This document shows, in pieces, positions 1 through 16,022 of a stretch of 16,022 bases of DNA. Below the pieces are notes generated by a model, which was not told where the DNA came from, made no database searches, and saw only the letters and a list, made by a program, of their open reading frames with translations. A program made the position numbers and the translations under genes. This stretch comes from a virus (lineage: Duplodnaviria > Heunggongvirae > Uroviricota > Caudoviricetes), in IMG/VR virus record IMGVR_UViG_2526164666_000036, positions 1 to 16,022 of that record. One strand, written 5' to 3'. Positions within the stretch are counted from its first letter, which is position 1; the number at the start of each line of letters is the position of its first letter.

Positions 1-675
1 CTACATTTTCGGGTTCTTCTGTAATGCAGCTTTAGTGCGCGCAATCAGGTCCTGATATAACGGTTTACCCACACCCCAGCGTGCCGAATCCTGGCTGGCC
101 CCCGTGTCCGCACTGAATGTCCCCTCCGCGCCCTGGGTGAATGCCGAACCACCACGACAGCATGGTACCAGCAGGATCCCCGCGTTATTCGGGATATACG
201 GGAGCAGTTTTTTGGCAATATGTAACCCCTGGCCGACACAGCCGTACTGCCCTTTGCTCAGGTCTGCCTTCGGATGATTCAGCGTACTCATATCCTGCAC
301 ATCATGCAGGCAGTGGTCAGCCGGGATGATGTCGTTATACGTACAACTCTCTCCACCCGGAGTTACCGTGCTGCGGCGCGCCAGCTGTTTAATGCGCGGA
401 TCCGGAGCATCGTAAGAATCCGGTAACGGAAGCCCTTCACCGTAGGCCATGCCGTTGGACTGTCCGGCAAGCACAACCACGTAGAACCAGTCCGGCTCAG
501 ATGAAGGGCCGACCTGTGGATCTCCTTCAATAGCCACCGCCTGCATCAGTGTGTACGGCGTAATGGCAACCGGTCCGCCATATGGCTGCCAGCCCTCTTT
601 CAGTTTGTGTGTCAGCTTTTCCGCAAGGTCTGACGGCGACGCCGCCCTGACAACATCATAATGTTTAATCGACAT
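1..675 (-). CDS. DUF1737 + SASA/SGNH-type sialate O-acetylesterase-like protein (prophage NanS-p-like), 224 aa, possibly a truncated form
   Basis: Minus-strand ORF, ATG at 675-673 preceded by GGGAGA. N-terminus MSIKHYDVVRAASPSDLAEKL resembles DUF1737; VVVLAGQSNGMAYGEG carries the GQSN serine block of SASA/SGNH esterases. TAG stop lies at bases 3-1, so the product is far shorter than typical ~600 aa NanS-p proteins. Confidence 0.65.
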   Translation of the reverse strand: MSIKHYDVVRAASPSDLAEKLTHKLKEGWQPYGGPVAITPYTLMQAVAIEGDPQVGPSSEPDWFYVVVLAGQSNGMAYGEGLPLPDSYDAPDPRIKQLARRSTVTPGGESCTYNDIIPADHCLHDVQDMSTLNHPKADLSKGQYGCVGQGLHIAKKLLPYIPNNAGILLVPCCRGGSAFTQGAEGTFSADTGASQDSARWGVGKPLYQDLIARTKAALQKNPKM

Positions 676-1058
676 CGAATTTCTCCCGTGTACAGGAACA
701 GAGTTAAAAAGCCGGAACCGGAATCAAATTACAGGATGGCCATCTGCCAGTGGCTGGTCGTAAAAAAAGGCCACGCCATGCGCAGCCGGAAATAAAGGGA
801 TAACGATGATAGTTTGAGAAAAACAGAAACGACACTTTTGTGGCAAAGCATGGTGCCGGGTGCCTCCCGGTGAGTTCAGCCCGGTGCCACTAAACCCTCG
901 TCATTCTCGTTTTGATAATCAGAGATTATACCGTCACCAGTCGCCCCTCCGCTCAGGGGGATTCACCATGCAGTTTTTTTCTAACAAATTCTCATCCGGG
1001 CAGACAACATTCAACTGACTTAATTGTGAGGTATGTAACATTCCTGTTGAACGGATAC

Positions 1059-1088
1059 AAAAAAAGCCAGCCACTGGGGGAGGCTGGC
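1059..1088 (-). terminator. Rho-independent terminator for the leftward late transcript
   Basis: Stem GCCAGCC / GGCTGGC (1066-1072 / 1082-1088) with 9-nt loop; on the minus strand it is followed by a 7-nt U run (A run 1059-1065 on +). Confidence 0.6.
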
Positions 1089-1271
1089 GAAACTCGTAGA
1101 GCAAAAGTGTTGTTACACTAACTTCGTCACAGGGTTATCCTGCAATACTCAAAATACACAATATTTACAAAACTAATAGTATACAAGGCGATCTTTAAGA
1201 TTTTGTTATAAATTATTGCCTTTCTCCTCTTTCCATGAGCTTTCTGGATAGCCACAGAATTCCGGGTACAG

Positions 1272-1296
1272 AAAAACCCGCTCAGCGGCGGGTTTT
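1272..1296 (-). terminator. Rho-independent terminator (bidirectional hairpin, stronger on minus strand), candidate tR'
   Basis: Stem CCCGC / GCGGG (1277-1281 / 1288-1292) flanked by A5 on one side and T4 on the other; lies about 50 nt downstream of the predicted late promoter. Confidence 0.5.
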
Positions 1297-1345
1297 GCTA
1301 CTTTGGCATCACGTACAAAATCGGCAAAATATCAGATTTGCATGA

Positions 1346-1374
1346 AATATATGCCTTTTAATCTACTTTTGCAA
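1346..1374 (-). promoter_or_regulatory. PR'-like sigma70 late promoter just downstream of the Q-like gene
   Basis: On the minus strand: TTGCAA (1374-1369), 17-nt spacer, TATATT (1351-1346); starts 5 nt after the Q-like stop codon. Confidence 0.5.
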
Positions 1375-1378
1375 TACT

Positions 1379-2047
1379 TTACTGTGAAAATGCCGCCTTT
1401 TGTTTTAAACGTGTTATCGTCACGAACAATAAAGCCTCATTATCCAGCCGGTGAAAAATGTGTTTCATTGCAACCCAGTGGCCAGTAAATGTTTTGGACC
1501 AGTTTTTGGTTGTCACTCCCGCCAGTAATGCCAGCTCCTGGTATTCATAACCTTCCCCACCAAAAAGTTCTGCTTTTACTGCCTGCGCCGCCAGCCAGAT
1601 TAATTTTTTCAGGCGTTCCTGCGTTTTCCCTGCAATTTTTCTGGTACCAGATTGAGTATTAAATTCATTCCACGCCCACTGTGTTATCGCGATCTGATAT
1701 TCCCAACAAATGCTCTCGCTGTAACACCACAACAACCAGGCTTTATGATGTTCTTCAAGAGACAGAACAGCCCGCCGCCACGATGATGTCGAAAACTCAA
1801 CCGGACTGACCAGAGGAATTGATGTCCCCTTCGCCAGCGATTGCTTTCCCGGGATTGGTGGATTATCCCGCGTTATCATTTTTCCGGTCACCTCATCTCT
1901 GTACCGGATTTTTTTTCTCCTGTAACGCCCTGTATCGAACATGGCATTCTCCTGCCAGGCTTCAAGCTGACCTTTTGTTGCCTCACTCAAATCAGCGGTG
2001 GCGATAATGAGCTGCTCACGCACAAACTGTAAATACTGGTTATTCAT
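1379..2047 (-). CDS. Late-gene antitermination protein Q-like, 222 aa
   Basis: Sits immediately downstream of rusA and upstream of a consensus-like promoter plus terminators, the canonical Q position. ATG at 2047 overlaps the rusA stop (ATGA) and is preceded by GGAG; the ORF track's 2053 start is a GTG. Family assignment rests on position and size, not a recognised motif. Confidence 0.6.
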   Translation of the reverse strand: MNNQYLQFVREQLIIATADLSEATKGQLEAWQENAMFDTGRYRRKKIRYRDEVTGKMITRDNPPIPGKQSLAKGTSIPLVSPVEFSTSSWRRAVLSLEEHHKAWLLWCYSESICWEYQIAITQWAWNEFNTQSGTRKIAGKTQERLKKLIWLAAQAVKAELFGGEGYEYQELALLAGVTTKNWSKTFTGHWVAMKHIFHRLDNEALLFVTITRLKQKAAFSQ

Positions 2048-2403
2048 GCGCACTCCAGTTCTGTGATTTTTATCCCCAGCCGCCCACCAGAAACGAGCTG
2101 ACCGCGCACAATATTGATTTCATCAAACTGCTCGTCGTCTATGAGAAGTCCGGCATGCGTCAGCGCATCCAGTGGTGCTTTCAGGATATTGTCCAGGTCA
2201 CGACGACGTTTATCTGGTGGCTCTGCAATAATCTTTATCGCCAGCCGTCCGGACAGGTTTAATTTCAACCGCTGCTGGCGAACAATTAGTGCCACATCAC
2301 GGCGATAACGCTCACCGACTTTTGATACAAAATATGTGTTGCCACGACGTCGCCAGTAAGTATTCACCGTCGGCGGATAAGGCAAAACAAACTCTATACG
2401 CAT
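2044..2403 (-). CDS. rusA: Holliday junction resolvase RusA (crossover junction endodeoxyribonuclease)
   Basis: 119 aa; RusA-like layout including RRRDLDN and GGRL motifs; AAGAGG SD 6 nt upstream of ATG. Confidence 0.85.
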   Translation of the reverse strand: MRIEFVLPYPPTVNTYWRRRGNTYFVSKVGERYRRDVALIVRQQRLKLNLSGRLAIKIIAEPPDKRRRDLDNILKAPLDALTHAGLLIDDEQFDEINIVRGQLVSGGRLGIKITELECA

Positions 2404-2415
2404 CAGTAACCTCTT

Positions 2416-3465
2416 TTACCCGAGCACGCCGGTTGCAAAGGCGTGATCAAGAAAACGAAAAATTAAATCAACCTGGGAACCATGCTTTTCTTCGAACGCC
2501 AGCGGATCCGCATGAAGTTCGTTGTGATGTTCCCGGCACAACGGTAGCGTGAAAATATCGTGGGCCTTTGTTCCCATCCCTCCCTGACCGTGACCAATCA
2601 GGTGATGGGGATCGTCGGCTGGCTGACCACAACACGCACACGGCTGTGTCTTCACCCAGCGCGTATATTTCTCATTTACCCAACGGCGACGTTTAGGTCG
2701 CCTCATGAAAGATTCCGGAGACTCCGGATCAACGGTAACGCTGACCACTGTTTTTTCCTGTAGCGTGGTTTGTTGCTGGTGGACGTGAAGTGGCAGCGCA
2801 ATATTTTTTGTGCGCTGCTTCAGTATGCTGATGGCTGTCTGTTCTCCCGGTACGATGTCACTCTCACGGTATACGGAGCGGATTTTTTCCACCGGTAATC
2901 CCAGCGAACGACGCGCTACTGCCTCAGGTAGTGCATCCACCACCTGATTGCAGGCCGCCCACCAGGATAATTCGGCCAGCGATAACTCCCTCTCCTGCGT
3001 ACCGCTTATTGCGTGACGGATGACGTCAATCATCCAGGCAACCAGATTCTGCTGAGCAAGTTGATCGAGTGATTCTGATGTCTGGTCGCGCAGCTGGTTG
3101 TCACAGTGCCAGCACAACACCATCGCGCCGGCACCGTAACGGTGAATGACTGTTTCGCTGTGATGATAATCGCCGTGTAGCCACTGGCAGGATTTCACGT
3201 GACGTAATAACCAGTCAGACAGTGCACCAGCGCCACCCGCAGCACGGATCACCCGCTCATCGCTGAAAAATGGCAGTAGTGATTTATCTTCCGCCAGCGG
3301 CTGGTGAACGGCAGGTACAACCCCGGACGGCAGAGCTCGCATGCTTTTTGGTTCCGGCTCCACCAGTATTCTGCCGTTATGGAATGCTGACATTGATTCA
3401 CGGCCTGGCTTAACGATAACCAGACCGAGTTCCGGTACCAGAACAGGTCGAAGTAATACCCGCAC
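2416..3465 (-). CDS. DUF968 family prophage protein (YdfU-like) with C-terminal HNH-like Cys/His motif, 349 aa
   Basis: GTG start at 3465 preceded by GGAGG; C-terminus CACCG...DPHHLIGHG...LCREHHNELH resembles a His-Me finger. Length and position (between rusA and hokD) match Qin ydfU as I recall it. Confidence 0.7.
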   Translation of the reverse strand: MRVLLRPVLVPELGLVIVKPGRESMSAFHNGRILVEPEPKSMRALPSGVVPAVHQPLAEDKSLLPFFSDERVIRAAGGAGALSDWLLRHVKSCQWLHGDYHHSETVIHRYGAGAMVLCWHCDNQLRDQTSESLDQLAQQNLVAWMIDVIRHAISGTQERELSLAELSWWAACNQVVDALPEAVARRSLGLPVEKIRSVYRESDIVPGEQTAISILKQRTKNIALPLHVHQQQTTLQEKTVVSVTVDPESPESFMRRPKRRRWVNEKYTRWVKTQPCACCGQPADDPHHLIGHGQGGMGTKAHDIFTLPLCREHHNELHADPLAFEEKHGSQVDLIFRFLDHAFATGVLG

Positions 3466-3466
3466 A

Positions 3467-3745
3467 TTACCTCCAGATCCGTTGCTGGAATGTGCGGGAC
3501 GGACGCGGTGGCCGTTCGGAGTAAGGGAGCCTGACGGAGATTATCCAGTGACGGTAGTCGAGGCTAAGGGCTTTTTTAACCTCGCATCCGCGCCTGCGGT
3601 AACACTGAATGAGCCATTCGGCCTGTTCTTCAGTGCATGGGGGATGCTGGTACCAGTCAGATTTGAATGCGTGAAAACACCGTCCGCGCCTGCTGGCAAA
3701 GACGGCAGAATCATCAGAATTGTATAATTTGGTATCGTGCGCCAT
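3467..3745 (-). CDS. Hypothetical Cys/His-rich small protein, 92 aa (position of rem in Qin)
   Basis: First in-frame ATG at 3745 (MAHDTKLY...); the track's TTG start at 3826 lies inside a terminator U-tract. Stop TAA sits inside the SD-start spacer of the DUF968 gene. SD is weak. Confidence 0.45.
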   Translation of the reverse strand: MAHDTKLYNSDDSAVFASRRGRCFHAFKSDWYQHPPCTEEQAEWLIQCYRRRGCEVKKALSLDYRHWIISVRLPYSERPPRPSRTFQQRIWR

Positions 3746-3813
3746 CGGTTGTCTCTGCTGGCGCAGCAGGTGCCAGTTGTTCAGGCTGGCGTGCGAATTG
3801 TAAACCAGAATGC

Positions 3814-3844
3814 CAGGAAAAAACAAAACCCGCCGAAGCGGGTT
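3814..3844 (-). terminator. Rho-independent terminator downstream of hokD
   Basis: On the minus strand: AACCCGC-UUCG-GCGGGUU hairpin (UUCG tetraloop) followed by UUGUUUUUU. Confidence 0.6.
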
Positions 3845-3912
3845 AAGTGCGGGTGCGTTGAGGATGCCTGATTCATCAGAGGTGGCGAGGGATTTCTCCC
3901 TCGCCGGGTCTC

Positions 3913-4068
3913 TTACTCCTCAGGTTCGTAAGCTGTGAAGACAGCGACCTCCGTCTGGCCGGTTCGGATTCGTACCTCGCAGAGGTCTTTCCTCGTTACC
4001 AGTGCCGTCACTATGACGGTTAAACAGATGACGATCAGGGCGATTAACATCGCCTTTTGCTGCTTCAT
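3913..4068 (-). CDS. hokD: Hok-family type I toxin HokD (RelF), 51 aa
   Basis: Translation MKQQKAMLIALIVICLTVIVTALVTRKDLCEVRIRTGQTEVAVFTAYEPEE matches HokD as I recall it; AGGAG 9 nt upstream of ATG at 4068. The track ORF carries a 19-codon in-frame upstream extension. Confidence 0.9.
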   Translation of the reverse strand: MKQQKAMLIALIVICLTVIVTALVTRKDLCEVRIRTGQTEVAVFTAYEPEE

Positions 4069-4244
4069 AGCCTGCTTCTCCTTGCCTTTCGGCACGTAAG
4101 AGGCTAACCTACATGTGCAAGTCATAGATATGGCCTCAGATTAATGTTAAGCGTCTTGCCGGACGCGTAATGTTAACTGGGGCTTTTCTCTATCTGCCTT
4201 TTGGTGTTCATGCCTGAGACAGATAGCCTCAAGCACCCGCAGCA

Positions 4245-4273
4245 ATTCTACTTAACTTCCCTTTTCTCGCAAA
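4245..4273 (-). promoter_or_regulatory. Candidate sigma70 promoter for the hokD transcript
   Basis: On the minus strand: TTTGCG (4273-4268), 17-nt spacer, TAGAAT (4250-4245); would give a ~170-nt leader before hokD. Confidence 0.3.
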
Positions 4274-4359
4274 TCGTTTTTATCCCCAGCGGCAAATCGA
4301 ATACACCACCAGCGCCACCGCCATCGCAATTCCTACCGTTGTGAATGCTTCAGGCCAGG

Positions 4360-5289
4360 TCATCGATTCACCTCCTGCTCAATATTTTTAAGGTCATTTT
4401 CCGCATACAGTATTGCTGTCCTGGCTGCTCGTAACCGGGCTTTGGCATTTTTCTCTTCACGTTCAAGTTTTGCCACAGCTTCACGAAGAGCATCCCGCTT
4501 TGCATAGAGTGATTTAATCTCAGACACTATGTTTTCACCGTTTCTCGCACGGTCGAGAACAAGCTCGAACGGATCTAAAGCCAATCCGCATCGGTTACAG
4601 GTAATCGTACGATTCACTTCTGAAATTGTTGTACGGATATGCTGACAGCATTTTTGCTCGCCGCTTTTTCTGTCGGTTATCACAACGTTGAGGAGTCCTT
4701 CCTCCTCTGATTTTGGCTGTACCAGGGTGATAACATTGTCGACTTCATTTTTCATCAGTTCCCCCCCCTGCGGCGGTTCCGGTAGCGGCATCCAGTGAGT
4801 TGCCTGCTCAATACCATTACCCGGCTTAATCGTTGCATCTCCGCGCCGGAATGTGCTTCCTGTATAGCGTGCGGAGCATATTAGCGGTTCAACCAGAGAG
4901 CTATCGAAATTCACCGAAATAAGCACGTTCTGGTTCTTTTCAGGCATCCGCTCACTACAGCTTATCCAGCCATTCTTAATGCCACGATCCTGACTCTGAA
5001 GCATGGTGGCGCGGTGACACCAGATAATCCAGCCAAGCGCCATATCCCATGCCATGTATTCGCTATCGCCATTTTTTGCCCTGCGACGATCTACAGATTC
5101 CCCGAAACGCTTCTCCATAAATAATTCATAGGCTGCCCGTTCATCCGATACTGCTTCCAGTGACGCCAGTGCGATACGAAACACATTGGCAAGCAGGCTG
5201 TCTGAAGATTGGATATCGTGCGCCGGGTCGCTCAGGAAACCAGTGATGAATGATTTAATCTCCGCGTTTTCTCTGGTAATAGTGGTCAT
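4360..5289 (-). CDS. Phage protein with DUF551-like motif, C-terminal zinc ribbon and coiled coil, 309 aa
   Basis: ATG at 5289 preceded by AAGGAAAG; ATHWMPLPEPP motif resembles DUF551; CCQH...CNRCG then a heptad-like charged C-terminus (AKLEREEKNAKARLRAA). The track start at 5379 is a longer upstream extension. Confidence 0.7.
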   Translation of the reverse strand: MTTITRENAEIKSFITGFLSDPAHDIQSSDSLLANVFRIALASLEAVSDERAAYELFMEKRFGESVDRRRAKNGDSEYMAWDMALGWIIWCHRATMLQSQDRGIKNGWISCSERMPEKNQNVLISVNFDSSLVEPLICSARYTGSTFRRGDATIKPGNGIEQATHWMPLPEPPQGGELMKNEVDNVITLVQPKSEEEGLLNVVITDRKSGEQKCCQHIRTTISEVNRTITCNRCGLALDPFELVLDRARNGENIVSEIKSLYAKRDALREAVAKLEREEKNAKARLRAARTAILYAENDLKNIEQEVNR

Positions 5290-5290
5290 A

Positions 5291-5509
5291 TCAGCTTTCC
5301 TTATATGGGTTGATTTTGTTGTGCAGTGTGTTGAACGACGCCCATACCACGTCGTTATACAATTCAATAACTGGCTCAATTATTTTCCCGATTGCCCAGA
5401 CAAAAATTAGAGGGGATATCGGTATCATTAACACGATAAACAGAATGAGAAACAGAAATTCTGTTGTTCTACTCTTTCGTGGATATTTTTTTCTGAATAA
5501 TGTGACCAT
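5291..5509 (-). CDS. Possible small membrane protein, 72 aa
   Basis: AT-rich ORF with one hydrophobic segment (FLFLILFIVLMIPISPLIFVWAIG); its TGA overlaps the ATG of the downstream gene (ATGA). No convincing SD, so it may be non-coding spacer. Confidence 0.3.
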   Translation of the reverse strand: MVTLFRKKYPRKSRTTEFLFLILFIVLMIPISPLIFVWAIGKIIEPVIELYNDVVWASFNTLHNKINPYKES

Positions 5510-5636
5510 TCATTACCGCCCTTTCGGGCGGCCTCCTGATGTTTTGAGGGTGCAGGAATCCCTCCGGTTAAGGATTTAATAAAAATCACTTCTGATTTAA
5601 ATTTTCAGTGTTTTGTTGCCAGGTGATTTATCGCCT

Positions 5637-5948
5637 TTACGCTTCAGCCTTATTTCTCAGCCATACACAAACAGGACCATCTTCAGTGTCATGAATGGAA
5701 CCAATGAACCAGCCATCGCCCTCTGGTCGTTCCGGTTCCCATGCTGAAATATCAGGGCCATCTGCGTCCAGGTTAAAATCATCTTCATCCATAGTGCAGA
5801 TAGTCCACTGAAGATTATTTGCCTCCATCCACGCGTTAAATTCCTCTGTGGAAATATATTCACGACCTGCGCAAAACTTTTCATACTCAGGATGTGTCCA
5901 GCAGCCATATTCATCACGTACTACTGGTATTTCTTTAATTTCATTCAT
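5637..5948 (-). CDS. Hypothetical acidic protein, 103 aa
   Basis: ATG at 5948 preceded by GGGAGAA; start overlaps the upstream gene's stop by 8 nt. Confidence 0.55.
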   Translation of the reverse strand: MNEIKEIPVVRDEYGCWTHPEYEKFCAGREYISTEEFNAWMEANNLQWTICTMDEDDFNLDADGPDISAWEPERPEGDGWFIGSIHDTEDGPVCVWLRNKAEA

Positions 5949-6195
5949 TTCTGTTCTCCCACGTTTTCAGACTTTCACCACAGAACGGACAAAATGAAAC
6001 CCGCACTGGTGATTTAGAAAATTCACCGGAACGCAACATCACCAAATCAGGGCCGCGAGTTAAACTCTCATTCCAGATTTTGTATATCAGCAGACCTTTT
6101 CGCGTCGTGTATTCAGCATCATGCTCAAGGGATTTTGCCAGTGCCGTACACGGTTCTATCTTGTTGCCATAAACCTGGCATTTTGATTCATTCAC
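5941..6195 (-). CDS. Hypothetical protein with Cys pairs (possible zinc ribbon), 84 aa
   Basis: GTG start at 6195 preceded by AGGAGA; overlaps neighbours at both ends; contains KCQ...C and CPFCG. Confidence 0.5.
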   Translation of the reverse strand: MNESKCQVYGNKIEPCTALAKSLEHDAEYTTRKGLLIYKIWNESLTRGPDLVMLRSGEFSKSPVRVSFCPFCGESLKTWENRNE

Positions 6196-6469
6196 TGGTT
6201 TCTTTCTCCTGTCTGAACATCATGATCATCAGGCCATCTTTTGTTGCTACCCTGACTGTTGTTCCTGGCTCTATGCTGCCAAGGTCAAATGCGTCATAAA
6301 ATTCATTCAACGCTTTCTGGTGTCTCTCCTGTTTGCGTCGCTTTTCCCACTGCTTCAGAAAAACAGAGGTCACCCACTTCCCCGCGCTGAACATGATGTA
6401 AAACCAACCAAGCAGGGCCAACCCCGTGTTGAGGGCTGTATCAATCGTTATTGTTGTGTCGATATTCAC
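6188..6469 (-). CDS. Hypothetical single-pass membrane protein, 93 aa
   Basis: GTG start at 6469 overlapping the upstream stop (GTGA), preceded by AGGAGA; hydrophobic segment GLALLGWFYIMFSAG. Confidence 0.5.
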   Translation of the reverse strand: MNIDTTITIDTALNTGLALLGWFYIMFSAGKWVTSVFLKQWEKRRKQERHQKALNEFYDAFDLGSIEPGTTVRVATKDGLMIMMFRQEKETSE

Positions 6470-6762
6470 TGTGTCTTCTCCTGGAAAATAACTGCATGCC
6501 CCAGCTTCTCCGCCAGTGCCAGTTCCGCCTTAGCGCCTGCTGACCGCTGCCAGCCTTTCAGCATGTAAATCGCATCCACACAACGAATCATTGCCATGCA
6601 AATATCCATGTAGTGTGGCTGTGTCAGCCCGTCCGGAAGTACTGCCGGGGTTAAGACGGTATGCCCTTCCCGTTTCAGTTCCTCTTCCGCCTTGTGAAAC
6701 GCCTCACGGTTGAAATTTTCATATCCCGTCATTGGACCGGCAATATAAACTCTCACCCTCAC
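6466..6762 (-). CDS. DUF4406-like protein (nucleoside deoxyribosyltransferase-like fold), ~98 aa
   Basis: VYIAGPMTG...LTPAV...LKGWQRSAGAKAELALA pattern; GTG at 6762 overlaps the upstream stop (GTGA). The track's longer start at 6831 would overlap the upstream gene by 72 nt. Confidence 0.55.
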   Translation of the reverse strand: MRVRVYIAGPMTGYENFNREAFHKAEEELKREGHTVLTPAVLPDGLTQPHYMDICMAMIRCVDAIYMLKGWQRSAGAKAELALAEKLGHAVIFQEKTQ

Positions 6763-7151
6763 TCCATCACCTCCTGAAAGTTTCCCCGATAGAACGCCAG
6801 CACACGCTGCATAACTTCGCTCTGGCGGCACTCACGACAAATTATGTTCTGCCGTCTGTTGTAACGACGTATTTCTCCGTCAGGTAACTTTCGAATCAGT
6901 GTCGGGTCAGCAGCCTTCTCCGGTGTCTTACGCCATACGCGATACGCCTGCTCTGATGGAAATACCCCGCAACCAGAGAGCCAGACATCACCACTGGCCG
7001 CAAGCGCACCAGATAAACGACGAATAGCGGTCTTACTGACACCCGTTTTATCTGCCAGTTGTCGAAAAGTTTCTCGTCCGCTCAGGCGCACGAATTCCAC
7101 AATGCGCGCCTTCACTTCTTCCCGCTCTTCTGGTGTAAATTCTTTTGCCAT
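6759..7151 (-). CDS. Hypothetical HTH-containing phage protein, ~130 aa
   Basis: ATG at 7151 preceded by GGAGG 5 nt upstream (the track start at 7166 is TTG); helix-turn-helix-like stretch TFRQLADKTGVSKTAIRRL. Confidence 0.55.
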   Translation of the reverse strand: MAKEFTPEEREEVKARIVEFVRLSGRETFRQLADKTGVSKTAIRRLSGALAASGDVWLSGCGVFPSEQAYRVWRKTPEKAADPTLIRKLPDGEIRRYNRRQNIICRECRQSEVMQRVLAFYRGNFQEVME

Positions 7152-7166
7152 AAGCGCCTCCGGCAA

Positions 7167-7937
7167 TCACTTTTCCGATACAACACGGCGGGAAGAATCA
7201 GTAATCTGTCGAACAATATCCCGGTGCTTGTTCAGCTCCCGCAGCGCGGCGCAGACTCGCTCCCACTTCTGAACATCACTTTTCGCCCTGCGCAGCGCCA
7301 GGTTTGCCCTGCGAAGGGACGGAAAAATCAGCTCATCTGCTTGCGTTTCGGTAAACGATGGCAACGGCTGCACAATGTCCGCCACAGTTTCTGTTTTAAT
7401 TTCTTCCTGTGTTGCGGCTTCCCGGACTGGTAACGCAGCACCTGCTGGCTGAGGAAAGGCCTTACCATCACTTTCCGTTACCAGCGCGGCTTTCGGCTCT
7501 GCTGGTAAATTATCGCCCGGCATGCAGTAACGAAATTTACCGTTCTGATTAACGCGTGCCAGCCGCCCCGTTGCGGTTACCACCGCCAGCGTGGAAGCAA
7601 CCTTGCGAGTACTGACACCGAACTTACCCGCCAGTTCCTCACACGTTTTAGCCCCATCCTGACCGATAAACTCAATCATCATGTCTGCGGTAACTTTTTG
7701 TTCGACCTCCCCGGTCAGCATATCCTGTGCTTCAGATTTTACTGGCCGCTCTTCGGTTACCCGGGATTCACCTTCGCCAGCCAGAAACCAGGTGTGACCC
7801 GTTTTATCAACAACGCCATTTTTTTTGAGTTCCCACAGTTCGTTGAGAACTTCTTCACGGCTGATATCAAGCCGCGCCGCCAGTTCAACAGAATTGGCTT
7901 TACCCATCGCTTTCAGTGCATGCAATACGGTTTCCAT
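7167..7937 (-). CDS. Hypothetical protein with two winged-helix-like repeats, 256 aa
   Basis: ATG at 7937 preceded by GGAGGA 7 nt upstream; two similar segments ([24 protein letters not shown] and [24 protein letters not shown]). Confidence 0.6.
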
Positions 7938-7966
7938 TAAAACTTCCTCCGGATAAAAATTACTTC

Positions 7967-8707
7967 TCAGTTCCTGTGCTGGCTGACGTTCGGACGCCAG
8001 CTCTCCCAGTTAAACGTCACCCAGCGACCACCGTTCATGGACATGCGGTCCATCACCCGCTCGCCGAGAAGTGTATTCATCGCTGCATGGTTAAGATTTG
8101 TCAGCATCCCCACACTGAGTAACGATGCCGTTCTGCGGTCAACAATCTGATTCAGCGTGACCTGCTCATTACGCGTATCCCGTTGCATGCCAATTTCATC
8201 CAGTACCAGCAGGTCAACGCCACACAATCCCTGCAAAAATTTTTCGCCCGAGTTTTTGTTGTCGTAGCTGCCATGTAACGCCAGCATCACATCCGCCACT
8301 GTTATCACAATCACACTGCGACCTTTCGCCAGAAGGTGGTTGCCAATAGCCGCCGCCAGGTGGTTTTTTCCTGTGCCAGGCCTGCCACTGAAAACAAAAT
8401 TCGTACAGCCGCCTTCCAGCTCTGCCGCAATGGATTTCGCCTGACTCAGGGCATGGCGCTGACCATCGTTCTGCACCCGGTAGTTACCGAACGTACACTT
8501 CCGGTGAAGCGGCTGGATACCGGAGCGGTTAATGATTTTTTCAACCCGCGTCTGATGATTCAGACGATTAACCTCCTCGCTTCGCTTACGCCCTTCAGCA
8601 AGCTGCCATTCCCGCCACTCCGCCACCGTACGGTACGGAGGGATTGCATCCTGCGGCACAAATCTGCTGACTCTTGCCAGAACACCACCTGACGTAATGT
8701 TTTTCAT
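7967..8707 (-). CDS. DnaC-like replicative helicase loader (YdaV-like / phage P analogue), 246 aa
   Basis: Walker [16 protein letters not shown] and Walker B LLVLDEIG; immediately downstream of the O-like initiator gene. Confidence 0.85.
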
Positions 8708-8713
8708 GGTGCG

Positions 8714-9682
8714 CTACCCCCTGAAACCCGGCGGAATTTCGGTATCCGGTTCAGAAATATGATTCACGCAACGCTGCGCGGGCGAACGCCCCAGGCGGAT
8801 AACCAGTTCATCCCATTTTTCCCGGAGTTTTGCCGGACTCATGATGTTTTTTACCCAGAACGAATCCCGTTGAACACGCCCAAACATTTCACAAATCTGT
8901 CGGTGACTACGTCCATCCAGCATACGCATCATGCGCACATCATTCGCCCAGGTCGTCCAGTTAGGCTCTCTGGGGCGTGATACCTCCCCATCATCACTGG
9001 CGGCCTGTTCATACAACGCAACAACCCGTCCCCAGATCCACTGTGCACACGTCAAATCCTCCCGGGTTCCCCACTGTCGCTTTGGTACATTCCAGGTATG
9101 CGCATCCGGGTGTTTCTCCAGAAATCGCTCGACCGGTGATGCTTGTTTTTCGTCCGGCAGTGAAACGTCCGGACAAGAAGATCTTTTATCTGACGGATCA
9201 GGTTTTAATACTGACGGATCGGGGTCAATCATCGCCCCCCTAATCGGCAGTTTTTTATCAACAGTTGATCCATCAAAATTTGACGGGTCAACCGTTGAGG
9301 GGTCAATATTTGACGGGTCAACTGTTAACGGGTCATTTTTTGCCGGGCTAATTTTTCTTTTCGGTTTATATGACTCACGCGCCGCCGCCGCAGCTGCTTC
9401 GAGTTTTTCCACATTAAGCCGATAGATATTGCTTACATTACGCCCACCGACCTTACGCTCTTCCTTCGTCAGCCAGCCCTCTTTCGCCAGTTCTGCAATA
9501 GCCGATTTCACTGTGGATTCACTTCTTGCACCGATCTGACGCCGGATAGTTTCAATGGCAGGCCATGACACGCCCTCGTCATTGCTGTAGTCTGCAAGAC
9601 GGGCCATAACCGCCACCCTGGATAAGATCATGCCGGTGAAGGCGCACCCTTCCCAGACAAGACCATGAAGCTTGCTGCTCAT
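8714..9682 (-). CDS. Replication initiator O-like protein (YdaU-like) with N-terminal HTH
   Basis: ATG at 9682 (alternative GTG at 9697); central linker DPLTVDPSNIDPSTVDPSNFDGSTVD is encoded by the DNA iterons, as with ori inside lambda O. Confidence 0.75.
   Translation of the reverse strand: MSSKLHGLVWEGCAFTGMILSRVAVMARLADYSNDEGVSWPAIETIRRQIGARSESTVKSAIAELAKEGWLTKEERKVGGRNVSNIYRLNVEKLEAAAAAARESYKPKRKISPAKNDPLTVDPSNIDPSTVDPSNFDGSTVDKKLPIRGAMIDPDPSVLKPDPSDKRSSCPDVSLPDEKQASPVERFLEKHPDAHTWNVPKRQWGTREDLTCAQWIWGRVVALYEQAASDDGEVSRPREPNWTTWANDVRMMRMLDGRSHRQICEMFGRVQRDSFWVKNIMSPAKLREKWDELVIRLGRSPAQRCVNHISEPDTEIPPGFRG
9190..9340. repeat. Iteron array: candidate prophage replication origin inside the O-like gene
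   Basis: Repeated GACGG(A/G)TC at 9192, 9213, 9281, 9311; palindromic cores TCAACAGTTGA (9257-9267) and TCAACCGTTGA (9287-9297); exact 13-bp repeat TTTGACGGGTCAA 30 bp apart; followed by an AT-rich stretch at 9334-9370. Confidence 0.6.
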
Positions 9683-9704
9683 AAAACCCCCGAACACCGT
9701 GCTT

Positions 9705-10130
9705 TTAGTGCATCACCACAGCATTCCCTGCCGGGCCGCCGCGATTCATCTGGTCATACAAAACAACCGCTGACGCAACAAAATCATCGACATCCTTCAC
9801 CAGCCGATCCCTCCGTTCGACGATCTCACGGTAATATTCAGAACTGTGGCTGCGCATACGGGCCACCAGCAAAGGCGGCATCGCCTTTTCGATCGCCGGT
9901 AACAGAGCCTGCATTTTTTCAACAGCATCAGGGGTGTCTTTCTCTACCCAGCGGAAAATTTTCTGGGTATTGCGAGCCAGGGCTTCCGGATGGCTGTCGT
10001 CATACAGTTCTGGGAACGTCATACCCAACTCAAAATAAGCCTGGGTTATTCCAGCTGCTGGAACTTTTTCGCCATCAGGACGCGCCCAGGCATTCATCGC
10101 CATGCGGATGTGTTCATGCTTGATTTTCAT
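9705..10130 (-). CDS. YdaT-like protein (CII-position regulator), 141 aa
   Basis: Begins MKIKHEHI; AGGAG SD; directly downstream of, and overlapping by 17 nt, the Cro-like gene, as in Rac ydaS-ydaT. Confidence 0.65.
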   Translation of the reverse strand: MKIKHEHIRMAMNAWARPDGEKVPAAGITQAYFELGMTFPELYDDSHPEALARNTQKIFRWVEKDTPDAVEKMQALLPAIEKAMPPLLVARMRSHSSEYYREIVERRDRLVKDVDDFVASAVVLYDQMNRGGPAGNAVVMH

Positions 10131-10395
10131 GAATCAAGCTCCTAGAAAGTGGTTGTGTTAACGTTTTGGTATCTTCCAGCTCGGGCCAAATATTCATCCA
10201 ATCAAAAGGCCTTAGTTGCTGACGTGTAACTTCACCATTACTGGCTCGCTCAATAAGGACACATAACGATGCCCCTAACACTTGACCTTTACTCAATGCC
10301 TTTCTTAGATAACCGATGCTGGTACCACACTCGCATGCAAACATACGCTGTTCATCTGACGAAAGAGAATTGAGAAATATTCTTAATTCTTCCAT
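10114..10395 (-). CDS. Cro-like HTH regulator (YdaS/DicC family), 93 aa
   Basis: HTH-like FACECGTSIGYLRKALS and IERASNGEV...LRP pattern; AAGGAG SD 5 nt upstream of ATG; divergent from the repressor gene. Confidence 0.7.
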   Translation of the reverse strand: MEELRIFLNSLSSDEQRMFACECGTSIGYLRKALSKGQVLGASLCVLIERASNGEVTRQQLRPFDWMNIWPELEDTKTLTQPLSRSLIHENQA

Positions 10396-10495
10396 AGCTA
10401 CTCCTTAGTAAACACAGCAAAGAATACCCACAGGTAAACAAAAGTCAATACCCACAGGTTGTTTACCTTGCGGTAATCGCATCTATTATTTACCT
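10396..10495. promoter_or_regulatory. Divergent immunity promoter/operator region
   Basis: Direct repeats AATACCCACAGGT at 10423-10435 and 10447-10459, plus TTTACCTATGGA at the repressor ATG. Minus strand carries TTGACT-16-TATTCT for the Cro-like gene. On the plus strand TATTAT (10484-10489) sits 6 nt before the repressor ATG with no SD, implying a leaderless mRNA. Confidence 0.55.
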
Positions 10496-10915
10496 ATGGA
10501 CAAATATGAATTTAGACGACAGCAACTCATCAAAATTCGTGATGAGAAATGCGATGGTAAAGCGGTTAACGTGGCCAGAAAGATCGGGCGCGAGCCTTCT
10601 TATGTATCAAGAATGTTGTACCCAGAGGGGAAAAAGGGAAAAAAACGGATCGCTGATGATATGGTGGAGATTATCGAAGAGTCCTTTGGGTTACCCCGGG
10701 GATGGATGGATGGTATCGTTTCATCATCAACGAACACAGCCTCCAGTTATGAAACAAGGGTTCTAACGCCACGACAACGTATTTTTTTAGATCTCTTAGA
10801 CGAACTGCCAGAAAGTGAAGCGGATAAATTATTAAAAACTCTTGAAGAGAAAAAACAGTATTACAATATGATCTACGAAGAAATCCGTAAAAAGAAAGCA
10901 CAAAACGCATCATAG
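10496..10915 (+). CDS. cI-type prophage repressor (DicA/RacR-like), 139 aa
   Basis: Divergent from the Cro-like gene; N-terminal HTH region; C-terminal LPESEADKLLKTLEEKK resembles the DicA C-terminus as I recall it. Confidence 0.75.
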   Translation: MDKYEFRRQQLIKIRDEKCDGKAVNVARKIGREPSYVSRMLYPEGKKGKKRIADDMVEIIEESFGLPRGWMDGIVSSSTNTASSYETRVLTPRQRIFLDLLDELPESEADKLLKTLEEKKQYYNMIYEEIRKKKAQNAS

Positions 10916-10955
10916 CTCACCAAACAACTAGTCACCAGTTAAGACACCGCAAAAA

Positions 10956-10997
10956 TTTACCCATGGGTATTTACTTTTTAAATACCTATGGGTATCC
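10956..10997. promoter_or_regulatory. Two palindromic operator-like sites at the early operon promoter
   Basis: TTTACCCATGGGTATTT (10956-10972, perfect palindrome TACCCATGGGTA) and AATACCTATGGGTATCC (10981-10997), same half-site as the divergent region; overlap candidate -35/-10 hexamers. Confidence 0.5.
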
Positions 10998-11180
10998 TTC
11001 TTTTCATACCAACCCACCCCGCCCCACAGAATGCAGGGCAATACTTCGAGTTACCAGGCAGTGGTCAGGGGTTAAGTAGCCAGCCCGAGGCGTAAGAACA
11101 TGACGGCAGGGTTCAACTTTAATAACTATGCAGCAGGTTTTTGTTCCGCTACCCCGGCGTTAAGGGGAAATGAGGTCAGC

Positions 11181-11333
11181 ATGGATACTATCGATCTTGG
11201 CAACAACGAATCTCTGGTATGTGGCGTGTTTCCCAATCAGGACGGCACGTTTACCGCGATGACGTATACCAGAAGCAAAACGTTTAAAACGGAAGCTGGC
11301 GCGCGTCGCTGGTTAGCAAGAAACTCTGACTGA
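11181..11333 (+). CDS. Small protein YdfA/YdaF-like, 50 aa
   Basis: ATG at 11181 with GAGG 5 nt upstream; MDTIDLGNNESLV... resembles Qin YdfA as I recall it; first gene after the repressor. Confidence 0.55.
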   Translation: MDTIDLGNNESLVCGVFPNQDGTFTAMTYTRSKTFKTEAGARRWLARNSD

Positions 11334-11344
11334 TGAGGTTGACG

Positions 11345-11983
11345 ATGGAATTTAAAGATTTACCTCCTTCAATCCAGGAGATTGCAGCACACACACTTCG
11401 TCATCGTCTGAACGAACTTGAATTGGAATCGGTAACGAAAAAAGACACTGATAATATGGCTCGTAATGTGCGCGATGCGTTTACCGGATTGTATTTCTGT
11501 GCGTCTATAAATAAACACGACTCAGAGAGTGTGGCAAATAAAATTGCAGAAACGACAGCGCAAAACATCAATACGAAACCAACGGAAGAAGAAATTGATC
11601 AGTTTGCTCATGATGCTGGTTTAAAAAACAAGAAAGAAAAATCGCCATATGCGGGGAACATGTTTGTTTATGACAATCTCATCAGAATTCGTGGCGAAAT
11701 TCCGGCGGAATACCTGGCAAGAGTCCATCAGGCATTGCTTAAAAATTTGGAAACAGAATTATTTGATGGCAACACTAACGGTTTCTTCATGGTATCAGGC
11801 CTTGAGAAAGACTGGGATGCAGAAAAACGCTGGAATGTTGCTACATGGTTATTCAGTAACAGAGCCGCTGCACTGGAAGCTTCGGCATGTATTTGCGGCC
11901 TGTTCTTAACAGACCACAAATATAATCTGGATGTGTACAGTTATATTTACGCTGAACACGGTCCACTCTGGATTGACTGGTAA
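11345..11983 (+). CDS. Hypothetical protein of unknown function, 212 aa
   Basis: ATG at 11345 with GAGG 7 nt upstream (alternative ATG at 11333 overlapping the upstream stop); no motif I recognise. Confidence 0.6.
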   Translation: MEFKDLPPSIQEIAAHTLRHRLNELELESVTKKDTDNMARNVRDAFTGLYFCASINKHDSESVANKIAETTAQNINTKPTEEEIDQFAHDAGLKNKKEKSPYAGNMFVYDNLIRIRGEIPAEYLARVHQALLKNLETELFDGNTNGFFMVSGLEKDWDAEKRWNVATWLFSNRAAALEASACICGLFLTDHKYNLDVYSYIYAEHGPLWIDW

Positions 11984-12531
11984 TTATAAGGAAACACCAG
12001 CAGGGCCGCGGCGACCAACAGAACGATTAAAATCAATAATGCCATTATAAAGGACATTATTTAATTTATCGTCGAATGCTGATTCTGTGAGCCTCAACTC
12101 TGAATGAGTTTTTAATAACCCTGATTGCCTGAGTTGATTTACCAGGCATTCAATCTGTTTTTCAATAAGCGGATTTCTTTTTTGTTTGGCATTTTATCCT
12201 CCATTGAGGTTCTGGGTTAAAAATGGAGACCAACACGCTGTCACGTGTGGTCGTGCGCCGGACACGGATAAGAATCCGGTACTGACAGTTTACTGAAAGG
12301 ATATTTCCCTGAAAAGTCAGTGCATAACGCGAAAGCGTACGGCGAAGCTCTTTCCCTTAGAAGGCTTGTCGTTAGATTTCTTCGAACGTGCGCTTCCGGT
12401 TGTGGCACTCCGCGAAATGGCGCGGCGGTAAGTATGGCGGGGTTATTCCTTCCCCAGTTGAGGACACCGGGTTGTCAGGTTGACCATACGCTTAAGTGAC
12501 AACCCCGCTACAACGCCCTCTGTTATCAATA

Positions 12532-12589
12532 TTCTGGTGACATTTGGCGGTATCAGTTTTACTCCGTGACTGCTCTGCCGCCCTTTTTT
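12532..12589 (+). ncRNA. dicF: DicF small regulatory RNA
   Basis: TTCTGGTGACATTTGGCGGTATCAGTTTTACTCCGTGACTGCTCTGCCGCCCTTTTTT matches DicF as I recall it, apart from one or two changes near the 5' end; ends in its own GC-hairpin plus U-tract terminator; lies just upstream of dicB. Confidence 0.85.
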
Positions 12590-12759
12590 AAAAGTGAATT
12601 TTGTGATGCGGTGAATGCGGCTCAGCGCACGCGGAACAGTTAAAACCAAAAACAGTGTTATGGGTGGATTCTCTGTATCCGGCGTTAATTGTTAACTGGT
12701 TAACGTCACCTGGAGGCACCAGGCACCGCATCACAAAATTCATTGTTGAGGACGCGATA

Positions 12760-12948
12760 ATGGAAAAGTTATCATGTAATGCCAGCACGTCTGAACTTCG
12801 TTTCGAAATTGGCGTTATCACTGGAGACAAAACATTTATTGAAGACGCCATTAAGCAGAGAAAACTCGAGCAGGACCTGTTAAATGAAGTATGCATTCCT
12901 TCAATGCTGGCTCGTCTGGACCTGCTGCAAAAAGGATATAAACAATGA
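12760..12948 (+). CDS. dicB: Cell division inhibitor DicB, 62 aa
   Basis: ATG at 12760 with GAGGA upstream; shares FEIGV, EDAI, SMLARL blocks with K-12 DicB; directly downstream of DicF. Confidence 0.8.
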   Translation: MEKLSCNASTSELRFEIGVITGDKTFIEDAIKQRKLEQDLLNEVCIPSMLARLDLLQKGYKQ

Positions 12949-13136
12949 ATACAACATTTGCACTCGTTCTGACAGTTTATCTTGTTTCCGGCGAATCTCT
13001 TGAGCTGGTGACTGGCTTATACGGTTCAATGAAAGAATGCATGGCTGCAGCAGCAGAACAAAAAATTCCCGGTAACTGTTATCCGGTAGATAAAACTACT
13101 CACACTAATAATAACGAAATACCGGCAGGACTTTAA
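12945..13136 (+). CDS. ydfD: YdfD-like small membrane/lysis protein, 63 aa
   Basis: ATG overlaps the dicB stop (ATGA); AAGGA SD; hydrophobic N-terminus TTFALVLTVYLVSG; same position as ydfD in Qin. Confidence 0.65.
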   Translation: MNTTFALVLTVYLVSGESLELVTGLYGSMKECMAAAAEQKIPGNCYPVDKTTHTNNNEIPAGL

Positions 13137-13229
13137 AACAGCACCGTAATTAATATCCGGTTTCATTTTTATATGCCAGCAATGGCAGGGATTTGTTCAC
13201 CCTTAAATCTGTAATGAGGTTAAAACAAA

Positions 13230-15701
13230 ATGAGTAAAGTCTTTATTTGCGCCGCCATTCCGGACGAACAGGCAATAAAAGAAGAGGGCGCAGTTGCTGT
13301 AGCCACTGCCATTGAAGCCGGTGATGAACGCCGCGCCCGTGCCAAATTTACCTGGCAATTCCTGGAGCAATATCCTGCTGCTCAGGACTGCGCTTATAAA
13401 TTTCTTGTCTGCGAAGATAAACCTGGCATGCCCCGCCCTGCTATCGACTCCTGGGATACCGAATATATGCAGGAAAACCGCTGGGATGAGGAATCCGCTT
13501 CCTTTATTCCGGTCGAACCAGAATCCGATCCTATTAACGTCAATTTTGACAAGCTGTCCCTTGAAGTACAGAACGCGGTCCTGGTTAAGTTCGGTACATG
13601 TGAAAACATCACCGTTGATATGGCGATTGACGCGCAGGAATTACTGCAAGAAGACGTGGCTACCTTTGACGGACATATCGTTGAAGCACTGATGAAAACG
13701 CCTGAAATTAACGCTATGTATCCGGAACGCAAACTGTTCGCTATCGGATGGGTTAAACACAAATGTAAGCCGGGTACCAAATGGCCCGAAATTCAGGCTG
13801 AATTACGTAACTGGAAAAAACGGCAGGACGCAGAGCGCAAAGAGACTGGAAAATACACGTCTGTTGTTGATCTTGCCCGCGCCAAAGCCAACCGACAGCA
13901 CACTGAAAACCCAGCAGAAAAAATCCCTCCTGTAACTGCCGCCATTCATCGCGAATACAAGCAGACATGGAAAACCCTGGACAGGGAGCTGGCCTACTAT
14001 CTCTGGCCTGGTGATGCGGATGCCGGAAACATTGACGGCAGCATCCTTCGCTGGGCTAAAAATGAAGTTATCGCCAGAGATCGCGAAGACTGGAAGCGCA
14101 TCTCCGCATCAATGCGCAAACAACCTGATGCGCTTCGCTACAGCCGCCAGACTATTTTTGGCCTTGTCCGTGAACGTCCGATCGACATTCACAAAGACCC
14201 TGTGGCACTGAACAAATACATTACTGAATACCTGACTACAAAGGGCGTGTTTGAAGATGAAGGAAGAAATCAGAGCGCAACTGATACTCTCTCGTCGCCA
14301 GTACCAGAAACTGATGCAGTGGAAACGGCAATTCAGGACAACGAAAAAACCGAATGCAAAGTGGAAGTCGAATCATCTGTAGAGCGTGAGGGGCCGTTCT
14401 ACTTCCTCTTCAGCGACAAGGATGGCGAAAAATACGGTCGTGCAAACAAACTTTCTGGTCTGAATAAGGCGCTGGCTGCAGGGGCTACTGAAATCACGAA
14501 AGAAGAATATTTTGCCCGCAAAAACGGTACATACTCAGGTTCACAACAAAATACTGGTGCATCTGACACGATCGCACAACCGGAGCCGGTAAAAGTTACC
14601 GCTGACGAAGTAAACAAAATTATGCAGGCAGCCAATATCAGCCAGCCTGACGCCGATAAGTTGCTTGCTGTATCACGTGGTGAATTTGTTGCAGGGATTA
14701 GCGACCCGAATGATCCGAAATGGGTGAAGGAGATTGAAACCCGCGATTCAGTGAATCAGAACCAGCAAGAAACGGAACAGAACGACCAGAAAGCGGAACA
14801 AAACAGCCCAAATGCGTTACAAAACGAGCCAGAAACGAAACAATCCGAACCAGTAGTGCAACAGGAACCGGAAAAAGTCTGCACCGCCTGCGGTCAGAGC
14901 GGTGGCGGCAACTGCCCCGATTGTGGCGCTGTCATGGGCAACGCAACATACCAGGAAACATTCGATGAAGAGAATCAGGTTGAAGCTCAGGAGAATGATC
15001 CGGAGGAAATGGAAGGCGCTGAACATCCACACAAGGAGAACACTGGCGGCAATCAGCATCACGCCAGCGATAGTGAAACTGGCGAGGCGGCAGATCCCTT
15101 AATTAAGGTGAATGGTCATCACAATCTCACATCCACCAGCAGAGCGGGGATTCATCTGATGATCGACATTGAAACCATGGGAAAAAATCCCAATGCCGCG
15201 ATTATCTCAATAGGCGCAATATTTTTCGATCCACAAACCGGAGATATGGGACCGGAATTTAGCAAGACCATCGATCTGGATACTGCTGGCGGAGTTATTG
15301 ATCGTGACGTCATTAAATGGTGGCTGAAGCAATCACGTGAAGCGCAGTCTGCCATTCTGACCGATGAAATCCCGTTAGATGATGCACTACTGCAATTGCG
15401 GGAATTTATCGCCGAAAACTCCGGTGAATTTTTTGTTCAGGTCTGGGGAAATGGAGCCAACTTCGACAACGTGATTTTACGCCGTTCATACGAACGGCAG
15501 GGGATCCCCTGCCCCTGGCACTACCACAACGATCGCGATGTACGCACAATCGTTGAGCTAGGGAAAGCCATAGACTTCGATGCCAGAACAGCTATCCCAT
15601 TCGAAGGTGAGCGCCACAATGCACTTGATGACGCCCGTTACCAGGCAAAATACGTTTCAGCTATCTGGCAAAAACTGATCCCGAGTCAGGCTGATTTTTA
15701 A
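13230..15701 (+). CDS. Large prophage protein (YdfE-like N-terminus) with internal zinc ribbon and C-terminal DEDDh (DnaQ-like) 3'-5' exonuclease domain, 823 aa
   Basis: C-terminal motifs MIDIETMG (Exo I), GNGANFDNVIL (Exo II), HNALDDARYQA (Exo III); CTACG...CPDCG ribbon around 14878-14930; Q/E-rich low-complexity linker around 14755-14875. Confidence 0.8.
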   Translation: MSKVFICAAIPDEQAIKEEGAVAVATAIEAGDERRARAKFTWQFLEQYPAAQDCAYKFLVCEDKPGMPRPAIDSWDTEYMQENRWDEESASFIPVEPESDPINVNFDKLSLEVQNAVLVKFGTCENITVDMAIDAQELLQEDVATFDGHIVEALMKTPEINAMYPERKLFAIGWVKHKCKPGTKWPEIQAELRNWKKRQDAERKETGKYTSVVDLARAKANRQHTENPAEKIPPVTAAIHREYKQTWKTLDRELAYYLWPGDADAGNIDGSILRWAKNEVIARDREDWKRISASMRKQPDALRYSRQTIFGLVRERPIDIHKDPVALNKYITEYLTTKGVFEDEGRNQSATDTLSSPVPETDAVETAIQDNEKTECKVEVESSVEREGPFYFLFSDKDGEKYGRANKLSGLNKALAAGATEITKEEYFARKNGTYSGSQQNTGASDTIAQPEPVKVTADEVNKIMQAANISQPDADKLLAVSRGEFVAGISDPNDPKWVKEIETRDSVNQNQQETEQNDQKAEQNSPNALQNEPETKQSEPVVQQEPEKVCTACGQSGGGNCPDCGAVMGNATYQETFDEENQVEAQENDPEEMEGAEHPHKENTGGNQHHASDSETGEAADPLIKVNGHHNLTSTSRAGIHLMIDIETMGKNPNAAIISIGAIFFDPQTGDMGPEFSKTIDLDTAGGVIDRDVIKWWLKQSREAQSAILTDEIPLDDALLQLREFIAENSGEFFVQVWGNGANFDNVILRRSYERQGIPCPWHYHNDRDVRTIVELGKAIDFDARTAIPFEGERHNALDDARYQAKYVSAIWQKLIPSQADF

Positions 15702-15770
15702 TGTTCAACCATCGCCGGTTGTGACTGGTATTCTGCAACCGGCCCTCATCTGATGTAAGAGATAAAAGCG

Positions 15771-16022
15771 ATGAGCGAAGTAATCATGATTGTCTCTCCC
15801 GGTAAATGGGTATCCGAAGAGCAGTTAATTGCGCTGAAAGGAATAAAAAAAGGTACGTTAAAAAAGGCCCGGGAAAAATCGTTTATGGAAGGAAGGGAAT
15901 ATAAGCATGTCGCTCATGACGGTATGCCATGGGATAACAGTCCATGCTTTTACAACCTGGAAGAAATTGATCGCTGGATTGAGCGCCAGGCATCTGCAAG
16001 ACCAAGACGTCATCTTGCTTGA
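15771..16022 (+). CDS. Excisionase-like small DNA-binding protein, 83 aa
   Basis: Small basic protein at the prophage end downstream of the recombination-region gene; size, position and YNLEEIDRW-type C-terminus fit Xis/AlpA-like proteins. Assignment is positional. Confidence 0.5.
   Translation: MSEVIMIVSPGKWVSEEQLIALKGIKKGTLKKAREKSFMEGREYKHVAHDGMPWDNSPCFYNLEEIDRWIERQASARPRRHLA

Follow-up and report, generated by a model that had tools for sequence, protein, structure and literature searches.

The region between positions 676 and 1378 of the window (the whole 16,022-nt stretch of viral DNA analyzed here) is bounded by two genes on the minus strand, a Q antiterminator gene of the phage 82 family and a carbohydrate esterase gene, and sequence and homology analysis places all late leader elements between them (promoter, terminators, and sRNA segments) on that same strand. 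The Q gene (1379-2053(-), stop codon 1381-1379) encodes 224 aa and matches PF06323 with 302.8 bits (E 1.9e-90), and by tblastn its product is 77.1% identical to Q of phage 82 (X92588.1), 73.9% to Q of phage 434, and 66.1% to AntQ of Gifsy-1. A structure search with this protein found no relative among solved structures, Q-lambda and Q21 included; the sole match, a Listeria Ply protein, is spurious. The esterase gene as given by the ORF list, which is the first late gene, starts with ATG at 675-673(-) behind a Shine-Dalgarno sequence GGGAG at 687-683; it carries the Pfam domains DUF1737 and SASA (NanS-p-like), and in identical genomes its product bears the annotation of a carbohydrate esterase of the SASA family with 616 aa. 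A previous reading made from the letters of the DNA (the sequence-only reading) had described the intervening stretch as a non-coding late control region 3' of Q, which stands with the assignment of Q to PF06323 (302.8 bits) and its 77% identity to phage 82 Q. That interpretation was largely right overall but missed the largest element, an sRNA gene of the STnc100/PasD type. The gap of ~700 bp between Q and esterase is occupied by an 82-type late promoter with terminators, a copy of StxS, and a member of the STnc100/PasD family, with the homologies, motifs, hairpins, and positions all observed directly in 676-1378. We consider it likely that 676-1378(-) is the late-operon leader of a lambdoid prophage that belongs to the phage 82 type and resides in Shiga-toxigenic E. 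coli, with three known RNA modules arranged in series. Strains such as E. coli O103 RM8385, 2013C-4225, and O157:H7 F6294 carry the identical locus.

The region had been said to hold no ORF on the transcribed strand, and no credible one is present, but mechanical ORFs of 40 to 56 aa do exist; Pfam and PHROG searches gave no family match for any transcribed-strand ORF in 676-1378. It is very improbable that the region encodes small proteins such as a 42-aa GTG ORF at 1255-1127(-) or antisense ORFs like 912-1121(+). Besides the existence of mechanical ORFs in 676-1378, such a reading could draw on PHROG matches of the antisense ORFs 912-1121(+) (phrog_28474, E 7e-25) and 860-1018(+) (phrog_24488, E 9e-6) and on phage records that annotate hypothetical proteins at homologous places, but the matched families are automatic ORF calls on near-identical DNA with no assigned function, and we judge these matches, which concern antisense ORFs alone, to be annotation artefacts. 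None of the small ORFs matches Pfam, and PGAP calls nothing in the region but a frameshifted fragment. The antisense ORF would have to start from TTG with no Shine-Dalgarno sequence and to cross the tR' hairpin described below, indels of 4 nt and 1 nt set the homologues apart within the STnc100 body, and the 42-aa ORF aligns in Stx phages over its last 28 codons only, with a start that is not conserved.

Four nucleotides past the Q stop codon begins a sigma-70-type late promoter pR' of the 82 type (1346-1374(-)), composed of a -35 element TTGCAA (1374-1369), a 17-nt spacer, and a -10 element TATATT (1351-1346). Its presence and place had been recognized before, but the grade of "near-consensus" is too high, as the consensus scan counts 9 of 12 consensus positions ("good"). 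The same scan reports 4 promoter-like sites where 1.5 +/- 1.4 are expected, and pR' alone is not above chance; we take it as real because it is conserved downstream of Q82-type genes, with the same promoter found behind those of phage 434 and of prophage PP2 of EPEC E2348/69. The spacer carries GATTAAAAG, shared with phage 434, and is likely the place of the putative Q-binding element (QBE), a position that we infer; for 82 pR', the segment from -31 to +30 has been reported to contain the QBE and a pause element (PMC4914094). Transcription is predicted to start at A1339, and the initial transcribed region (1315-1339(-)) contains a predicted sigma-70-dependent pause element that can be read from the sequence as TG at +6 and +7 (1334-1333), TATTTT at +9 to +14 (1331-1326), GCC at +15 to +17 (1325-1323), and an AT-rich run followed by U at +25 (1315). 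For 82 pR', the literature describes a -10-like element of the extended type with GCC at +15-17, then AT-rich sequence, and a pause at +25 where the RNA ends in U (PMC5001585); from 1374 to 1315, the window agrees with this account position for position. The phage 82 record X92588 ends 24 nt past Q, and it is by published description only that the window pR' is matched to 82 pR'. Together with a Q of 77% identity and a promoter directly past it, the extended -10-like element, GCC at +15-17, AT-rich run, and U at +25 make up the likeness to phage 82; of the features of a Q82-type late control module, the window has a Q82-family gene directly upstream of a sigma-70 promoter with a -10-like pause element, and pausing at +25 is predicted, as is read-through of the terminators with Q.

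Three hairpins with terminator features follow (t1, tR', and t3), all of them more stable than shuffled sequences. The consensus terminator scan found t3 (787-769 with U7 to 762, minus strand), which is absent from the sequence-only reading, and by its loop and tail rules missed t1, where the stem runs into the U-tract, and tR', which has a 9-nt loop; t1 and tR' were assessed by folding against shuffled sequences instead. Hairpin t1 (AAAACCCGC/GCGGGUUUU at 1296-1273, with its U-tract to 1272, also recovered as inverted repeat I2) spans 1272-1296(-) or +44 to +68, with stem 1296-1288/1281-1273, loop CGCUGA, and U-tract 1276-1272. Its folding energy is -14.9 kcal/mol (z -3.59; 1 of 200 shuffles folds as well), in line with the earlier claim of a terminator hairpin within ~50 nt of the promoter. 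Homologous hairpins follow genes of the Q933W type, the YdfT type, and the Q82 type, and in the phage 434 record the homologue is annotated as a terminator. Hairpin t1 marks the mosaic junction between the Q-specific promoter and a shared downstream module. A short, promoter-proximal RNA terminated here, as had been proposed, is plausible; t1 would end a leader RNA of ~68 nt, with the phage 434 hairpin annotated as a terminator and the Gifsy-1 equivalent being the sRNA IsrK. With 5 GC pairs and a U5 tract, t1 is a respectable terminator that could stop nearly all pR' transcripts, in which case the StxS-like part downstream of it would be silent in lysogens. Read-through of a t1-type hairpin is documented only in the Q933W-type context.

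IsrK of Salmonella Gifsy-1 resembles the predicted leader in that it is a short RNA starting ~33 nt past an AntQ of the Q82 family (66% identical to the window Q), and it has a leaky terminator that gives short and read-through isoforms. The resemblance of the window to the isrJ/isrK models comprises its first ~15 nt (AAAUCUGAUAU) and the terminator, and the scores of RF01394 (IsrK) and RF01393 (IsrJ) on 1271-1342 are below gathering (19.4 bits vs 50 and 20.3 vs 37, respectively); we keep these matches as a positional lead and not as membership. The Gifsy-1 locus further matches the C4/c4-a1b1 antisense system and has orf45-anrP downstream; the window lacks both. Other sub-threshold Rfam matches (Qrr with 26 bits, Leu/Trp/Phe leaders, P9, asX2, CRISPR-DR28, and isrF) were dismissed as driven by terminator hairpins. 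Phage lambda has one terminator at +194; in the window, one terminator follows another, and an sRNA gene of its own lies beyond them. The proposed analogy to lambda 6S, a constitutive short late-promoter transcript that ends ahead of the late genes and is lengthened in the presence of Q (PMC7547250), holds as a positional and functional one; the Q family is different, and we found no sequence similarity that would indicate a relationship.

Beyond t1, the segment 1059-1270(-) is homologous to the intergenic region between Q and stx2A of Stx phages. Read from 1270 to 1059, it shares 83.6% identity over 216 nt with phage P13374 (E 6e-53), and at least 80% of the query is covered in 290 of the 291 matching phage records. 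This region of Stx phages encodes the sRNA StxS in forms of 258 nt (StxS-L) and 74 nt (StxS-S) (Sy, Lan & Tree 2020, PMC7547250), and we confirmed for P13374 and Sakai Sp5 that it lies between Q and stx. The window segment corresponds to the 3' ~215 nt of StxS-L, with the first ~45 nt and the promoter replaced and a predicted precursor of ~280 nt. It ends in the hairpin tR' (1059-1088(-); stem GCCAGCC/GGCUGGC at 1088-1082/1072-1066, 9-nt loop, U7 at 1065-1059), which folds with -14.7 kcal/mol (z -4.17), a stability reached by 0 of 200 shuffles, and whose stem is identical in 8 of 8 aligned loci, one of them without a single loop base. The second strong terminator that had been placed ~200 nt past t1 is therefore present (1088-1059), and we identify it as the Stx-phage tR' because the segment from t1 to tR' is homologous to the StxS region; in Stx phages, Term-seq puts the StxS 3' end at the tR' terminator (PMC7547250). 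The sequence-only reading took t1 for tR', but by homology it is the second hairpin that corresponds to the published tR'. Its guess that another small RNA lies between the two terminators is supported by homology, the segment being the StxS region of Stx phages (PMC7547250).

Within this segment, we predict an StxS-S-like sRNA of ~85-89 nt (1059-1146(-)) that would begin at an RNase E site GU|AUU (G1148 U1147 | A1146), with cleavage predicted at 1147/1146. The sequence GTATTGCAGG with the GUAUU RNase E motif is invariant in 8 aligned loci. As a cross-check in Sp5, counting 258 nt back from tR' gives a start 22 nt past the Q stop codon and behind a TATCAT -10 element, and from this deduced start GU|AUU falls at +173/+174, exactly the published place (PMC7547250). 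The StxS-S-like RNA folds with -26.7 kcal/mol (z -2.7); covariation in its small hairpin is not claimed, as the base changes between alleles lie in shifted registers. StxS homology places the rpoS-pairing seed at 1134-1121(-) (CCCUGUGACGAAGU), where an A-to-G change relative to StxS preserves pairing as G-U. Scored on the known 50-nt activating region, the predicted duplex with the rpoS leader (-130 to -90) has -28.0 kcal/mol compared to -27.5 for StxS of Sp5, and 3 of 1000 shuffles reach the window value. When StxS was paired by RNAduplex with all 597 nt of the rpoS leader, the energies did not stand out from shuffles (88 and 177 of 300 reached them).

An internal promoter close to 1146 (e.g., TTGTAT-N17-TATTGT at ~1196-1168) could instead generate the StxS-S-like RNA independently of t1 and of RNase E processing, and the AT-rich upstream sequence does have weak -35- and -10-like hexamers. 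We regard this as unlikely, since no site in the stretch passes the consensus scan and, for StxS-S itself, detection of the 5' end by RLM-RACE without TAP and accumulation of StxS-L in an rne-ts strain speak for processing (PMC7547250).

With the same place, an identical tR' stem, a conserved GU|AUU, and a seed of equal duplex energy, the window segment resembles StxS of Stx1 and Stx2a phages closely enough that we call it an StxS allele, with predicted expression and Hfq binding. It is distinct from StxS in its sequence (UGUGACGAAGUUAGUGUAACAACAC), an allele common to O26/O145 prophages and an Stx2g phage, and in that no stx gene lies downstream. It also follows a Q82-type gene and promoter, whereas StxS has been reported to correlate with the 144-aa Q933W-type Q; neither that Q nor its pR' lies beside the StxS segment of the window, where the gene is the 224-aa Q82-type. 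The StxS module is further found behind Q genes of the 250-aa YdfT type. We treat the association of StxS with Q933W as a reported correlation and not as part of the definition of StxS.

How far transcripts from pR' would reach into this allele may depend on t1. If t1 is an efficient, functional tR', the StxS-like segment and its terminator would be a mosaic relic, transcribed solely within the late mRNA that Q antiterminates and giving no sRNA in lysogens. We find this doubtful but grant it some probability: t1 equals tR' in stability and has a GC-rich stem with a U-tract, its homologue in phage 434 and EPEC PP2 is the only terminator between an 82-type pR' and the next genes and is annotated as such, and the Q933W-type promoter is missing from the window along with the first ~45 nt of StxS-L. 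Against it stands the behavior of the equivalent hairpins. In Sakai Sp5, the t1 homologue lies at ~+23 to +47, inside the 258-nt StxS precursor, and is therefore read through there; the Stx-phage hairpin has an even longer U-tract, yet 258-nt StxS-L and abundant StxS-S are detected, and the Gifsy-1 equivalent IsrK has a leaky terminator. Across 8 loci of different Q types, moreover, the RNase E site, the seed, and the terminator have been kept, as one would scarcely expect of a silent relic.

Directly past tR', Stx phages carry a cassette of ~1.9-2.2 kb composed of a methyltransferase fragment, three tRNA genes, and stxAB. In the window, this cassette is absent, and homology of both flanks to Stx phages places the junction at 1041-1058(-): positions 1275-1060 match DNA directly downstream of Q in Stx phages, and from ~1047 downward the window matches DNA directly downstream of stx2B in phages of the 933W/Sp5 type. 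Three tRNA genes are found at the homologous place in Sp5, P13374, and phi296, and none in the whole window by ARAGORN and the Rfam tRNA model. Set beside Stx phages, the window passes cleanly from tR' to the STnc100 gene and lacks the tRNA-stx cassette. The stx/tRNA slot had been called empty, and the cassette is indeed vacant at nucleotide level, but the slot is not free of elements and holds the STnc100/PasD-family sRNA gene.

That gene lies in the last ~380 nt before the esterase, for which the description as empty is wrong. Covariance-model searches for tRNA and sRNA families, which had been proposed as a check, returned no tRNA but a full-length match to Rfam STnc100 (RF02076) at 812-1000(-), with 133.7 bits against a gathering score of 47, covering the model from 1 to 206 of 206 (E 8.1e-30). 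From this match and alignment to the ends of PasD1 and PasD2, we predict an STnc100/PasD-family sRNA of ~210 nt at 762-971(-). By alignment and folding, its 5' end is G971 (GCAUGGUGAAUCC...), a closing stem (971-964/855-848) encloses inner hairpins, and the 3' part consists of a CU-rich single-stranded linker (847-788), the terminator t3 (787-769; -12.8 kcal/mol), and U7 (768-762). The cmscan alignment shows the conserved STnc100 pairs of the closing stem and internal hairpins in the window. In a consensus fold of 5 homologues by RNAalifold, the closing stem and the inner hairpin are retained and a single pair is compensatory, which is thin covariation. Upstream lies a promoter-like sequence (975-1007(-)) with -35 TTGTCT at 1007-1002, an 18-nt spacer with TG at 986-985, and -10 TAGAAA at 983-978. 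It aligns with TTGACT-N18-TAAAAA upstream of the mapped PasD1 and PasD2 5' ends and with TTGCCT...TTAAAAAA of Sp5; it is weak by consensus, below the threshold of the consensus scan, and a candidate promoter from homology only. The window matches PasD in its 5' end, terminator, and position between Q and esterase (alignment to NC_011601 741157-741328 and 1060260-1060432), with PasD1 and PasD2 ends that had been defined by RNA-seq and Northern blotting (PMC8550237 Table S6).

STnc100 is known as EcOnc27 or sRNA103 in EHEC and has the relatives PasD1 and PasD2 (EcOnc13) in EPEC; in a preprint, PasD is connected to STnc100, and PasD2 is located between Q and esterase. Members of the family are expressed and Hfq-bound in EHEC, EPEC, and Salmonella (EcOnc27, PasD1/PasD2), and EDL933 has 11 transcribed STnc100 copies, one of them seen by Northern blotting. 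Beyond the full-length covariance-model match, the window copy has three features in common with the family, namely GCAUGGUGAAUCC at its 5' end, the closing stem, and a PasD-like rho-independent terminator. It also has the place directly upstream of a NanS-p-type esterase where STnc100 lies in Stx2 phages; there, the family member follows directly past stx2B (Sp5 and P13374) and scores 207.7 bits compared to 133.7 bits for the window. The window sRNA is chimeric, with a 5' body like that of phage phi296 and Stx phages and a linker and terminator like those of PasD. The PasD seed UGUGAG, which is complementary to the CUCACA motif of RIL-seq targets, is absent from the window, where CCCUUUAUUUCC stands at the aligned place; since the seed is not conserved, PasD targets are not transferable to the window sRNA, which is a family relative and not a functional PasD. 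For the convergent anti-sRNAs AsxR/AgvB, present opposite STnc100 in Sp5, a search of the window as lenient as E <= 1 gave no hit.

The notion of an empty "moron" slot at 676-1059, with chance GC-rich repeats and no function, agrees with the absence of the tRNA-stx cassette but is refuted by the STnc100 match and the homologue alignment and keeps next to no credibility. Of the "GC-rich direct repeats" at 851-890, two short imperfect pairs can be found (11 nt of 82% and 10 nt of 90% identity), but they are not the sole content of the slot: they coincide with conserved paired regions and are stems of the STnc100/PasD-family sRNA. The full-length match (E 8e-30), the conserved promoter-like sequence with its terminator, and the expression of family members in EHEC and EPEC all stand against a functionless stretch.

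Taken together, these elements suggest how the leader may work, with transcription, processing, Hfq binding, and targets proposed after those of homologues, from which the RNA ends are transferred; homology likewise suggests that RNAs are expressed from 676-1378. Transcription would initiate at ~A1339 of the 82-type pR', and RNA polymerase would pause at ~+25 on the -10-like element, where Q could load. In the absence of Q, transcripts would stop at t1 to give the ~68-nt leader, and a read-through fraction would stop at tR' (1088-1059) as a ~280-nt RNA, from which an RNase E cut at GU|AUU (1147/1146) may free an Hfq-binding sRNA of ~85 nt whose seed would pair with the rpoS leader as in StxS. 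The separate STnc100/PasD-family gene (~971-762) would use its own promoter-like sequence and terminator, with the CU-rich linker as the probable seed region. With Q, the modified polymerase would read past t1, tR', and t3 and go on to transcribe the esterase and lysis genes.

The modules of 676-1378 are each of an already known kind, and the modest novelty lies in a non-Stx prophage having an StxS allele downstream of a Q of the 82 type; no finding on this region overturns current understanding. An annotation of the 700 bp would comprise a pR' of the 82 type, its two terminators in tandem, an StxS allele, and a gene for an sRNA of the STnc100/PasD family. The locus further represents an unoccupied stx insertion site at nucleotide resolution, useful for tracing the movement of Stx cassettes between phage backbones. 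Lambdoid prophages are many in STEC, and late-promoter leaders and "moron-slot" sRNAs are multi-copy, with 11 STnc100 copies in EDL933; of 5426 complete E. coli genomes, 710 carry the StxS-like block, and the median is 2 copies. If an StxS-like allele outside Stx phages is expressed, RpoS activators would be redundant and the phenotypes of stxS deletions harder to read. We tentatively propose, as one possibility and well short of an even bet, that StxS is not confined to Stx phages and that t1-StxS-tR' forms a mosaic module in its own right, recombining behind no fewer than three unrelated types of Q/pR' (Q933W, YdfT-type, and Q82). In non-Stx prophages of the 82 type, the constitutive late promoter would then supply a leader with two terminators, and the conserved promoter-proximal t1 would set the fraction of transcripts becoming an RpoS-activating sRNA. 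If this is true, t1, which is undiscussed in the StxS paper, would serve as a regulatory valve much like the leaky terminator of IsrK, and prophage late promoters would boost RpoS more widely, and with more redundancy, than the stxS1/stxS2 deletions had implied.

The interval between the Q antiterminator gene and the esterase gene (window 676-1378, minus strand) lies in a part of the window (1-3465) in which every gene is on the minus strand, with the Q-like ORF at 1379-2053(-) and the start of the esterase ORF at 675(-). Promoter scanning and hairpin folding bear out the general anatomy that the sequence-only reading had proposed for it, that is, a promoter, a hairpin and a second terminator following Q. 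The sequence of Q itself (302.8 bits against PF06323; 77% identity to Q of phage 82, 74% to Q of phage 434 and 66% to AntQ of Gifsy-1) places it in the Q82 family, one of three unrelated Q families, and no relative was found among solved structures, Q-lambda and Q21 included. Pfam numbers for these families are used inconsistently in bioRxiv 10.1101/651190, which lists the Q21 and Q82 families alike under PF06530; our profile scan assigns the window Q to PF06323.

The late promoter pR' (TTGCAA-17 nt-TATATT, 1374-1346(-)) starts 4 nt past the Q stop codon. The position of the near-consensus promoter that had been proposed just past this stop therefore holds, while its 9/12 consensus match is by itself not above chance (4 sites in a consensus scan versus 1.5 +/- 1.4 expected). 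In phage 434 and in prophage PP2 of EPEC E2348/69, the Q82-type gene is followed by the same promoter and the same next bases, TCATGCAAAT. With +1 set at A1339, so that the -10 hexamer spans -12 to -7, the predicted transcript begins with AAAUCUGAUAUUUUGCCGAUUUUGUA, and its initial transcribed region contains TG at +6/+7, a -10-like TATTTT at +9 to +14, GCC at +15 to +17, an AT-rich run and a U at +25. The pR' of phage 82 has been described as comprising an extended -10-like element, GCC at +15-17 and an AT-rich stretch that leads to a +25 pause, where the RNA ends in U (PMC5001585); compared with this published description, each pause feature is found at the same position in the window. A relative of the stretch comprising the Q end and pR' is present in 1991 of 5426 complete E. 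coli genomes (~37%).

Hairpin 1 (t1; 1296-1272(-), -14.9 kcal/mol, z -3.6) follows soon after the promoter, as the sequence-only reading had noted. Other genomes become identical to the window precisely from this hairpin (window 1294) onward, as far as the esterase (96.8% at 82% query coverage); upstream of it they carry a YdfT-type Q of 250 aa and another promoter. The same hairpin is also found after the 144-aa Q of the Stx phages P13374 and Sakai Sp5 and, in phage 434 and EPEC PP2, after a Q gene of the 82 type, with a terminator annotation in the phage 434 record. Since hairpin 1 is shared behind different Q types, it is the first element of a common downstream module; the promoter and pause region that precede it go with the type of Q. 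Three unrelated Q types precede this hairpin, which marks the mosaic junction.

The Rfam models isrK and isrJ give sub-threshold matches exactly on +1 to +68 (19.4 and 20.3 bits). In Gifsy-1, IsrK starts 33 nt past a Q82-type gene, and it is known as a short RNA and a read-through form that arises because its terminator is leaky (PMC4825925). For the window leader, IsrK is a precedent for the mode of working, not for family membership. Two further Rfam models, c4-a1b1 (48.1 bits) and C4 antisense RNA (69 bits), match the isrK locus of Gifsy-1 (L008, 3198-3396); these matches point to IsrK/STnc1160 as a P1-like C4 antisense system sited in a late-promoter leader.

Between the terminators, window 1275-1060 aligns with DNA of ~290 Stx phages of the Stx1a, Stx2a and other types, at ~83.6% identity along 216 nt (E 6e-53). 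The aligned DNA of P13374 and Sakai Sp5 sits after Q and before the tRNA-stx2AB cassette, in the interval that is the published StxS locus. There, pR' to tR' spans 258 nt, and RNase E cleavage at GU|AUU (+173) yields a stable, Hfq-binding StxS sRNA of ~74 nt that activates rpoS via the seed it shares with DsrA, RprA and ArcZ and represses stx1B (PMC7547250). In Sp5, a +1 placed 258 nt before the 3' end of the second terminator falls 22 nt past the Q stop, behind a TATCAT -10, and with that +1 the GU|AUU falls at +173/+174, in exact agreement with the published site. It follows from these positions that hairpin 1 lies at about +23 to +47 inside the 258-nt precursor StxS-L, so that transcription in Stx phages passes through it. 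This terminator-like hairpin with a tract of 6-7 U is found inside StxS-L of Sp5 (L007, 868-893) and of P13374 (L005, about 2985-3010); the StxS paper makes no mention of a hairpin at +23 to +47 (PMC7547250).

The guess that a second small RNA lies between the terminators was a good one, the segment being StxS by sequence match. The window has kept the GUAUU motif (1148-1144) as well as the stem of the terminator and the seed region, and the one seed difference (GUAACGAA to GUGACGAA) still allows a G-U pair. For a duplex with rpoS -130 to -90, the predicted energy is -28.0 kcal/mol for the window allele versus -27.5 kcal/mol for Sp5 StxS; 3 and 5 of 1000 shuffles, respectively, do as well. The window allele recurs in prophages of O26:H11 11368 and O145:H28 RM12761 and in an Stx2g phage. 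Of 5426 genomes, 710 carry StxS-like segments, the median being two places per genome. StxS has been reported to correlate with the 144-aa Q, a correlation that fails for this module. In RM12761 (L013, 1470-1730), a StxS-like module has no Q gene directly upstream and neighbor genes on the opposite strand, and in OkiPb01695 (L014, 1440-1676), an IS66 element cuts such a module short immediately before an Stx2g operon, so that transcription of these two modules cannot come from a normal pR'.

The segment ends in the strong second terminator tR' that had been proposed (1088-1059(-), U7, -14.7 kcal/mol, z -4.2). A consensus terminator scan recovered only a third terminator, t3 (787-762(-), U7, -12.8 kcal/mol), that was absent from the earlier list, and missed hairpin 1 and tR' because its rules bar a 9-nt loop and a stem running into the U-tract. 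Between t3 and the esterase ribosome-binding site, a small CCGG..CCGG inverted repeat followed by UUUUU (706-721(-)) is too short to be convincing as a terminator.

Down to 1059 the window corresponds to DNA following Q in Stx phages, and from ~1047 downward to DNA following stx2B. The methyltransferase fragment, three tRNA genes and stxAB of Sp5 and P13374 are missing at a junction of only ~17 nt, and ARAGORN finds no tRNA, in line with the view that this slot lacks tRNAs and stx. The last ~380 nt before the esterase had been called empty as well, and this was wrong: a covariance-model search, the check suggested at the time, matches the whole Rfam STnc100 model (RF02076) at 812-1000(-) with 133.7 bits (gathering score 47, E 8e-30). 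In Sp5 and P13374, STnc100 (207.7 bits) starts 75 nt past stx2B and is followed by the convergent anti-sRNA AsxR, an arrangement with which the EcOnc27/sRNA103 and AsxR literature agrees; neither AsxR nor AgvB has a match in the window.

A 2026 preprint relates STnc100 to the EPEC sRNAs PasD1 and PasD2, the latter located between Q and a sialate esterase. We aligned the PasD loci to the window from mapped PasD coordinates (PMC8550237 Table S6). The PasD 5' end aligns with G971 (GCAUGGUGAAUCC), the PasD terminator with 787-769 plus U7, and the PasD promoter TTGACT-N18-TAAAAA with TTGTCT (1007-1002)-N18-TAGAAA (983-978), the window -10 being preceded by TG. Alignment to the PasD ends thus predicts a STnc100/PasD-family RNA of ~210 nt at 971-762(-), whose 5' body resembles phi296/Stx-phage STnc100 while its linker and terminator resemble PasD; the PasD seed UGUGAG is replaced. 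The GC-rich direct repeats noted earlier at 851-890 exist as two short imperfect pairs; in this RNA they make up the arms of its inner hairpins and its closing stem GCAUGGUG/CACCAUGC. Covariation is weak (one compensatory pair in five sequences). The family is expressed, with 11 transcribed copies in EDL933, one of them Northern-confirmed.

Transcribed-strand ORFs of 40-56 aa have no Pfam or PHROG match, and of a 42-aa GTG ORF only the last 28 codons are conserved and the start is not. Two antisense ORFs match families of unknown function, 912-1121(+) phrog_28474 (E 7e-25) and 860-1018(+) phrog_24488 (E 9e-6), and lie on the strand opposite the STnc100 gene with its promoter and opposite tR'. 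With TTG or GTG starts, one of them crossing the tR' hairpin, and frame-breaking indels in homologues, we regard these ORFs as annotation artefacts; both families probably originate from automatic ORF calling in non-coding DNA that is conserved.

The exact sequence of the region is already present in many sequenced genomes. Prophages of O103 RM8385, 2013C-4225, 2013C-4538 and other Shiga-toxigenic E. coli are 100% identical to window 3-16022, and a gap-spanning 851-nt query (window 600-1450) is 100% identical in O157:H7 F6294 and O145:NM FWSEC0002 and 99.9% in O111:H11 8D. In identical records, the NCBI pipeline annotates around the gap only Q, a frameshifted opposite-strand fragment and a 616-aa SASA-family esterase; some records have a DUF6645 protein instead of the esterase at window 1-675. 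The apparent esterase stop after 224 aa is a TAG from window bases 1-3. Bases 2-5 are unlike the 616-aa esterase gene of F6294, and otherwise 100% identical genomes align only from base 3; this stop, located at the very edge of the window, is probably not a real truncation. Elsewhere in the window, a hok/sok type I toxin-antitoxin locus lies at 3913-4238(-), where an Rfam sok match (115 bits, 4063-4238) overlaps a 70-aa ORF that is Hok-like in its C-terminal ~50 residues and annotated as hokD in identical genomes. A DicF sRNA match (77 bits, 12532-12583(+)), on the strand opposite to Q and the late genes, is consistent with an early region of the Qin/Rac kind in this prophage.

The late control region downstream of Q is real, yet each of its components is a known kind of element. 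Three points are modestly new: a non-Stx prophage carries a StxS allele downstream of an 82-type Q/pR', its STnc100/PasD variant is chimeric, and a promoter-proximal hairpin is conserved within the StxS precursor. From the identities, motifs and hairpins found here, we infer how transcription, processing and Q action may proceed in the lysogen and on induction. In the lysogen, pR' would fire constitutively and the majority of its transcripts would stop at t1 as a ~68-nt leader, with some passing on to tR' as a ~280-nt RNA. The share passing t1, set by its leakiness behind an 82-type pR', is the main uncertainty of the model, as t1 may instead be efficient in this promoter context and let few transcripts beyond it. 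Given a leaky t1, RNase E would free a StxS-like sRNA of ~85 nt able to activate rpoS. The STnc100-like RNA would be made from its own promoter. On induction, Q would load at the +25 pause, and the Q-loaded polymerase would ignore t1, tR' and t3 and transcribe the esterase and lysis genes.

Follow-up and report, generated by a model that had tools for sequence, protein, structure and literature searches.

The window, by which we mean the whole stretch of 16,022 nucleotides that was analysed, very probably contains an intact hok/mok/sok type I toxin-antitoxin module, a close relative of hokW/mokW/sokW that is situated in the early-right (nin) region of a lambdoid prophage. Every element of the module has its homologues in sequence and in structure, and the RNA pairings are both conserved and covarying. 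Taken together, these features are far beyond chance (Rfam E = 4.7e-26; z = -7.4 for the fold of the full-length transcript). The initial annotation had spoken of a possibly "more complete hok locus", and this description is borne out by a match of 115 bits to Rfam RF01794 and by a tac/fbi pairing that is present and covaries. The novelty that it implied, on the other hand, does not hold. The locus is of an ordinary kind that was already known: it is annotated in phage 933W, experiments that characterise its copy in Sakai prophage 5 (Sp5) were published in 2021 (PMC8621323), and among E. coli it is very common. The discovery value is small; of practical use are the reading of K-12 hokD as a remnant, the omissions in RefSeq and the in-frame extension as the equivalent of mok.

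Genomic setting and prevalence

On the minus strand the window runs from a PR-like promoter through cro-like and YdaT-like genes, replication genes and small nin-type genes to a DUF551-family gene, a 27-codon ORF, the hok/mok/sok module and a 92-aa ORF, which are followed by a DUF968 gene, RusA, the Q antiterminator and STnc100 with a strong terminator. DicF lies on the strand opposite to hok, and the host prophage is a Qin-like lambdoid element. The neighbours upstream of hok are the DUF551-family gene and the 27-codon ORF (4363-4280, minus strand; conserved and unannotated), and relBE is absent there. All upstream phage genes are co-oriented with hok. A scan of the minus strand found no good terminator between these genes and hok, and the terminator of hok itself is the only good intrinsic one on this strand from the PR-like promoter to Q.

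A prophage of E. coli O103 RM8385 carries the 581-nt region with 100% identity, and the whole window aligns to this prophage with 99.96% identity over 10.4 kb. Copies that cover at least 80% of the region are present in 2,121 of the 5,426 complete E. coli genomes (~39%), with a maximum of 12 places in a single genome. Searching a phage collection yields matches to Stx phages (91% identity), and related copies of the region are found on plasmids too. In the RM8385 genome the locus is annotated as "hokD" only; likewise, the RefSeq annotation of such prophages gives hokD alone and leaves out mok, Sok and the regulatory RNA elements. The elements that we assign to the module are provided in Table 1.

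Table 1. Elements assigned to the hok/mok/sok module, in positions of the window (promoters, transcripts and RNA structures are predicted).
Element	Position	Strand	Details
hok/mok mRNA promoter	4245-4272	-	-35 TTGCGA (4272-4267), 16-nt spacer, -10 TAGAAT (4250-4245); consensus scan
hok mRNA leader	4063-4238	-	Rfam RF01794 "sok", 115 bits against a gathering score of 59, E = 4.7e-26
Full-length hok mRNA, 421 nt (putative)	3818-4238	-	from +1 G at 4238 to the end of the terminator U run
tac element	4227-4238	-	GGGUGCUUGAGG; mRNA 5' end; pairs with 3863-3851 in the full-length minimum free energy (MFE) structure
ucb / anti-Shine-Dalgarno box	4177-4183	-	GCCCCAG; pairs with the mok Shine-Dalgarno region in the full-length MFE structure
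mok Shine-Dalgarno	4134-4137	-	GAGG, 8 nt upstream of the mok ATG; read from the sequence
mok frame, 70 codons	3913-4125	-	ATG at 4125, in frame with hok, common stop codon; ORF list
hok (hokD) toxin frame, 51 aa	3913-4068	-	Shine-Dalgarno GGAG at 4081-4078
9-bp hairpin with GAAA loop	3884-3905	-	GGCGAGGGA-GAAA-UCCCUCGCC, 7 nt past the hok stop codon
fbi element	3851-3863	-	CCUCAACGCACCC; complementary to tac; 12 bp with one bulge in the MFE structure
Intrinsic terminator of hok mRNA	3818-3844	-	stem 3844-3827, U run to 3818; terminator scan
Sok promoter	4082-4110	+	-35 TTGCCT (4082-4087), 17-nt spacer, -10 TAACCT (4105-4110); read from the plus strand
Sok antisense RNA, ~71 nt	~4117-4187	+	putative ends; coordinates by alignment from the sokW annotation (AF125520)

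Promoter, leader and full-length hok mRNA

In a whole-window Rfam scan the stretch upstream of hok matches model positions 1-157 of 157 of RF01794, which, though named "sok", models the hok mRNA leader on the hok-sense strand. The promoter in front of it agrees with 9 of 12 consensus positions; the scan gives one site against 0.8 expected and is by itself not significant. The last base of its -10 hexamer, however, is located 7 nt before 4238, where the Rfam match starts, and ~30 related loci, whose sequence is unrelated farther upstream, show a TAnnnT hexamer at this offset. The candidate promoter of the initial annotation was TTTGCG-17-TAGAAT; the scan scores it as TTGCGA-16-TAGAAT. Elsewhere, in further prophages and in chromosomes, homology sets in at about -12 to -35 with respect to 4238, and the sequence upstream of it is unrelated; the module thus travels with its own promoter.

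The sequence upstream of hok had been described as ~290 nt of non-coding DNA. This turns out to be inaccurate, as the transcribed leader comprises 170 nt (4238-4069) and holds the mok start at 4125, while the 27-codon ORF occupies 4363-4280. For the complete mRNA we took the putative 5' end from the start of the Rfam match and the putative 3' end from the terminator. The MFE of the resulting 421-nt transcript is -174.4 kcal/mol (z = -7.36 against shuffles). In the predicted structure the mok Shine-Dalgarno is sequestered, with GCCCCAG (4183-4177) paired to the Shine-Dalgarno-containing CUGAGGC (4183-4181 with 4133-4135 and 4179-4177 with 4137-4139). The Rfam consensus structure represents the open form, in which the ucb box is paired with tac, and this helix is matched here with zero mismatches. 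After truncation of the 3' end the MFE structure stays closed and the model puts the tac/ucb form ~10 kcal/mol higher; it does so for the experimentally validated R1-type RNA as well.

Two comparisons that had been suggested together with the initial annotation give a similar picture: tac, fbi and the Sok promoter are identical to those of 933W and have their counterparts in the R1-type locus, and the full transcript folds with tac and fbi paired and with the mok Shine-Dalgarno sequestered (z = -7.4).

Pairing between the two ends of the mRNA

In the full-length fold nucleotides 1-12 are paired with nucleotides 376-388, which correspond to tac and fbi. When the leader is folded by itself, or the RNA is folded after truncation, tac forms a local hairpin (4236-4226 with 4220-4210), the counterpart of a metastable structure known from R1 (PMC9841398). 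As a positive control, an R1-type plasmid hok locus was folded in the same way and the known tac/fbi pairing was recovered (the first such locus carried an IS150 insertion in the hok leader, and another plasmid was used instead).

The pairing was further analysed in a comparative manner. One scan of species-representative genomes yielded 53 hok loci from Escherichia, Shigella, Kluyvera, Citrobacter, Pseudocitrobacter, Photorhabdus, Pantoea and Erwinia. For all but a few loci, the best duplex of the first 12-16 nt of the leader with the 3' UTR is located 40-56 nt past the stop codon. The tac sequence is conserved across all loci compared. Among the distinct loci (37, from Escherichia, Kluyvera, Citrobacter, Photorhabdus, Pantoea and Erwinia) the tac/fbi duplex has an energy of -18.3 kcal/mol or lower in every case, compared with -12.2 +/- 2.6 after shuffling of the 3' UTRs. 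Compensatory changes are observed at pair position 4 (U-A in 24 loci, C-G in 10) and at pair position 12 (G-C in 22 loci, A-U in 14); the other pairs show either no change or one-sided changes. R1 was omitted from this covariation table because RNAduplex chose a distal site, 180 nt past the stop, instead of the known fbi (which the full-length fold does find).

The hairpin behind the toxin gene is present as the initial annotation had claimed, although it has 9 bp instead of 7 and starts 7 nt rather than 9 nt past the stop (3905-3884). It appears in the folds of both the full-length and the truncated RNA, and we infer that, as a stem-loop, it protects the 3' end of the hok mRNA once this has been processed (truncated). 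The terminator had also been recognised correctly (3844-3827, U run to 3818); it is conserved in K-12 and not in 933W.

The hok and mok reading frames

The Hok peptide matches Pfam PF01848 (HOK_GEF) over profile positions 1-42 of 42 with 82.9 bits (cut-off 22), and its matches to the NCBIfam Hok-family models are under the strict cut-offs (48.5 bits against 73). In agreement with the earlier statement that the HokD peptide is conserved, it has the same RefSeq accession as K-12 HokD (WP_000813254.1).

As to mok, the initial annotation had seen no overlapping frame of this kind (of 60 codons or more), the only upstream extension being in frame with hok. The latter is correct, but the absence of mok is not: this 70-codon extension is itself the mok homologue. 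The 933W record has mokW in the frame of hokW, and the same relation of mokC to hokC is annotated in K-12. We could place the leader start and the hok frame in 43 loci: the mok ATG is found at -57 and in frame in 31 of them (the window locus included), at -58 and out of frame in 8 (including the R1-type plasmid locus), and in neither arrangement in the remaining 4. Both forms occur in the K-12 annotation, mokC sharing the frame of hokC and mokB being in a different frame from hokB. An out-of-frame mok was rejected for the window, as the sole frame that crosses from upstream into hok is the in-frame one. The GAGG at 4134-4137 corresponds to the R1 mok Shine-Dalgarno GAGG (PMC9841398). With mok in frame, translation from its ATG would give an N-terminally extended, Hok-containing peptide of 70 aa. 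More generally, an in-frame upstream extension can represent the mok equivalent.

The antisense Sok gene

The possibility of an antisense Sok-like RNA, raised by the initial annotation, is supported by a plus-strand Sok promoter and a hairpin at the positions of sokW in 933W. A consensus promoter scan did not call this promoter, which stayed below the threshold because its -10 (TAACCT) matches just 3 of 6 consensus positions. It was instead placed by homology and by a published mutation of the sokW promoter. The sequence aligns with TTGxCx-17-TAnnnT of ~30 loci (TTGCGC/TATCCT in the R1-type locus), and the promoter-less sokW construct replaces the same -10 stretch, as deduced from primers YO-421/422 (PMC8621323); the stretch is identical in 933W.

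The layout of the predicted RNA consists of a single-stranded 5' tail over the mok start codon, then a long hairpin and then GGGGCUUUU. Its fold has an energy of -29.7 kcal/mol (z = -4.7), and the consensus structure of 22 sequences shows compensatory changes in 5 of 13 pairs.

Proposed mechanism and biological role

The mechanism proposed here is based on homology with R1 hok/sok (of which the mechanism is summarised in PMC9841398) and with hokW-sokW; it is from these systems that we infer the transcript ends, 3' processing, refolding, toxicity and Sok activity at the window locus. The promoter at 4272-4245 would make a stable mRNA of ~421 nt, in which tac (4238-4227) pairs with fbi (3863-3851). 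In the closed form thus obtained the box at 4183-4177 would hold the mok ribosome-binding site (GAGG, 4137-4134), allowing neither translation nor binding of Sok. Slow trimming from the 3' end would take off the terminator and fbi and halt at the hairpin at 3905-3884, after which the 5' end would refold and both the mok start site and the Sok target would be exposed. While it is being made, the short-lived Sok (plus strand, ~4117-4187) would pair over the mok start region, by which translation is blocked and decay is triggered. With Sok gone, ribosomes would start at mok (ATG 4125) and Hok would be produced, which is expected to act as a 51-aa inner-membrane peptide that damages the membrane.

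The role of the module is less certain. Precedents exist for prophage maintenance by post-segregational killing, for assistance of lysis and for exclusion of other phages (the latter was reported for R1 hok/sok; PMC8621323). The closest homologue would favour assistance of lysis at induction, as shown for hokW-sokW.

Given that the module is co-oriented with the early-right operon and no good terminator precedes it, induction should send strong read-through across it. One could speculate that this read-through would hit the Sok promoter head-on and make sense RNAs that contain the Sok target, thereby removing Sok; we put this forward tentatively and regard it as rather doubtful. If true, it could explain the RecA-dependent loss of sokW RNA after induction (PMC8621323), and the locus would be a lysis helper that is timed by induction and wired into phage transcription, instead of a device for maintenance or defence. 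The hok terminator, being the first strong one before Q, might then double as a nin-region terminator that delays expression of Q.

An intact structure is no proof of activity, considering that intact chromosomal hokA, hokB and hokC were found to give no post-segregational killing and no activation by rifampicin (Pedersen and Gerdes, as cited in a passage of bioRxiv 10.1101/2025.08.07.668861); the passages on K-12 in PMC7232551 and PMC12214031 similarly regard its hok loci as inactivated. The window locus could thus be structurally intact but functionally silent, conceivably owing to weak promoters or to excessive stability of the closed mRNA fold, and both the Sok -10 (TAACCT) and the hok -35 indeed match the consensus poorly. 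Nonetheless, we consider a silent locus unlikely: all elements are intact and conserved across genera and the RNA pairings show compensatory changes, indicating continuing selection. Moreover, hokW-sokW, which is 91% identical and has the very same Sok promoter, functions as a toxin-antitoxin pair and has an effect on phage release (PMC8621323).

It is far less probable that hokD is expressed solely as the distal gene of a longer upstream (early-right) transcript, with the "leader" being a spacer of no regulatory function. The co-orientation of hok with the upstream phage genes and the lack of a good minus-strand terminator between them would fit such an arrangement, as would K-12, where hokD is directly downstream of relBE. 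The leader, however, is a full-length and high-scoring hok leader match that starts 7 nt after a conserved -10, and the module travels with its own promoter. Read-through may come on top of the module's own control but does not take its place. Finally, the idea that promoter, hairpins and complementarity are chance features beside a conserved small ORF can be dismissed: promoter-like and terminator-like signals are not more numerous in the region than in shuffled sequence, but the Rfam match (E = 4.7e-26), the folds (z = -7.4 for the full-length mRNA and -4.7 for Sok) and the comparative data, in which dozens of loci share these elements and their positions, with covariation, refute it.

Comparison with known systems

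We compared the locus, read as an intact hok/mok/sok module, with four known systems. The first is hokD of K-12. The initial annotation rightly noted that the context differs: the order in K-12-type genomes is relB-relE-hokD, relBE there stands in place of the upstream parts that the module has in the window, and homology starts only at 4082-4085 of the window (14-17 nt upstream of the hok ATG), with the breakpoint falling inside the Sok -35 hexamer. Downstream of this point the Hok protein is identical, and conservation is 95-98% in the Shine-Dalgarno of hok, its coding sequence, the 3' hairpin, fbi and the terminator; the downstream genes in the K-12 Qin prophage (DUF968/ydfU and an antiterminator gene) are also the same as in the window. 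Missing from K-12, in contrast, are the promoter of hok, tac and ucb, the start of mok, and the Sok RNA with the greater part of its promoter. The alignment clearly shows K-12 hokD (relF) to be a 5'-truncated remnant of such a hok/mok/sok module. The loss of this 5' part is the "genomic rearrangement" cited in passages of PMC7232551 and PMC12214031, according to which hokD of K-12 is devoid of canonical components; one of them (PMC7232551) also notes intact loci of the hokD type in other strains. K-12 keeps fbi with no pairing partner.

Plasmid R1 hok/mok/sok (parB), the paradigm of type I systems, shows the same order of promoter, tac, ucb, mok Shine-Dalgarno, mok, hok, hairpin and fbi. Its Sok promoter is at the homologous position, and tac/fbi is predicted by the same fold in the R1-type locus and in the window. 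Differences concern the mok ATG (at -58 and out of frame with hok in R1, at -57 and in frame in the window), the sequence of the Sok stem-loop and the toxin, the reported identity of HokW to R1 Hok being ~44% (PMC8621323). R1 hok/sok is furthermore plasmid-borne and acts in post-segregational killing.

The chromosomal hokC/mokC/sokC of E. coli (gef) resembles the window in that mok is in frame and starts 57 nt upstream of hok, and in that the annotated 5' end of sokC overlaps the mok start by 9 nt, as does Sok of the window. The first 60 nt of the two leaders are 87% identical; overall the hokC leader is shorter (~150 nt) owing to a shorter Sok hairpin. In addition, hokC occupies a fixed chromosomal site, which in K-12 is flanked by IS186.

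The closest likeness is to hokW/mokW/sokW of the Stx2 phage 933W and Sakai prophage 5 (AF125520; PMC8621323), with the same upstream gene and the same architecture. Nucleotide identity to 933W amounts to 91% over 540 nt and to 92% within the leader of 170 nt. The two loci are identical in tac and fbi, in the -10 of the hok promoter, in the Sok promoter (TTGCCT-17-TAACCT) and in the Sok hairpin, and in the 933W record (AF125520) mokW, hokW and an antisense RNA, SokW, are annotated at the corresponding positions. Similar to mok in the window, mokW of 933W has 70 codons and is in frame. The two differ in the first mok codons, in the C-terminus of the toxin (FTAYEPEE in Hok of the window, as in K-12 HokD, against FVDYESEK in HokW) and in the 5' tail of Sok that forms the recognition region (GCAAGUCAUAGAUAUGG in the window, GUUCAGCAUGGAUUGAG in sokW). 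Beyond fbi the sequences diverge: the window has a K-12-type terminator, whereas 933W is without it.

For Sakai prophage 5 it was found that HokW is toxic and localises to the inner membrane, and that sokW, transcribed from its own promoter, counteracts it partly via RNase III and Hfq (PMC8621323). Northern blots detected both hokW and sokW RNA in lysogens; sokW disappears after addition of mitomycin C, and the production of HokW that follows this treatment needs RecA (PMC8621323). Without the hokW-sokW locus, the release of phage is halved (PMC8621323).

The 'sok' family of Rfam and the hok leader

The Rfam family RF01794, named 'sok antitoxin', matches the hok-sense strand with its 3' limit at the hok AUG. 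Given this strand and end point, the family models the hok leader rather than the antisense RNA, and direct annotation with RF01794 would place 'sok' on the strand opposite to the true one and overstate its length by about 100 nt.

Features of the hok locus and its surroundings (window positions)
Feature	Position	Strand	Remark
STnc100 sRNA family	812-1000	minus	Rfam RF02076, 133.7 bits (gathering score 47)
Terminator after STnc100	787-769		strong
Q antiterminator gene	2053-1379	minus
hok 3' UTR	3823-3904	minus	hairpin, fbi element, terminator
hok terminator	3827-3844	minus	predicted intrinsic terminator
hok Tyr47 codon and next G	3927-3930	minus	UACG
RF01794 match	4063-4238	minus	hok-sense
27-codon hydrophobic ORF	4280-4363	minus	unannotated; product MTWPEAFTTVGIAMAVALVVYSICRWG
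Run of 8 G	4761-4768	minus	junction of DUF551 gene and next ORF
Joined DUF551 frame	5379-4360	minus	339 codons
PR-like promoter	10448-10421	minus
DicF antisense sRNA	12532-12583	plus	Rfam RF00039, 77 bits (gathering score 48)

A small reading frame upstream of hok

Directly upstream of the hok promoter we find a small ORF. Its start codon and the stop codon of the preceding gene share bases (ATGA), and its 3' end lies 7 nt short of the hok -35. In the Stx2 phage 933W it is retained as an ORF with 81% amino acid identity, and two of the other hok loci compared (L008 and L013) have an identical copy. A Pfam search with its product gave no match. The ORF may encode a small membrane protein that is translationally coupled to the upstream gene.

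The hok 3' UTR and other RNAs of the prophage

The hok 3' UTR gives a sub-threshold match to the Rfam family isrK, an sRNA of the Salmonella Gifsy-1 prophage (27.7 bits, gathering score 50; E = 6e-4 for the 751 nt searched). This likeness may reflect only a two-hairpin architecture common to both. On the early-right strand, the hok terminator is the sole good predicted intrinsic terminator from the PR-like promoter to the Q gene, and it could, on these predictions, also act as a nin-region terminator. The STnc100 match is located downstream of Q, with a strong terminator after it; this is probably the Q-dependent late leader region. The DicF match marks the prophage as Qin/dic-like.

Comparison with other hok loci and a related prophage

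E. coli-type hokD (96-100% amino acid identity) was also found on short contigs (275 to 2,995 bp) of assemblies labelled Acinetobacter idrijaensis, Xanthomonas pisi and a Candidatus Scatousia MAG (loci L021, L026 and L059); L026 and L059 also have the hok leader (91-95% identical). Contamination of the assemblies is the likeliest cause of these occurrences. On an IncF plasmid (NZ_CP141206.1), a hok locus of the R1 type carries IS150 within its leader, approximately 110 nt before the hok ATG, which adds a further case of a hok locus disrupted by an insertion sequence.

The Tyr47 codon of hok, together with the next G, forms the motif for A-to-I editing by TadA. In K-12, 6% of hokD mRNA is reported to be edited in this way, which turns this Tyr into Cys, the residue that other Hok proteins conserve (PMC12214031).

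In the window a run of 8 G joins the DUF551 gene with the next ORF into one frame, whereas the prophage of E. coli O103 RM8385 (99.96% identical elsewhere) has 9 G at this tract and two separate, overlapping coding sequences. The discrepancy stems either from sequencing or assembly or from a tract prone to slippage.

Follow-up and report, generated by a model that had tools for sequence, protein, structure and literature searches.

The four small genes A to D, chained at positions 5637-6762 of the window (the whole 16,022-nucleotide stretch of viral DNA analyzed here), are very probably independent, optional accessory genes of a Rac/Stx-like lambdoid prophage, in a nin-like segment of its early-right (pR-type) operon. 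The first-pass annotation of this DNA had taken the overlapping stop and start codons that chain the genes to imply translational coupling and fixed stoichiometry, and had offered both nin-region genes and a functional unit as readings; in related prophages, the genes are found one without another and in shuffled combinations.

Over its full length, the window is 99.97% identical to a prophage of Escherichia coli O103 str. RM8385 and to close EHEC relatives, and it belongs to the Rac/Stx-like lambdoid prophages of EHEC. Its minus strand carries a lambdoid early-right operon in the order cro-like regulator, YdaT, O-like initiator, DnaC-like loader, DUF1627, DUF977, A, B, C, D, DUF4014, DUF551, hok/sok, DUF968, RusA, and Q. 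The four-gene block, which has the O-like, DnaC-like, DUF1627, and Ren-like DUF977 genes upstream and hok/sok, DUF968, RusA, and Q downstream, thus sits in the nin region, between the replication genes (with a Ren-like gene) and RusA/Q. Because DUF977 falls in a PHROG (phrog_142) labeled “Ren-like exclusion protein,” the four ORFs occupy the place of lambda ninA onwards, right after ren. Their DNA is already annotated in RefSeq, and RefSeq/PGAP calls the same four coding sequences in an E. coli O103 prophage of 100% identity. The genes of the chain and the gap at which it ends are as follows.

6759-7151, minus strand: DUF977 gene (Pfam DUF977, 141.7 bits; phrog_142, 3e-43; a CDS in PGAP)
6466-6762, minus strand: gene A (DUF4406), GTG start, 98 aa
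6188-6469, minus strand: gene B (DUF4752), GTG start, 93 aa
5941-6195, minus strand: gene C (Cys4 protein), GTG start, 84 aa
5637-5948, minus strand: gene D (acidic protein), ATG start, 103 aa
5510-5636, minus strand: noncoding gap of 127 nt, with a 72-nt stretch that is widely conserved and, just before the DUF4014 start, a GNRA-loop hairpin

The four ORFs of 84 to 103 aa, chained by stop/start overlaps, had been read correctly from the sequence in the first-pass annotation, as had the three GTG starts (A, B, and C) with good Shine-Dalgarno (SD) sites. A GGAG-type SD is present at every junction, 7 to 10 nt before the start and within the 3′ end of the preceding gene. The description of the chain as one of four genes needs extending: A to D are linked as described, but the DUF977 gene is joined to A in the same way as the others are joined to one another, by a GTGA overlap behind a ten-base AGGAGGTGAT site, and the chain therefore consists of five genes, starting at DUF977. 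It stops at the 127-nt gap before DUF4014, and no promoter-like or terminator-like sites were found on the minus strand inside the block. The junctions read as follows.

DUF977 to A: aggaggtgatgga-GTGA, 4-nt overlap
A to B: caggagaagacaca-GTGA, 4-nt overlap
B to C: caggagaaagaaacca-GTGAATGA, 8-nt overlap
C to D: gggagaacagaa-ATGAATGA, 8-nt overlap

The longest ORF for gene A (6466-6831, minus strand) begins with the GTG at 6831, which would give it a 73-nt overlap with DUF977. We place the start at 6762 rather than at 6831 because junction conservation and PGAP favor the shorter form; the start of A and its SD are kept across related loci, and naive longest-ORF calling gives a wrong annotation of this gene. 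Conserved homologues exist for all four proteins, in Pfam families DUF4406 (A) and DUF4752 (B) and in PHROGs 4030 (C) and 1372 (D).

Several features lie outside the genes of the chain. The 72-nt noncoding stretch (5509-5580, minus strand) recurs with 88 to 96% identity in Stx phages, Rac-type phages, and an Actinobacillus phage record, and a hairpin, CCGCCC-GAAA-GGGCGG (GNRA loop), sits between AGGAGG and the ATG of DUF4014, the start of which is at 5509. The stretch, which did not match an Rfam family, may act in mRNA processing, mRNA stability, or translation control. In an Rfam scan of the window, no RNA family was found within the four-gene block or next to it, and three were found elsewhere: a hok/sok type I toxin-antitoxin locus at 3913-4238 on the minus strand (sok at 4063-4238, with the adjoining Hok ORF at 3913-4125), the DicF antisense sRNA at 12532-12583 on the plus strand, adjoining dicB, and the prophage sRNA STnc100 at 812-1000 on the minus strand, downstream of Q. 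The Pas sRNAs, reported at most 10 kb from DUF1627 genes, were considered for the block and rejected, as the paper puts them beside esterase and holin genes. Near position 4761, within an ORF at 4360-5379 (minus strand), the window has one base fewer than E. coli RM8385, which joins the DUF551 CDS and the next CDS of 131 aa, separate in the PGAP annotation of RM8385, into a single ORF of 339 aa; a frameshift variant and a sequencing difference are the two possible explanations.

A passage of PMC8022706, with reference to Kroger and Hobom (1982) and Cheng et al. (1995), describes the nin genes of all lambdoid phages as exceptionally tightly packed, with ATGA stop/start overlaps; the lambdoid nin region is the “chain of interlinked genes” of Kroger and Hobom (1982). 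The block and the ren-nin region of lambda and P22 stand in the same place of the early-right operon, where they follow the replication genes and a Ren-like gene and precede rusA and Q, and they are alike in being made up of small nonconserved ORFs on one strand, with ATGA/GTGA overlaps and a content that varies between related phages. A shuffled array of the nin type is an already known phenomenon, and the alternative offered in the first-pass annotation, that these are nin-region genes, is supported by the gene order around the block and by the independent assortment described below. The block differs in that A to D are not homologues of the named lambda genes ninA to ninH and in that, compared with lambda/P22 nin, three of the four starts are GTG instead of ATG and two of the overlaps span 8 nt (RTGAATGA) rather than 4. 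P1-like plasmid prophages (D6 orf89-orf99 and P7 upf86.8-upf88.3) draw on the same gene pool, which includes DUF4406, DUF4752, a homologue of C (upf87.4), a homologue of D (orf96), and Ead/Ea22-like genes, and the accessory early genes of D6 and P7 are likewise chained, by 4-nt overlaps. All four families are present in D6, in another order and with genes between them (DUF4406 ... DUF4752-orf95-D-ppp-pdcB-C); in P7, the C homologue stands by itself, in an operon that is C1-controlled (C1-repressed).

We looked at how often the four genes occur together by a megablast search of 5,426 complete E. coli genomes, counting a gene as present at a query coverage of at least 80%. Some part of the block was found in 1,577 genomes and the whole block (at least 80%) in 18. 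Gene A was present in 1,218 genomes, the present allele of gene B in 24, gene C in 380 (with 122 places on plasmids), gene D in 870 (101 places on plasmids), and the C+D pair in 251, all of which are undercounts, that for B above all, since megablast misses diverged alleles. For this reason, the comparison was repeated at the protein level: IMG/VR loci were fetched for each anchor gene (260 loci), and the four proteins and 30 neighbor families were mapped onto them by tblastn. These samples consist of the top 80 matches for each anchor, which favor close relatives and contain many near-duplicates, and because of this bias we also give counts of distinct architectures. Among the best matches, 44 of the 58 usable A-anchored loci held A alone, 11 held AB, and 1 held ABCD; B stood alone in 13 of the 21 B-anchored loci, with ABCD in 3; CD made up 49 and C alone 13 of the 67 C-anchored loci; and the 60 D-anchored loci included CD (22), D alone (17), and A--D (12).

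Altogether, the 207 loci that were bracketed on both sides showed 121 distinct architectures. The first-pass annotation had tied the idea of a unit to the co-occurrence of the genes across prophages; 11 of the 15 possible subsets of A to D were seen, and ABCD were together in 7 of the 207 loci. Ead/Ea22-like cassettes, an SAM methyltransferase, and several small ORFs were interleaved among the four genes. The ABCD arrangement is also present in copies of only 90 to 93% identity, and therefore some blocks last for a time. In other genera (Kosakonia, Pantoea, Erwinia, Serratia, and others), no ORF of the A, B, or C family was found within 3.5 kb of D homologues at 32 loci, where C was sought with a sensitive family HMM and A with single-sequence phmmer, which may overlook divergent DUF4406 genes. 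Similarly, neither D (within 2.5 to 3 kb) nor B or A was found near three distant relatives of C. Separately, in-frame chimeras in public databases (P0169, P0172, P0018, and P0065) combine the N terminus of C with the C terminus of DUF4752, the N terminus of C with an Ead-like C terminus, or D with other ORFs. They suggest that the recombination in this segment extends to the inside of the genes, frameshifts in assemblies being an alternative source for some of them.

The junctions upstream of A, B, C, and D were extracted from all of the fetched IMG/VR loci (~260). Nearly every one of them had an RTGA-type overlap, whatever the neighbor, with the SD lying in the 3′ end of the gene upstream. 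This was so for A when preceded by DUF977 or c37, for B when preceded by A, DUF977, Ead, or c169, for C when preceded by DUF977, B, or c186, and for D when preceded by C, A, c109, c42, c62, or c26; the exception was the junction from the methyltransferase (MTase) to C, which reads GTGGGTAA. The overlaps exceed chance, and likeness to one or the other parental arrangement changes at the start/stop overlap itself. Since the same overlap is kept or rebuilt with any neighbor, we concluded that it is a property of the operon segment and not the sign of a fixed partnership. The overlaps and the internal SD sites make it reasonable to infer translational coupling by termination-reinitiation, but such coupling is a generic operon feature and does not show that the partnership is fixed.

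In the same set of loci (L002 to L261), unrelated upstream proteins (DUF977, A, B, and other cassettes) share similar tails, among them ...FQEVME, ...FQEKTQ, ...RQEKETSE, and ...RKGGNQ, each followed by the stop codon. The tails are similar because the last codons encode the SD and RTGA of the next gene, and the C termini are therefore partly shaped by the translation signals of the gene downstream. In a further reading, which we consider unlikely, the uniform SD+RTGA junction could serve as a standard “adaptor” that allows single-gene cassettes to be swapped without breaking translation, an idea that is near existing boundary-sequence proposals for lambdoid mosaicism.

A to D might be one functional unit, such as a membrane-associated superinfection-exclusion or defense module in which the overlaps enforce subunit stoichiometry; a membrane-associated exclusion module was one of the two possibilities raised in the first-pass annotation. 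The run of four stop/start overlaps, each with an internal SD site, would suit such a unit, as would the hydrophobic N-terminal segment of B, the exclusion label of the PHROG that contains the upstream DUF977, and the recurrence of the ABCD order in a few diverged loci. However, the subsets found in related prophages, the 7 loci and 18 genomes with all four genes compared with up to 1,218 genomes for a single one, the formation of the same type of overlap with at least 10 unrelated partners, and the D homologues that occur in other genera without A, B, or C all argue against it. A search of the defense models of PADLOC-DB, in which each of A to D matched 0 families at an E value of ≤0.01, likewise speaks against it. 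The co-occurrence data largely refute the four-gene unit, and we regard this reading as extremely unlikely.

Smaller groupings within the block can be weighed with the same data. A (DUF4406) and B (DUF4752) might be a pair made up of an enzyme and its membrane anchor, as B follows A in 11 distinct architectures, A precedes B in 11 of 21, and a DUF4406 gene is also found upstream of DUF4752 in phage D6. In D6, however, four genes lie between the two; A is without B in 44 of the 58 A-anchored loci and is present in 1,218 E. coli genomes versus 24 for the present allele of B (a figure in which megablast undercounts divergent B); and B also directly follows DUF977, Ead, c169, and c186. A pairing of A with B is therefore very improbable.

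The case for a two-gene functional pair made up of only C and D, with A and B as unrelated neighbors, is somewhat better, although we still consider it unlikely. D comes directly after C in 39 of the 51 distinct C architectures, an adjacency above the expectation for independence, of the 380 E. coli genomes that carry C, 251 (66%) have the pair, and the ATGAATGA junction is highly conserved. If C and D were a real two-protein pair in E. coli/Salmonella lambdoid prophages, acting, for example, in host takeover or antidefense, then their frequent adjacency and conserved junction would reflect function and not just linkage, but we doubt that this is so. A gene other than C precedes D in 28 of 67 architectures, and D is present in 870 genomes versus 251 for CD, such that 71% of the D-bearing genomes are without the contiguous pair. 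Furthermore, C occurs without D on P1/P7-type plasmids, two genes separate C and D in D6, where their order is reversed, the sensitive family HMM detected no C-family ORF within 3.5 kb of D at any of the 32 loci from other genera, and neither P7 nor the three distant C relatives have D within 2.5 to 3 kb. Physical linkage of neighboring cassettes among close relatives adequately explains the adjacency of C and D.

For none of the four proteins did sequence searches of the PDB give anything significant, a relative of A included, and none had a match in NCBIfam. The likeness of A to DUF4406, noted in the first-pass annotation, was confirmed by a full match to the Pfam family (PF14359; 125.8 bits versus a cutoff of 22, over profile positions 2 to 91 of 91). 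This match, a weaker one to Pfam DUF1937, and the annotation of phrog_355 (“nucleoside 2-deoxyribosyltransferase,” 1.5e-47) agree in relating A to nucleoside 2-deoxyribosyltransferase/DNPH1 (Rcl)-like enzymes, than which it is shorter (98 versus about 150 to 160 aa). Its SAGAKAEL stretch (S-x-G-x3-E-L) is one that we take, by eye, to resemble the catalytic-Glu site of DNPH1-type enzymes. A thus appears to be a small enzyme-like protein of the nucleoside 2-deoxyribosyltransferase-like superfamily; the biochemical roles given here for it and for B, C, and D are inferred.

B matches Pfam DUF4752 (PF15944) at 141.4 bits, versus a threshold of 27, over the whole profile (positions 1 to 84 of 84), as well as phrog_667, and its homologues were found in the Enterobacteriaceae only. 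Near its N terminus, a segment of moderate hydrophobicity (residues 12 to 30) precedes a basic stretch. The highest Kyte-Doolittle mean over 19 residues in B is 1.27 (ALNTGLALLGWFYIMFSAG), compared with 2.96 in the neighboring DUF4014 protein, and is below the usual cutoff for a membrane span of ~1.6. Membrane insertion of B as a single-pass protein is plausible, and B is possibly a membrane-anchored DUF4752 protein.

C matches phrog_4030, and a profile search showed its family to be larger than first apparent, with 147 cluster representatives at an E value of ≤1e-3. Its members are ~80 to 110 aa long and have in common the invariant cysteines C6 and C16 and an FCPFCG motif (residues 68 to 73 in C); among 50 diverse relatives, C6, C16, C69, P70, and C72 are invariant. 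C, described earlier as a Cys-pair protein, therefore has four invariant cysteines (C6, C16, C69, and C72); in a comparison with Cys4 zinc-ribbon-like proteins, its first pair is of the form C-x9-C, not CxxC. No Pfam match was found for C, its matches in Pfam and the PDB being nonsignificant, including those of the C-family profile against the PDB. A fold search was dropped because the AF2 model, with a pLDDT of 44, was too poor. C may be described as a putative Cys4 zinc-binding protein and its family, which is without a Pfam entry, as a candidate new zinc-binding domain family.

D was rightly called acidic, with a pI of 4.05. Like that of C, its family is absent from Pfam. It has the conserved motif W.P..P.GDGWFIGSIHDTEDGPVC.WLR, and R11, W70, P72, P75, W80, F81, G83, I85, H86, E89, and W96 are invariant in its alignment (A1). 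An alpha/beta fold is confidently predicted for D, for which no match was found in the PDB, and D would thus be an acidic protein with an orphan fold. The D domain is also found inside longer phage proteins of 151 to 543 aa. The possibility that D is the C-terminal domain of Ea22/Ead was rejected, as the Ead/Ea22-like ORFs form separate clusters and are distinct neighbors of D.

Taken together, these results suggest how the segment may work. A to D would be cotranscribed with the replication genes, and because each RTGA start overlaps the preceding stop, with the SD in the last codons upstream, ribosomes finishing one gene could reinitiate on the next. Tight packing is a general property of the segment, such that the junction between any two cassettes is rebuilt in the same form, with the mosaic breakpoints at the start/stop overlap itself. 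The array thus acts like a string of interchangeable single-gene cassettes, reshuffled by recombination among temperate enterobacterial phages. The frequent absence of A to D from related prophages gives no more than indirect support to the idea that they may be dispensable for lytic growth.

The result matters little beyond annotation. For curators, the Cys4 family of C is without a Pfam entry and the predicted fold of D is without a solved relative, and both are widespread in temperate enterobacterial phages. More generally, stop/start overlaps in a phage early operon do not count as evidence of a protein complex, a caution against the over-reading of similar chains of genes elsewhere.

Follow-up and report, generated by a model that had tools for sequence, protein, structure and literature searches.

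The segment around positions 9150-9370 of the analysed stretch of phage DNA (16,022 nucleotides, referred to as the window) very probably serves a Rac-like lambdoid prophage of Escherichia coli O103 as its vegetative replication origin. As judged from its sequence, it resembles the origin of lambda and lies within its own initiator gene. The repeats, their phasing and excess over chance, the synonymous constraint, the co-variation with the initiator N-domain, the stability minimum and the homology to phi80 were computed directly. From these features we infer the function, an origin of the lambda type whose specificity cassette has been exchanged (for an HTH_36 winged helix with 15-bp iterons) and which would work with a DnaC-type loader. 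Nothing is overturned by this assignment; to a phage biologist, an O-like gene is the expected place for an origin. The element is of the expected kind, and the version with an HTH_36 domain and 15-bp repeats seems not to have been described before. The records inspected carried no origin annotation at this position, and open-access literature searches (iterons, lambdoid phages and HTH initiators, SfII/SfIV, within-gene origins, the iteron string) returned no description of an origin for this initiator family. A paper on non-lambdoid Stx ('Eru') phages was set aside as a source, as it deals with other replication modules.

The features of the region are the following:

7967-8707, minus strand: DnaC-like helicase loader gene, directly downstream of the initiator gene (Pfam, NCBIfam, PHROG)
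8714-9682, minus strand: initiator gene, 322 aa (open reading frame and translation; RefSeq annotation of the identical locus)
8717-8779, minus strand: C-terminal tail, aa 302-322 (...DTEIPPGFRG; likeness to the extreme C-terminus of E. coli DnaT)
8786-9142, minus strand: coding sequence of the helical C-terminal domain, aa 181-299 (BLASTP to phi80 gp15, AF2, PHROG)
9150-9190: conserved 'right arm' and module junction (alignment to phi80 and lambda, allele comparison)
9175-9222: candidate DNA-unwinding element (stability, GATC cluster, conservation, synonymous constraint)
9223-9257: spacer between array and GATC-repeat block, encoding DKKLPIRGAMI and containing a G/C run (sequence)
9258-9334: iteron array of five 15-bp units (phasing, excess over chance, TRF, conservation, codon bias)
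9333-9370: A/T-rich block, 68% AT, encoding the Lys-rich YKPKRKISPAKN (stability rank 19 of 930 40-mers in the gene)
9371-9682, minus strand: coding sequence of the HTH_36 winged-helix N-domain, aa 1-104 (Pfam, AF2, Foldseek)
9705-10130, minus strand: CII/YdaT-like regulator gene, upstream in the operon (Pfam; PHROG 35 and 163, both regulators)
10114-10395, minus strand: Cro/YdaS-like regulator gene, upstream in the operon (Pfam; PHROG 35 and 163, both regulators)
10421-10448, minus strand: putative sigma-70-like promoter, pR analogue (consensus match only)

Initiator protein and neighbouring genes

The initiator is listed in RefSeq as WP_000095674.1, with no annotation beyond 'helix-turn-helix domain-containing protein' despite its wide occurrence. 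It consists of an N-terminal winged helix, a disordered linker (aa 109-179 in the AF2 model) and a helical C-domain, and matched PHROG 391 'replication initiation O-like' over its full length (E=5e-107). An earlier note had treated the gene as O-like. Membership in the lambda O family proper was not borne out, since the N-domain belongs to HTH_36 (PF13730; 27.7 bits, cut-off 25), the only family to pass its threshold and one found in all database relatives. The N-domain gave no match to Phage_rep_O (PF04492), which scored 123 bits with lambda O, 88 bits with phi80 gp15 and 130 bits with P22 gp18. A profile comparison of the N-domain with lambda O by hhalign returned a probability of 0.1%, and the initiator revealed no similarity to P22 gp18.

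The AF2 model of the N-domain comprises four helices followed by a β-hairpin wing (pLDDT 73-87). Foldseek retrieved dimeric winged-helix DNA binders alone; as these are generic regulators with E values of 5e-3 at best, no specific structural relative can be named. The N-domain (aa 1-104) is presumed to confer the specificity of iteron binding. The C-domain, modelled with a pLDDT of 80-93, is presumed to recruit the loader or the helicase. It matched PHROG 2514 and 4880 (DnaD-like / replisome organizer; phrog_2514 'DnaD-like helicase loader' with E=5.5e-26), while Pfam DnaD_N scored 17.2 bits on the initiator, below its cut-off of 27. The tail was similar to DnaT structures (PDB 2ru8, 6aep and 9zbt; E 0.01-0.03) and to NCBIfam DnaT (E 0.004), and its DnaT-like motif is retained in every C-domain type. 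A preprimosome paper of 2026 gives no role to the extreme C-terminus.

The downstream gene was assigned to the helicase loaders by Pfam IstB_IS21 (59 bits), NCBIfam PRK12377 (475 bits), the DnaC equivalog (303 bits) and PHROG 50 'DnaC-like helicase loader'. The regulator genes upstream (9705-10395) are transcribed towards the putative origin, and neither a promoter nor a terminator was found inside the initiator gene.

Iteron array and flanking DNA

Each unit of the array is composed of an 11-bp dyad, TCAA-N3-TTGA, and a 4-bp G/C spacer. The cores are perfect at 9258, 9273, 9288 and 9303 and have one mismatch at 9318, in exact 15-bp phasing; a degenerate sixth unit follows at 9333-9347. Five phased cores compare with 0.04 expected by chance per 90 bp. 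TRF reported a period of 15 bp with 5.2 copies and a 30-bp super-period, and ranked the array as the top-scoring tandem repeat of the window. No second comparable repeat array occurs in these 16 kb, in which the sole other sizeable tandem repeat lies inside an exonuclease gene. The array also has a marked hairpin potential (67 nt, z=-4.66). A sub-threshold Rfam match to a miRNA was dismissed as a chance result of its palindromic nature, so that an RNA element was not retained. A search for DnaA boxes yielded two sites with one mismatch each (9255 and 9405), which are not compelling.

The sequence features described in the earlier note were all found in place and above chance, on evidence that is stronger than first claimed, although some details changed. 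GACGG(A/G)TC, of which at least four copies had been reported, has exactly four matches in the window, all within 9192-9319, versus 0.8 expected. They are split over two elements, with GACGGGTC in the 15-bp array and GACGGATC in a CTGACGGATC(A/G)GG repeat (9190, 9211). The two 11-bp palindromes are real (TCAACNGTTGA, 2 matches versus 0.02 expected) but undercounted, as the relaxed core gives five. The exact direct repeat at 30-bp spacing exists as well (ATTTGACGGGTCAAC at 9278 and 9308) and is 15 bp long rather than 13 bp. The placement in the linker-coding part of the gene was confirmed, with the array occupying gene nt 349-423 (aa 117-141) within the disordered segment. Because this segment is predicted to be a disordered linker, a sequence dictated by the DNA would be tolerable there. 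The repetitive peptide is accounted for as proposed. The array reads in frame as DPLTV-DPSNI-DPSTV-DPSNF-DGSTV, five times D-P-(S/L)-(T/N)-(V/I/F), one pentapeptide for each 15-bp unit.

An A/T-rich block had been said to follow the repeats. The block at 9333-9370 does exist; in the sense of the gene it lies 5' of the array, which is not the conserved side. It is conserved only within the subgroup of the window and missing from the main group of homologues. The unwinding element most likely lies on the opposite side of the array, at 9175-9222 (gene nt 461-508, likewise inside the segment predicted to be disordered). This candidate element contains the two CTGACGGATC(A/G)GG repeats, 21 bp apart in A/T-rich DNA, and the densest cluster of GATC sites in the window (9180, 9196 and 9217). 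The least stable 40-mer of the initiator gene is 9175-9214 (rank 1 of 930 windows, 68% AT), a segment that is conserved in the family and has its homologue in phi80 and lambda. A stability minimum just 3' of the repeats was also observed in lambda O, the positive control, in seven phage homologues and in 65 of 75 family genes, a count of kin and hence of non-independent trials. At 68% AT the minimum is less pronounced than in lambda (78%), and a second block of 68% AT lies on the other side of the array.

The right arm is formed by ATAAAAGATCTTCTTGTCCGGACG on the minus strand together with two copies of CGTCCGG at 15-bp spacing. It aligned as a homologue of AAAAGATC-TTCGTCCG in phi80 and of AAAAGATTATTCGTCAG in lambda. 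Allele comparison placed the start of C-domain swaps just past the arm (...SSCPD), and the misc_recomb marks 39157 and 39165 of lambda fall in the equivalent stretch.

DNA-level constraint, alternative readings and proposed mechanism

The pentads might be only a flexible peptide linker, D-P-S-x-hydrophobic, either selected in the protein or neutral. The DNA periodicity would then be a by-product of tandem duplication without any role in cis. We consider this highly improbable. It would accommodate units of 15 bp, exactly five codons in frame, that code for a segment predicted to be disordered and vary in copy number (2-9, mode 5, in about 75-78 homologues), and identical codons could be inherited through tandem duplication and concerted evolution. 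The earlier note had named absence or variability of the repeats in homologous O-like genes as evidence against an origin. This check favoured the origin, with the repeats present in all 78 distinct intact genes examined, from E. coli to Erwinia, Edwardsiella, Morganella, Yersinia, Proteus, Providencia and Rahnella (Enterobacterales). The codons of these homologues speak against a mere linker. Ser at unit position 3 was encoded by TCN in 366 of 366 units (TCA in 91%) and never by AGY, which makes up about 48% of the Ser codons elsewhere in the same genes; AAA accounted for 99% of array Lys versus 60%. Fourfold-degenerate and other third positions were conserved above first positions, with third codon positions 9, 12 and 15 of the unit being more informative than first position 4. 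The encoded peptide is not conserved (DPSNI, DPPTV, EGLTV, DASKS), whereas the half-sites of the DNA core YYAA-N3-YTGA persist. Concerted evolution inflates codon identity within an array but not between genera, and identical array codons recur across genera whose N-domains share just 54-78% identity.

The non-repetitive block 3' of the array was equally frozen at synonymous sites. Its codon homozygosity was 0.85, compared to 0.42 in the N-domain (51 de-replicated genes, Mann-Whitney p=4e-10), with codon counts of GAT 51/51, TCA 45/45, GTA 46/47 and GAT 47/47 and two fixed GATC sites. In these sequences the DNA is thus under more constraint than its protein product would require. Three N-domain clades correspond to three repeat types. 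Alleles with an mEp460-type N-domain (L006, L007, L172) carry 4-6 copies of ATCrGGTCAAAATG in the same gene position, spaced by 23/24 bp; a spacing of 23 bp is out of frame, which marks them as DNA repeats. The array remained unchanged when the same N-domain was combined with other immunity genes. It differed when a C-domain of the same type was joined to another N-domain, even in L172, where the module around the mEp460-type N-domain is Rac-like and includes a DnaC-like gene, as in the window. A repeat type that changes with the N-domain and is out of frame in sister alleles argues for DNA signals rather than peptide repeats. The odd pentapeptide repeat would thus be explained as DNA signals read out in frame.

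Synonymous constraint indicates a function of DNA or RNA without telling which, and so the array could bind protein while the true origin is located elsewhere in the prophage. Autoregulation of the initiator or copy control ('handcuffing'), sites for other phage or host proteins and a recombination hotspot for module exchange are options of this kind. The clustering of module junctions beside the block and the possibility of a strong hairpin or cruciform in the array would suit them. We nevertheless rate a non-origin array as unlikely. Dyads, stability minimum, arm and loader-interaction domain follow each other in a lambda-like order, at the gene position used in lambda, phi80 and P22, and the repeats co-vary with the initiator N-domain instead of immunity genes or the loader. 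The 16 kb offer no other comparable repeat array, and searches detected neither an Rfam family nor an internal promoter.

There is a somewhat greater, still minor chance that the element is an origin by descent only, a fossil that, like its initiator, has ceased to fire in this strain. Cryptic Rac-like prophages are common in E. coli. The prophage adjoins rspB in the chromosome, shows a reduced set of visible genes and may be defective. A related 16-kb circular record, pZ1322PEC0161-2, carries the cassette without an annotated plasmid Rep, and its initiator is frameshifted, with 1 nt missing from a C-run (either a sequencing error or a sign of a pseudogene); due to this frameshift the record is unusable as a 'lambda-dv-like' proof of an origin. 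In the window, by contrast, initiator, DnaC-like gene, upstream regulators and array are all intact. Among 5,426 complete E. coli genomes, approximately 1,500 have kept the cassette with very few indels, and O103, O26 and O145 STEC are among them. Temperate phages of Shigella, Klebsiella and Citrobacter carry it too, as do prophages across the Enterobacterales, and relatives are known from phages whose genomes were deposited as complete (SfII, SfIV, mEp460, Klebsiella phages, phiNP). These relatives emerged from protein-level searches; megablast against phages detected only 60-bp matches at the 3' end of the initiator gene.

For a lambda-like origin every computational prediction held: constraint, N-domain co-variation, a stability minimum on the 3' side, homology to phi80 and position in the gene. 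On this basis we infer protein binding, unwinding, helicase loading, methylation control and continued firing of this prophage copy. Upon derepression, the operon of cro-like, cII-like, initiator and DnaC-like genes would be transcribed from the promoter at about 10421-10448 through the origin. Dimers of the initiator would bind the five phased TCAA-N3-TTGA dyads (9258-9334) by their N-terminal winged helices. With sites just 15 bp apart, neighbouring dimers are proposed to sit on nearly opposite faces of the helix in a compact nucleoprotein array. This array may strain the adjoining least stable segment (9175-9222) with its two conserved GATC repeats, whereupon the phi80-gp15-type C-domain and the DnaT-like tail could bring in DnaB via the phage DnaC-like loader. 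With 21 bp, or two helical turns, between them, the paired GATC sites probably subject firing to Dam/SeqA control.

A further idea, which we regard as doubtful, is that HTH_36-type phage initiators recognize their origins in a distinct way and form a mechanistically new sub-class of lambdoid origins, not a simple swap of specificity. Back-to-back dyads of 11-13 bp with a phasing of 15 bp (~1.4 turns) would then force a continuous, face-alternating protein array, coupled to the unwinding element, in which the two invariant GATC sites (21-24 bp apart) would make firing Dam/SeqA-dependent (several relatives have a Dam gene of their own beside the initiator), and the conserved DnaT-like tail would plug the initiator straight into the host DnaT/DnaC primosome route.

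The candidate origin provides a precise cis element for studies of prophage induction and copy number in pathogenic E. coli. It is also a candidate part for replicons, compact at ~220 bp and equipped with an orthogonal initiator. As a natural case of swapped origin-specificity cassettes it appears clean, with the right arm and C-domain of phi80 next to an unrelated N-domain and unrelated iterons.

Comparison with known replication systems

In lambda, as in the Stx phages 933W and P27, the middle of the initiator gene holds the origin, in the part that separates the N-domain, which binds DNA, from the C-domain, which binds the loader; the candidate origin of the window is placed alike. In both lambda and the window several dyad iterons come first in the direction of transcription, then the least stable A/T-rich DNA of the gene and then a conserved arm, AAAAGAT...TTCGTC. 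The array of the window begins at gene nt 349, the annotated iterons of lambda at nt 349, the annotated gp15 sites of phi80 at nt 365 and the annotated P22 origin at nt 353. Extra or missing iterons in a lambda-type gene add or remove residues of the protein, and between lambda and Stx phages the array varies by whole iterons (PMC7466680, a study that also applied synonymous recoding to P27). The same is true for the family of the window, in which rare E. coli alleles are longer or shorter by exactly one unit of either 15 bp or 21 bp. The differences concern the N-domain (HTH_36 versus Phage_rep_O, with no detectable homology), the iterons (11-bp dyads spaced by 15 bp in frame versus annotated sites of 18 bp spaced by 20-24 bp), the unwinding region (68% AT with GATC repeats versus 78% AT) and the partner protein (a DnaC-type AAA+ loader versus lambda P). 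The 15-bp spacing is atypical also in comparison with phi80 (20-21 bp) and the sister allele (23 bp), and two dyad registers are candidates for the putative binding unit, TCAA-N3-TTGA or TTGA-N4-TCAA.

The C-domain of phi80 gp15 is homologous to that of the window (BLASTP, 35% identity over 123 aa, E=2e-25). Its record annotates four gp15-binding sites at nt 365-441, a position equivalent to the array, and the DNA just 3' of the iterons is near-identical in places (CAGTATTAAAAGATC-TTCGTCCG in phi80, CAGATAAAAGATCTTCTTGTCCG in the window). The N-domain of gp15, in contrast, is Phage_rep_O, its iterons are unrelated (GGAAA...TTCCC type, 20-21-bp spacing), and its partner gp14 is lambda-P-like, unlike the DnaC-like loader of the window.

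The mEp460-type allele (phages mEp460_ev081 and mEp460_4F5, E. coli prophage L172) shares the C-domain and the junction ...RP[DE]ASQPD with the window, and its repeats and A/T-rich block occupy the same gene segment. The N-domain differs (a global alignment of the first 100 aa gives 28% identity), and the A/T-rich block consists of ACAGAGAAT-type repeats without GATCCGTCAG elements. The proteins annotated as 'replication protein O / primosomal protein I' (PHROG 391) in SfII, SfIV, phiNP, LLS and Klebsiella phages belong to the family of the window, with about 52% identity. Their genes contain a 15-bp in-frame array in the same place with the core TCAA-N3-YTGA and share the block of two GATCCGTCAG elements. 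The unit consensus is GACGCGTCAAAATCT (D[APT]SKS) in SfII-type phages and GACCCGTCAAATATT / GACCCCTCAACGGTT in the window. The SfII-type genes do not possess the Lys-rich A/T block that the window has 5' of the array. Unlike in the window, a DnaC-like gene followed the initiator in none of the eight phage loci inspected. A Dam methylase gene was located beside the initiator, or one small ORF further, in six of these eight loci.

The Rac prophage of K-12 was rejected as a reference, since its YdaU is a DUF1376 protein of a different initiator family and the oriJ literature is therefore not transferable; nothing usable was found in it. A plasmid iteron replicon of the Rep_3 or RepA-pi-RepE type was rejected as well, given the lack of a Rep_3 Pfam match, the period of 15 bp and the location of the array inside the gene. 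Plasmid iterons measure 17-22 bp with a phasing of ~22 bp and lie outside the rep gene, and their initiators are of the Rep_3/WH1-WH2 type. In P1 oriR and at the 13-mers of oriC, repeated initiator sites adjoin an A/T-rich region with GATC-containing short repeats. The window resembles iteron plasmids (P1 oriR, pSC101, R6K, F) and oriC-type elements in this respect, with its repeats placed beside A/T-rich DNA that bears GATC sites.

The prophage and its early region

The window is identical in sequence to a chromosomal prophage in E. coli O103 strain RM8385 (NZ_CP028112.1). The prophage adjoins rspB, and its early region is Rac-like.

Genes of the early region
plus strand: int, xis, RecE-like exonuclease, dicB and then a 139-aa regulator (10496-10915)
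13230-15701, plus strand: RecE-like exonuclease gene, 823 aa
10114-10395, minus strand: Cro/YdaS-like gene, first of the operon
9705-10130, minus strand: CII/YdaT-like gene, same operon
8714-9682, minus strand: 322-aa 'helix-turn-helix domain-containing protein' (the initiator), same operon
7967-8707, minus strand: DnaC-like AAA+ loader gene, same operon, after the initiator
minus strand, past the DnaC-like gene: continuation of the operon with DUF1627, DUF977 and, more distally, RusA and Q

The K-12 Rac prophage was rejected as a reference for the 322-aa protein, since its YdaU belongs to a different family (DUF1376). A loader gene follows the initiator in the window and in other Rac-like E. 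coli prophages, while none of DnaC-like or lambda-P-like type was found at this place in the eight phage relatives inspected (SfIV, 733R5, Klebsiella phage 1 LV-2017, two mEp460 phages, phiNP, LLS and ST101-KPC2phi6.3). These eight presumably use host DnaC, or their initiator recruits DnaB by another route. The exonuclease gene contains an imperfect 21-bp (7-codon) tandem repeat at 14753-14843 on the plus strand (4.3 copies, consensus GAAACAAAACGAGCCAGAAAC, 68% matches with indels), which probably represents a repetitive linker of the exonuclease.

The repeat array and the GATC block

The region formed by a repeat array and an adjoining GATC block within the initiator gene is very likely a replication origin. 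The earlier note had quoted the strand opposite to the gene and had listed at least four copies of GACGGRTC, two 11-bp palindromes and an exact 13-bp direct repeat at 30-bp spacing. Exactly four copies of GACGGRTC are present in the window, all within 9192-9319 (0.8 expected), and the palindrome TCAACNGTTGA was found twice (0.02 expected); the direct repeat and its spacing are real, but its length is 15 bp (ATTTGACGGGTCAAC at 9278 and 9308). The top-scoring tandem repeat of the window is an array with a 15-bp period at 9258-9334, each unit comprising an 11-bp dyad TCAA-N3-TTGA and a 4-bp G/C spacer. Perfect cores are located at 9258, 9273, 9288 and 9303 and a core with one mismatch at 9318, against an expectation of 0.04 per 90 bp. 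The central triplets are by turns A/T-only and G/C-containing, which produces a 30-bp super-period. Owing to the alternating orientation of its half-sites, the array is also an imperfect palindrome (9260-9326, 33-nt arms, centre 9293), and as single-stranded DNA it can fold into a hairpin of 67 nt (-16.9 kcal/mol, z=-4.66). The hairpin is a by-product of the alternating half-sites, and it might favour cruciform extrusion.

Translated from the coding strand, the units (GAC CCG TCA AAT ATT and variants) are in frame and give DPLTV-DPSNI-DPSTV-DPSNF-DGSTV, which accounts for the DPS(N/T)VD-like peptide pointed out previously. Homologues were compared with regard to a DNA signal versus a peptide repeat. 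The set drew on annotated phages (SfII, SfIV, mEp460, Klebsiella phages, Citrobacter phiNP, LLS). Enterobacterales were sampled with one genome per species, which gave 80 loci whose N-domains are 54-78% identical, and 80 near-identical viral contigs of E. coli were added. The array stands straight after the N-domain in each of the 78 distinct intact genes, in 2-9 copies with a mode of 5, so that the absence of the repeats from homologues, named by the earlier note as evidence against an origin, was not observed. A conserved block follows the array (...FDPSESGGDPSV.S..DPSDKK.SCP). Serine at unit position 3 is encoded by TCN in 366/366 units (TCA in 91%), whereas AGY makes up ~48% of the serine codons elsewhere in the same genes; the unit lysine codon is AAA in 99% of cases versus 60% elsewhere. 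The information content of third codon positions 9, 12 and 15 (1.07-1.52 bits) exceeds that of first position 4 (0.61 bits), which is the opposite of protein-level selection. The peptide itself drifts over a constant core YYAA-N3-YTGA: the window's subgroup shows DPSNI, DPPTV, EGLTV and EGSTI, the main group D[APT]SKS. For the non-repetitive block on the 3' side of the array, 51 de-replicated genes gave a codon homozygosity of 0.85, versus 0.42 for their N-domain (Mann-Whitney p=4e-10). Codon choice, positional information, peptide drift over a fixed core and the frozen 3' block thus demonstrate that selection acts at the DNA level in the array and in the block 3' of it.

A second element, CTGACGGATC(A/G)GG, accounts for the GACGGATC copies; it is present at 9190 and 9211, 21 bp apart, where GATC sites (9180, 9196, 9217 and 9267) cluster more densely than anywhere else in the window. 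Codons of this block are nearly invariant among the 51 de-replicated genes (GAT 51/51, TCA 45/45, GTA 46/47, GAT 47/47, TCA 42/42), and two GATC sites are therefore fixed family-wide, with aspartate always encoded by GAT and followed by CCN. The pair is 21 bp apart in the window and 24 bp in relatives. A Dam-type adenine methylase gene adjoins the initiator or lies one small ORF beyond it in six of the eight phage relatives inspected (loci L004, L005, L007, L008, L009 and L010). Dam/SeqA control is known for oriC and P1 oriR; by analogy, the invariant sites and the nearby Dam genes suggest a methylation- or SeqA-linked control of origin firing.

Other functions of the locus were considered as well. 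No Rfam family was found at the array, the sole match being a sub-threshold chance hit to mir-250 caused by the palindrome. Neither promoter- nor terminator-like sites were found inside the initiator gene; the only sigma-70-like sites are two divergent ones ahead of the operon (10421-10489), and transcription would therefore cross the origin, as in lambda. Matches to the DnaA box were weak. The same initiator cassette is present on pZ1322PEC0161-2 (NZ_CP148542.1), a 15,977-bp circle in a complete E. coli genome which contains lambdoid prophage genes alone (repressor, cro, initiator cassette, DnaC-like, DUF1627, DUF977, RusA, Q, holin and lysozyme) and bears no plasmid Rep annotation or replicon type. 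This gene content hints at replicon competence, but the initiator is frameshifted there by a 1-nt deletion in a C-run, and the circle looks like a lambda-dv-like element or an assembly artefact.

Architecture and modularity of the probable origin

Stability was calculated for 40-mers along the whole gene, with lambda O as positive control. In lambda, four iterons are annotated at gene O nt 349-433, and the least stable 40-mer follows directly 3' of them at nt 437-476. The corresponding minimum of the window gene (nt 469-508, window 9175-9214; first among 930 40-mers of the gene and in the 97th percentile window-wide) lies 3' of the array over the GATC repeats. It has the same placement in 7/7 phage homologues tested, including mEp460-type alleles with unrelated sequence there, and in 65/75 family genes versus ~6% chance per gene, although these genes are related and the trials not independent. 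The AT-rich block that the earlier note had placed after the repeats exists (9333-9370, 68% AT), but it ranks 19th, is located 5' of the array with respect to the gene and is limited to the subgroup of the window; the predicted unwinding side is the opposite one, 9175-9214.

The name 'Replication protein 15' in a database pointed to gene 15 of phage phi80, whose N-domain is Phage_rep_O as in lambda O and P22 gp18, and in which four gp15-binding sites are annotated at gene nt 365-441. The C-domains of the window protein and phi80 gp15 share 35% identity over 123 aa (E=2e-25). Directly past the gp15 sites, phi80 DNA (CAGTATTAAAAGATC-TTCGTCCG) matches CAGATAAAAGATCTTCTTGTCCG of the window and aligns with lambda AAAAGATTATTCGTCAG, a stretch in which the lambda record marks recombination points. 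The unwinding side and right arm (9150-9190) of the window are thus homologous to the right arm of the phi80/lambda ori, and N-domain and iterons probably constitute a swapped specificity cassette. The array starts at gene nt 349, as do the lambda iterons, and the annotated P22 origin at nt 353. The succession of dyad array, stability minimum and phi80/lambda-like right arm agrees with the lambda-ori architecture initially proposed.

An unrelated N-domain is joined to the same type of C-domain in mEp460_ev081, mEp460_4F5 and E. coli prophage L172, the latter additionally with YdaS/YdaT-type and DnaC-like genes.

Sister initiator alleles
L172 (E. coli JNEC-KY180): 2500-3465, minus strand
L006 (homologous locus, mEp460-type): 1369-2334
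L007 (homologous locus, mEp460-type): 1450-2430

These carry ATCrGGTCAAAATG in 4-6 copies at the same gene position, strictly spaced by 23/24 bp, and next to them on the 3' side an unrelated A/T-rich block with ACAGAGAAT-type repeats. Because of the 23-bp period the copies cannot be a peptide repeat, and they represent a second iteron set, apparently undescribed. Alleles with the window-type N-domain retain the window's array despite a swapped C-domain (junction directly after ...SSCPD) or other immunity genes. In rare E. coli alleles the difference amounts to exactly a single 15-bp unit or a single 21-bp GATC unit, which resembles lambda versus the Stx phages, where whole iterons make the difference and add 13 residues to O (PMC7466680). 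The cassette/C-domain junctions (window 9150-9175 and equivalents in the homologous loci L003-L010, L172 and L173) fall within a few codons past the conserved TCTTGTCCGGAC (...SSCPD / ...RPDASQPD), the same stretch as the misc_recomb points of the lambda record. A module-exchange hotspot appears to be common to the right edges of lambdoid origins.

The initiator and a proposed mechanism

The designation 'O-like' holds for the PHROGs class ('replication initiation O-like', phrog_391, E=5e-107) but not for membership in the lambda O family; no homology to lambda O was detectable. Pfam recognized the HTH_36 winged helix alone (aa 25-71). In an AF2 model from 38 family members, aa 1-104 form a winged helix and aa 181-299 a helical C-domain, both predicted with confidence, and aa 109-179 are a disordered segment. 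The latter is encoded by the gene part bearing the array and GATC block, in line with the linker position claimed by the earlier note, and a DNA-dictated sequence is therefore tolerable there. Foldseek retrieved only generic dimeric winged-helix DNA binders (MarR, PadR and ArsR types, best E 5e-3); these model-based matches would fit dimers on dyad sites and name no specific relative. The tail (aa 302-322, 8717-8779, minus strand, HISEPDTEIPPGFRG) is similar to the C-terminal end of DnaT/primosomal protein I from E. coli (PDB 2ru8, 6aep and 9zbt, E 0.01-0.03; NCBIfam DnaT, E 0.004), and this similarity is the reason why phage records use the annotation 'primosomal protein I'. All C-domain types of the family share the tail motif D[YT]x(x)[IL]Px(x)GFR[GST]. 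A 2026 preprimosome paper assigned no role to the extreme C-terminus. The initiator and DnaC-like gene pair resembles the chromosomal dnaT-dnaC pair.

From these features we infer initiator binding, unwinding and helicase loading. Initiator dimers would occupy the five phased dyads, under the strain of the complex the neighbouring least-stable segment 9175-9222 would open, and the phi80-type C-domain with its DnaT-like tail would recruit DnaB via the adjacent DnaC-like loader.

We found no description of this origin type in the open-access literature, though an earlier one is possible. A lambda-type origin inside such a gene will not surprise the specialist; the origin is widespread yet unannotated, and its definition is useful. 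The evidence supports a lambda-type origin that forms a new specificity class, a mosaic of HTH_36 N-domain and 15-bp in-frame dyad iterons, phi80-type right arm and C-domain, and DnaC-type loader. The 15-bp spacing would set neighbouring dimers ~154 degrees apart around the helix, so that a compact, face-alternating array is expected, in contrast to the 2-turn-phased O-some of lambda.

Follow-up and report, generated by a model that had tools for sequence, protein, structure and literature searches.

In the 16,022-nt stretch of viral DNA analyzed here (hereafter, the window), positions 10396–10495 and 10958–10998 are, on the basis of sequence geometry and comparison, very probably the control regions (OR-type and OL-type) of a bistable, lambda-style switch for immunity in a lambdoid prophage at the Qin site, a reading that includes a leaderless repressor mRNA and probably a non-SOS route of induction. 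The switch is a widely distributed further example of a well-understood class, and leaderless repressor mRNAs are already known.

Prophage context of the divergent genes

The window was 100% identical to the prophage adjoining rspB in Escherichia coli O103 RM8385 and in many other strains, and the chromosomal site next to rspB is the site of the Qin prophage in K-12. An intergenic region of 100 bp (10396–10495) parts two divergent genes of 93 aa (minus strand) and 139 aa (plus strand). The coding features around it are as follows:

9705–10130, minus strand: cII-like gene of the YdaT family, 3′ of the cro-like gene (PF06254; phrog_163, CII-like activator)
10114–10395, minus strand: cro-like gene encoding 93 aa with a YdaS-type HTH, at the head of the early-right operon (PF15943 YdaS; phrog_35)
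10401–10406, minus strand: Shine-Dalgarno sequence AAGGAG, 5 nt from the ATG of the cro-like gene, read from the sequence (anti-SD duplex, −8.6 kcal/mol)
10496–10915, plus strand: repressor gene, 139 aa (phrog_5736), with the putative transcription start at its ATG (10496)

Leftward from the intergenic region, the genes for the cro-like YdaS-type protein and the CII-like YdaT protein are accompanied by O-like and DnaC-like (P-like) replication genes, Q, and a gene for a NanS-type esterase, and rightward the repressor gene is accompanied by a DUF1391 (ydfA-like) gene, DicF (12532–12583), dicB, an exonuclease gene, xis, and int. By gene order, the 139-aa gene corresponds in position to cI and the 93-aa gene to cro, and this lambdoid prophage context bears out the proposal of an earlier note on this DNA that the region is an immunity switch. 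The cro-like protein shares 73% identity with gp51, the protein in the cro position of phage mEp043.

When species-representative genomes were scanned for the N-terminal domain of the repressor, 46 loci were obtained from Enterobacterales, Aeromonas, Neisseria, Burkholderiales, Xanthomonas, and others. Homologues of the cro-like protein accompany this domain in distant relatives, and the HTH N-terminal domain always travels with TACC-N4-GGTA palindromes and the same Cro-type partner. The layout described below is kept in about 35–40 gamma- and betaproteobacterial prophage loci that encode the same repressor N-terminal domain.

Putative palindromic operators between the divergent genes

The two TACCCA-containing repeats that had been noticed in the divergent region are present, with TACCCA at 10425 and 10449, each within a copy of the direct repeat AATACCCACAGGT (10423–10435 and 10447–10459; 13 nt, 100% identity). 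The unit that recurs is palindromic, 12 bp long, and evenly symmetric (4+4+4), with the sequence TACC-N4-GGTA. Perfect copies of this palindrome occur four times in the 16-kb window (at 10425, 10464, 10958, and 10983), against 0.06 expected, and none of 200 shuffles reached four perfect copies; chance is thus ruled out for the palindrome. All four perfect copies lie inside two clusters, one between the divergent genes and the other 3′ of the repressor gene, and a fifth site, at 10449, has one mismatch to the palindrome. In total, three putative operators are located between the divergent genes (10425, 10449, and 10464), and two are located in the gap between the repressor stop at 10915 and the next gene at 11100 (10958 and 10983). 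TACCCA alone was modestly enriched, with 14 copies in the window against 5.6 expected, 5 of the 14 falling in the two operator clusters. The TACCCA half-sites proposed earlier were partly apt: TACC(C/T)(A/G) describes one half of the operator well, but the palindrome, the third OR site, and the OL/PL cluster had been missed. A literature search for six operator sequences returned unrelated primer matches only. The sites and promoters of the intergenic region are as follows:

10421–10448, minus strand: PR-like promoter, −35 TTGACT (10448–10443), 16-nt spacer, −10 TATTCT (10426–10421); scan, 9 of 12 matches
10425–10436, unstranded: operator O1, TACCCACAGGTA, perfect palindrome in the PR-like spacer, overlapping the −10 by 2 nt (shared TA)
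10449–10460, unstranded: operator O2, TACCCACAGGTT, with an imperfect right half, flanked by the −35 hexamers of both promoters
10462–10489, plus strand: PRM-like promoter, −35 TTTACC (10462–10467), 16-nt spacer, −10 TATTAT (10484–10489); scan, 9 of 12 matches
10464–10475, unstranded: operator O3, TACCTTGCGGTA, perfect palindrome lacking TACCCA, lying across the −35 and spacer of the PRM-like promoter
10491–10502, unstranded: degenerate fourth site, TACCTATGGACA, two mismatches, spanning the start codon; repeat-family search

The centers of O1 and O2 are 24 bp apart and those of O2 and O3 are 15 bp apart, and the center of O2 lies at −41.5 relative to the repressor ATG, the putative start. An operator role for the degenerate site at 10491–10502 was rejected, and the match is probably due to chance: the 6 nt before the ATG vary among relatives.

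Aligned at the repressor ATG, operators were found in about 40 related loci at about −72 (the position of O1), −47, and −32. The four central bases fitted YRYR in 29 of 35 canonical loci at O1 and in 31 of 35 at O2, but in only 7 of 35 at O3, so that O3 departed from this pattern in 28. The degenerate outer right half of O2 is kept across the family, and in O3 the outer 4+4 core fits without a mismatch. These conserved site-specific deviations, in the outer right half of O2 and in the center of O3, suggest that an affinity hierarchy is under selection, as in lambda. The deviant center is our sole basis for assuming that the repressor has a low affinity for O3.

The identity of the two AATACCCACAGGT copies over all 13 nt might suggest that the functional units are these direct repeats, bound head to tail, rather than palindromes bound by symmetric dimers. 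However, at O3, OL1, and OL2, only TACC-N4-GGTA recurs, without the direct-repeat sequence; among relatives, the N4 is free within YRYR, whereas the symmetric outer bases are invariant; and the AATA and TCAA parts of the repeat belong to the conserved −10 and −35 elements of PR. With these observations set against it, head-to-tail binding of direct repeats is extremely improbable, and in what follows the palindromes are treated as the putative operators.

Promoter placement relative to the operators

A sigma-70 consensus scan covering 10050–11150 yielded exactly two promoter-like sites, one on each strand, as listed above. Shuffled sequences give the same number of promoters in about 1.1 kb, so that the count itself carries little weight and it is the placement that matters. 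The two hits fall exactly where the switch model needs them, which provides independent support for the operator model. The repeats had also been said to overlap the −35/−10 spacer of the promoter of the cro-like gene, and this holds for the first repeat (core, 10425–10436), but the second abuts the −35 from upstream. In relatives, the elements of the PR-like promoter, namely TTGA beside O2 and a TAnnnT that shares its TA with O1, are kept in 33–35 of 35 canonical loci: TCAA (the PR −35) flanks O2 in 34–35, and the base completing the TAnnnT of the PR −10 is found in 33. On the repressor side, the PRM-like −35, TTTACC, has only four of six matches and lies inside an operator. This hexamer is part of the O3 consensus, and its match to the −35 hexamer could therefore be incidental.

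The repressor mRNA is likely to be leaderless

The hexamer TATTAT that had been reported 6 nt before the repressor ATG lies at 10484–10489 and is followed by the 6 nt TTACCT and then by the ATG at 10496–10498. This ATG was also correctly described as having no Shine-Dalgarno sequence: the best duplex between the 20 nt upstream and the 16S anti-SD had an energy of +1.9 kcal/mol, compared with the −8.6 kcal/mol of the cro-like gene, and no GGAG/AGGA-type motif was found at −16 to −4 of the repressor ATG. Across the family, the median anti-SD energy was −2.6 kcal/mol for the repressor gene and −4.3 kcal/mol for the divergent gene (Wilcoxon p = 2e−5). Position 10496 is the first start codon of the repressor ORF, and conservation among homologues starts exactly at MDKYE, where the N-termini converge despite the extra residues given to some of them by gene callers.

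The start codon was ATG in 48 of 48 related loci. In 38 of these 48, a −10-like hexamer ends 6 or 7 nt before the ATG, against about 2–3% at other offsets, although here, as in the other comparisons, the related loci share ancestry and their counts overstate the number of independent observations. The hexamers themselves differ among relatives (TATTAT, TAGAAT, TAAAAT, TAGACT, TATGAT, TTGAAT, and others), and the 6–7 nt between the −10 and the ATG also vary; in other words, the position is conserved but the sequence is not. Because the −10 in the window ends 7 nt before the A of the ATG and this geometry is kept in most of the related loci, the repressor mRNA is likely to be leaderless, with transcription starting at the A of ATG 10496. 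The comparison, including the weak SD pairing, strongly supports the PRM-type leaderless transcript that the earlier note had proposed. Leaderless prophage repressor mRNAs have been documented for lambda cI, DicA, RacR, YmfK, and PaaR2 and are common among E. coli prophages (PMC4681348, PMC8630535): the dicA, racR, and ymfK mRNAs were identified as leaderless by dRNA-seq (PMC4681348), and that of paaR2 in CP-933P, which has a ydaS/ydaT context, by 5′-RACE and N-terminal sequencing (PMC8630535).

If the repressor were instead made only from a leadered transcript, such as one from a cII-activated PRE-type promoter in the cro/cII region, initiation would be independent of an SD sequence and TATTAT would not be a working −10. 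The window does have a YdaT/CII-like gene, cI of lambda is expressed from PRE as well as from PRM, and the weak −35 within O3 would be in keeping with such an arrangement. However, the −10-like hexamer keeps its position in the related loci despite its variable sequence, a pattern difficult to account for if transcription does not begin at the ATG, and related prophage repressors have proved leaderless in experiments (PMC4681348, PMC8630535). A leadered transcript as the only source of the repressor is therefore unlikely. The leaderless start favored here may nevertheless not be the sole route of initiation: in a cII-dependent establishment transcript, if one exists, the same ATG would be internal and without an SD sequence. 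In betaproteobacterial and Xanthomonas relatives, both divergent genes look leaderless, and for that reason the leaderless start is perhaps ancestral in this switch family.

A second, putative operator pair downstream of the repressor gene

The second cluster of palindromes lies in the gap 3′ of the repressor gene, with the following features:

10958–10969, unstranded: operator OL1, TACCCATGGGTA, perfect palindrome, abutting the PL-like −35
10970–10998, plus strand: PL-like promoter, −35 TTTACT (10970–10975), 17-nt spacer, −10 TATCCT (10993–10998), read from the sequence
10983–10994, unstranded: operator OL2, TACCTATGGGTA, perfect palindrome in the PL-like spacer, sharing TA with the −10
10958–11004, plus strand: candidate intrinsic terminator, a 16-bp RNA hairpin formed by OL1 and OL2 with the T-rich tail TCCTTCTTTT; terminator scan

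The PL-like promoter, which has 8 of 12 consensus matches and thus falls under the scan threshold, reads into the DUF1391 gene, DicF, dicB, the exonuclease gene, xis, and int. Its design can be written as TACCCATGGGTA-TTTACT-N17-TATCCT, so that one operator adjoins the −35 and the other runs into the −10. An operator pair with a spacing of 25–26 bp was found 3′ of the repressor gene in 33 loci; in these relatives, TTGAc follows OL1 directly, TAnnnT shares its TA with OL2, and a T occupies position 6 of the PL −10 in 26 of 26. The record of mEp043 annotates a putative PL at the equivalent place.

The hairpin formed by OL1 and OL2 has a fold energy of −23.4 kcal/mol (z = −4.96), and its long stem and T-rich tail, together with the lack of any other terminator between 10915 and 10958, would fit a pair at 10958–10994 that serves only as the intrinsic terminator of the repressor gene and is neither operator nor promoter. 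Such an exclusive terminator role is highly improbable, since each arm of the hairpin is a perfect copy of the OR palindrome, the 25–26-bp spacing and the TTGAc and TAnnnT elements are kept in the 33 loci, and the layout persists when the pair is set apart from the repressor gene by other genes and a distinct terminator, for example, in mEp043. The operator and terminator roles are compatible and not mutually exclusive. The OL operators might be dual-purpose elements, acting as DNA as repressor sites over the PL-like promoter and, in the leaderless repressor RNA, as a 16-bp hairpin with a T-rich tail. If this is true, the OL hairpin would stop repressor transcription ahead of the toxic DicF/dicB operon.

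A chimeric repressor without an S24 domain

The 139-aa repressor consists of an XRE-type HTH N-terminal domain (aa 1–74), a disordered linker, and a helical DicA-like C-terminal domain (aa ~89–138). In an AF2 model (pLDDT 82.9), the N-terminal helices span residues 3–18, 23–30, 34–41, and 54–63, the disordered linker residues 76–87, and a two-helix tail residues 92–102 and 106–138. Foldseek matched the model to phage repressors and XRE-type C proteins with a probability of about 1.0, although the E-values were weak beyond the top match, and the best fold matches in the PDB were the Salmonella phage Rep repressor (5d50) and XRE-type controller proteins. Rep is dismantled by an antirepressor. 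None of the Pfam HTH models reached an E-value of 0.01 on the repressor, and a sequence search of solved structures gave nothing significant, the best match being the Z-alpha domain of ADAR1 (E = 0.08). The NCBI pipeline labels the repressor a “hypothetical protein.”

Residues 1–86 share 65% identity with the repressor of phage mEp043, whereas the tail shares 33% identity over 46 aa with the C-terminus of DicA (pairwise E = 2e−7) and also resembles the CI of phage Tritos. The N-terminal domain was found by database search in hundreds of proteins, most of which have an S24/LexA-type C-terminal domain, but the S24 (LexA-like) domain PF00717 is absent from the 139-aa repressor. An S24 domain is typical of lambdoid repressors but not universal, as DicA, the Gifsy repressors, and PaaR2 also lack one. 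Judged from its sequence, the repressor is a domain chimera, with an mEp043-like N-terminal part, a DicA-like C-terminal part, and no S24 domain. Without this self-cleavage domain and with a DicA-like C-terminus, its induction route is probably independent of SOS. A DNA comparison with Tritos placed the junctions around the repressor gene: the two have in common the cII-like gene, the tail of the repressor, and all sequence from 11012 on, and 10143–10798 and 10915–11011 are specific to the immunity type of the window.

No antirepressor was found in the window. A tblastn search with Rem, the antirepressor that counters DicA, gave no match to the window below E = 0.5, and the ORF at the syntenic position (3467–3745, minus strand) has no similarity to Rem.

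Comparison with known switches

Lambda PRM reads TAGATT-TAACGT-ATG, with OR2 centered at −42 from the PRM start; lambda operators are 17 bp long, OR2 and OR3 are 23 bp apart, and there are three OL sites. The window resembles lambda in having three operators in the gap between a repressor gene and a divergent cro gene, where the first falls within the spacer and −10 of PR, the second separates the −35 hexamers, and the third covers PRM; in the center of O2, −41.5 against −42, and the 24 bp between the first two sites; in a second operator cluster over PL, 3′ of the repressor gene; and in the leaderless geometry of a −10, 6 nt, and ATG, here TATTAT-TTACCT-ATG. In contrast, the window has a 12-bp operator core, a distance of 15 bp from O2 to O3, and two OL sites. 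The repressor is unrelated in sequence to that of lambda and lacks the S24 autocleavage domain, Cro is of the YdaS type, and CII is of the YdaT type.

Phage mEp043 (NC_019706; gp50, cI; gp51, cro) has the same palindrome and the same 3+2 operator layout, and TAGAAT-TAAATC-ATG precedes its repressor gene, which again gives a −10, 6 nt, and ATG. The window switch can be placed in the same specificity group as mEp043. The two differ in that the mEp043 repressor is longer, at 228 aa, with an S24 (LexA-like) C-terminal domain in its close homologues, and in that an N-type antitermination early-left operon takes the place of DicF/dicB. No experimental study of the mEp043 operators or immunity region was found in the literature searched.

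The record of mEp043 notes a similarity of its repressor to 933W CI. Like the window, 933W has three OR and two OL sites (PMC3317979), but its operators are 15 bp long with rotational symmetry about a central base pair (PMC3317979). Because the 933W sites have this odd symmetry and another half-site, as against the even 4+4+4 symmetry found here, a 933W-type switch was ruled out; the similarity between the mEp043 and 933W repressors does not extend to the DNA-binding specificity seen here.

In its biological role, the window switch is equivalent to the DicA system of Qin, with which it shares the chromosomal site by rspB, a downstream operon of DUF1391/ydfA, DicF, and dicB, a short repressor without S24 and with a homologous helical C-terminal domain, and, around dicBp, two operators. 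The DicA N-terminal domain is unrelated, however; the DicA operators are of the TGTTAGN...CTAACA type; and the window has no Rem homologue. Membership in the DicA subfamily (NCBIfam NF007257) was rejected, as the repressor scored 24.5 bits against a cut-off of 101 and only residues 86–136 matched. DicA is SOS-independent; mitomycin C fails to induce it, and its antagonist is the antirepressor Rem (bioRxiv 10.1101/2023.04.14.536235).

The PaaR2/YdaS/YdaT region of the cryptic prophage CP-933P in E. coli O157:H7 also has a repressor gene divergent from ydaS-ydaT, with an intergenic region of about 100 bp (PMC8630535). There, PR and PRM overlap operators to which PaaR2 as well as YdaS binds, and a PL-type promoter carries further operators (PMC8630535). 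PaaR2 is nevertheless a different protein, with the N-terminus MQKKE, and its operators are 18-bp palindromes with the half-site GTTTAGTAA (PMC8630535); the toxin-antitoxin genes paaA2-parE2 that come after it are absent from the window.

Proposed mechanism

In the proposed switch, repressor dimers would occupy O1 and O2 at one end and OL1 and OL2 at the other, and this occupancy would shut off the operon of cro, cII, the replication genes, and Q as well as the operon of DicF, dicB, exonuclease, xis, and int. From O2 (−41.5), the repressor would be in a position to activate its own transcription, as does lambda CI at −42, and O3 would serve negative autoregulation and is likely to be the first target of the Cro-like protein. 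RNA polymerase would start 7 nt after TATTAT, so that the mRNA would begin with AUG 10496 and would be translated without a leader or an SD sequence. Induction would probably occur not by RecA-stimulated autocleavage but through an antirepressor or repressor instability, as reported for DicA, because the repressor has a DicA-like C-terminal domain in place of the S24 domain of most homologues.

With an mEp043-type DNA-binding domain joined to a DicA-type tail, the switch might be blind to SOS and under the control of some antirepressor. A dual-purpose OL element, an SOS-blind switch under an antirepressor, and a leaderless start as an ancestral design feature, taken together, make up a tentative proposal that is rather doubtful as a whole.

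Significance of the switch

The operators and the true start together give a rule for annotation; for want of an SD sequence, gene callers often place the start of homologues upstream of MDKYE. Counted by matches covering at least 80% of 10100–11100, this immunity type is carried by 822 or more of the 5,426 complete E. coli genomes, many Shiga-toxin-producing serogroups (O103, O145) among them, and the defined operators predict which prophages would be co-immune. They also identify the promoter that would keep the DicF/dicB division-inhibitor operon silent. Furthermore, the fixed layout across gamma- and betaproteobacteria, together with the deviations at O2 and O3, offers a natural data set on how an operator hierarchy may be maintained.

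Comparison of the immunity region with phage Tritos and K-12 Qin

Alignment with phage Tritos (L003) showed sharp mosaic joints at window positions 10143–10798 and 10915–11011, one of which splits the repressor gene at the boundary of the two domains that it encodes. Tritos shares with the window the cII-like gene (84%), the C-terminal region of the repressor (75%), and all of the sequence beginning at 11012 (94%). The replaced parts are the cro-like gene, the operators between it and the repressor gene (OR), the N-terminal domain of the repressor, and OL/PL. In E. coli K-12 Qin, the dicC-dicA-ydfA region (L051, 2340–2960) has the same architecture as the window, but its operators are of the TGTTAG...CTAACA type, unlike those of the window. 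The promoter 5' of Qin ydfA (TTGACC-17-TAATCT) has one operator 5' of its -35 element and another within its spacer.

RNA genes and the OL hairpin

Three Rfam matches above the gathering score were found in the window.

RNA genes in the window (coordinates, strand, feature, Rfam score)
812–1000, minus strand, sRNA STnc100, 134 bits
4063–4238, minus strand, sok antitoxin RNA of a hok/sok locus, 115 bits
12532–12583, plus strand, DicF sRNA, 77 bits

OL1 can pair with OL2, the second operator 3' of the repressor gene, in a 16-bp RNA hairpin (10958–11004, plus strand; -23.4 kcal/mol, z = -4.96), followed on its 3' side by TCCTTCTTTT. Because the stretch from the repressor stop codon to the PL-like promoter holds no other terminator, this hairpin may end the repressor transcript ahead of the DicF/dicB operon.

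Start codons of the repressor and cro-like genes

No Shine-Dalgarno (SD) sequence precedes the Qin dicA ATG. Among the relatives from beta-proteobacteria and Xanthomonas, an SD is missing before the cro-like gene as well as before the repressor gene (L022, L027, L028, L031, L034, L035, L037, L038, L040, L042, L043, L045–L048, and L050), and its ATG, about 82–87 nt 5' of the repressor ATG, lies 6–7 nt past the PR -10 element, which shares TA with operator O1. Both divergent genes therefore look leaderless in these relatives. In the window, the cro-like ATG follows a leader of about 19 nt that contains AAGGAG.

Gene callers often annotate repressor homologues 2–9 residues longer, starting 5' of the conserved MDKYE (for example, MVNDVKIAPMDKYE in P0040 and MLAMDKYE in P0063), and some of these starts fall within operator O3; the extended N-termini are probably misannotated starts that result from the lack of an SD. 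Many E. coli alleles of the repressor gene (window 10496–10915) are frameshifted (proteins P0007–P0019 and P0022), their predicted proteins beginning MNLDD... at an out-of-frame ATG (10506) and regaining the repressor frame later, which suggests that repressor decay is frequent in resident prophages.

The repressor start codon is itself spanned by an operator-like sequence, TACCTATGGACA (10491–10502), with two mismatches, both in the right half. This resemblance is probably due to chance, because relatives do not conserve the 6 nt on the 5' side of the ATG. If real, the site would imply autoregulation at the transcription start.

Follow-up and report, generated by a model that had tools for sequence, protein, structure and literature searches.

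DicF and DicB are inhibitors of cell division, and DicF copies have been linked to the control of virulence in enterohemorrhagic Escherichia coli. Once the repressor that keeps a given DicF/DicB copy off is known, it is clear when that copy can be expressed. Which protein does so in the prophage studied here, and through which DNA sites? The stretch analyzed (16,022 nt; the window) is a Qin-like lambdoid E. coli prophage adjoining rspB/ynfA. A sequence-only reading had proposed that two near-perfect palindromes directly after the repressor gene form a second operator pair, placed on the promoter of the early operon, and that the same repressor controls ydfA-dicF-dicB. Following this up by comparison with related loci, we consider it highly likely that the pair is an OL/PL-type second operator region on the early-operon promoter, through which the prophage repressor silences ydfA-dicF-dicB. 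The arrangement is ordinary for a lambdoid phage, and the immunity type is one for which we found no description. A literature search, with subscription journals outside its scope, returned no published description of the operator or of the repressor family, and searches for phage mEp043, which encodes a related repressor, and for the operator strings returned nothing relevant.

[quoted passage not shown] Leftward from the divergent region lie the genes for a Cro-like YdaS protein, YdaT, an O-like protein, and a DnaC-like protein, with hokD/sok, a DUF968 gene, and the genes for RusA and Q farther left. Rightward, the gene for the 139-aa repressor is followed by ydfA, a 212-aa open reading frame (ORF), a reverse-strand ORF, DicF, dicB, and a ydfD-like gene, after which come an exonuclease gene, xis, and int; among these, ydfA, DicF, dicB, the exonuclease gene, xis, and int lie downstream of the operator pair on the same strand (Table 1). 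The annotation of dicB was taken from RefSeq for a locus (L001) that is identical to the window across 10100 to 11400. In comparison with Qin of K-12, positions 11143 to 11326 (most of ydfA) are 91% identical, and positions 12252 to 13996, which hold dicB, are 85% identical.

Some further features of the window stand apart from the switch itself. An in-frame ATG at 11100 would lengthen YdfA from 50 to 77 aa (11100 to 11333); this long form is annotated in some phage records, where it is wrongly named head-DNA stabilization protein D. The reverse-strand ORF (11984 to 12193, 69 aa), which lies inside the presumed ydfA-dicF unit, matches PHROG 4274 (function unknown) and, together with a promoter-like site at 12220 to 12191, would give rise to convergent transcription. 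Rfam assigns the small RNA STnc100 to 812 to 1000 (134 bits) and the sok antitoxin RNA, beside hokD, to 4063 to 4238 (115 bits), both on the minus strand.

TABLE 1 Coordinates of the switch, with its predicted operators and promoters, and of the genes of the downstream operon in the window
Feature	Positions	Strand	Basis
Cro-like gene (YdaS family, 93 aa), first of the leftward replication operon	10114-10395	-	ORF
PR-like promoter of the Cro-like gene, TTGACT-16-TATTCT	10421-10448	-	Promoter scan, 9/12
Divergent-region operator A (TACCCACAGGTA), between -35 and -10 of the leftward PR-like promoter	10425-10436	.	Exact motif
Divergent-region operator B (TACCCACAGGTT), just upstream of the PR-like -35	10449-10460	.	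One-mismatch motif (ends GGTT)
PRM-like promoter of the repressor, TTTACC-16-TATTAT	10462-10489	+	Promoter scan; predicted start on ATG 10496
Divergent-region operator C (TACCTTGCGGTA), overlaps -35 of the repressor's own promoter	10464-10475	.	Exact motif
Repressor (139 aa): N-terminal helix-turn-helix domain, flexible linker, DicA/PaaR2-like C-terminal helical hairpin	10496-10915	+	ORF, PHROG, homology, AF2
Second-region operator 1 (TACCCATGGGTA), abuts the upstream side of -35	10958-10969	.	Exact motif; conserved first member of the pair
Predicted RNA hairpin of both operators (16-bp stem, 5-nt loop), then TCCTTCTTTT	10958-11004	+	Terminator scan
-35 hexamer TTTACT of the early-operon promoter	10970-10975	+	Conserved position in 24 related loci
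Second-region operator 2 (TACCTATGGGTA), over spacer and first two -10 bases	10983-10994	.	Exact motif; conserved second member of the pair
-10 hexamer TATCCT, begins on TA of site 2	10993-10998	+	TAnnnT in 24/24 related loci
Predicted transcription start (CA)	11005-11006	+	Coincides with mosaic boundary
Untranslated leader of the early operon, 5' part C-rich and G-poor	11006-11180	+	Common to phages of other immunity types
ydfA	11181-11333	+	Pfam DUF1391, E = 9e-30
DicF small RNA	12532-12583	+	Rfam RF00039, 77 bits (gathering score 48)
dicB, cell-division inhibitor	12760-12948	+	RefSeq annotation of L001 and translation

The palindromes had been described as sharing the half-site of the divergent region and as lying 25 bp apart directly after the repressor gene, and both points hold. 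The 12 bp of TACCCATGGGTA are perfectly palindromic, and in TACCTATGGGTA a single central pair is mismatched; center to center, the two sites are 25 bp apart, and the first starts 42 nt past the repressor stop codon. The motif TACCNNNNGGTA occurs exactly four times in the 16,022 bp (at 10425, 10464, 10958, and 10983), against a mean of 0.06 in shuffled sequence, and none of 200 shuffles reached four. With the site at 10449, which has one mismatch, this makes five sites, grouped within 570 bp about the repressor gene; all have the core TACC-N4-GGTA, which is common to both regions. A fourth divergent-region candidate over the repressor ATG (10491 to 10502, TACCTATGGACA) has two mismatches and is missing from related loci; we treated it as a chance match.

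To see how these sites are maintained, we compared the window with 30 loci (176 kb) that encode the same DNA-binding domain: 24 genome loci, the phages mEp043 and CharmingMan, and 4 relatives with the short form of the repressor. The genome loci derive from Yersinia, Klebsiella, Edwardsiella, Pantoea, Brenneria, Atlantibacter, Aeromonas, Arsenophonus, Ferrovum, and a Hydrogenophilaceae genome, and the loci span Enterobacterales, Aeromonas, and Betaproteobacteria. They contain 105 exact sites, versus 2.5 in shuffles, and a pair of sites 24 to 26 bp apart is found in 27 of the 30 loci versus none in shuffles. In the divergent region, the sites lie at about -72, -47, and -32 from the repressor ATG. 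The equivalent of site A is present in nearly all related loci at -71 to -75 (mostly -72/-73), and that of site C is conserved at -32/-33. Site B, whose center is only 15 bp from that of the next site, is missing in 12 of the 30 loci; wherever it was detected (18 of the 30 loci and the window, at -47/-48), it reads GGTT instead of GGTA.

The downstream pair has one internal structure throughout. In the related loci it lies 43 to 1943 bp past the repressor stop codon, the distance being set by intervening genes, and consists of only two sites, not three, in the window and the related loci. The common layout is an A-rich stretch, site 1, a -35 element, site 2, and a -10 element that starts on the TA of site 2. 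After site 1, the -35 consensus is TTGAC (T23 T20 G16 A20 C14 of 24 loci), and the last -10 base, four bases after the TA of site 2, is T in all 24. The eight half-site positions are essentially invariant among the related loci and the central 4 bp are variable, a pattern that would be expected of a protein-binding site and not of simple sequence inheritance.

A scan of IMG/VR returned only near-identical copies, which were used for polymorphism alone. Among 79 near-identical E. coli copies, most polymorphisms in both downstream sites fall in the central 4 bp. Half-site changes were also seen: nine of the 79 copies (IMG/VR L029-L108) have A in place of G at 10472, in site C, and one has G in place of A at 10994, which also removes the A at -10 position 2. 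Copies with half-site changes may be decaying switches.

The pair had further been placed on candidate promoter hexamers. These are TTTACT and TATCCT, separated by a spacer of 17 nt; they match the consensus at 8 of 12 positions, below the scanner threshold of 9/12, and so went unlisted in a scan of 10300 to 11400 that did list both divergent-region promoters. The promoter call at the pair therefore rests on conservation, since the position and key bases of the hexamers are retained in the related loci. The PR-like promoter of the Cro-like gene has the same layout as 10958 to 10998, namely, operator, -35, operator, -10: its bottom strand reads AACCTGTGGGTA-TTGACT-TTTGTT-TACCTGTGGGTA-TTCT, and the downstream pair reads TACCCATGGGTA-TTTACT-TTTTAAA-TACCTATGGGTA-TCCT. 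At the PRM-like promoter, the -10 element stops 6 nt ahead of the repressor ATG and there is no Shine-Dalgarno sequence, suggesting that the repressor mRNA is probably leaderless, like those of lambda cI and paaR2; the latter was found to be leaderless by 5' RACE in the same kind of locus (PMC8630535). The same leaderless-type layout is present in mEp043 and CharmingMan.

The predicted start of the early-operon transcript coincides with a mosaic boundary, which is seen in an alignment of four loci (L109, L110, L111, and L112, the last being a Salmonella relative). Megablast matches from phages of other immunity types begin at window positions 11002 to 11007. From ~11005 on, phages 689R5, 666R9, and Evi have the leader CATACCAACCCACCCCGCCCCACAGAA in common with the window; upstream of it, each carries a -35/-10 of its own together with a repeated motif like that of its divergent region. 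In the Salmonella relative, with a repressor that is 85% identical, this leader follows the same TACC-N4-GGTA pair as in the window. Qin of K-12 has in common with the window only the last ~38 nt of the leader (from 11143) and ydfA, and its DicA-type operators lie around TTGACC-17-TAATCT and match its own divergent region. This boundary at ~11005 indicates that the operator pair belongs to the immunity module and that the shared module starts at the predicted transcription start. In phage Evi, the primers published for PL933P delimit 118 bp whose end lies two bases inside the shared leader; this slot corresponds to window positions ~10890 to 11007.

The leader is C-rich and G-poor at its start, with 17 C and 6 G in the 40 nt from 11006 to 11045. 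Folding of the 180-nt leader is no more stable than that of shuffled sequences (z = +1.27), and Rfam at its gathering threshold gave no match in it. The unstructured leader start (11006 to 11045), kept across several immunity types, is a candidate Rho-utilization site or other conserved leader signal.

The slot itself has been studied in two relatives. In K-12, operators resembling those of lambda PR/PL have been described in the dicA-dicC and dicA-dicBp intergenic regions, and deletion of dicA raises dicBp activity 22-fold (PMC10448788). In CP-933P, the PL933P fragment is an active promoter that is repressed ~100-fold by PaaR2 and by YdaS (PMC8630535). The proposal that the repressor controls the ydfA-dicF-dicB operon is thus supported by analogy, as the same slot holds a repressor-controlled promoter in both, and by comparison, as the motif travels with the DNA-binding domain in 30 loci; both lines would imply binding and repression in the window.

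The protein that would bind these sites is itself a mosaic. A Pfam search of the repressor gave no match, including none to HTH_3, and its match in PHROG is to 5736, "transcriptional regulator." Its N-terminal ~75 to 100 residues (53 to 73% of the protein) are 63 to 82% identical to the N termini of LexA/S24-type CI repressors of 221 to 242 aa, and its N-terminal domain is 65% identical to that of mEp043 cI. The C-terminal domain of these longer relatives matches the lambda CI C-terminal domain (E = 5e-24); in a PDB sequence search with them, only this S24 part was matched. The sequence PSYVSRML, near-invariant among the relatives, is the putative recognition helix. In the AF2 model of the repressor (pLDDT of 85.8), helices 23 to 30 and 34 to 40 form the helix-turn-helix, with PSYVSRML in the second, and a disordered linker then leads to a C-terminal helical hairpin. 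Residues 89 to 134 (46 residues) are 33% identical to the DicA C terminus, the only part that aligns with DicA, and the hairpin resembles by eye the C terminus of PaaR2. The nearest Foldseek matches, with weak E values, are the antirepressor-controlled Rep of Salmonella phage SPC32H and XRE-type helix-turn-helix proteins.

The S24 self-cleavage domain, present in the 221- to 242-aa relatives, is absent from the 139-aa repressor, which ends in the helical hairpin. Thus, among phages, one DNA-binding domain without a Pfam family is joined to two alternative C-terminal domains, a self-cleaving one of the S24/lambda-CI type (221 to 242 aa) or a short helical hairpin of the DicA/PaaR2 type (135 to 140 aa). 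With such a domain swap, operator specificity would stay and the mode of induction would change. As this DNA-binding domain and these operators recur with S24-type repressors, mEp043 cI among them, the repressor of this cryptic prophage, itself non-cleavable, might give cross-immunity against phages with SOS-inducible repressors of that type, e.g., mEp043. The ORF at 3470 to 3745 (minus strand), which we examined as a candidate homologue of the Qin antirepressor Rem because its position is equivalent to that of rem in K-12, shows no similarity to Rem.

Putting these observations together, we propose that dimers of the 139-aa repressor would recognize TACC-N4-GGTA via the N-terminal helix-turn-helix domain. 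One dimer would sit at 10958 to 10969, directly against the -35 TTTACT, and a second, 25 bp away at 10983 to 10994, would cover the spacer and the start of the -10 TATCCT. Both would exclude RNA polymerase, with cooperativity probably provided by the C-terminal helical domain, so that, as long as the repressor is present, no transcript of ydfA, DicF, and dicB would start at about 11005/11006. In this scheme, the binding, the cooperativity, the start site, and a transcript extending as far as dicF and dicB are inferred. As to the last, transcripts from the early promoter would reach dicF and dicB, about 1.5 kb downstream, given the homology to K-12 and the lack of a predicted terminator in between (a scan of the plus strand from 11000 to 13170 found no terminator-like site); continuity of the operon past the reverse-strand ORF between ydfA and dicF is assumed from K-12. 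The mechanism is textbook lambdoid, and the result fills in the map without a change of concept. What the comparison yields is an operator consensus, TACC-N4-GGTA, a map of the promoters throughout the switch, and a clear example of domain swapping.

Among the alternatives, the one that survives best concerns the RNA made from the pair. The two palindromes can fold into a hairpin (RNAfold, -22.2 kcal/mol; z = -6.2) with 5 GC pairs in its 16-bp stem, followed by a T-run interrupted by C, and the pair might mainly, or also, serve as the intrinsic terminator of the presumably leaderless repressor transcript, blocking read-through into the toxic dicF-dicB operon. We regard this as possible but doubtful. 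The terminator scan does list 10958 to 10994 plus TCCTTCTTTT, and no other terminator-like site was found on the plus strand from the repressor stop codon to 13170. In mEp043 and 689R5, a separate GC-rich terminator precedes the pair; in the window there are only 42 nt at this place and no such terminator. Of 27 loci, only the window has a hairpin with a short loop (5 nt), and with 7 T in 10 nt the tail after it ranks among the most T-rich. However, two similar palindromes must pair anyway: hairpins of -7 to -24 kcal/mol are predicted in all 27 loci, also where the pair sits 1 to 2 kb from the repressor gene. The stem is AT-rich and the T-run broken, and in the Salmonella relative, the closest diverged locus with the same gene order, the predicted fold has a 10-nt loop and no T-run follows (1 T in 10). 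Conservation of the short loop and T-run is likewise lacking in the other loci.

A sole role as a terminator can explain neither invariant half-sites with a free center nor a conserved -35 and -10, and on these grounds the terminator-only reading is rejected. Tentatively, then, the same 47-nt stretch could have two jobs, acting as DNA as operator pair and promoter, and as RNA as the only terminator before the dicF-dicB operon, although we would not bet on it. If true, one set of palindromes would protect the operon against transcription from its own promoter as well as against read-through. As a speculation, the C-rich, G-poor, and unstructured leader start would suit Rho-dependent termination as an alternative limit on read-through.

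A second alternative exchanges the protein: the Cro-like YdaS, and not the 139-aa repressor, would bind the sites, and the operon would be turned down in lytic development instead of being silenced in the lysogen. The Cro-like protein scores 25.8 bits against Pfam YdaS, under the cutoff of 30, but it matches PHROG 35 ("transcriptional repressor") and is labeled a YdaS family helix-turn-helix protein in RefSeq. Its homologues adjoin the repressor in all the loci compared, with 45 to 74% identity, and the motif covaries with it as tightly as with the repressor, suggesting that YdaS probably binds the sites too; on sequence alone, either protein could be the one that binds. To our knowledge, though, the repressor and the Cro-type protein use the same operators in every characterized lambdoid switch. 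An unrepressed dicF-dicB would poison the lysogen, yet the module is intact in 822 of the 5426 E. coli genomes. While YdaS represses PL933P in CP-933P, so does PaaR2, about 100-fold (PMC8630535), and DicA represses dicBp in K-12 (PMC10448788). We therefore find it very unlikely that YdaS acts in place of the repressor.

Also very improbable is that the pair holds no promoter and that the operon is read only by read-through from the repressor promoter, with bound repressor acting as a roadblock. The hexamers are indeed weak (8/12) and unlisted by the scanner, and no separate terminator follows the repressor gene. Against this, in 24 loci the -35 and -10 keep a constant position with respect to the sites, and the last T of the -10 is invariant; this layout is kept even where a strong terminator precedes the pair; the homology with phages of other immunity types begins at the predicted start; and in Qin and CP-933P the corresponding fragments have promoter activity. 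The read-through-only reading is accordingly rejected. Finally, that the palindromes are chance matches or a functionless relic duplication, for which nothing but the weak promoter score speaks, is contradicted by the comparative data (0 of 200 shuffles reached four exact sites, and pairs occur in 27 of 30 related loci versus none in shuffles) and has practically no probability left.

With the pair thus read as a second operator region on the early-operon promoter, how does it compare with known systems? As in lambda OL/PL, it lies beyond the repressor gene and is transcribed in the repressor's direction; its sites repeat those between the CI-type and Cro-type genes, overlap the -35/-10 of an early-left promoter (a predicted one in the window), and are spaced like neighboring lambda sites, 24 to 25 bp apart. 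The repressor message is leaderless in lambda and predicted to be so in the window. Unlike lambda, which has three sites, the window has two, a difference of detail and not of kind. The window core is of 12 bp, TACC-N4-GGTA; the repressor lacks the S24 self-cleavage domain; the operators are only about 0.5 kb from the divergent region; and the next gene is not N, the operon instead comprising ydfA, DicF, and dicB.

DicA/dicBp of K-12 Qin (PMC10448788) is closer in setting. Both prophages occupy the chromosomal site next to rspB and share the downstream operon blocks ydfA (91%) and dicF-dicB-ydfD (85%); in both, operator, -35, operator, and -10 follow directly after the repressor gene, and the repressor C-terminal domains are homologous (33% identity). 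In contrast, the DNA-binding domains are unrelated, as are the operators, those of K-12 being of the TGTTAG...CTAA type. The Cro-like gene of the window is YdaS-type, not DicC; its leader is about 100 nt longer; and ydfB and ydfC are replaced by the 212-aa ORF and the reverse-strand ORF.

CP-933P and phage Evi (PMC8630535) have in common with the window a short repressor, probably leaderless in the window, with a DicA-like C-terminal domain, as well as Cro and CII analogues of the YdaS and YdaT types, respectively, and in Evi, PL933P lies directly upstream of the same conserved leader. Their operators are of the GTTTAGT type and their DNA-binding domain is another one; in CP-933P, paaA2-parE2 stands between the repressor gene and PL.

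The operators themselves have their counterpart in mEp043 and CharmingMan. The DNA-binding domain of cI is the same (65% identity for mEp043), three TACC-N4-GGTA sites precede the repressor gene, and a pair 25 to 26 bp apart lies on PL, in mEp043 an annotated putative PL ahead of gene N. The mEp043 repressor, however, has 228 aa with an S24 peptidase domain and is presumably SOS inducible, a separate terminator stands ahead of the pair, and the downstream operon starts with N. Judged by its sequence, the module of the window would work like DicA/dicBp yet belongs to another immunity type than DicA and PaaR2.

Follow-up and report, generated by a model that had tools for sequence, protein, structure and literature searches.

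The window analysed here, a stretch of 16,022 nucleotides, comes from a Qin-like lambdoid prophage, identical copies of which adjoin rspB/ynfA in EHEC genomes (O103, O157 and O26). In these copies, Q, rusA, hokD and the replication genes are followed by ydaT-family and cro-like genes, both on the minus strand, and then, on the plus strand, by the gene for a 139-aa protein in the DicA position, a ydfA-like DUF1391 gene, a 212-aa ORF, DicF, dicB, a DUF1482 (ydfD) gene, the gene for an 823-aa exonuclease, xis and int. Within the window, the plus strand carries the 139-aa gene (10496..10915), the ydfA-like gene, which is the first of the operon (11181..11333; Pfam, 9.3e-30), the 212-aa ORF (11345..11983), the DicF sRNA (12532..12583; Rfam, 77 bits) and dicB (12760..12948; Pfam, 7e-39). 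A previous reading of this DNA, made from the letters without database searches (the sequence-only reading), had placed the 212-aa protein in the ydfB/ydfC slot of a dicBF operon, and the layout is indeed of the Qin type, with DUF1391 upstream and DicF and dicB downstream on one strand. The K-12 Qin prophage has ydfB and ydfC alone between ydfA and dicF, again as had been claimed, and the 212-aa protein shows no similarity to YdfB or YdfC. DNA homology to K-12 ends at 11326 and restarts at 12252, with flanks that are 86-91% identical. The likeness of the 139-aa protein to DicA is limited to the C-terminal ~46 residues (33% identity); its N-terminus has no HTH match in Pfam, and its NCBIfam match scores 24.5 bits against a cut-off of 101 bits.

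In K-12, ydfA, dicF and dicB form a single transcript from the DicA-repressed promoter dicBp (PMC10448788). By analogy, the operon in the window would be silent under the immunity repressor and would form one transcription unit upon derepression, and the label 'repressor-controlled' that the sequence-only reading gave to it likewise draws on K-12 (PMC10448788). No terminator-like site was found between the 212-aa ORF and DicF. RNase III cleaves the K-12 DicF precursor ~137 nt upstream of DicF, and the equivalent cut would be expected near position 12395 of the window. Both DicF and DicB are host-interference factors (PMC5069750, PMC6832061). Around dicF in O157, Balasubramanian et al. (2016) note only the presence of non-conserved genes. 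EHEC of serogroups O157, O26, O103 and O111 carry several early operons of the dicF/dicB type, and the genes co-transcribed with DicF in these operons are uncharacterised. DicF itself affects virulence and cell division.

The 212-aa ORF runs from an ATG at 11345 to a TAA at 11981-11983 (212 codons) and is preceded by the Shine-Dalgarno (SD) sequence GAGGT (11335..11339, plus strand, read from the sequence), 5 nt 5' of the ATG, which bears out the good SD described by the sequence-only reading. A mechanical list of ORFs also offers an upstream ATG at 11333, giving 216 aa, but we place the start at 11345 (MEFKDLP) because the homologues and the RefSeq entry (WP_000394548.1, 'hypothetical protein') begin there. 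The gene thus starts 11 nt past the stop codon of the ydfA-like gene and ends 548 nt ahead of DicF. Its GC content is 41%, compared to 49% for the window, i.e. it is AT-rich and moron-like. The product is acidic (pI 5.2, net charge -10), with no hydrophobic segments (GRAVY -0.48), and matches the profile of PHROG 2151, a family of unassigned function, from end to end (residues 1-212 of 212, E 1.8e-147). The absence of an assignable motif, already remarked on from the letters, held up: there was no match in Pfam or NCBIfam, nor among PDB sequences when searched with the single sequence and with profiles, zero families of PADLOC-DB v2 were matched, and AlphaFold2 modelling followed by fold searches (see below) yielded no assignment. 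The homology to a structural or housekeeping phage protein that had been named as a possible refutation was not found in any of these searches. The exclusion, anti-defence or host-interference functions that the sequence-only reading regarded as typical of such repressor-proximal positions would be candidate roles at most, as PADLOC and the fold searches gave nothing that points to them.

The full reading frame is retained in homologues of 67-90% identity, and dN/dS for the whole gene is 0.19-0.27 when compared to alleles with dS of 0.44-0.54. Divided by part, residues 98-212 give 0.14-0.18 and residues 1-95 give 0.31-0.43. Values of 0.14-0.27 show the ORF to be protein-coding. The cassette to which it belongs occurs, at a coverage of at least 80%, in 566 of the 5426 complete genomes of E. 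coli, and the locus is absent from GTDB representative genomes. The protein family is narrow, consisting of 35 representatives at E<=1e-3 (phmmer, 1.8 billion proteins), which are enterobacterial prophage proteins; a 548-aa repeat protein among the matches was judged spurious from its sequence. We found nothing in the open literature on Ybl81, WP_000394548.1, the neighbours of DUF1391 or the contents and cassette structure of the slot. The 212-aa ORF is a genuine conserved prophage early gene, the second of a dicB-type, PL-like operon. Beyond what the sequence-only reading had described, the locus has a convergent partner gene, a modular protein, a polymorphic slot and a conserved leader.

The modularity of the 212-aa protein is apparent from the distribution of its relatives. 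An N-terminal helical module and linker (residues 1-97; 11345..11635, plus strand) are followed by a C-terminal alpha/beta domain (residues 98-212; 11636..11983, plus strand), which we refer to as type A. Residues 1 to ~56 also match PHROGs 1363, 9419, 6937 and 33007, the members of which have unrelated C-termini. Many prophages encode short lambdoid early proteins headed by this N-module, as do 74 Stx-phage records, in which it lies in the early-left operon and the proteins that bear it have no convergent partner gene. The type A C-domain (~115 aa) is confined to prophage-like elements of Escherichia and Salmonella; it was never found among cultured phages (INPHARED), where the N-module occurs, and it is absent from PLSDB plasmids. 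Within Salmonella, it is also found in proteins of 206-220 aa with another N-terminus (MFNVKRNG...), and a 286-aa variant has an HTH_3 domain inserted ahead of it. A search with a profile of the C-domain gained these Salmonella relatives alone and did not otherwise widen the family.

An AlphaFold2 model built from 30 sequences, of low confidence (pLDDT 65.7), has four N-terminal helices and a C-terminal domain of b-b-a-b-b-a-b order; its pLDDT is 65-84 over most of residues 101-190 and 61 at residues 151-160. Fold searches with this low-confidence model gave no assignment, and a SUI1/eIF1-like fold, a two-layer b-b-a-b-b-a-b sandwich that would call for a significant structural match, is no more than a candidate for the C-domain. 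Hydrophobic residues, Gly and Pro make up most of the invariant positions of the C-domain, to which D141, N145 and E178 are added, and no catalytic signature is evident among them. This pattern of residue conservation would fit a binding fold better than an enzyme.

The sequence-only reading had noted ~550 nt without a plus-strand ORF between the 212-aa gene and DicF. There is indeed no meaningful ORF on the plus strand, but the interval is not empty: the minus strand carries a gene for a 69-aa protein (11984..12192; RefSeq WP_001133037.1; PHROG 4274, function unassigned), which abuts the stop codon of the 212-aa gene and is preceded by a structured leader. The 69-aa protein is basic and hydrophilic (pI 9.7, GRAVY -0.53). 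It has no match in Pfam, NCBIfam or by PDB profile, and the PHROGs gave only families of unknown function. Its family is no wider than that of the C-domain, with 42 clusters from Escherichia and Salmonella, and the gene is under purifying selection (dN/dS 0.12-0.28). In a Salmonella diarizonae element of otherwise diverged DNA, the protein encoded at this position is 52% identical. A hydrophobic peptide of 24 or more residues in another minus-strand frame (~11990-12062) was considered as a type I toxin and rejected; it is missing from the Salmonella locus, where the 69-aa frame is kept. In the window, the 69-aa gene is frameshifted by a 1-nt deletion that leaves T6 instead of T7 at 12178-12183, so that the ATG (12190-12192) and the remainder of the ORF are in different frames. 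The same T6 allele was seen in one O26 genome and, among the 59 pair-bearing loci (IMG/VR and reference), in five. As judged from the reading frames, then, the partner is inactivated in the window and the 212-aa half alone is intact.

The two genes occur together with great regularity. Among loci anchored on the N-module that have a type A C-domain and room downstream, the 69-aa gene is found on the opposite strand in all 59 (56 of the 212-aa form and three of a 200-aa Salmonella form); conversely, a convergent and abutting C-domain is present in 65/65 IMG/VR loci anchored on the 69-aa gene. Most of these loci are near-identical EHEC prophages, so that the independent observations amount to about four contexts. 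The first is that of the E. coli Qin-like operons, where the pair follows ydfA. In the second, found in Salmonella elements, it follows an HTH_35 gene and a 106-aa gene, and a second cassette lies in tandem. In the third, also in Salmonella elements, the pair lies after cox, the large protein has the other N-terminus and the genes overlap by 53 nt. The fourth is that of the HTH-insert variant, likewise after cox, with an overlap of 11 nt. The C-domain of the Salmonella post-cox proteins is 28-31% identical to type A by our alignment (A2) and 33-38% identical by BLASTP, compared to 52% for the small protein. DicF is absent from all of the Salmonella elements, which have neither DicF nor DicB. 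The pair is occasionally broken: the large gene is truncated in two loci (L016 and L013), and the small gene is frameshifted in the window, in the 5/59 loci mentioned above and in a further locus (L007). Since each partner is sometimes lost with the other intact, neither strictly requires the other while the prophage is repressed.

Comparison with other prophages indicates that Escherichia and Salmonella prophages share a two-gene cassette that is swappable, and that the 212-aa gene represents one of its alleles. In other E. coli prophages, a gene with the same N-module and another C-domain lies after ydfA (with or without ydfB), and the convergent small gene behind it differs in each case. 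A 61-aa Cys-rich protein goes with type B (186 aa; 3/3 fetched loci) and a 64-aa protein with type C (112-119 aa; 22/22 fetched loci). At least three more types are built alike, with large proteins of 133 aa (next to a 92-aa gene), 106-124 aa (95-aa or 73-aa gene) and 135 aa (77-aa gene), which brings the C-terminal types behind the same N-module to six or more. A census of 70 DicF-bearing IMG/VR loci showed that the contents of the ydfA-to-dicF slot vary in related prophages. The commonest is ydfB plus ydfC (33 loci). Of the remainder, 12 have an N-module gene in addition to ydfB and ydfC, nine an N-module gene with a different C-terminus, five no gene that was recognised, four the pair of type C and the 64-aa gene, and three ydfB only; YdfA was undetected in a further three loci, where only YdfC was seen, and type A with the 69-aa gene accounts for a single locus. 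At the DNA level, the segment swapped between cassette alleles spans 11494..12179 and takes in the last three-quarters of the plus-strand gene, at its 3' end, together with the minus-strand gene save for its first four codons. The exchange borders lie at 11493/12180 with respect to type B and at 11552/12187 with respect to type C, i.e. within the N-module (codon ~50 or ~69) and within codons 1-4 of the small gene. Their positions mean that the 3' parts of both convergent genes are swapped, while the 5' parts and the expression signals stay constant.

Among the constant parts is the leader of the small gene (~12193..12293, minus strand), whose conservation extends to every cassette type and to the Salmonella elements. 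It contains three helices on the minus strand: an invariant helix 1 (CCGGAU...GUCCGG; 12258-12279), a helix 2 with compensatory changes (12228-12252) and a helix 3 (CUCCAU/AUGGAG; 12223-12228 with 12199-12204) that covers the SD of the small gene. Helix 2 keeps its pairing although its sequence differs between E. coli, K-12 and Salmonella; of four shared pairs, three are changed on both sides. Helix 3 is intact in 14/14 cassette-bearing sequences and lost in K-12, which is without the small gene; a standard pair is found in 95.6% of cells, all of the unpaired ones belonging to the K-12 row, and covariation support for this helix is nil because it is invariant. K-12 keeps helices 1 and 2, which may for this reason also serve the DicF precursor made from the plus strand. 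A comparison of the MFE of both strands did not decide which of them carries the leader RNA. A putative -10-like element of the minus strand lies ~10 nt upstream of helix 1 (~12287-12293) and would belong to a promoter for the small gene; read by eye, the match of this candidate promoter to the consensus is weak (8/12), and a simple promoter scan did not call the element. Another promoter-like site on the minus strand (12220-12191) was rejected as a promoter for the 69-aa gene because it overlaps the start codon.

From these sequence comparisons, we tentatively propose that the 212-aa and 69-aa genes form a cognate two-protein accessory module with opposed expression, antidote-like or self-immunity-like in character, a reading that we regard as plausible but still short of probable. 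The C-domain and the 69-aa protein would be cognate binding partners, of which one neutralises the other. As long as the early operon is repressed, a separate promoter would drive transcription of the small gene, which would be translated poorly because the leader helix would hide its ribosome-binding site. Derepression of the early promoter would lead to the immediate synthesis of the 212-aa protein, from a transcript that would also be fully antisense to the small gene. The result would be an accessory interference module, either toxin-antidote-like or a defence with cognate self-immunity, which phage propagation would not need. Which protein plays which role can be argued both ways: the basic nature of the small protein, its apparently throttled translation and the HTH-bearing relative of the large protein would favour the small protein as effector and the large one as neutraliser, whereas the layout of an N-module with a variable C-domain, which recalls polymorphic effectors, would favour the large protein as effector instead.

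The opposite charges of the two proteins (pI 5.2 vs 9.7), the maintenance of the pairing across diverged Salmonella elements and the specificity of the partners for the type of C-domain all speak for a cognate pair. On the other side, the co-inheritance of the two genes could be mere linkage between conserved recombination flanks, the genes are convergent, unlike those of known toxin-antitoxin or effector-immunity pairs, the N-module proteins of Stx phages are unpartnered and either partner can be lost alone.

The closest parallels among known systems share only part of this organisation. The K-12 Qin slot has the same position after ydfA (DUF1391) and before the DicF leader, DicF and dicB, but it has no convergent small gene and no helix 3, and its immunity protein is different. 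In polymorphic toxin-immunity systems (CdiA-CT/CdiI, Rhs-CT/RhsI), a conserved N-terminal part is followed by exchangeable C-domains, with an allele-specific small gene directly downstream. The cassette resembles these in its constant N-part, its swappable C-domains, its matched small gene and the position of the borders inside the N-part; it differs from them in that the partner is convergent instead of co-directional and that the products are small, cytoplasmic and encoded in a prophage early operon. The 212-aa protein has no secretion or delivery signal, no hydrophobic segment and no Pfam toxin domain. Type II toxin-antitoxin systems are co-directional bicistrons in which the antitoxin often carries an HTH. 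The cassette has in common with them two small, putatively cognate proteins of opposite charge and an HTH in one relative of the large protein, but its genes are convergent, with 3' ends that abut or overlap, and no homology to toxin-antitoxin families was found in Pfam or NCBIfam for either protein, or in PADLOC for the 212-aa protein. Type I toxin mRNAs such as hok and tisB have a sequestered ribosome-binding site and encode a membrane peptide. The 69-aa gene resembles them in its long, conserved 5' leader, in the helix that covers its SD and in being a small ORF that an antisense transcript would overlap fully, whereas its product is hydrophilic and basic and no dedicated antisense sRNA was identified.

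Two further comparisons concern the position of the cassette in the prophage. BstA/aba of Salmonella phage BTP1 is reportedly a prophage defence in which self-immunity is provided by a DNA element. Like the cassette, it is a repressor-proximal accessory locus, and the logic proposed here, in which an early function of the resident phage would neutralise a factor expressed by the lysogen, is similar; unlike in our proposal, its self-immunity is not conferred by a protein, and there is no similarity in sequence or domains. The ral, sieB and kil/kilR genes of lambda and Rac have no homology to the cassette and no convergent cognate-pair architecture, but they occupy a comparable early-left position, flanked by the immunity region on one side and by the recombination/exonuclease genes on the other, and are non-essential, AT-rich and mosaic, a description that would also suit the 212-aa gene. 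Given that co-directional organisation, known domains and delivery domains are all lacking, the cassette stands outside the known toxin-antitoxin, defence and polymorphic-toxin families, and at most works like a cognate-pair cassette.

In a wider and rather unlikely extension of this proposal, the ydfA-dicF and Salmonella post-cox slots would house an undescribed class of polymorphic cassettes for competition between phages, in which an effector expressed by the lysogen would harm a superinfecting phage or the infected cell, a cognate neutraliser expressed early would confer self-immunity, and an arms race among related prophages would be the source of the allele diversity. If the cassettes were effector-neutraliser modules, they would represent a new architecture among prophage conflict systems, convergent, embedded in an early operon and domain-swapping, and might explain part of the interference between prophages in poly-lysogenic EHEC. 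In any event, the existence of matched, exchangeable pairs with a shared leader for translation control turns a 'hypothetical protein' into an experimentally tractable system.

The evidence can also be read without a partnership. The 212-aa protein may act alone after derepression as an early accessory protein, e.g. by inhibiting, via its acidic surface, some factor of the host or of a competing phage (host takeover or anti-defence), the 69-aa gene being an unrelated linked moron. This explanation is possible, if somewhat doubtful. It agrees with the early-left position beside the host-interference factors DicF and DicB (PMC5069750, PMC6832061), with the net charge of -10, with the intact state of the 212-aa gene where its partner is frameshifted and with the partnerless N-module proteins of Stx phages; linkage of the two genes would moreover be expected, the exchange borders falling in conserved flanks. 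It accounts less well for a pairing that is maintained in Salmonella although synonymous divergence is saturated and both the N-terminus and the flanks differ, or for the distinct small partner of each C-domain type, and the protein has no match to a known anti-defence or defence protein in Pfam or PADLOC.

A mainly regulatory device, which we consider distinctly improbable, would assign to the small gene, its promoter and its leader the main role of controlling read-through into the toxic DicF and DicB, by transcriptional interference, antisense pairing or RNase III, with the 212-aa protein as a passenger or minor co-regulator. The genes abut without a terminator between them, so that their transcripts must overlap, helices 1 and 2 are present in K-12 despite the lack of a small gene there, cleavage by RNase III ahead of DicF has been documented in that strain, and the C-domain is fused to HTH_3 in one relative, all of which would suit such a device. 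However, the same pair and leader are found in Salmonella elements without DicF or DicB, and purifying selection acts on the amino-acid sequences of both proteins, which an RNA-only role would not need. That the ORF is a decaying, non-functional remnant of a cryptic prophage, kept by hitch-hiking only, is hardly credible: the very small number of relatives, the absence of the C-domain from INPHARED cultured phages and the frameshifted partner in the window would agree with decay, but dN/dS is well under 1 for both genes, the frame is full-length across alleles that are 67-90% identical and the architecture is kept across genera.

A conserved, structured non-coding element lies immediately upstream of the 69-aa gene (11984-12192, minus strand), the small convergent partner that abuts the 212-aa ORF. 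Taken in the minus sense, this putative leader occupies positions 12193-12293, extending up to ~12340; of its three helices, one lies over the Shine-Dalgarno sequence of the small gene and another shows compensatory changes. It was found in every type of cassette (the N-module gene with its convergent partner) and in Salmonella elements lacking DicF; K-12 retains only helices 1 and 2. Salmonella elements can carry a tandem pair of cassettes (L005, positions 5001-6499; also L006 and L007), in which an N-module/type A gene with the 69-aa gene is followed by a 119-aa N-module gene with a convergent 64-aa gene; the leader is present twice, once per cassette. The convergent small gene is also still present after a 286-aa relative (positions 5001-5861 of the prophage-like loci L017-L019), in which the N-terminus is the alternative one and an XRE-type HTH_3 domain is inserted between it and the type A C-domain.

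In pair-carrying Salmonella elements, the region 3' of the cassette looks like the P1/P7-type secondary immunity arrangement. The likeness lies in repeated copies of the C4 antisense RNA and isrK (L005, 8251-9576; L009, 7582-7669; L010, 2657-2744), adjoined by Phage_ASH and Derepression genes.

The 69-aa gene is frameshifted in the window because a T6 run (12178-12183, at minus-strand codons 5-6) replaces the T7 found in most identical prophages. The T6 allele, also present in O26 strain RM8426 and in five IMG/VR loci, could be a homopolymer sequencing error, could mark a pseudogene specific to a lineage, or could reflect a tract prone to slippage. An alternative-frame ORF on the minus strand (~11990-12062), overlapping the 69-aa gene towards its 3' end, would encode a hydrophobic peptide (MSFIMALLILIVLLVAAALLVFPY...); the Salmonella locus does not conserve this ORF, which is therefore probably fortuitous.

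Upstream, the 139-aa protein in the position of the repressor DicA (10496-10915) has only its C-terminal ~46 residues in common with DicA and gave no Pfam HTH match, which suggests that its DNA-binding domain has diverged and that its immunity specificity differs. Directly 3' of its gene is a large imperfect palindrome (TACCCATGGGTA ... TACCTATGGGTA; 10958-10994), which was scored as terminator-like in our scan and could equally represent paired operators overlapping the early promoter.

Further downstream, the first ~640 residues of the 823-aa 'exonuclease' (13230-15701) have no Pfam match at E<=0.01, the Rv2179c-like 3'-5' exoribonuclease domain being confined to the C-terminus (residues 642-813). 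Between DicF and dicB, a plus-strand STnc100-like match (12597-12737) is sub-threshold, at 37.4 bits versus a gathering score of 47; a full copy of STnc100 (133.7 bits) is found on the opposite strand, towards the far end of the window (812-1000). The minus strand also encodes a sok antisense RNA (4063-4238; Rfam, 115 bits), adjoined by the hokD toxin gene; the annotation of hokD comes from a RefSeq locus of identical sequence (L001, 4513-4668, corresponding to window positions ~3912-4067).

Follow-up and report, generated by a model that had tools for sequence, protein, structure and literature searches.

A conserved four-way-junction RNA domain in the untranslated leader upstream of DicF

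DicF is among the oldest known bacterial small RNAs (sRNAs), with effects on metabolism, on cell division, and on the virulence of EHEC, and its production has so far been described only as cleavage by RNase III and then by RNase E. What precedes it in the transcript, and is that sequence a structured RNA or the remains of a gene? We addressed this question in the window, that is, the whole stretch of 16,022 nucleotides (nt) analyzed here (positions 1 to 16,022 of IMG/VR caudovirus record IMGVR_UViG_2526164666_000036). An initial annotation had described positions 12060-12531 of this stretch as hairpin rich, untranslated, coding in K-12, and either a possible RNase III/RNase E substrate that releases DicF or a possible hiding place of another small RNA.

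Layout and coding status of the interval

Three parts make up the interval: the 5′ portion of a minus-strand gene that is broken, a lineage-specific spacer, and the DicF leader (table 1). The first 133 nt are unrelated to the leader and are the antisense of the broken gene; because this gene overlaps them, the description as untranslated holds for 12253-12531 and fails for 12060-12192. The gene is annotated by PGAP at a 99.9%-identical locus and has a full-length PHROG match (E = 1e-51), with no Pfam family matched. In the window, one T is missing from the T-run at 12178-12183, which shifts the reading frame; this 1-nt gap is the sole difference over 801 nt between the window and the 99.9%-identical locus. 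The promoter-like match of the gene (12220-12191, minus strand) is weakly indicative, with 9 of 12 positions matched, and an Rfam match to anti-hemB within the gene is at chance level (E = 0.075).

Table 1. Features at and around positions 12060-12531 of the window
Feature	Position	Strand	Basis or remark
69-aa phage gene, function unassigned (phrog_4274; WP_001133037 in closest genomes)	11984..12192	-	PGAP, PHROG
Broken minus-strand phage gene, 5′ part	12060-12192	-	phrog_4274
Lineage-specific spacer (GGAGG ribosome-binding site and promoter-like site of the minus-strand gene)	12193..12252		Absent from K-12
DicF leader	12253-12531		~91-93% identical to untranslated K-12 ydfC-dicF spacer
Module A: hairpins H1 (~12257-12280) and H2 (12281-12321, internal loops)	12253..12321	+	RNAalifold, MFE, repeat I1
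Long irregular duplex: 5′ strand 12322-12348, 3′ strand 12380-12405, variable apical part 12349-12379	12322..12405	+	RNAalifold, MFE
Module B, four-way-junction RNA domain	12400-12513	+	RNAalifold, pair counts
Helix P1	12400-12406/12507-12513
Helix P2	12410-12414/12421-12425
Helix P3	12426-12429/12466-12469
Helix P4, variable hairpin, pyrimidine-rich loop	12439-12442/12452-12455
Helix P5 (9-bp stem of the initial annotation)	12470-12477/12497-12504
Probable pseudoknot	12432-12437/12484-12489		GUAUGG with CCAUAC
Predicted linker-seed hairpin	12514..12549	+	Linker UGUUAUCA paired with DicF 5′ seed UGGUGACA
DicF sRNA, intrinsic terminator, and U-tract	12531..12589	+	Rfam RF00039, K-12 annotation

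Homology to K-12 and to phage records begins at ~12252-12253. The identity with the K-12 Qin spacer extends over ~280 nt, phage records match the leader at 90-93% from 12252, and when K-12 and phage Tritos are aligned to the leader, starting at 12253, the mean column identity is 91%. The homologous sequence in K-12 is the 340-nt gap between ydfC and dicF, which is untranslated, so that the K-12 interval had been wrongly taken as coding as far as 12253-12531 is concerned. As the initial annotation had stated, no plus-strand open reading frame (ORF) reaches 60 codons: those within 12060-12531 encode 31, 36, 59, and 31 aa, the longest running from a GTG start over 12320-12499. This 59-aa ORF matched no Pfam or PHROG family, and the anchor-to-anchor lengths of homologues fall into all three classes modulo 3 (39, 27, and 3), hence the leader carries no coding signal. 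We rejected the coding potential of the other ORFs on the same grounds (indels in all frames, no Pfam or PHROG matches).

Folding of the leader and processing of the DicF precursor

Folded as a single sequence, the region is marginally beyond chance, with modest z-scores of -2.61 for 12194-12590 and of -1.78, weakly better than shuffles, for 12253-12531; the real support for structure is comparative. The perfect 9-bp inverted repeat GGGTTGTCA/TGACAACCC is indeed present at 12469-12477/12497-12505, with a 19-nt loop, and ends 26 nt upstream of the Rfam DicF match; when the region was shuffled 1000 times with dinucleotide composition kept, 44 of the shuffles contained a perfect stem of at least 9 bp with a loop of 3-30 nt. 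Double changes leave it paired, as GGGUAACCA/UGGUUACCC of Izhakiella illustrates, and the covariation check across homologous prophages proposed initially thus bore it out. The smaller hairpins had to be redrawn. The one placed at 12250-12270 is actually CCGG...CCGG at ~12257-12280, with a non-GNRA loop, and the GNRA hairpin placed at 12336-12347 is CGC-GAAA-GCG at 12328-12337, which is one strand of a long duplex in the consensus fold. The two conserved hairpins of module A were drawn from an RNAalifold consensus of 22 homologues, together with MFE folds and the inverted repeat I1; these sequences resemble one another too closely for two-sided covariation to show. A boxA-like GCUCUUUCCC at 12347-12356 was discarded, as K-12 does not keep it.

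The long duplex comprises 22-27 bp, including the CGC-GAAA-GCG segment, and in the window it contains a G.A mismatch that stems from a window-specific substitution. The MFE of 12318-12410 is -34.8 kcal/mol, and the duplex energy is -29.6 versus -17.3 +/- 2.8 when the upstream sequence is shuffled. The cdtI phage, Erwinia, Izhakiella, Trabulsiella, and Citrobacter have equivalent duplexes whose differences in sequence compensate each other (e.g., AGCGCA/UGCGCU vs. AGAGCA/UGCUCU), a comparison that is partly circular, as the partners were located by energy search in several of these lineages.

DicF itself is matched by Rfam RF00039 at 12532-12583 (77 bits, for a gathering score of 48), and nothing inside 12060-12531 matches this model; by K-12 annotation its length is 53 nt, and the genes that follow are dicB and a ydfD-like gene. 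In K-12 Qin, a 190-nt DicF species is RNase III dependent and the 53-nt DicF is RNase E dependent (Ragunathan et al. 2023, bioRxiv 10.1101/2023.04.14.536235, citing Faubladier 1990). This preprint also reports no internal promoter, no transcript extending beyond dicF on K-12 Northern blots, and accumulation of the 190-nt species, which is stable in stationary phase (bioRxiv 10.1101/2023.04.14.536235). By orthology with K-12, the proposal that the leader is the substrate from which RNase III and RNase E release DicF is well supported, and this role is already known rather than new. The same proposal does not hold for the 9-bp stem as RNase III site: this stem is helix P5 of module B, and the cut would fall in the other, longer duplex, at ~12392-12396, ~137 nt upstream of DicF, a position calculated from the published 190-nt length.

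A second local structure is predicted at the 3′ end of the leader, where the linker and the DicF seed would form a hairpin of -13.1 kcal/mol. Both the MFE and the centroid structures contain this hairpin, and none of the DicF-type homologues examined has lost it. The DicF 5′ end and RNase E site (12530/12531, CAAU|AUUC) lie within the 6-nt loop of this predicted hairpin, and its outer CGCC/GGCG pairs engage the four bases with which the terminator stem starts. The site fits the RN|WUU rule of RNase E.

Taking these elements together, we consider it fairly probable that 12253-12531 forms, on the early-left (dicB-type) transcript of a Qin-like lambdoid prophage, the non-coding 5′ leader of the precursor to DicF, and that this leader is a modular structured RNA. 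In this scenario, the long duplex would form while transcription proceeds, and RNase III would cut it, splitting the upstream mRNA from an RNA of ~190 nt with a 5′ monophosphate. UUGUGG (12400-12405), freed from the duplex, could then pair with GCUACAA (12507-12513) and close helix P1. The hairpin just 3′ of P1 would keep the DicF seed paired, and so masked, while offering the AU-rich CAAU|AUUC in its loop, where cleavage by RNase E would yield the active 53-nt DicF, whose 3′ end is set by an intrinsic terminator of its own. The four-way-junction domain is dispensable for DicF action, since the 53-nt form is active when expressed ectopically.

Conservation and distribution of the four-way-junction domain

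In the homologue alignment, 96.9% of the cells are paired in the structure proposed for module B, versus 26-55% in slid controls, and nine pairs show two-sided changes, versus 0-3 in these controls; none of 500 shuffles equaled this support. The comparative fold lies at most 2 kcal/mol from the unconstrained MFE, the pseudoknot not being counted. P4 occurs as 39 distinct sequences among homologues, most of which fold into a hairpin at the same position, and its loop retains a UCCUU/CUCC-like, anti-Shine-Dalgarno-like composition while the stem varies. Helices P2 and P3 do not vary among homologues and consequently gain no covariation support; the patterns used to retrieve homologues fixed CGGTAAG and AGGTTGACCAT, which inflates the apparent invariance of these two motifs. 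The pseudoknot is probable: the model draws on one compensatory change (GCAUGG/CCAUGC in phage P1) and two wobbles, to be set against two natural C-to-A variants, both uncompensated, and four scans of viral collections returned 0, 0, 2, and 0 real variants, which denotes invariance and not covariation. An alternative pairing of GCGGGG (12437-12442) with CCCCGC (12503-12508), repeat I2, was excluded, as changes on the P4 side in other homologues are unmatched on the opposite strand. We also dropped the idea that GGCGGUA of module B works as an antiterminator by mimicking the 5′ arm of the terminator, because phage P1 has this motif too, although its terminator is unrelated.

Module B belongs to the 190-nt species, its conservation does not depend on DicF, and with its covarying helices it has the properties of an aptamer-like conserved domain. 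We found no separate gene, promoter, or Rfam family for it. The Rfam search (4227 models, E <= 10, positions 11950-12760) gave no family in the leader, its matches being DicF, a downstream STnc100-like element, and the chance anti-hemB match, and ARAGORN found no tRNA or tmRNA in 11900-12800. We found no record of the domain in the literature covered. Module B is an uncatalogued, strongly conserved RNA domain and a candidate new Rfam family.

Its hosts are prophages of Escherichia, Shigella, Citrobacter, Trabulsiella, Serratia, Erwinia, and Izhakiella, as well as phage P1, whose annotation carries the term "dicF-like region." A covariance model of the domain (R1) located one copy each in the window (172 bits), in the prophage segment of 21 kb, and in the complete genome of Ayreon, in keeping with one copy per element, and a second, PR-side copy sought with R1 was not found; a 14-bit match in the ban operon of phage P1 overlaps an STnc100-like element. 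Module B lies at the head of long operons, where an early promoter precedes it and an intrinsic terminator follows at a distance of 25-60 nt. It comes after PL in the cdtI, Ayreon, and Stx2c phages and in Erwinia, Izhakiella, and Citrobacter prophages, and it directly follows Pban in phage P1. A terminator was detected behind it by script in 124 of 126 loci, and by eye the other two have long terminator hairpins. The sequence of this hairpin varies, being either DicF or something else (cdtI-type phages, phage P1). Module B is a conserved cassette between the early promoter and the first intrinsic terminator, the terminator hairpin being its variable cargo. The leader segment as a whole is conserved more widely than the flanking genes, with mosaic breakpoints at its edges, and the DicF locus was matched in 4573 of the 5426 complete E. 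coli genomes, with a median of 2 and a maximum of 10 copies.

Possible roles of the domain and comparison with known systems

Near-invariant loops and junctions across genera and the persistence of module B where DicF is absent make an additional function likely; control of terminator read-through is one candidate. One proposal is that module B, with or without the duplex, acts in cis to set the level of polymerase read-through at the adjacent and later terminators, either by put-like processive antitermination or as a riboswitch-like attenuator, thereby balancing the sRNA against toxic dicB, exonuclease, and xis/int. We regard this as unlikely. The invariant position of module B between promoter and terminator fits such a role, as do the lack of an N-like gene between repressor and module B in the elements compared and the second terminator that Ayreon's authors annotate farther along the same operon; moreover, a size of ~115 nt, several helices meeting at a junction, a pseudoknot, and loops that hardly vary are typical of partner-binding RNAs. 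Since phage P1 is not lambdoid, any such partner would probably be a host factor. However, each element carries module B only once, without a PR-side counterpart, unlike putL/putR, no likeness to put exists in sequence or architecture, and no antiterminator helix overlapping module B was found to be common to all lineages. The linker hairpin of DicF-type loci overlaps 4 bp of the terminator only, not module B (by eye, the 3′ strand of P5 could pair with the 5′ arm of the terminator in phage P1), and the K-12 Northern blots show no transcript past dicF. That duplex and module B form a new class of phage leader RNA, gating read-through of the early-left terminator via polymerase or a host factor, is a tentative idea to which we give the same low credence.

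Alternatively, module B may be the active part of a separate stable trans-acting RNA, a putative ~137-nt 5′ product left by RNase E cleavage or the whole 190-nt species, which would bind a host or phage protein or pair via the P4 loop, DicF and the other hairpins being merely co-transcribed. Conservation whatever follows the domain, the accumulation and stationary-phase stability of the 190-nt species, and the anti-Shine-Dalgarno-like P4 loop on a variable stem all agree with it, and GUUGAGGAC of module B recurs at the dicB ribosome-binding site. Yet the domain has neither its own promoter nor its own 3′ end, no Rfam or literature record was found, and the loop motif is short and degenerate, all of which makes this reading quite improbable. 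Least credible by far, and largely refuted, is the view of the region as a decaying ydfB/ydfC-type coding remnant or a hidden small-protein gene with incidental hairpins. It can invoke the 59-aa GTG ORF, several 31-55-aa ORFs on both strands, and the distal third of the interval, which is minus-strand (pseudo)gene sequence. Against it, the K-12 counterpart of 12253-12531 is non-coding and lies downstream of the ydfC stop, indels among homologues affect all three frames, no family is matched, substitutions preserve base pairs and not codons, and the leader is more widespread than its flanking genes and bounded by mosaic breakpoints. A decayed ydfC remnant devoid of conserved structure, which the initial annotation had named as a refuting outcome, was not seen among the homologues.

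The leader of the DicF precursor, as we favor it, offers in its duplex, folded domain, and seed-masking hairpin mutable elements with which the gating of DicF and of the toxin DicB can be tested. If module B merely assists processing, this is a modest refinement of known biology. Its occurrence before varied terminators, in inducible phages (Stx2c, cdtI, Ayreon) and in P1, suggests a general early-operon/sRNA cassette in N-less temperate phages. Were the read-through proposal true, the leader would be a functional counterpart of put/nut that works without N and is widespread in P1 and in lambdoid prophages lacking N, Stx2c phages included, and RNase III cleavage could act as a switch by freeing the P1 helix strand.

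The closest known system is K-12 Qin dicBF, which shares with the window the order leader, DicF, STnc100-like spacer, dicB, the untranslated state of the leader, and, presumably, the cleavage sites. The two differ upstream, where DUF1391, phrog_2151, and a convergent phrog_4274 replace ydfB/ydfC in the window, at the first base of DicF, where A replaces U, and by the G.A mismatch in the duplex. In the papers covered, published work on the DicF precursor gives the cleavage products and contains neither the duplex, nor the four-way-junction fold, nor its spread beyond DicF loci.

The C4 RNA of P1/P7 (Rfam RF01695) and the CI RNA of P4 are immunity RNAs cut from the 5′ part of early transcripts by host RNases. 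They differ from the DicF leader in being RNase P products, in targeting the operon that encodes them, and in their folds; no Rfam C4 match was obtained in the leader region. C4/IsrK elements are present on the PR side of cdtI- and Ayreon-type phages. The lambda N-leader carries an RNase III hairpin, reportedly described by Kameyama, Court and colleagues in 1991, and resembles the window in that the untranslated leader of a lambdoid PL operon contains a duplex, a substrate of RNase III in lambda and a predicted one in the window, cleavage of which alters the activity of the downstream RNA. On the other hand, the lambda hairpin controls N translation and adjoins nutL, whereas the window has no N and no nut, and its product is an sRNA precursor. 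Indeed, no N-like ORF was found between repressor and DicF in the window, and a lambda-type nut site was discarded, as CCCUGAAAAG at ~12306-12315 resembles half of boxB without a complementary 3′ arm.

The put RNA needs no phage protein to suppress termination in cis, and mutations in the zinc-binding domain of the RNA polymerase beta′ subunit block it. Like module B, put of HK022 is a structured nascent RNA with an early promoter upstream and terminators downstream, in an N-less lambdoid phage, and its unpaired nucleotides are highly conserved. Identity of the two was nevertheless rejected on architecture, sequence, and copy number: put has ~70 nt, two stem-loops joined by a single junction nucleotide, and two copies (PL and PR), versus ~115 nt, a pseudoknotted four-way junction, and one copy for module B, and blastn-short against the HK022 immunity region returned only 8-11-nt words at chance level (E >= 1.2). 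What the two have in common is a compatible position, promoter proximal and upstream of terminators, antitermination by module B being putative.

Gene layout upstream of DicF

DicF was located at 12532-12583 (+) by Rfam (77 bits; gathering score, 48), and the 53-nt form starts one base before this match, at 12531, when the K-12 annotation is used. The region in front of it, 12060-12531, had been described in the initial annotation as having no plus-strand ORF over 60 codons, which is narrowly so (its ORFs are of 31, 36, 59, and 31 aa), and is composed of three unlike parts: 12060-12192, 12193-12252, and 12253-12531.

The first part overlaps a minus-strand gene for a 69-aa hypothetical protein, which is covered end to end by a match to phrog_4274 (E = 1e-51; function unknown), has no Pfam family, and converges on the dicB-type operon. 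The sole base difference from the closest genomes lies in the T-run 12178-12183, with six T in the window versus seven in those genomes, including RM9872 by direct alignment; among the 25 Escherichia coli matches listed, all differ from the window over the 801-nt stretch (99.9% identity, 802 bases aligned). The T7-to-T6 change frameshifts the protein, leaving 17 aa, and could be either a true mutation creating a pseudogene or an error in sequencing the homopolymer. A strongly hydrophobic 36-aa ORF (MSFIMALLILIVLLVAAALLVF..., 11947-12057, -), set in another frame of this minus-strand region, overlaps the end of a 216-aa plus-strand gene; in character it resembles a small membrane peptide or a type I toxin, although it may be a frame artefact.

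The third part aligns to the sequence directly upstream of dicF in K-12 Qin and in phage Tritos, and the phage megablast matches all begin at query position 353 (window 12252); upstream of 12253, the elements differ in gene cargo. The premise of a coding interval in K-12 does not hold for the 280 nt nearest dicF, because these are homologous to the gap of 340 nt between the end of ydfC and dicF, in which nothing is annotated.

Other RNAs were found in the prophage. The full STnc100 match sits where the late-promoter (PR') leader would be. The sub-threshold copy between DicF and dicB has counterparts at the same place in K-12 and Tritos and inside the phage P1 ban operon. Features in common are a long closing helix and the motif GGUGAAU...CACCNGGAGGCACCNGGCACC.

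Coordinates of RNA elements and genes (window positions unless a compared record, L number, is named)
Feature	Position	Strand	Remarks
Helix P1	12400-12406/12507-12513	+	Covaries; closing pair C-G 23, U-A 5, U-G 4
Helix P2	12410-12414/12421-12425	+	Almost invariant, hence gives no covariation test
Helix P3	12426-12429/12466-12469	+	Almost invariant, hence gives no covariation test
Helix P4	12439-12442/12452-12455	+	39 distinct sequences, most with a hairpin here; loop stays pyrimidine-rich
Helix P5	12470-12477/12497-12504	+	Covaries; two-sided changes in five pairs
Putative pseudoknot	GUAUGG 12432-12437/CCAUAC 12484-12489	+	One compensatory change (phage P1: GCAUGG/CCAUGC), two wobbles
69-aa hypothetical protein gene	11984-12192	-	PGAP annotation in closest genomes, 99.9% identical over 801 nt
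Spacer particular to lineage	12193-12252		Carries the minus-strand gene's ribosome-binding site and a weak promoter-like match
STnc100 (RF02076), full match	812-1000	-	Just downstream of Q antiterminator gene (~1380-2048, -)
STnc100-like, sub-threshold	12597-12737	+	33-37 bits vs gathering score 47; between DicF and dicB
STnc100-like copies elsewhere	L003 2933-3142; L002 2845-2985; L004 3842-3961		33-37 bits vs gathering score 47
sok antitoxin RNA (RF01794)	4063-4238	-	115 bits; adjoins hokD-type toxin gene

A conserved domain and its genomic setting

By blastn against phage records, 12399-12522 was found to travel independently of DicF: the domain it contains (12400-12513) occurs without DicF in phages cdtI and Ayreon, Stx2c-converting phages, a Salmonella phage, an Actinobacillus phage, and P1/P7, and the phage P1 record labels its neighborhood a "dicF-like region". 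At least 120 loci were recovered from the viral collection with a gapped pattern. With a looser pattern and one genome per species, 47 matches were obtained, 17 of which were confirmed by R1, our covariance model of the domain, the rest being chance matches. The confirmed ones come from Escherichia (coli, albertii, ruysiae), Shigella, Citrobacter, Trabulsiella, Serratia symbiotica, Erwinia tracheiphila, and Izhakiella, and from four MAG or unclassified records (Veillonella, Collinsella, Bacillota, "Proteobacteria"), which are probably contaminants because their sequences are E. coli- or P1-type.

RNAalifold analysis of 33 representatives, mutually <96% identical, gave a four-way junction, to which we added the pseudoknot by inspection. 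Standard pairs fill 96.9% of cells; sliding the partners by 1-3 columns lowers this to 26-55%, and none of 500 shuffles reached the observed pair values. Covariation across homologues, the check proposed in the initial annotation, supports the domain, with two-sided changes in 9 pairs as against 0-3 in the slid controls. Helix P4 is rebuilt with many stems (GGGG/CCCC, CAGGUG/CACCUG, CCGGG/CCCGG, CAGGG/CCCUG, and UGGGGC/GCUCCA are examples). CGGTAAG and AGGTTGACCAT were fixed in the patterns used for retrieval, so invariance at these two motifs is partly built in. Four scans targeted variants in the loop strand of the pseudoknot: for two positions they returned none, for the third two C-to-A singletons, both uncompensated, and for the fourth only a chance match; such near-invariance indicates constraint and is not proof of pairing. 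The comparative fold, pseudoknot left out, lies 2 kcal/mol above the unconstrained optimum. The domain matched no Rfam family at E ≤ 10, and ARAGORN found no tRNA-like gene in it. The 9-mer GUUGAGGAC occurs twice, between P4 and P3 (12457-12465) and at the dicB ribosome-binding site (12745-12753), and each copy shows partial complementarity to the pyrimidine-rich loop of P4 (UUAUUCCUU).

From the window sequence alone, structure barely exceeds chance: 44 of 1000 dinucleotide shuffles hold a perfect stem of at least 9 bp with a 3-30-nt loop, and folding z-scores are -2.61 for 12194-12590 and -1.78 for 12253-12531. The case for the predicted structure thus rests on the homologues. The perfect 9-bp inverted repeat reported earlier is present (12469-12477/12497-12505, loop of 19 nt), and the coordinates were wrong for the other two of the three hairpins: the GNRA hairpin placed at 12336-12347 is CGC-GAAA-GCG at 12328-12337, and the GNRA/GAAA-type hairpin placed at 12250-12270 is CCGG...CCGG at ~12257-12280, whose loop is not GNRA.

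In 124 of the 126 loci with enough downstream sequence, our script found a stable hairpin and U-tract after the domain; the remaining two have hairpins too long for the span that the script scans. This terminator hairpin varies by lineage (DicF, shortened or altered DicF-like forms, cdtI type, P1 type, and others), and the domain, which stays constant, behaves as a fixed module ahead of a changing terminator or sRNA. It is preceded by an early promoter in cdtI, Ayreon, an Stx2c phage, P1, and the Erwinia, Izhakiella, and Citrobacter prophages, none of which has an N-like gene between repressor and domain. The order in cdtI is cI, a PL-like TTGACA-17-TAATGT promoter, a leader of ~280 nt, the domain, the terminator, and the early-left genes; it recurs in the Stx2c phage, in the three prophages, and in Ayreon, where the promoter and, farther along the operon, a second terminator were marked by the authors of that genome. 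In phage P1, the domain begins ~40 nt past the C1-controlled Pban promoters, heading an operon with tRNA genes and ban. R1 detects one copy each in the window, a 21-kb prophage segment, and the complete Ayreon genome.

Three of the carriers with the domain directly after PL (cdtI, Ayreon, and the Citrobacter prophage) have an IsrK and C4-antisense RNA pair on the PR side (L005 40-228, -; L178 34882-35070, +; L164 1630-1815, -), so that both early operons of these N-less elements start with structured RNAs. In five distant homologues (L172, L174, L151, L167, L050), the terminator hairpin encloses a Shine-Dalgarno sequence and start codon (AGGAG-N8-AUGUUCUACCG...), where translation initiation would compete with terminator formation.

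A predicted RNase III duplex and DicF maturation

In K-12, a 190-nt DicF species is lost without RNase III, whereas RNase E inactivation abolishes the 53-nt DicF and lets the 190-nt species accumulate; primer extension revealed no internal promoter, and both species accumulate in stationary phase (Ragunathan et al. 2023, 10.1101/2023.04.14.536235, following Faubladier et al. 1990). The earlier proposal that the leader is a processing substrate is therefore correct, although not new. Subtracting 53 from 190 places the RNase III-dependent end ~137 nt upstream of DicF, at ~12392-12396, a position obtained by arithmetic and not measured.

This calculated cut falls within the 3' strand of a predicted duplex. 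When 22 distinct E. coli-type leaders are folded jointly by RNAalifold, 12323-12345 pairs with 12383-12405; 12318-12410 folded by itself also yields this irregular duplex, at ~25 bp (strands 12322-12348 and 12380-12405, -34.8 kcal/mol). Its 5' strand includes CGC-GAAA-GCG, and the 9-bp stem lies outside it. Variation within E. coli consists of one-sided changes only (C-G to U-G). Equivalent duplexes occupy the same place with other bases in Erwinia and Izhakiella (CACAACGAUGAGAGCAUUG with CAGUGCUCUCUUCGUUGUG), Trabulsiella (CAUAACAGGUAAGAGCAUUCC with GGAAUGCUCUUUCCGUUGUG), and cdtI (GCAACGAUGAGGGCAUUU with AAGUGCUCUCAGCGUUGUG). Duplex energy is -29.6 in the window versus -17.3 ± 2.8 with shuffled upstream sequence, and -33.5 versus -21.2 ± 3.0 in Erwinia, a test not fully independent in distant lineages because the upstream partner was located by energy search. 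The apical inserts of the Erwinia tracheiphila (L172 ~4425-4520) and Izhakiella (L174 ~2270-2365) duplexes have two hairpins with tRNA T-loop sequences (GGCAGG-UUCAAUU-CCUGCC and GUCCG-UUCAAUU-CGGAC); ARAGORN and Rfam identified no tRNA or other family there.

Because the duplex 3' strand ends in GGUUGUGG and overlaps the 5' strand of helix P1 (UUGUGGC), 12400-12405 can pair either upstream, with CAUAAC (CACAAC in other lineages), or downstream, with the RCAAC of helix P1; both partners are conserved. We infer strand exchange as the simplest reading: the duplex would form first, while transcription proceeds, RNase III would cut it, and the 190-nt product would then close helix P1.

Directly after this helix, 12514-12549 forms a hairpin (-13.1 kcal/mol) in both MFE and centroid structures, present in all DicF-type homologues examined, in which the linker UGUUAUCA pairs with UGGUGACA, the DicF 5' seed, and the outer CGCC/GGCG pairs draw on the terminator stem, using its first four bases. 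The 6-nt loop contains the DicF 5' end (CAAU|AUUC), a site in keeping with RN|WUU, the reported preference of RNase E. These features suggest that the seed is masked in the precursor until RNase E cuts in the loop, which would release DicF. Compared with K-12, our copy has A for U at its first base (12531) and, at 12542, GUGACA for GUGACG at the last base of the seed, converting a U.G pair of this hairpin to U-A.

Weighing the readings

Taking enzyme dependence from K-12 and anatomy from the window and its homologues, we consider it fairly probable that the locus is a processing cassette, in which a non-coding leader would pass through RNase III cleavage of the duplex, folding of the domain, and RNase E cleavage in the loop to DicF. 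This model leaves unexplained the near-invariant loops and junctions, kept from Escherichia to Erwinia and phage P1, even at loci with a cargo other than DicF. A model in which the domain governs read-through of the following terminator, in a put-like or riboswitch-like manner, is the main rival; it would fit the position of the domain, the complexity of its fold, the absence of N, and the presence of more terminators downstream; we nevertheless hold it unlikely, given that the domain is single-copy, bears no likeness to the put RNA of HK022, shows no antiterminator helix common to the lineages, and that K-12 Northern blots showed no read-through transcripts. Less likely still is an RNA that acts in trans or binds protein. 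We can almost exclude a decayed or hidden coding sequence, as homologues have indels in all three frames, no family matches were found, and substitutions keep pairs rather than codons.

The locus is the known DicF leader, and it would become highly interesting only if the domain were shown to regulate termination. New with respect to that leader are the explicit predicted RNase III duplex, the domain of ~115 nt, covariation-supported and with no Rfam match, and its spread through enterobacterial prophages and phage P1 as a cassette close to the promoter and coupled to a terminator, a similarity possibly noted in part by Faubladier and Bouché (1994) or in the P1 genome paper.

Follow-up and report, generated by a model that had tools for sequence, protein, structure and literature searches.

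The window, i.e., the whole stretch of 16,022 nucleotides that was analysed, carries the gene for the small RNA DicF followed on the same strand by dicB and a homologue of ydfD (Table 1). The surrounding genes comprise, in this order, those for a Q antiterminator, RusA, hok/sok and replication proteins, and then minus-strand YdaT/YdaS-like genes. The plus strand encodes a regulator of family phrog_5736, followed by a DUF1391/YdfA-like gene, a gene for a protein of 216 amino acids, the DicF leader, DicF, dicB, ydfD, a gene for an exonuclease of 823 amino acids and an excisionase gene. Lambdoid early-left operons are laid out in this way, and so is the Qin prophage of Escherichia coli K-12. The preliminary description of this DNA had placed the module inside a prophage early operon, and the repressor-type regulator upstream as well as the exonuclease and excisionase genes downstream bear this out. 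Two further features of the region are a near-perfect palindrome of 16 bp (TACCCATGGGTATTTA...TAAATACCTATGGGTA) between the repressor-type and the YdfA-like gene, which is followed by a T-rich stretch and may either terminate the repressor transcript or serve as an operator, and a convergent gene for a protein of 69 amino acids (phrog_4274), which has a strong GGAGGA ribosome-binding site and lies inside the early-left operon.

Table 1 Positions of features in the window and of related RNA elements in other records. Numbering is that of the window unless another record is named.
Feature	Position	Strand	Description
Esterase gene	1-675	-	
STnc100 sRNA	812-1000	-	RF02076, 133.7 bits; between the Q gene and the start of the esterase gene
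Q antiterminator gene	1379-2053	-	
hok/sok	4063-4238 and 3913-4125	-	Type I toxin-antitoxin; sok RF01794, 115 bits; hokD annotated in a near-identical genome
Repressor-type regulator	10496-10915	+	phrog_5736
Palindrome	10958-10994	+	Near-perfect, 16 bp
Convergent 69-aa gene	11984-12193	-	phrog_4274
DicF leader hairpin	12330-12398	+	Long imperfect hairpin with variable apex; in MFE and centroid folds
Element A	12405-12525	+	Three-hairpin structured domain, 120 nt, directly 5' of DicF
DicF sRNA	12531-12583	+	RF00039, K-12 homology; U tract 12584-12589
Element C	12588-12746	+	Structured DicF-dicB spacer; 20-bp closing stem, three conserved hairpins, variable region
dicB	12760-12948	+	62 aa, PF05358
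ydfD homologue	12945-13136	+	63 aa, PF07358/DUF1482
Hairpin downstream of ydfD	13174-13187	+	Small GC hairpin, then T-rich stretch; in the conserved ydfD-exonuclease spacer; terminator-like site in consensus scan
Exonuclease gene	13230-15701	+	823 aa, PF16473
kilS-spacer-kilR of Rac (L314)	2248-2503	-	NC_000913 1418247-1418502
Element A of P1 (L003)	2996-3113		ban-operon leader
Element A of P7 (L004)	1587-1707		ban-operon leader

Lambdoid prophages from Shiga-toxin-type E. coli, among them O157:H7, O145, O103 and O111 strains, share 99.9% identity with the segment 11900-13300. This segment is matched at 99% or more by 141 RefSeq records, whose annotation includes dicB and a DUF1482 protein. 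In more than 25 RefSeq genomes with dicB annotated at the matching position, e.g., as DicB WP_000413705.1 in a 99.9%-identical genome, the sole difference is one T deleted from the window (T7>T6 at 12178-12183). The deletion lies outside DicF-dicB-ydfD; it frameshifts the convergent 69-aa gene, whose reading frame is unbroken in the RefSeq genomes of 99.9% identity. The dicBF cassette has been under study since about 1990. In line with the preliminary description, which had called the module known, it is an ordinary one, with dicB annotated in the near-identical relatives listed above, and the cassette is known to be multi-copy in enterohaemorrhagic E. coli (EHEC); four dicF copies have been described for EHEC strains (PMC7873438). 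To find a functional-looking copy of a long-studied cassette in an EHEC-type prophage is, in itself, of very little consequence. What is new is only mildly so and descriptive, i.e., the weakening of xylR pairing by the DicF allele, the reciprocal relation between the DicF-dicB spacer and STnc100, and element A.

DicF and its predicted targets

DicF was matched by RF00039 at 12532-12583 on the plus strand with 77.0 bits (E = 7e-16, cmscan). The match covers the complete model (positions 1-52) without a single non-canonical pair and lies well above the gathering score of 48 bits, which makes the RNA a member of the family. Homology to the 53-nt K-12 gene moves the start to 12531. The terminator hairpin (GGCGG...CCGCC, -15.9 kcal/mol) does not differ from that of K-12, and six T follow it. 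Altogether, 51 of the 53 positions are identical to K-12 DicF, the two exchanges being T1A (12531) and G12A (12542); from position 13 to position 53, terminator included, there is no difference. A slight deviation of the DicF 5' region from K-12 had been suspected beforehand and is fully accounted for by these two exchanges.

In K-12, DicF pairs through its 3' region with the ribosome-binding site of ftsZ, as confirmed by compensatory mutants, and through its 5' end with xylR (PMC5069750). Both differences fall into the xylR-pairing 5' region and not into the ftsZ-pairing region. A disrupting change in the ftsZ seed or the terminator of DicF is thus ruled out, because the alignment reveals no alteration in the 3' region, for which pairing with ftsZ has been demonstrated. 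The predicted pairing energies (RNAduplex) point in the same direction. For ftsZ (K-12 sequence from -60 to +30), the value for the window's DicF is -36.6 kcal/mol vs. -38.5 kcal/mol for K-12 DicF, and for xylR it is -27.9 vs. -33.7 kcal/mol. G12A introduces a C·A mismatch inside a predicted xylR duplex of 13 bp. On the basis of these calculations, the A12 allele should retain control of ftsZ and weaken that of xylR. If it does so, the several dicF copies of one EHEC genome need therefore not be equivalent.

Position 12 is polymorphic. Among 97 canonical copies in the fetched loci it is mostly G, with A in 13 and T in four of them, while the rest of DicF, including the ftsZ-pairing half, is nearly invariant. 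The exact allele of the window occurs in four loci, counting the window itself and the near-identical L001. This pattern, a variable site in the xylR-pairing region beside a nearly invariant ftsZ-pairing half, is among the observations in favour of a different emphasis, namely that the main selected role of the cassette in a lysogen is protection from phages together with metabolic rewiring and that the division block is a side effect of full induction. Published K-12 work describes DicB-mediated exclusion of ManYZ-dependent phages and additional targets of DicF (PMC6832061; PMC10448788; PMC5069750). On the other hand, the weaker pairing predicted for A12 implies that xylR may be less affected by this particular allele. 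We consider such a primary role a possibility that deserves attention, although we would not bet on it; it is compatible with division inhibition as the main explanation and concerns the question of which effect matters in nature.

DicF-like sRNAs that share the same leader and spacer and have other bodies were encountered in an E. albertii locus (L131, about 6725-7000) and in four IMG/VR loci (L069, L034, L105 and L096). The E. albertii RNA keeps the 5' UUUCUGGUGA seed and has a short hairpin (GGCGGAAACGGAUAUCCGCC) without the ftsZ-pairing loop. In the RNAs of the IMG/VR group, seeds and hairpins are altered. When genome contigs were scanned with GGCGCGGCGGNAAGNATGGC, only E. albertii and E. 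ruysiae proved to be true matches among the four enterobacterial-type loci checked. The remaining loci are unrelated, stem mostly from GC-rich taxa and were taken as chance matches without inspection.

Integrity and divergence of dicB and ydfD

The dicB gene starts with ATG at 12760, ends with the stop codon at 12946-12948 and is preceded by a GAGGA Shine-Dalgarno sequence (12748-12752). Its product aligns from residue 1 to 62 with the complete PF05358 profile (1-62 of 62; 131.8 bits, E = 7e-39, cut-off 27). The YdfD-like protein matches PF07358/DUF1482 with 69.2 bits (E = 2.8e-19, cut-off 25). The ydfD gene has its own Shine-Dalgarno sequence (AAGGA, 12932-12936), and its ATG overlaps the dicB stop codon as ATGA (12945-12948), exactly as in K-12. 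No frameshift or premature stop is present in either reading frame. The presence of apparently intact DicF and DicB, with scores far above chance, and of a translationally coupled YdfD-like gene, all proposed in the preliminary description, is therefore corroborated.

At the amino acid level, DicB is 55% identical to its K-12 counterpart and YdfD 63%; at the nucleotide level the identity amounts to 72-75%. For the two genes, dS was estimated at about 0.5-0.7 and dN/dS at 0.35-0.65. The RNA of leader, DicF and spacer, unlike the diverged DicB and YdfD, is about 96-97% identical to K-12. Positive selection as the source of the divergence finds no support in these dN/dS values. Together with the lack of stops and frameshifts they rather argue for continuing purifying selection on DicB and YdfD. 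Conserved RNA flanks beside diverged or swapped coding cassettes fit strong constraint on the RNA, and they equally fit recombination through the flanks.

The latter process is also part of a less favourable reading, in which the cassette is intact yet effectively silent, a passenger of mosaic recombination in which transcription would end at the DicF terminator, so that only DicF is made and dicB and ydfD are rarely if ever expressed. The contrast between dS in the coding parts and the nearly unchanged flanking RNA (~96% identity) would fit exchange of the cassette via these flanks. Moreover, the strong DicF terminator with its six U lies between the promoter and dicB, a read-through transcript was seen in K-12 only when RNase E was inactivated (PMC10448788), and neither an N-like antiterminator gene nor a put-like RNA was found. 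Silence is, however, at odds with the purifying selection and the absence of stops and frameshifts in dicB and ydfD. Good Shine-Dalgarno sites and the start/stop coupling have also been retained, and the downstream exonuclease, excisionase and integrase genes, which rely on the same read-through, are intact. We thus regard a silent passenger as improbable.

K-12 DicB inhibits Z-ring formation in a MinC-dependent manner (PMC10448788). The K-12 record labels ydfD 'lysis protein'. By analogy, the diverged DicB/YdfD pair and the present DicF allele would behave like their K-12 counterparts. Equal potency is an assumption because of the identities of only 55 and 63%; the proteins are far from those of K-12, and results obtained with the latter should not be transferred to them without a test. 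With this qualification we are highly confident that 12532-13136 holds an intact dicBF division-inhibition cassette in the lambdoid early-left operon of an enterohaemorrhagic-type E. coli prophage, one that would act as in K-12. Derepression of the operon would, judged by homology, be expected to lead to filamentation.

Structured RNA on both sides of DicF

More than one quarter of 12532-13136, namely 12584-12759, is conserved structured RNA and not plain spacer. This was overlooked in the preliminary description, which contains none of the structured RNA on either side of DicF. On the 5' side, the leader forms a long hairpin with a stem base that is conserved with respect to K-12 and shows one-sided, pair-preserving changes, and an apex that is only 54% identical. 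An RNase III-dependent DicF species of 190 nt has been published (PMC10448788). Such a species, when ending at the DicF terminator, would begin at ~12395-12400, i.e., at the 3' base of the hairpin. By this mapping, cleavage of the hairpin by RNase III probably creates the 5' end of the ~190-nt DicF precursor.

Between this hairpin and DicF lies element A, embedded in a region (12386-12530) that is about 96.5% identical to K-12. In an alignment of 20 variants (A6), four out of 23 pairs exhibit compensatory changes. Hairpin 2 covaries (GGGG/CCCC, UGGG/CCCA, CAGGUG/CACCUG), and hairpin 3 (GGGUUGUCA/UGACAACCC) carries a loop of 19 nt (GGUUGACCAUACGCUUAAG) that is nearly invariant. A search of the window for a target of this loop returned no complementary site except the loop itself. 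The covariance model built for element A (R2) matched the window, the Qin prophage of K-12 and the P1/P7 ban-operon leaders only, and no Rfam family was hit at E<=10. Two candidate identities were rejected: ARAGORN finds nothing in the window, which speaks against a tRNA- or tmRNA-like origin, and a small peptide (ATG GCG GGG ...) is not plausible, as the variable hairpin shifts length and frame among copies. Element A always resides just before a terminator and could influence read-through or sRNA maturation.

On the 3' side, the DicF-dicB spacer (element C) has a length of 176 nt. It folds into a multi-branch structure (MFE z-score -5.3), and its closing stem consists of 20 bp formed by 12594-12613 with 12724-12743. 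From 92 distinct spacer copies collected from viral contigs, 23 diverse representatives were aligned. Over 26 consensus pairs, 99% of the cells are paired, and eight pairs show changes on both sides. The observed covariation score was reached by none of 500 shuffles, and pairing dropped to 26-40% when partner columns were slid as a control. The covariance model trained on spacer copies only (R1) yields 172 bits at the spacer of the window. In the MFE fold, the dicB Shine-Dalgarno sequence is located at the base of the extended spacer stem.

The 72-nt form of DicF is a product of RNase III (PMC5069750). In the window, an RNA of this length would end at 12602, within the 5' arm of the spacer closing stem. 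The stem is thus a probable RNase III site that would give rise to 72-nt DicF as well as to the 5' end of the dicB mRNA. The two long predicted stems thereby coincide with the positions expected from the published species of 190 and 72 nt. Note that the RNase III sites were placed through these product sizes and not through the '813/814' numbering used in PMC10448788.

A relationship of the spacer to a known RNA emerged from comparison with Rfam. STnc100 (RF02076) matches the spacer via model positions 21-154 with 37.4 bits (E = 3e-6), below the gathering score of 47. Conversely, R1 matches the window's own STnc100 sRNA (832-984, minus strand) with 50.3 bits (E = 2e-13). On account of these reciprocal matches and the score below the gathering score, the spacer is related to STnc100 and is not a member of RF02076. 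With the STnc100/PasD prophage sRNAs it shares the architecture and the motifs GGUGAAU... and CACCnGGAGGCACCnGGCACC. It differs in location from STnc100, which follows the Q antiterminator gene and stands at the head of the late operon. A put-type antiterminator was rejected for element A and the spacer, as neither has similarity to the HK022 immunity region (blastn, word size 7); R1 and R2 likewise did not match the HK022 locus. As conserved structured RNAs with counterparts in Rac, P1/P7 and STnc100, the spacer and the DicF leader are worth definition as Rfam families, which would also improve prophage annotation.

Proposed course of expression and the same RNA elements in other prophages

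The following scheme takes processing, target pairing and protein functions from experiments in K-12 and combines them with the integrity, homology, RNA structure and context observed in the window. Upon relief of the repressor, a long transcript would proceed from a PL-like promoter through the YdfA-like and 216-aa genes into the structured leader. RNase III would cut the long leader hairpin near 12395, and RNase E would cut the AU-rich linker just 5' of 12531. The 3' end of DicF would be set either by its own terminator (~12584-12589) or by RNase III, which would cut the 20-bp spacer stem (~12602), and DicF would be released. Its unchanged 3' half would then pair with the ftsZ ribosome-binding site, leading to less FtsZ synthesis. 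From transcripts that extend past the DicF terminator, dicB and, by translational coupling, ydfD would be expressed. DicB would bring MinC to the septum, such that Z rings are blocked, and YdfD would act as a small membrane lysis protein. That transcription beyond the terminator suffices for dicB and ydfD is inferred here. The strong DicF terminator ahead of dicB and the small convergent gene within the operon speak against the scheme. A consensus scan for promoters and terminators across 10300-13300 yielded no more sites than shuffled sequences and no operon promoter that could be assigned with confidence; the DicF terminator, with its long loop, escaped the scan for that reason.

The arrangement closely resembles that of Qin in K-12 (ydfABC-dicF-dicB-ydfD-ydfE), where dicF, a 176-nt structured spacer, dicB and ATGA-coupled ydfD are likewise followed by an exonuclease gene and where the element A leader and the spacer are about 96.5% identical to those of the window. 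Differences concern the genes further upstream, with ydfB/ydfC in Qin and the 216-aa gene plus the convergent 69-aa gene in the window, and the repressor, which is DicA in Qin and belongs to another family in the window (phrog_5736, no Pfam HTH match). The Rac prophage of K-12 possesses an annotated ncRNA, kilS, which is a DicF-like terminator sRNA, followed directly by the same spacer structure (R1, 147 bits) and the division inhibitor gene kilR. In contrast to the window, KilR is unrelated to DicB, kilS has a different seed and hairpin, and element A is absent. Two unrelated division inhibitors, DicB and the FtsZ inhibitor KilR, are thus found behind the same RNA leader.

In P1 and P7, the ban leader has element A (R2, 103-107 bits) ahead of a terminator, and the spacer structure (R1, 124-147 bits) occurs further downstream, right in front of tciA/terB. 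The P1 record names the region 'dicF-like region', and element A of P1 is situated directly downstream of the annotated C1-controlled promoter Pban. Both differ from the window in several respects: there is no canonical DicF and a DicF 5'-like sequence is instead contained in a short terminator hairpin, tRNA genes separate element A from the spacer structure, and the phages are plasmid prophages and not lambdoid. Lambda Kil is a small host-killing and division-blocking function of the PL operon, whose gene has the immunity region on one side and the recombination/excision genes on the other. It is comparable in its early-left operon placement; it differs in that it has no known sequence relationship to the present system and no known sRNA partner.

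In the loci that were fetched, a sample biased by the use of patterns from these very elements, the spacer structure precedes unrelated genes at a distance of 29-41 nt from their start codons, based on the 46 distinct downstream proteins called. They include DicB alleles, KilR, the TerB-like TciA/TerB of P1 and P7, a membrane protein of 78 amino acids and a protein of 94 amino acids. A terminator hairpin with a U tract adjoins the structure in 103 of 141 distinct loci.

Such a distribution invites the idea that element A and the spacer go beyond a scaffold for processing and constitute a portable regulatory cassette that controls terminator read-through and/or translation of the toxic early gene that follows. 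The location ahead of unrelated genes and the adjoining terminators would be in accordance with it, as would the order kilS sRNA, spacer structure, kilR in Rac, the position of element A before a terminator in the window and in the ban leaders of P1 and P7, there directly behind Pban in P1, and the dicB Shine-Dalgarno sequence at the base of the extended stem in the MFE fold. Nevertheless, we deem such a control rather unlikely. The long stems are already explained by RNase III processing, neither element has sequence similarity to HK022 put, and the spacer cannot act on the DicF terminator, because termination precedes its transcription. The biased sampling of the loci likewise weakens the argument from distribution. 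A broader formulation leaves the mode of action less specified, and we put it forward tentatively, as an idea with somewhat less than an even chance: lambdoid prophages and P1/P7 would use a portable, constrained cassette, made up of a terminator-type sRNA (DicF, KilS or variants) and an RNase III-cleaved STnc100-like multi-stem leader, plus element A in the DicF lineage, to launch and gate a plugged-in toxic early gene such as dicB, kilR, tciA/terB or others.

Downstream of ydfD, the spacer that separates it from the exonuclease gene (13137-13229) shares 92% identity with K-12. Of the transcripts observed in K-12, the longest ends past ydfD (PMC10448788), and the small GC hairpin in this spacer is a possible 3' end of the dicF-dicB-ydfD transcript. 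The window prophage as a whole is far more complete than K-12 Qin. Its exonuclease gene is intact, whereas ydfE of K-12 is a pseudogene disrupted by IS2. At its C-terminus, the 823-aa protein matches PF16473, an Rv2179c-like 3'-5' exonuclease domain, with 223.6 bits, and its long acidic, low-complexity N-terminal and middle part gave no Pfam match. By position, it may be the full-length counterpart of ydfE.

What the first reader, a model, noticed from the sequence alone, without database searches (positions are those of the whole stretch)
13230..15701. Intact 823-aa protein with a DEDDh exonuclease C-terminus and no partner recombinase
The N-terminal part resembles what I recall of K-12 YdfE, which is a fragment interrupted by IS2, so this may be the full-length ancestor. 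The C-terminal ~180 aa carry all three DnaQ-like exonuclease motifs, which is not the PD-(D/E)XK fold of RecE or lambda Exo. No recT/bet/erf-like gene is adjacent. The architecture (long N-terminal region, Q/E-rich linker, zinc ribbon, DEDDh nuclease) suggests a function other than classical phage recombination.
Basis: partly seen in the sequence, partly recalled or inferred. Interest (0 to 1): 0.5.

Follow-up and report, generated by a model that had tools for sequence, protein, structure and literature searches.

The report
RecE-like prophage protein with swapped DEDDh exonuclease
This is the intact form of the K-12 pseudogene ydfE: a very common lambdoid-prophage early gene with a RecE-type front end, a DexA-type 3'-5' exonuclease in place of RecE's own nuclease, and no annealing partner; it is catalogued but has never been studied experimentally.

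Summary
Window 13230-15701 (+) is an intact 823-aa ORF. Residues 1-256 are 84% identical to K-12 YdfE, which IS2E truncates. Residues 642-813 match Pfam PF16473 (Rv2179c-like DEDDh exonuclease, E 1.8e-66), with D646, E648, D746, H796 and D801 in place. A CxxC-x7-CxxC zinc ribbon sits at C551-C565, inside acidic, Q/N-rich linkers.

Similarity stops exactly where RecE's PD-(D/E)XK domain begins, so this is a RecE-family scaffold with a swapped nuclease.

Relatives combine two N-terminal types with DEDDh, PD-(D/E)XK or other C-termini. In the contexts read, a RecT gene follows the two PD-(D/E)XK forms and none of the DEDDh forms.

The gene is the last one of the PL-like dicBF operon, before xis-int.

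The closest characterised relatives are DNA exonucleases: T4 DexA, and the anti-T4 protein EcD (NAR 2025). The W152 residue reported as needed for 5hmC recognition is His here.

The DEDDh module is in 75% of complete E. coli genomes, against 32% for RecE's nuclease. All modules are under purifying selection.

Most likely it is a DNA 3'-5' exonuclease made during lytic growth. Its biological role is unknown. The architecture is already in databases, so interest is moderate.

The parts
13230..15701 (+). Complete 823-aa gene: the intact ydfE-type 'exonuclease', identical to WP_000048585.1
   Evidence: ORF list and translation. It is 100% identical in STEC genomes, where it is annotated 'exonuclease'. 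PHROG 2082 matches full length. Precomputed Pfam architecture is YdfE_N + YdfE_C + Rv2179c-like.
13216..13219 (+). GAGG ribosome-binding site, 10 nt before the ATG
   Evidence: Read directly from the sequence.
13230..13997 (+). aa 1-256: the part that survives as K-12 YdfE. It contains a confidently modelled alpha/beta plus helical domain (aa 1-205).
   Evidence: 84% identity to K-12 ydfE. AF2 pLDDT is about 90 for aa 1-205. dN/dS is 0.12-0.13 against the Tritos and mEp460 copies. No informative fold match was found.
14064..15104 (+). aa 279-625: region homologous to RecE residues 294-591. It holds two small folded domains (about aa 245-340 and 390-435) and then the Q/N/E-rich linkers.
   Evidence: BLASTP against K-12 RecE, E 2e-64. 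The NCBIfam RecE model matches aa 246-625. DNA identity to recE is confined to aa 475-625. AF2 model.
14880..14924 (+). Zinc ribbon: C551-x2-C554-x7-C562-x2-C565
   Evidence: Cysteine positions. The motif CxACGQxGGxNCPDCG is shared with RecE.
15153..15668 (+). aa 642-813: DEDDh 3'-5' exonuclease domain of the DexA / EcD / Rv2179c family (PF16473). Catalytic residues are D646, E648, D746, H796 and D801.
   Evidence: Pfam E 1.8e-66. Invariant catalytic columns in alignment A2. Best match among solved structures is 8KEL, which matches the T4 DexA sequence. dN/dS is 0.16-0.18.
12532..13136 (+). Upstream genes of the same PL-like operon: DicF sRNA (12532-12583), dicB (ends at 12948) and the ydfD-like DUF1482 gene (12945-13136)
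   Evidence: Rfam DicF, 77 bits. RefSeq annotation of the identical locus. Operon structure in K-12 from PMC10448788.
15771..16022 (+). Excisionase gene directly downstream. Integrase and the host gene rspB follow outside the window.
   Evidence: Annotation of the identical locus L001.

Best explanation
The gene encodes a modular early-lytic protein of Qin/mEp460-type lambdoid phages.

It has three parts. The first is a roughly 450-aa scaffold (Pfam YdfE_N and YdfE_C) whose second half is homologous to the dispensable N-terminal region of RecE. The second is a RecE-type acidic, Q/N-rich linker that carries a four-cysteine zinc ribbon. The third is a DexA/EcD-type DEDDh domain, sitting where RecE carries its PD-(D/E)XK 5'-3' nuclease.

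I infer that the C-terminal domain is a Mg2+-dependent, two-metal 3'-5' exonuclease acting on DNA 3' ends. I also infer that the scaffold and zinc ribbon deliver or tether it, as the equivalent region presumably does for RecE.

The gene is transcribed from the DicA-repressed, PL-like dicB promoter together with DicF, DicB and YdfD. It would therefore be made after prophage derepression, not in the quiescent lysogen.

It works without a single-strand annealing protein. It is unlikely to be a RecET or Red-type recombinase. More likely it degrades or trims 3'-ended linear DNA during lytic growth. Candidate substrates are host DNA for takeover or scavenging (as with T4 DexA), competitor phage DNA, or recombination and replication intermediates that are then handled by host RecA and the phage RusA.

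What is shown: the domain composition, the catalytic residues, the homology to RecE and DexA, the synteny, the absence of a partner, and purifying selection. What is inferred: DNA as substrate, the polarity, the time of expression for this copy, and the biological role.
For: Domain and catalytic residues:
- PF16473 matches at E 1.8e-66, and the DEDDh residues are invariant.
- T4 DexA and the EcD-like protein belong to the same Pfam family.
- Both are DNA 3'-5' exonucleases according to PMC12153337.
- The window domain is 38% identical to EcD-like and 28% to DexA.
- DexA is the only solved relative found by sequence. No chain named Rv2179c was found even at E up to 10.

Domain swap:
- RecE homology covers aa 279-625 and stops at the nuclease boundary.
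- K-12 RecE is PF06630 plus a PDDEXK domain at 615-850.
- P0124 is a RecE-type N-terminus fused to this DEDDh domain, and P0138 is a YdfE-type N-terminus fused to PDDEXK.

The partner follows the nuclease:
- P0138 is followed by an overlapping RecT-family gene (PF03837, E 2e-36), as is K-12 recE.
- No DEDDh locus examined has one: the window locus L001, plus L004, L005, L016-L018, L019, L021 and L025-L028.

Operon and function:
- The dicBF operon is transcribed from a PL-like promoter repressed by DicA and includes ydfE (PMC10448788).
- The gene is the same length in the functional phages mEp460 and Tritos, with dN/dS of 0.12-0.38 in every module.
Against: - No biochemical data exist for this protein or for any long form.
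- The Pfam family is named after an exoribonuclease, so RNA is not excluded as substrate.
- In K-12, northern blots did not detect a transcript reaching ydfE (PMC10448788), and a conserved hairpin with a T-run precedes the gene. Expression may therefore need antitermination or another signal.
- The partner association rests on a dozen loci read by hand, with only two PD-(D/E)XK contexts. It is not a census.
Confidence: 0.6

Rival explanations
1. It is a prophage-encoded anti-phage defence nuclease of the HREX/EcD kind. It would selectively digest 5hmC-modified DNA of infecting T-even phages and spare host DNA.
For: EcD, a stand-alone PF16473 protein of E. coli, protected cells against T4 and cut only 5hmC DNA (PMC12153337). 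I recovered an EcD-like gene through the paper's forward primer. It is 38% identical to the window domain. The other gene products of the operon already include a phage-exclusion function, DicB (title and abstract of PMC6832061). The module is present in 75% of E. coli genomes.
Against: - DexA W152, which the paper reports as required for cutting T4 DNA, is conserved in EcD-like but is His766 here.
- DexA D169 aligns with Ala here.
- The Asp equivalent to DexA D90, whose loss defines the 5hmC-only dimer state, is retained as D718.
- The gene lies in the DicA-repressed PL-like operon, not in a moron with its own promoter. No promoter signal above chance was found.
- EcD-like itself sits in a prophage early region.
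Confidence: 0.15
2. It is an RNA or small-nucleotide exonuclease. It would trim RNA 3' ends (for example host or operon transcripts such as the DicF precursor), or degrade nanoRNA or signalling oligonucleotides as an anti-defence enzyme. This is what the first reader hinted at.
For: Pfam names PF16473 an exoribonuclease domain after Rv2179c. DEDDh enzymes often accept both RNA and DNA. The gene shares an operon with a processed sRNA.
Against: - The nearest characterised relatives by sequence are DNA exonucleases (PMC12153337).
- The domain occupies the slot of a dsDNA-end nuclease on a RecE-type scaffold.
- DicF processing is attributed to RNase III and RNase E.
- PADLOC gave only a weak generic DEDDh hit.
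Confidence: 0.15
3. It is a true recombination nuclease. It would cooperate with host RecA, SSB and RusA, or with an unrecognised annealing protein, through its RecE-like scaffold. It would be a non-classical but still recombinational replacement for RecE.
For: It occupies the recE/exo position of the early-left operon and shares the RecE central region. The same YdfE scaffold carries a PDDEXK nuclease with RecT in P0138. A RusA resolvase is encoded in the window at 2044-2403.
Against: A 3'-5' polarity destroys the 3' tails that annealing proteins and RecA use (established knowledge of Red and RecET). No annealing protein was found in the window, or in the annotation of the whole Tritos genome.
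Confidence: 0.1

Closest known systems
RecE (exodeoxyribonuclease VIII) of the Rac prophage
   Same: - Same position in the early-left operon of a lambdoid prophage, upstream of xis-int.
- Homologous central region: window aa 279-625 against RecE 294-591.
- Identical type of zinc ribbon and acidic linker.
- Similar length: 823 aa against 866 aa.
   Different: - The first ~250 residues are a different module (YdfE_N, not PF06630).
- The nuclease is DEDDh 3'-5', not PD-(D/E)XK 5'-3'.
- No RecT gene follows.
- The score on the RecE equivalog model is 286 bits against a cutoff of 1269.
T4 DexA (exonuclease A; PDB 8KEL and 8KEN)
   Same: Same Pfam family (PF16473), the same DEDDh catalytic residues, and a phage-encoded early gene. 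It is the only solved structure detectable by sequence (E 3e-7).
   Different: DexA is a stand-alone 227-aa protein with extra loops and 28% identity. Its W152 and D169 (5hmC recognition) are not conserved in the window protein. The window domain is the C-terminus of a large scaffold.
EcD / 'HREX' exonuclease of E. coli (PMC12153337)
   Same: PF16473 DEDDh domain, 38% identity, encoded in a temperate-phage early region in E. coli. Shown experimentally to be a DNA exonuclease.
   Different: EcD is a stand-alone protein of 189-193 aa. It lacks the D90-equivalent Asp and keeps the W152-equivalent Trp. The window protein does the reverse (D718 kept, H766). No scaffold or zinc ribbon.
Rv2179c of Mycobacterium tuberculosis (founder of PF16473)
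   Same: Same Pfam family and DEDDh chemistry.
   Different: It is a stand-alone bacterial protein described as an exoribonuclease (Pfam name; details from my own knowledge). It is too distant to be found by phmmer in the PDB set.
K-12 YdfE (b1577 pseudogene, Qin prophage)
   Same: It is the same gene. There is 84% identity over 256 aa, the same neighbours (dicF, dicB, ydfD) and the same integration site next to rspB.
   Different: The K-12 copy is cut by IS2E after codon 256. It has lost the RecE-like region, the zinc ribbon and the nuclease.

Membership tests
PF16473 Rv2179c-like / DexA-like DEDDh exonucleases | Profile match above the curated cutoff over the whole domain | tested here: met
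   223.6 bits against a cutoff of 27, profile positions 2-177 of 177, aa 642-813.
PF16473 Rv2179c-like / DexA-like DEDDh exonucleases | Complete DEDDh catalytic set (Exo I D-x-E, Exo II D, Exo III H-x4-D) | tested here: met
   D646, E648, D746, H796 and D801 are invariant columns in alignment A2, which includes T4 DexA and EcD-like.
PF16473 Rv2179c-like / DexA-like DEDDh exonucleases | Metal-dependent 3'-5' exonuclease activity | not testable with these tools
   Needs purified protein.
RecE / exodeoxyribonuclease VIII (NCBIfam NF007259 equivalog) | Full-length match above the equivalog cutoff | tested here: not met
   285.9 bits against a cutoff of 1269. Only model positions 271-602 of 877 match.
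RecE / exodeoxyribonuclease VIII | C-terminal PD-(D/E)XK (DUF3799) 5'-3' nuclease domain | tested here: not met
   No PF12684 hit in the window protein. K-12 RecE has it at aa 615-850.
RecE / exodeoxyribonuclease VIII | Adjacent RecT-family annealing protein | tested here: not met
   Downstream are xis and int. No annealing protein in the window by PHROGs. None in 11 further DEDDh loci.
RecE / exodeoxyribonuclease VIII | Homologous central region with zinc ribbon and acidic linker | tested here: met
   BLASTP E 2e-64, aa 279-625 against RecE 294-591. DNA identity is 76% over aa 475-625.
HREX / EcD-type 5hmC-specific defence exonuclease (PMC12153337) | Trp equivalent to DexA W152 (5hmC stacking) | tested here: not met
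   The aligned residue is His766. EcD-like keeps Trp.
HREX / EcD-type 5hmC-specific defence exonuclease (PMC12153337) | Acidic residue equivalent to DexA D169 | tested here: inconclusive
   The aligned residue is Ala, with an Asp two or three positions later. The alignment in this loop is gapped.
HREX / EcD-type 5hmC-specific defence exonuclease (PMC12153337) | Loss of the D90-equivalent Asp (dimer-only state) | tested here: not met
   D718 aligns with DexA D90. EcD-like has A78 and a gap there.
HREX / EcD-type 5hmC-specific defence exonuclease (PMC12153337) | Protection against T4 and selectivity for 5hmC DNA | not testable with these tools
   Needs plaque and nuclease assays.
YdfE family (Pfam PF27430 YdfE_N, PF27432 YdfE_C) | Match to the YdfE_N and YdfE_C families and to K-12 YdfE | tested here: met
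   Precomputed Pfam hits for the exact protein. 84% identity to K-12 ydfE. These two models are not in the local Pfam copy, so no scores were seen.

The most novel reading that the evidence does not exclude
The YdfE/RecE N-terminal region is a general delivery platform of temperate phages, onto which interchangeable effector domains are grafted: a PD-(D/E)XK nuclease with RecT, a DEDDh nuclease alone, and at least two further C-termini of unknown function. On this reading the DEDDh version is the commonest prophage nuclease of E. coli. It would carry out a so far undescribed, annealase-independent task at DNA ends. Examples would be destroying 3'-ended DNA of the host or of rival phages, or disarming a DNA-based defence, once the prophage switches on.
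Probability: 0.2. Interest if true: 0.6.

Novelty: new variant of a known kind. Interest (0 to 1): 0.4.

Why it matters
The N-terminal two thirds of RecE have had no known function for decades. A review states only that the domain is of unknown function and that full-length RecE improves linear-linear recombineering (PMC11611040).

The same scaffold carries a nuclease of opposite polarity with no RecT partner. That form is present in 75% of complete E. coli genomes, against 32% for RecE's own nuclease. This gives a natural domain-swap series for asking what the scaffold does.

It also places the recently proposed DexA/EcD 'HREX' idea in context. The tested EcD-like gene and these long forms are both temperate-phage early genes, and the long forms probably account for many of the E. 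coli DexA homologues. The key 5hmC residue W152 is not conserved in the form studied here.

The finding explains the K-12 pseudogene ydfE. In practice the gene is abundant in STEC prophages, with up to 7 copies of the nuclease module per genome, so its activity could affect prophage induction and recombination among Stx phages.

Tried and rejected
- **Central-region homologue search.** The search for homologous proteins with aa 440-639 returned almost only short partial E. coli entries. It showed little beyond the region being shared by entries named 'exonuclease VIII' and '3'-5' exoribonuclease'.
- **N-terminal homologue search.** The same tool with aa 1-450 failed twice. I used the representative search instead.
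- **Locating EcD.** The reverse primer found only unrelated chance hits in genome contigs and viral contigs and nothing in the window. The forward primer located the EcD-like gene.
- **Defence-system models.** PADLOC gave only a weak generic DEDDh match.
- **Own promoter or terminator.** The scan of 11900-16022 was not above shuffled expectation.
- **Literature.** Searches for ydfE, Rv2179c, RecE with DEDDh, and lambdoid/DicB/RecE found no functional study of this protein.
- **Decaying remnant.** Rejected. The gene has the same length in the functional phages Tritos and mEp460, and dN/dS is 0.12-0.38.
Full report
**1. What is there**

Window 13230-15701 (+) is an uninterrupted ATG-initiated ORF of 823 codons. 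A GAGG ribosome-binding site lies at 13216-13219. The identical protein (WP_000048585.1, named 'exonuclease') is annotated in O103, O145 and O157 STEC chromosomes. It occurs in 3055 blocks of the public assembly index.

The window is the early region of a lambdoid prophage integrated beside rspB, the Qin site. It runs from a partial esterase gene through Q, RusA, DUF968/HNH, hok/sok, O-like and DnaC-like replication genes and the DicA/DicC-type immunity region. It then continues with ydfA-like genes, DicF, dicB, a ydfD-like gene, this gene and xis. Integrase and rspB follow just outside the window.

**2.

- **C-terminal domain.** Residues 642-813 match Pfam PF16473 over the whole profile (E 1.8e-66, 223.6 bits, cutoff 27). 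In an alignment with T4 DexA, an EcD-like protein and five stand-alone relatives, the DEDDh residues D646, E648, D746, H796 and D801 are invariant.
- **YdfE.** Residues 1-256 are 84% identical, without gaps, to the K-12 ydfE pseudogene. The DNA alignment diverges where IS2E begins in K-12. The gene order around ydfE in K-12 (dicF, dicB, ydfD, then IS2E, intQ, rspB) corresponds to the window locus.
- **Zinc ribbon and linkers.** The ribbon is C551-x2-C554-x7-C562-x2-C565. The flanking segments are Q/N- and D/E-rich.
- **No partner.** PHROG scans of 20 other window ORFs find no RecT, Bet, Erf or Sak family protein. Downstream are xis, int and a host gene.

All four observations are confirmed.

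**3.

The NCBIfam RecE model matches aa 246-625, corresponding to model positions 271-602 of 877. BLASTP against K-12 RecE aligns aa 279-625 with RecE 294-591 (E 2e-64). Similarity is very high from about aa 470 onwards, including the zinc ribbon and the acidic tail. It ends at 'ADP(L/V)I', immediately before the nuclease domains. At the DNA level, similarity to recE is confined to codons 475-625, at 76% identity.

K-12 RecE is PF06630 (aa 2-178) plus the PD-(D/E)XK domain DUF3799 (aa 615-850). [quoted passage not shown]

**4. The family is combinatorial**

A search of 1.84 billion cluster representatives found 11,656 relatives at E <= 1e-3. Most are stand-alone proteins of 180-200 aa. Several are long forms. 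Their domain content, is:

| Representatives | N-terminal type | C-terminal type |
|---|---|---|
| P0124, P0127, P0135, P0139 | RecE-type (PF06630) | DEDDh (PF16473) |
| Window protein, P0121 | YdfE-type | DEDDh (PF16473) |
| P0138 | YdfE-type | PD-(D/E)XK (DUF3799) |
| P0134, P0140, P0145, P0169, P0199 | YdfE-type | Third type (PHROG 7838) |
| P0130 | YdfE-type | Fourth type, unknown |

P0124 looks like K-12 RecE up to the junction and like the window protein after it. Newer Pfam releases already describe the front part as YdfE_N (PF27430) and YdfE_C (PF27432).

**5. The annealing partner follows the nuclease, not the scaffold**

Both PD-(D/E)XK forms examined have a RecT gene.
- P0138 (YdfE scaffold with PDDEXK) is followed by an overlapping RecT-family gene (PF03837, E 2e-36).
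- K-12 recE is followed by recT.

None of the DEDDh forms examined has one.
- P0124 (RecE-type N-terminus with DEDDh) lies in a Rac-like context: kilR, ydaE, the exonuclease, a DUF4224 gene, then integrase.
- The same holds for the window locus, phage vB_EcoM-606R7, the functional phage mEp460_ev081, three further chromosomal places, and four E. coli loci taken at even steps down the hit list. Those four are integrated at ompW (two of them), potC and rspB.
- The complete 46-kb genome of phage Tritos carries the 823-aa gene and has no annotated annealing protein anywhere.

This is a hand-read sample of about a dozen loci, not a census.

**6. Abundance and constraint**

DNA of the DEDDh module (window 15150-15701) is found in 4069 of 5426 complete E. 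coli genomes, at 8101 places and up to 7 per genome. DNA of the RecE PD-(D/E)XK module is found in 1736 genomes.

Against the Tritos and mEp460 copies, which have identical length, Nei-Gojobori dN/dS is as follows.

| Region (aa) | dN/dS |
|---|---|
| 1-256 | 0.12-0.13 |
| 257-450 | 0.33-0.38 |
| 451-640 | 0.25-0.34 |
| 641-823 | 0.16-0.18 |

All modules are therefore maintained by selection. The very different dS values between segments fit mosaic exchange.

**7. What the nuclease probably does**

The only solved structures detectable by sequence are 8KEL and 8KEN (E 3e-7). Their sequence matches T4 DexA, and 8KEN is the S87A/D90A mutant.

A 2025 paper shows that DexA is a 3'-5' DNA exonuclease that switches between a tetramer, which cuts unmodified DNA, and a dimer, which cuts 5hmC DNA. 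It also shows that an E. coli homologue, EcD, cuts only 5hmC DNA and protects against T4. The authors call this strategy 'HREX' (PMC12153337).

I located an EcD-like gene using the forward primer in the paper's supplement. It is a stand-alone gene of 189-193 aa, has A78 as the paper describes, and belongs to PF16473. It is 38% identical to the window domain. It lies in a prophage early region next to a DNA methyltransferase, regulators and an integrase.

Mapping the paper's key residues gives this:

| DexA residue | Reported role | EcD-like | Window protein |
|---|---|---|---|
| W152 | 5hmC recognition | Trp | His766 |
| D169 | 5hmC recognition | Ser, with Glu one position earlier | Ala |
| D90 | Tetramer formation | Ala78 / gap | Asp718 |

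By the paper's own criteria the window domain is not of the 5hmC-only type.

Two arguments favour DNA as the substrate. The nearest characterised relatives are DNases, and the domain replaces a dsDNA-end nuclease on the RecE scaffold. I therefore infer a 3'-5' DNA exonuclease. RNA is not excluded, because the family is named after an exoribonuclease.

**8. When it is made**

In K-12 the dicBF operon (ydfABC, dicF, dicB, ydfD, ydfE) is transcribed from dicBp. This is a PL-like promoter repressed by DicA and relieved by the antirepressor Rem, or spontaneously in a subpopulation. The paper describes YdfD as the only characterised product other than DicF and DicB. It cites mEp460_ev081 as a functional phage with the same arrangement (PMC10448788).

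The same paper did not detect a transcript extending into ydfE. A hairpin with a T-run at 13174-13197 is identical in K-12 and in the window. I found no promoter signal above chance near the gene. By this synteny and the K-12 data, expression would follow prophage derepression, not occur in the quiescent lysogen. That argues against a standing defence role.

**9. The scaffold**

**10. Verdict**

The thing is a RecE-family scaffold carrying a DexA-type DEDDh exonuclease, without an annealing partner, at the recE/exo position of Qin/mEp460-type phages.

Its most likely activity is 3'-5' degradation of DNA ends during lytic development (confidence about 0.6 for the activity). The biological purpose is open: host DNA breakdown, exclusion of other phages, or trimming of intermediates.

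It is a variant of known kinds, and its architecture is already recorded in Pfam, PHROGs and RefSeq. I found no experimental work on it. Interest is moderate. The most useful aspects are the natural domain-swap series and the fact that this form, not RecET, is the common one in E. coli.

Noticed in passing
window 12532-12583 (+): DicF sRNA gene (Rfam RF00039, 77 bits, full length) upstream of dicB. Its flanks are nearly identical to K-12 Qin.
   Followed up: partly
window 13174-13197 (+): A short GC hairpin followed by a T-run lies between the ydfD-like gene and the exonuclease start. It is identical in K-12. K-12 northern blots did not detect a transcript reaching ydfE (PMC10448788), so this may be a terminator or attenuator that gates exonuclease expression. 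Terminator-like sites in the region are not above chance.
   Followed up: partly
window 3911-4238 (-): hokD toxin ORF with its sok antisense RNA (Rfam RF01794, 115 bits, at 4063-4238).
   Followed up: no
window 812-1000 (-): STnc100 sRNA (Rfam RF02076, 133.7 bits), between the esterase gene and the Q antiterminator gene.
   Followed up: no
L013 4362-10446 (also L008-L012): An EcD-like gene, matching the 'bacterial' anti-T4 exonuclease of PMC12153337, lies in IMG/VR prophage contigs. It sits in an early region with an integrase, repressor-like regulators and a DNA methyltransferase. This suggests EcD is itself a temperate-phage gene, not a host gene.
   Followed up: partly
window 6466-6828 (-) and L013 4362-4709 (-): The same PHROG 355 family (nucleoside 2-deoxyribosyltransferase-like, DUF4406) occurs in the window prophage and near the EcD-like gene. 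Two different prophage types therefore each carry a PF16473 nuclease and this gene.
   Followed up: no
[not shown]
   Followed up: partly
P0130 (L022 4001-6109): The YdfE-type scaffold carries a fourth C-terminus of unknown function (PHROG 26058). Its last ~48 residues recur at the ends of several entries named 'exodeoxyribonuclease VIII, partial'.
   Followed up: no
window 11333-11983 (+): A 216-aa ORF of unknown function (PHROG 2151) occupies the place of ydfB and ydfC in the early-left operon. Only its first ~50-75 residues resemble other families.
   Followed up: no
E. coli genome collection: The DEDDh module is in 4069 of 5426 complete E. coli genomes (8101 places, up to 7 per genome). 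The RecE PD-(D/E)XK module is in 1736 genomes.
   Followed up: yes
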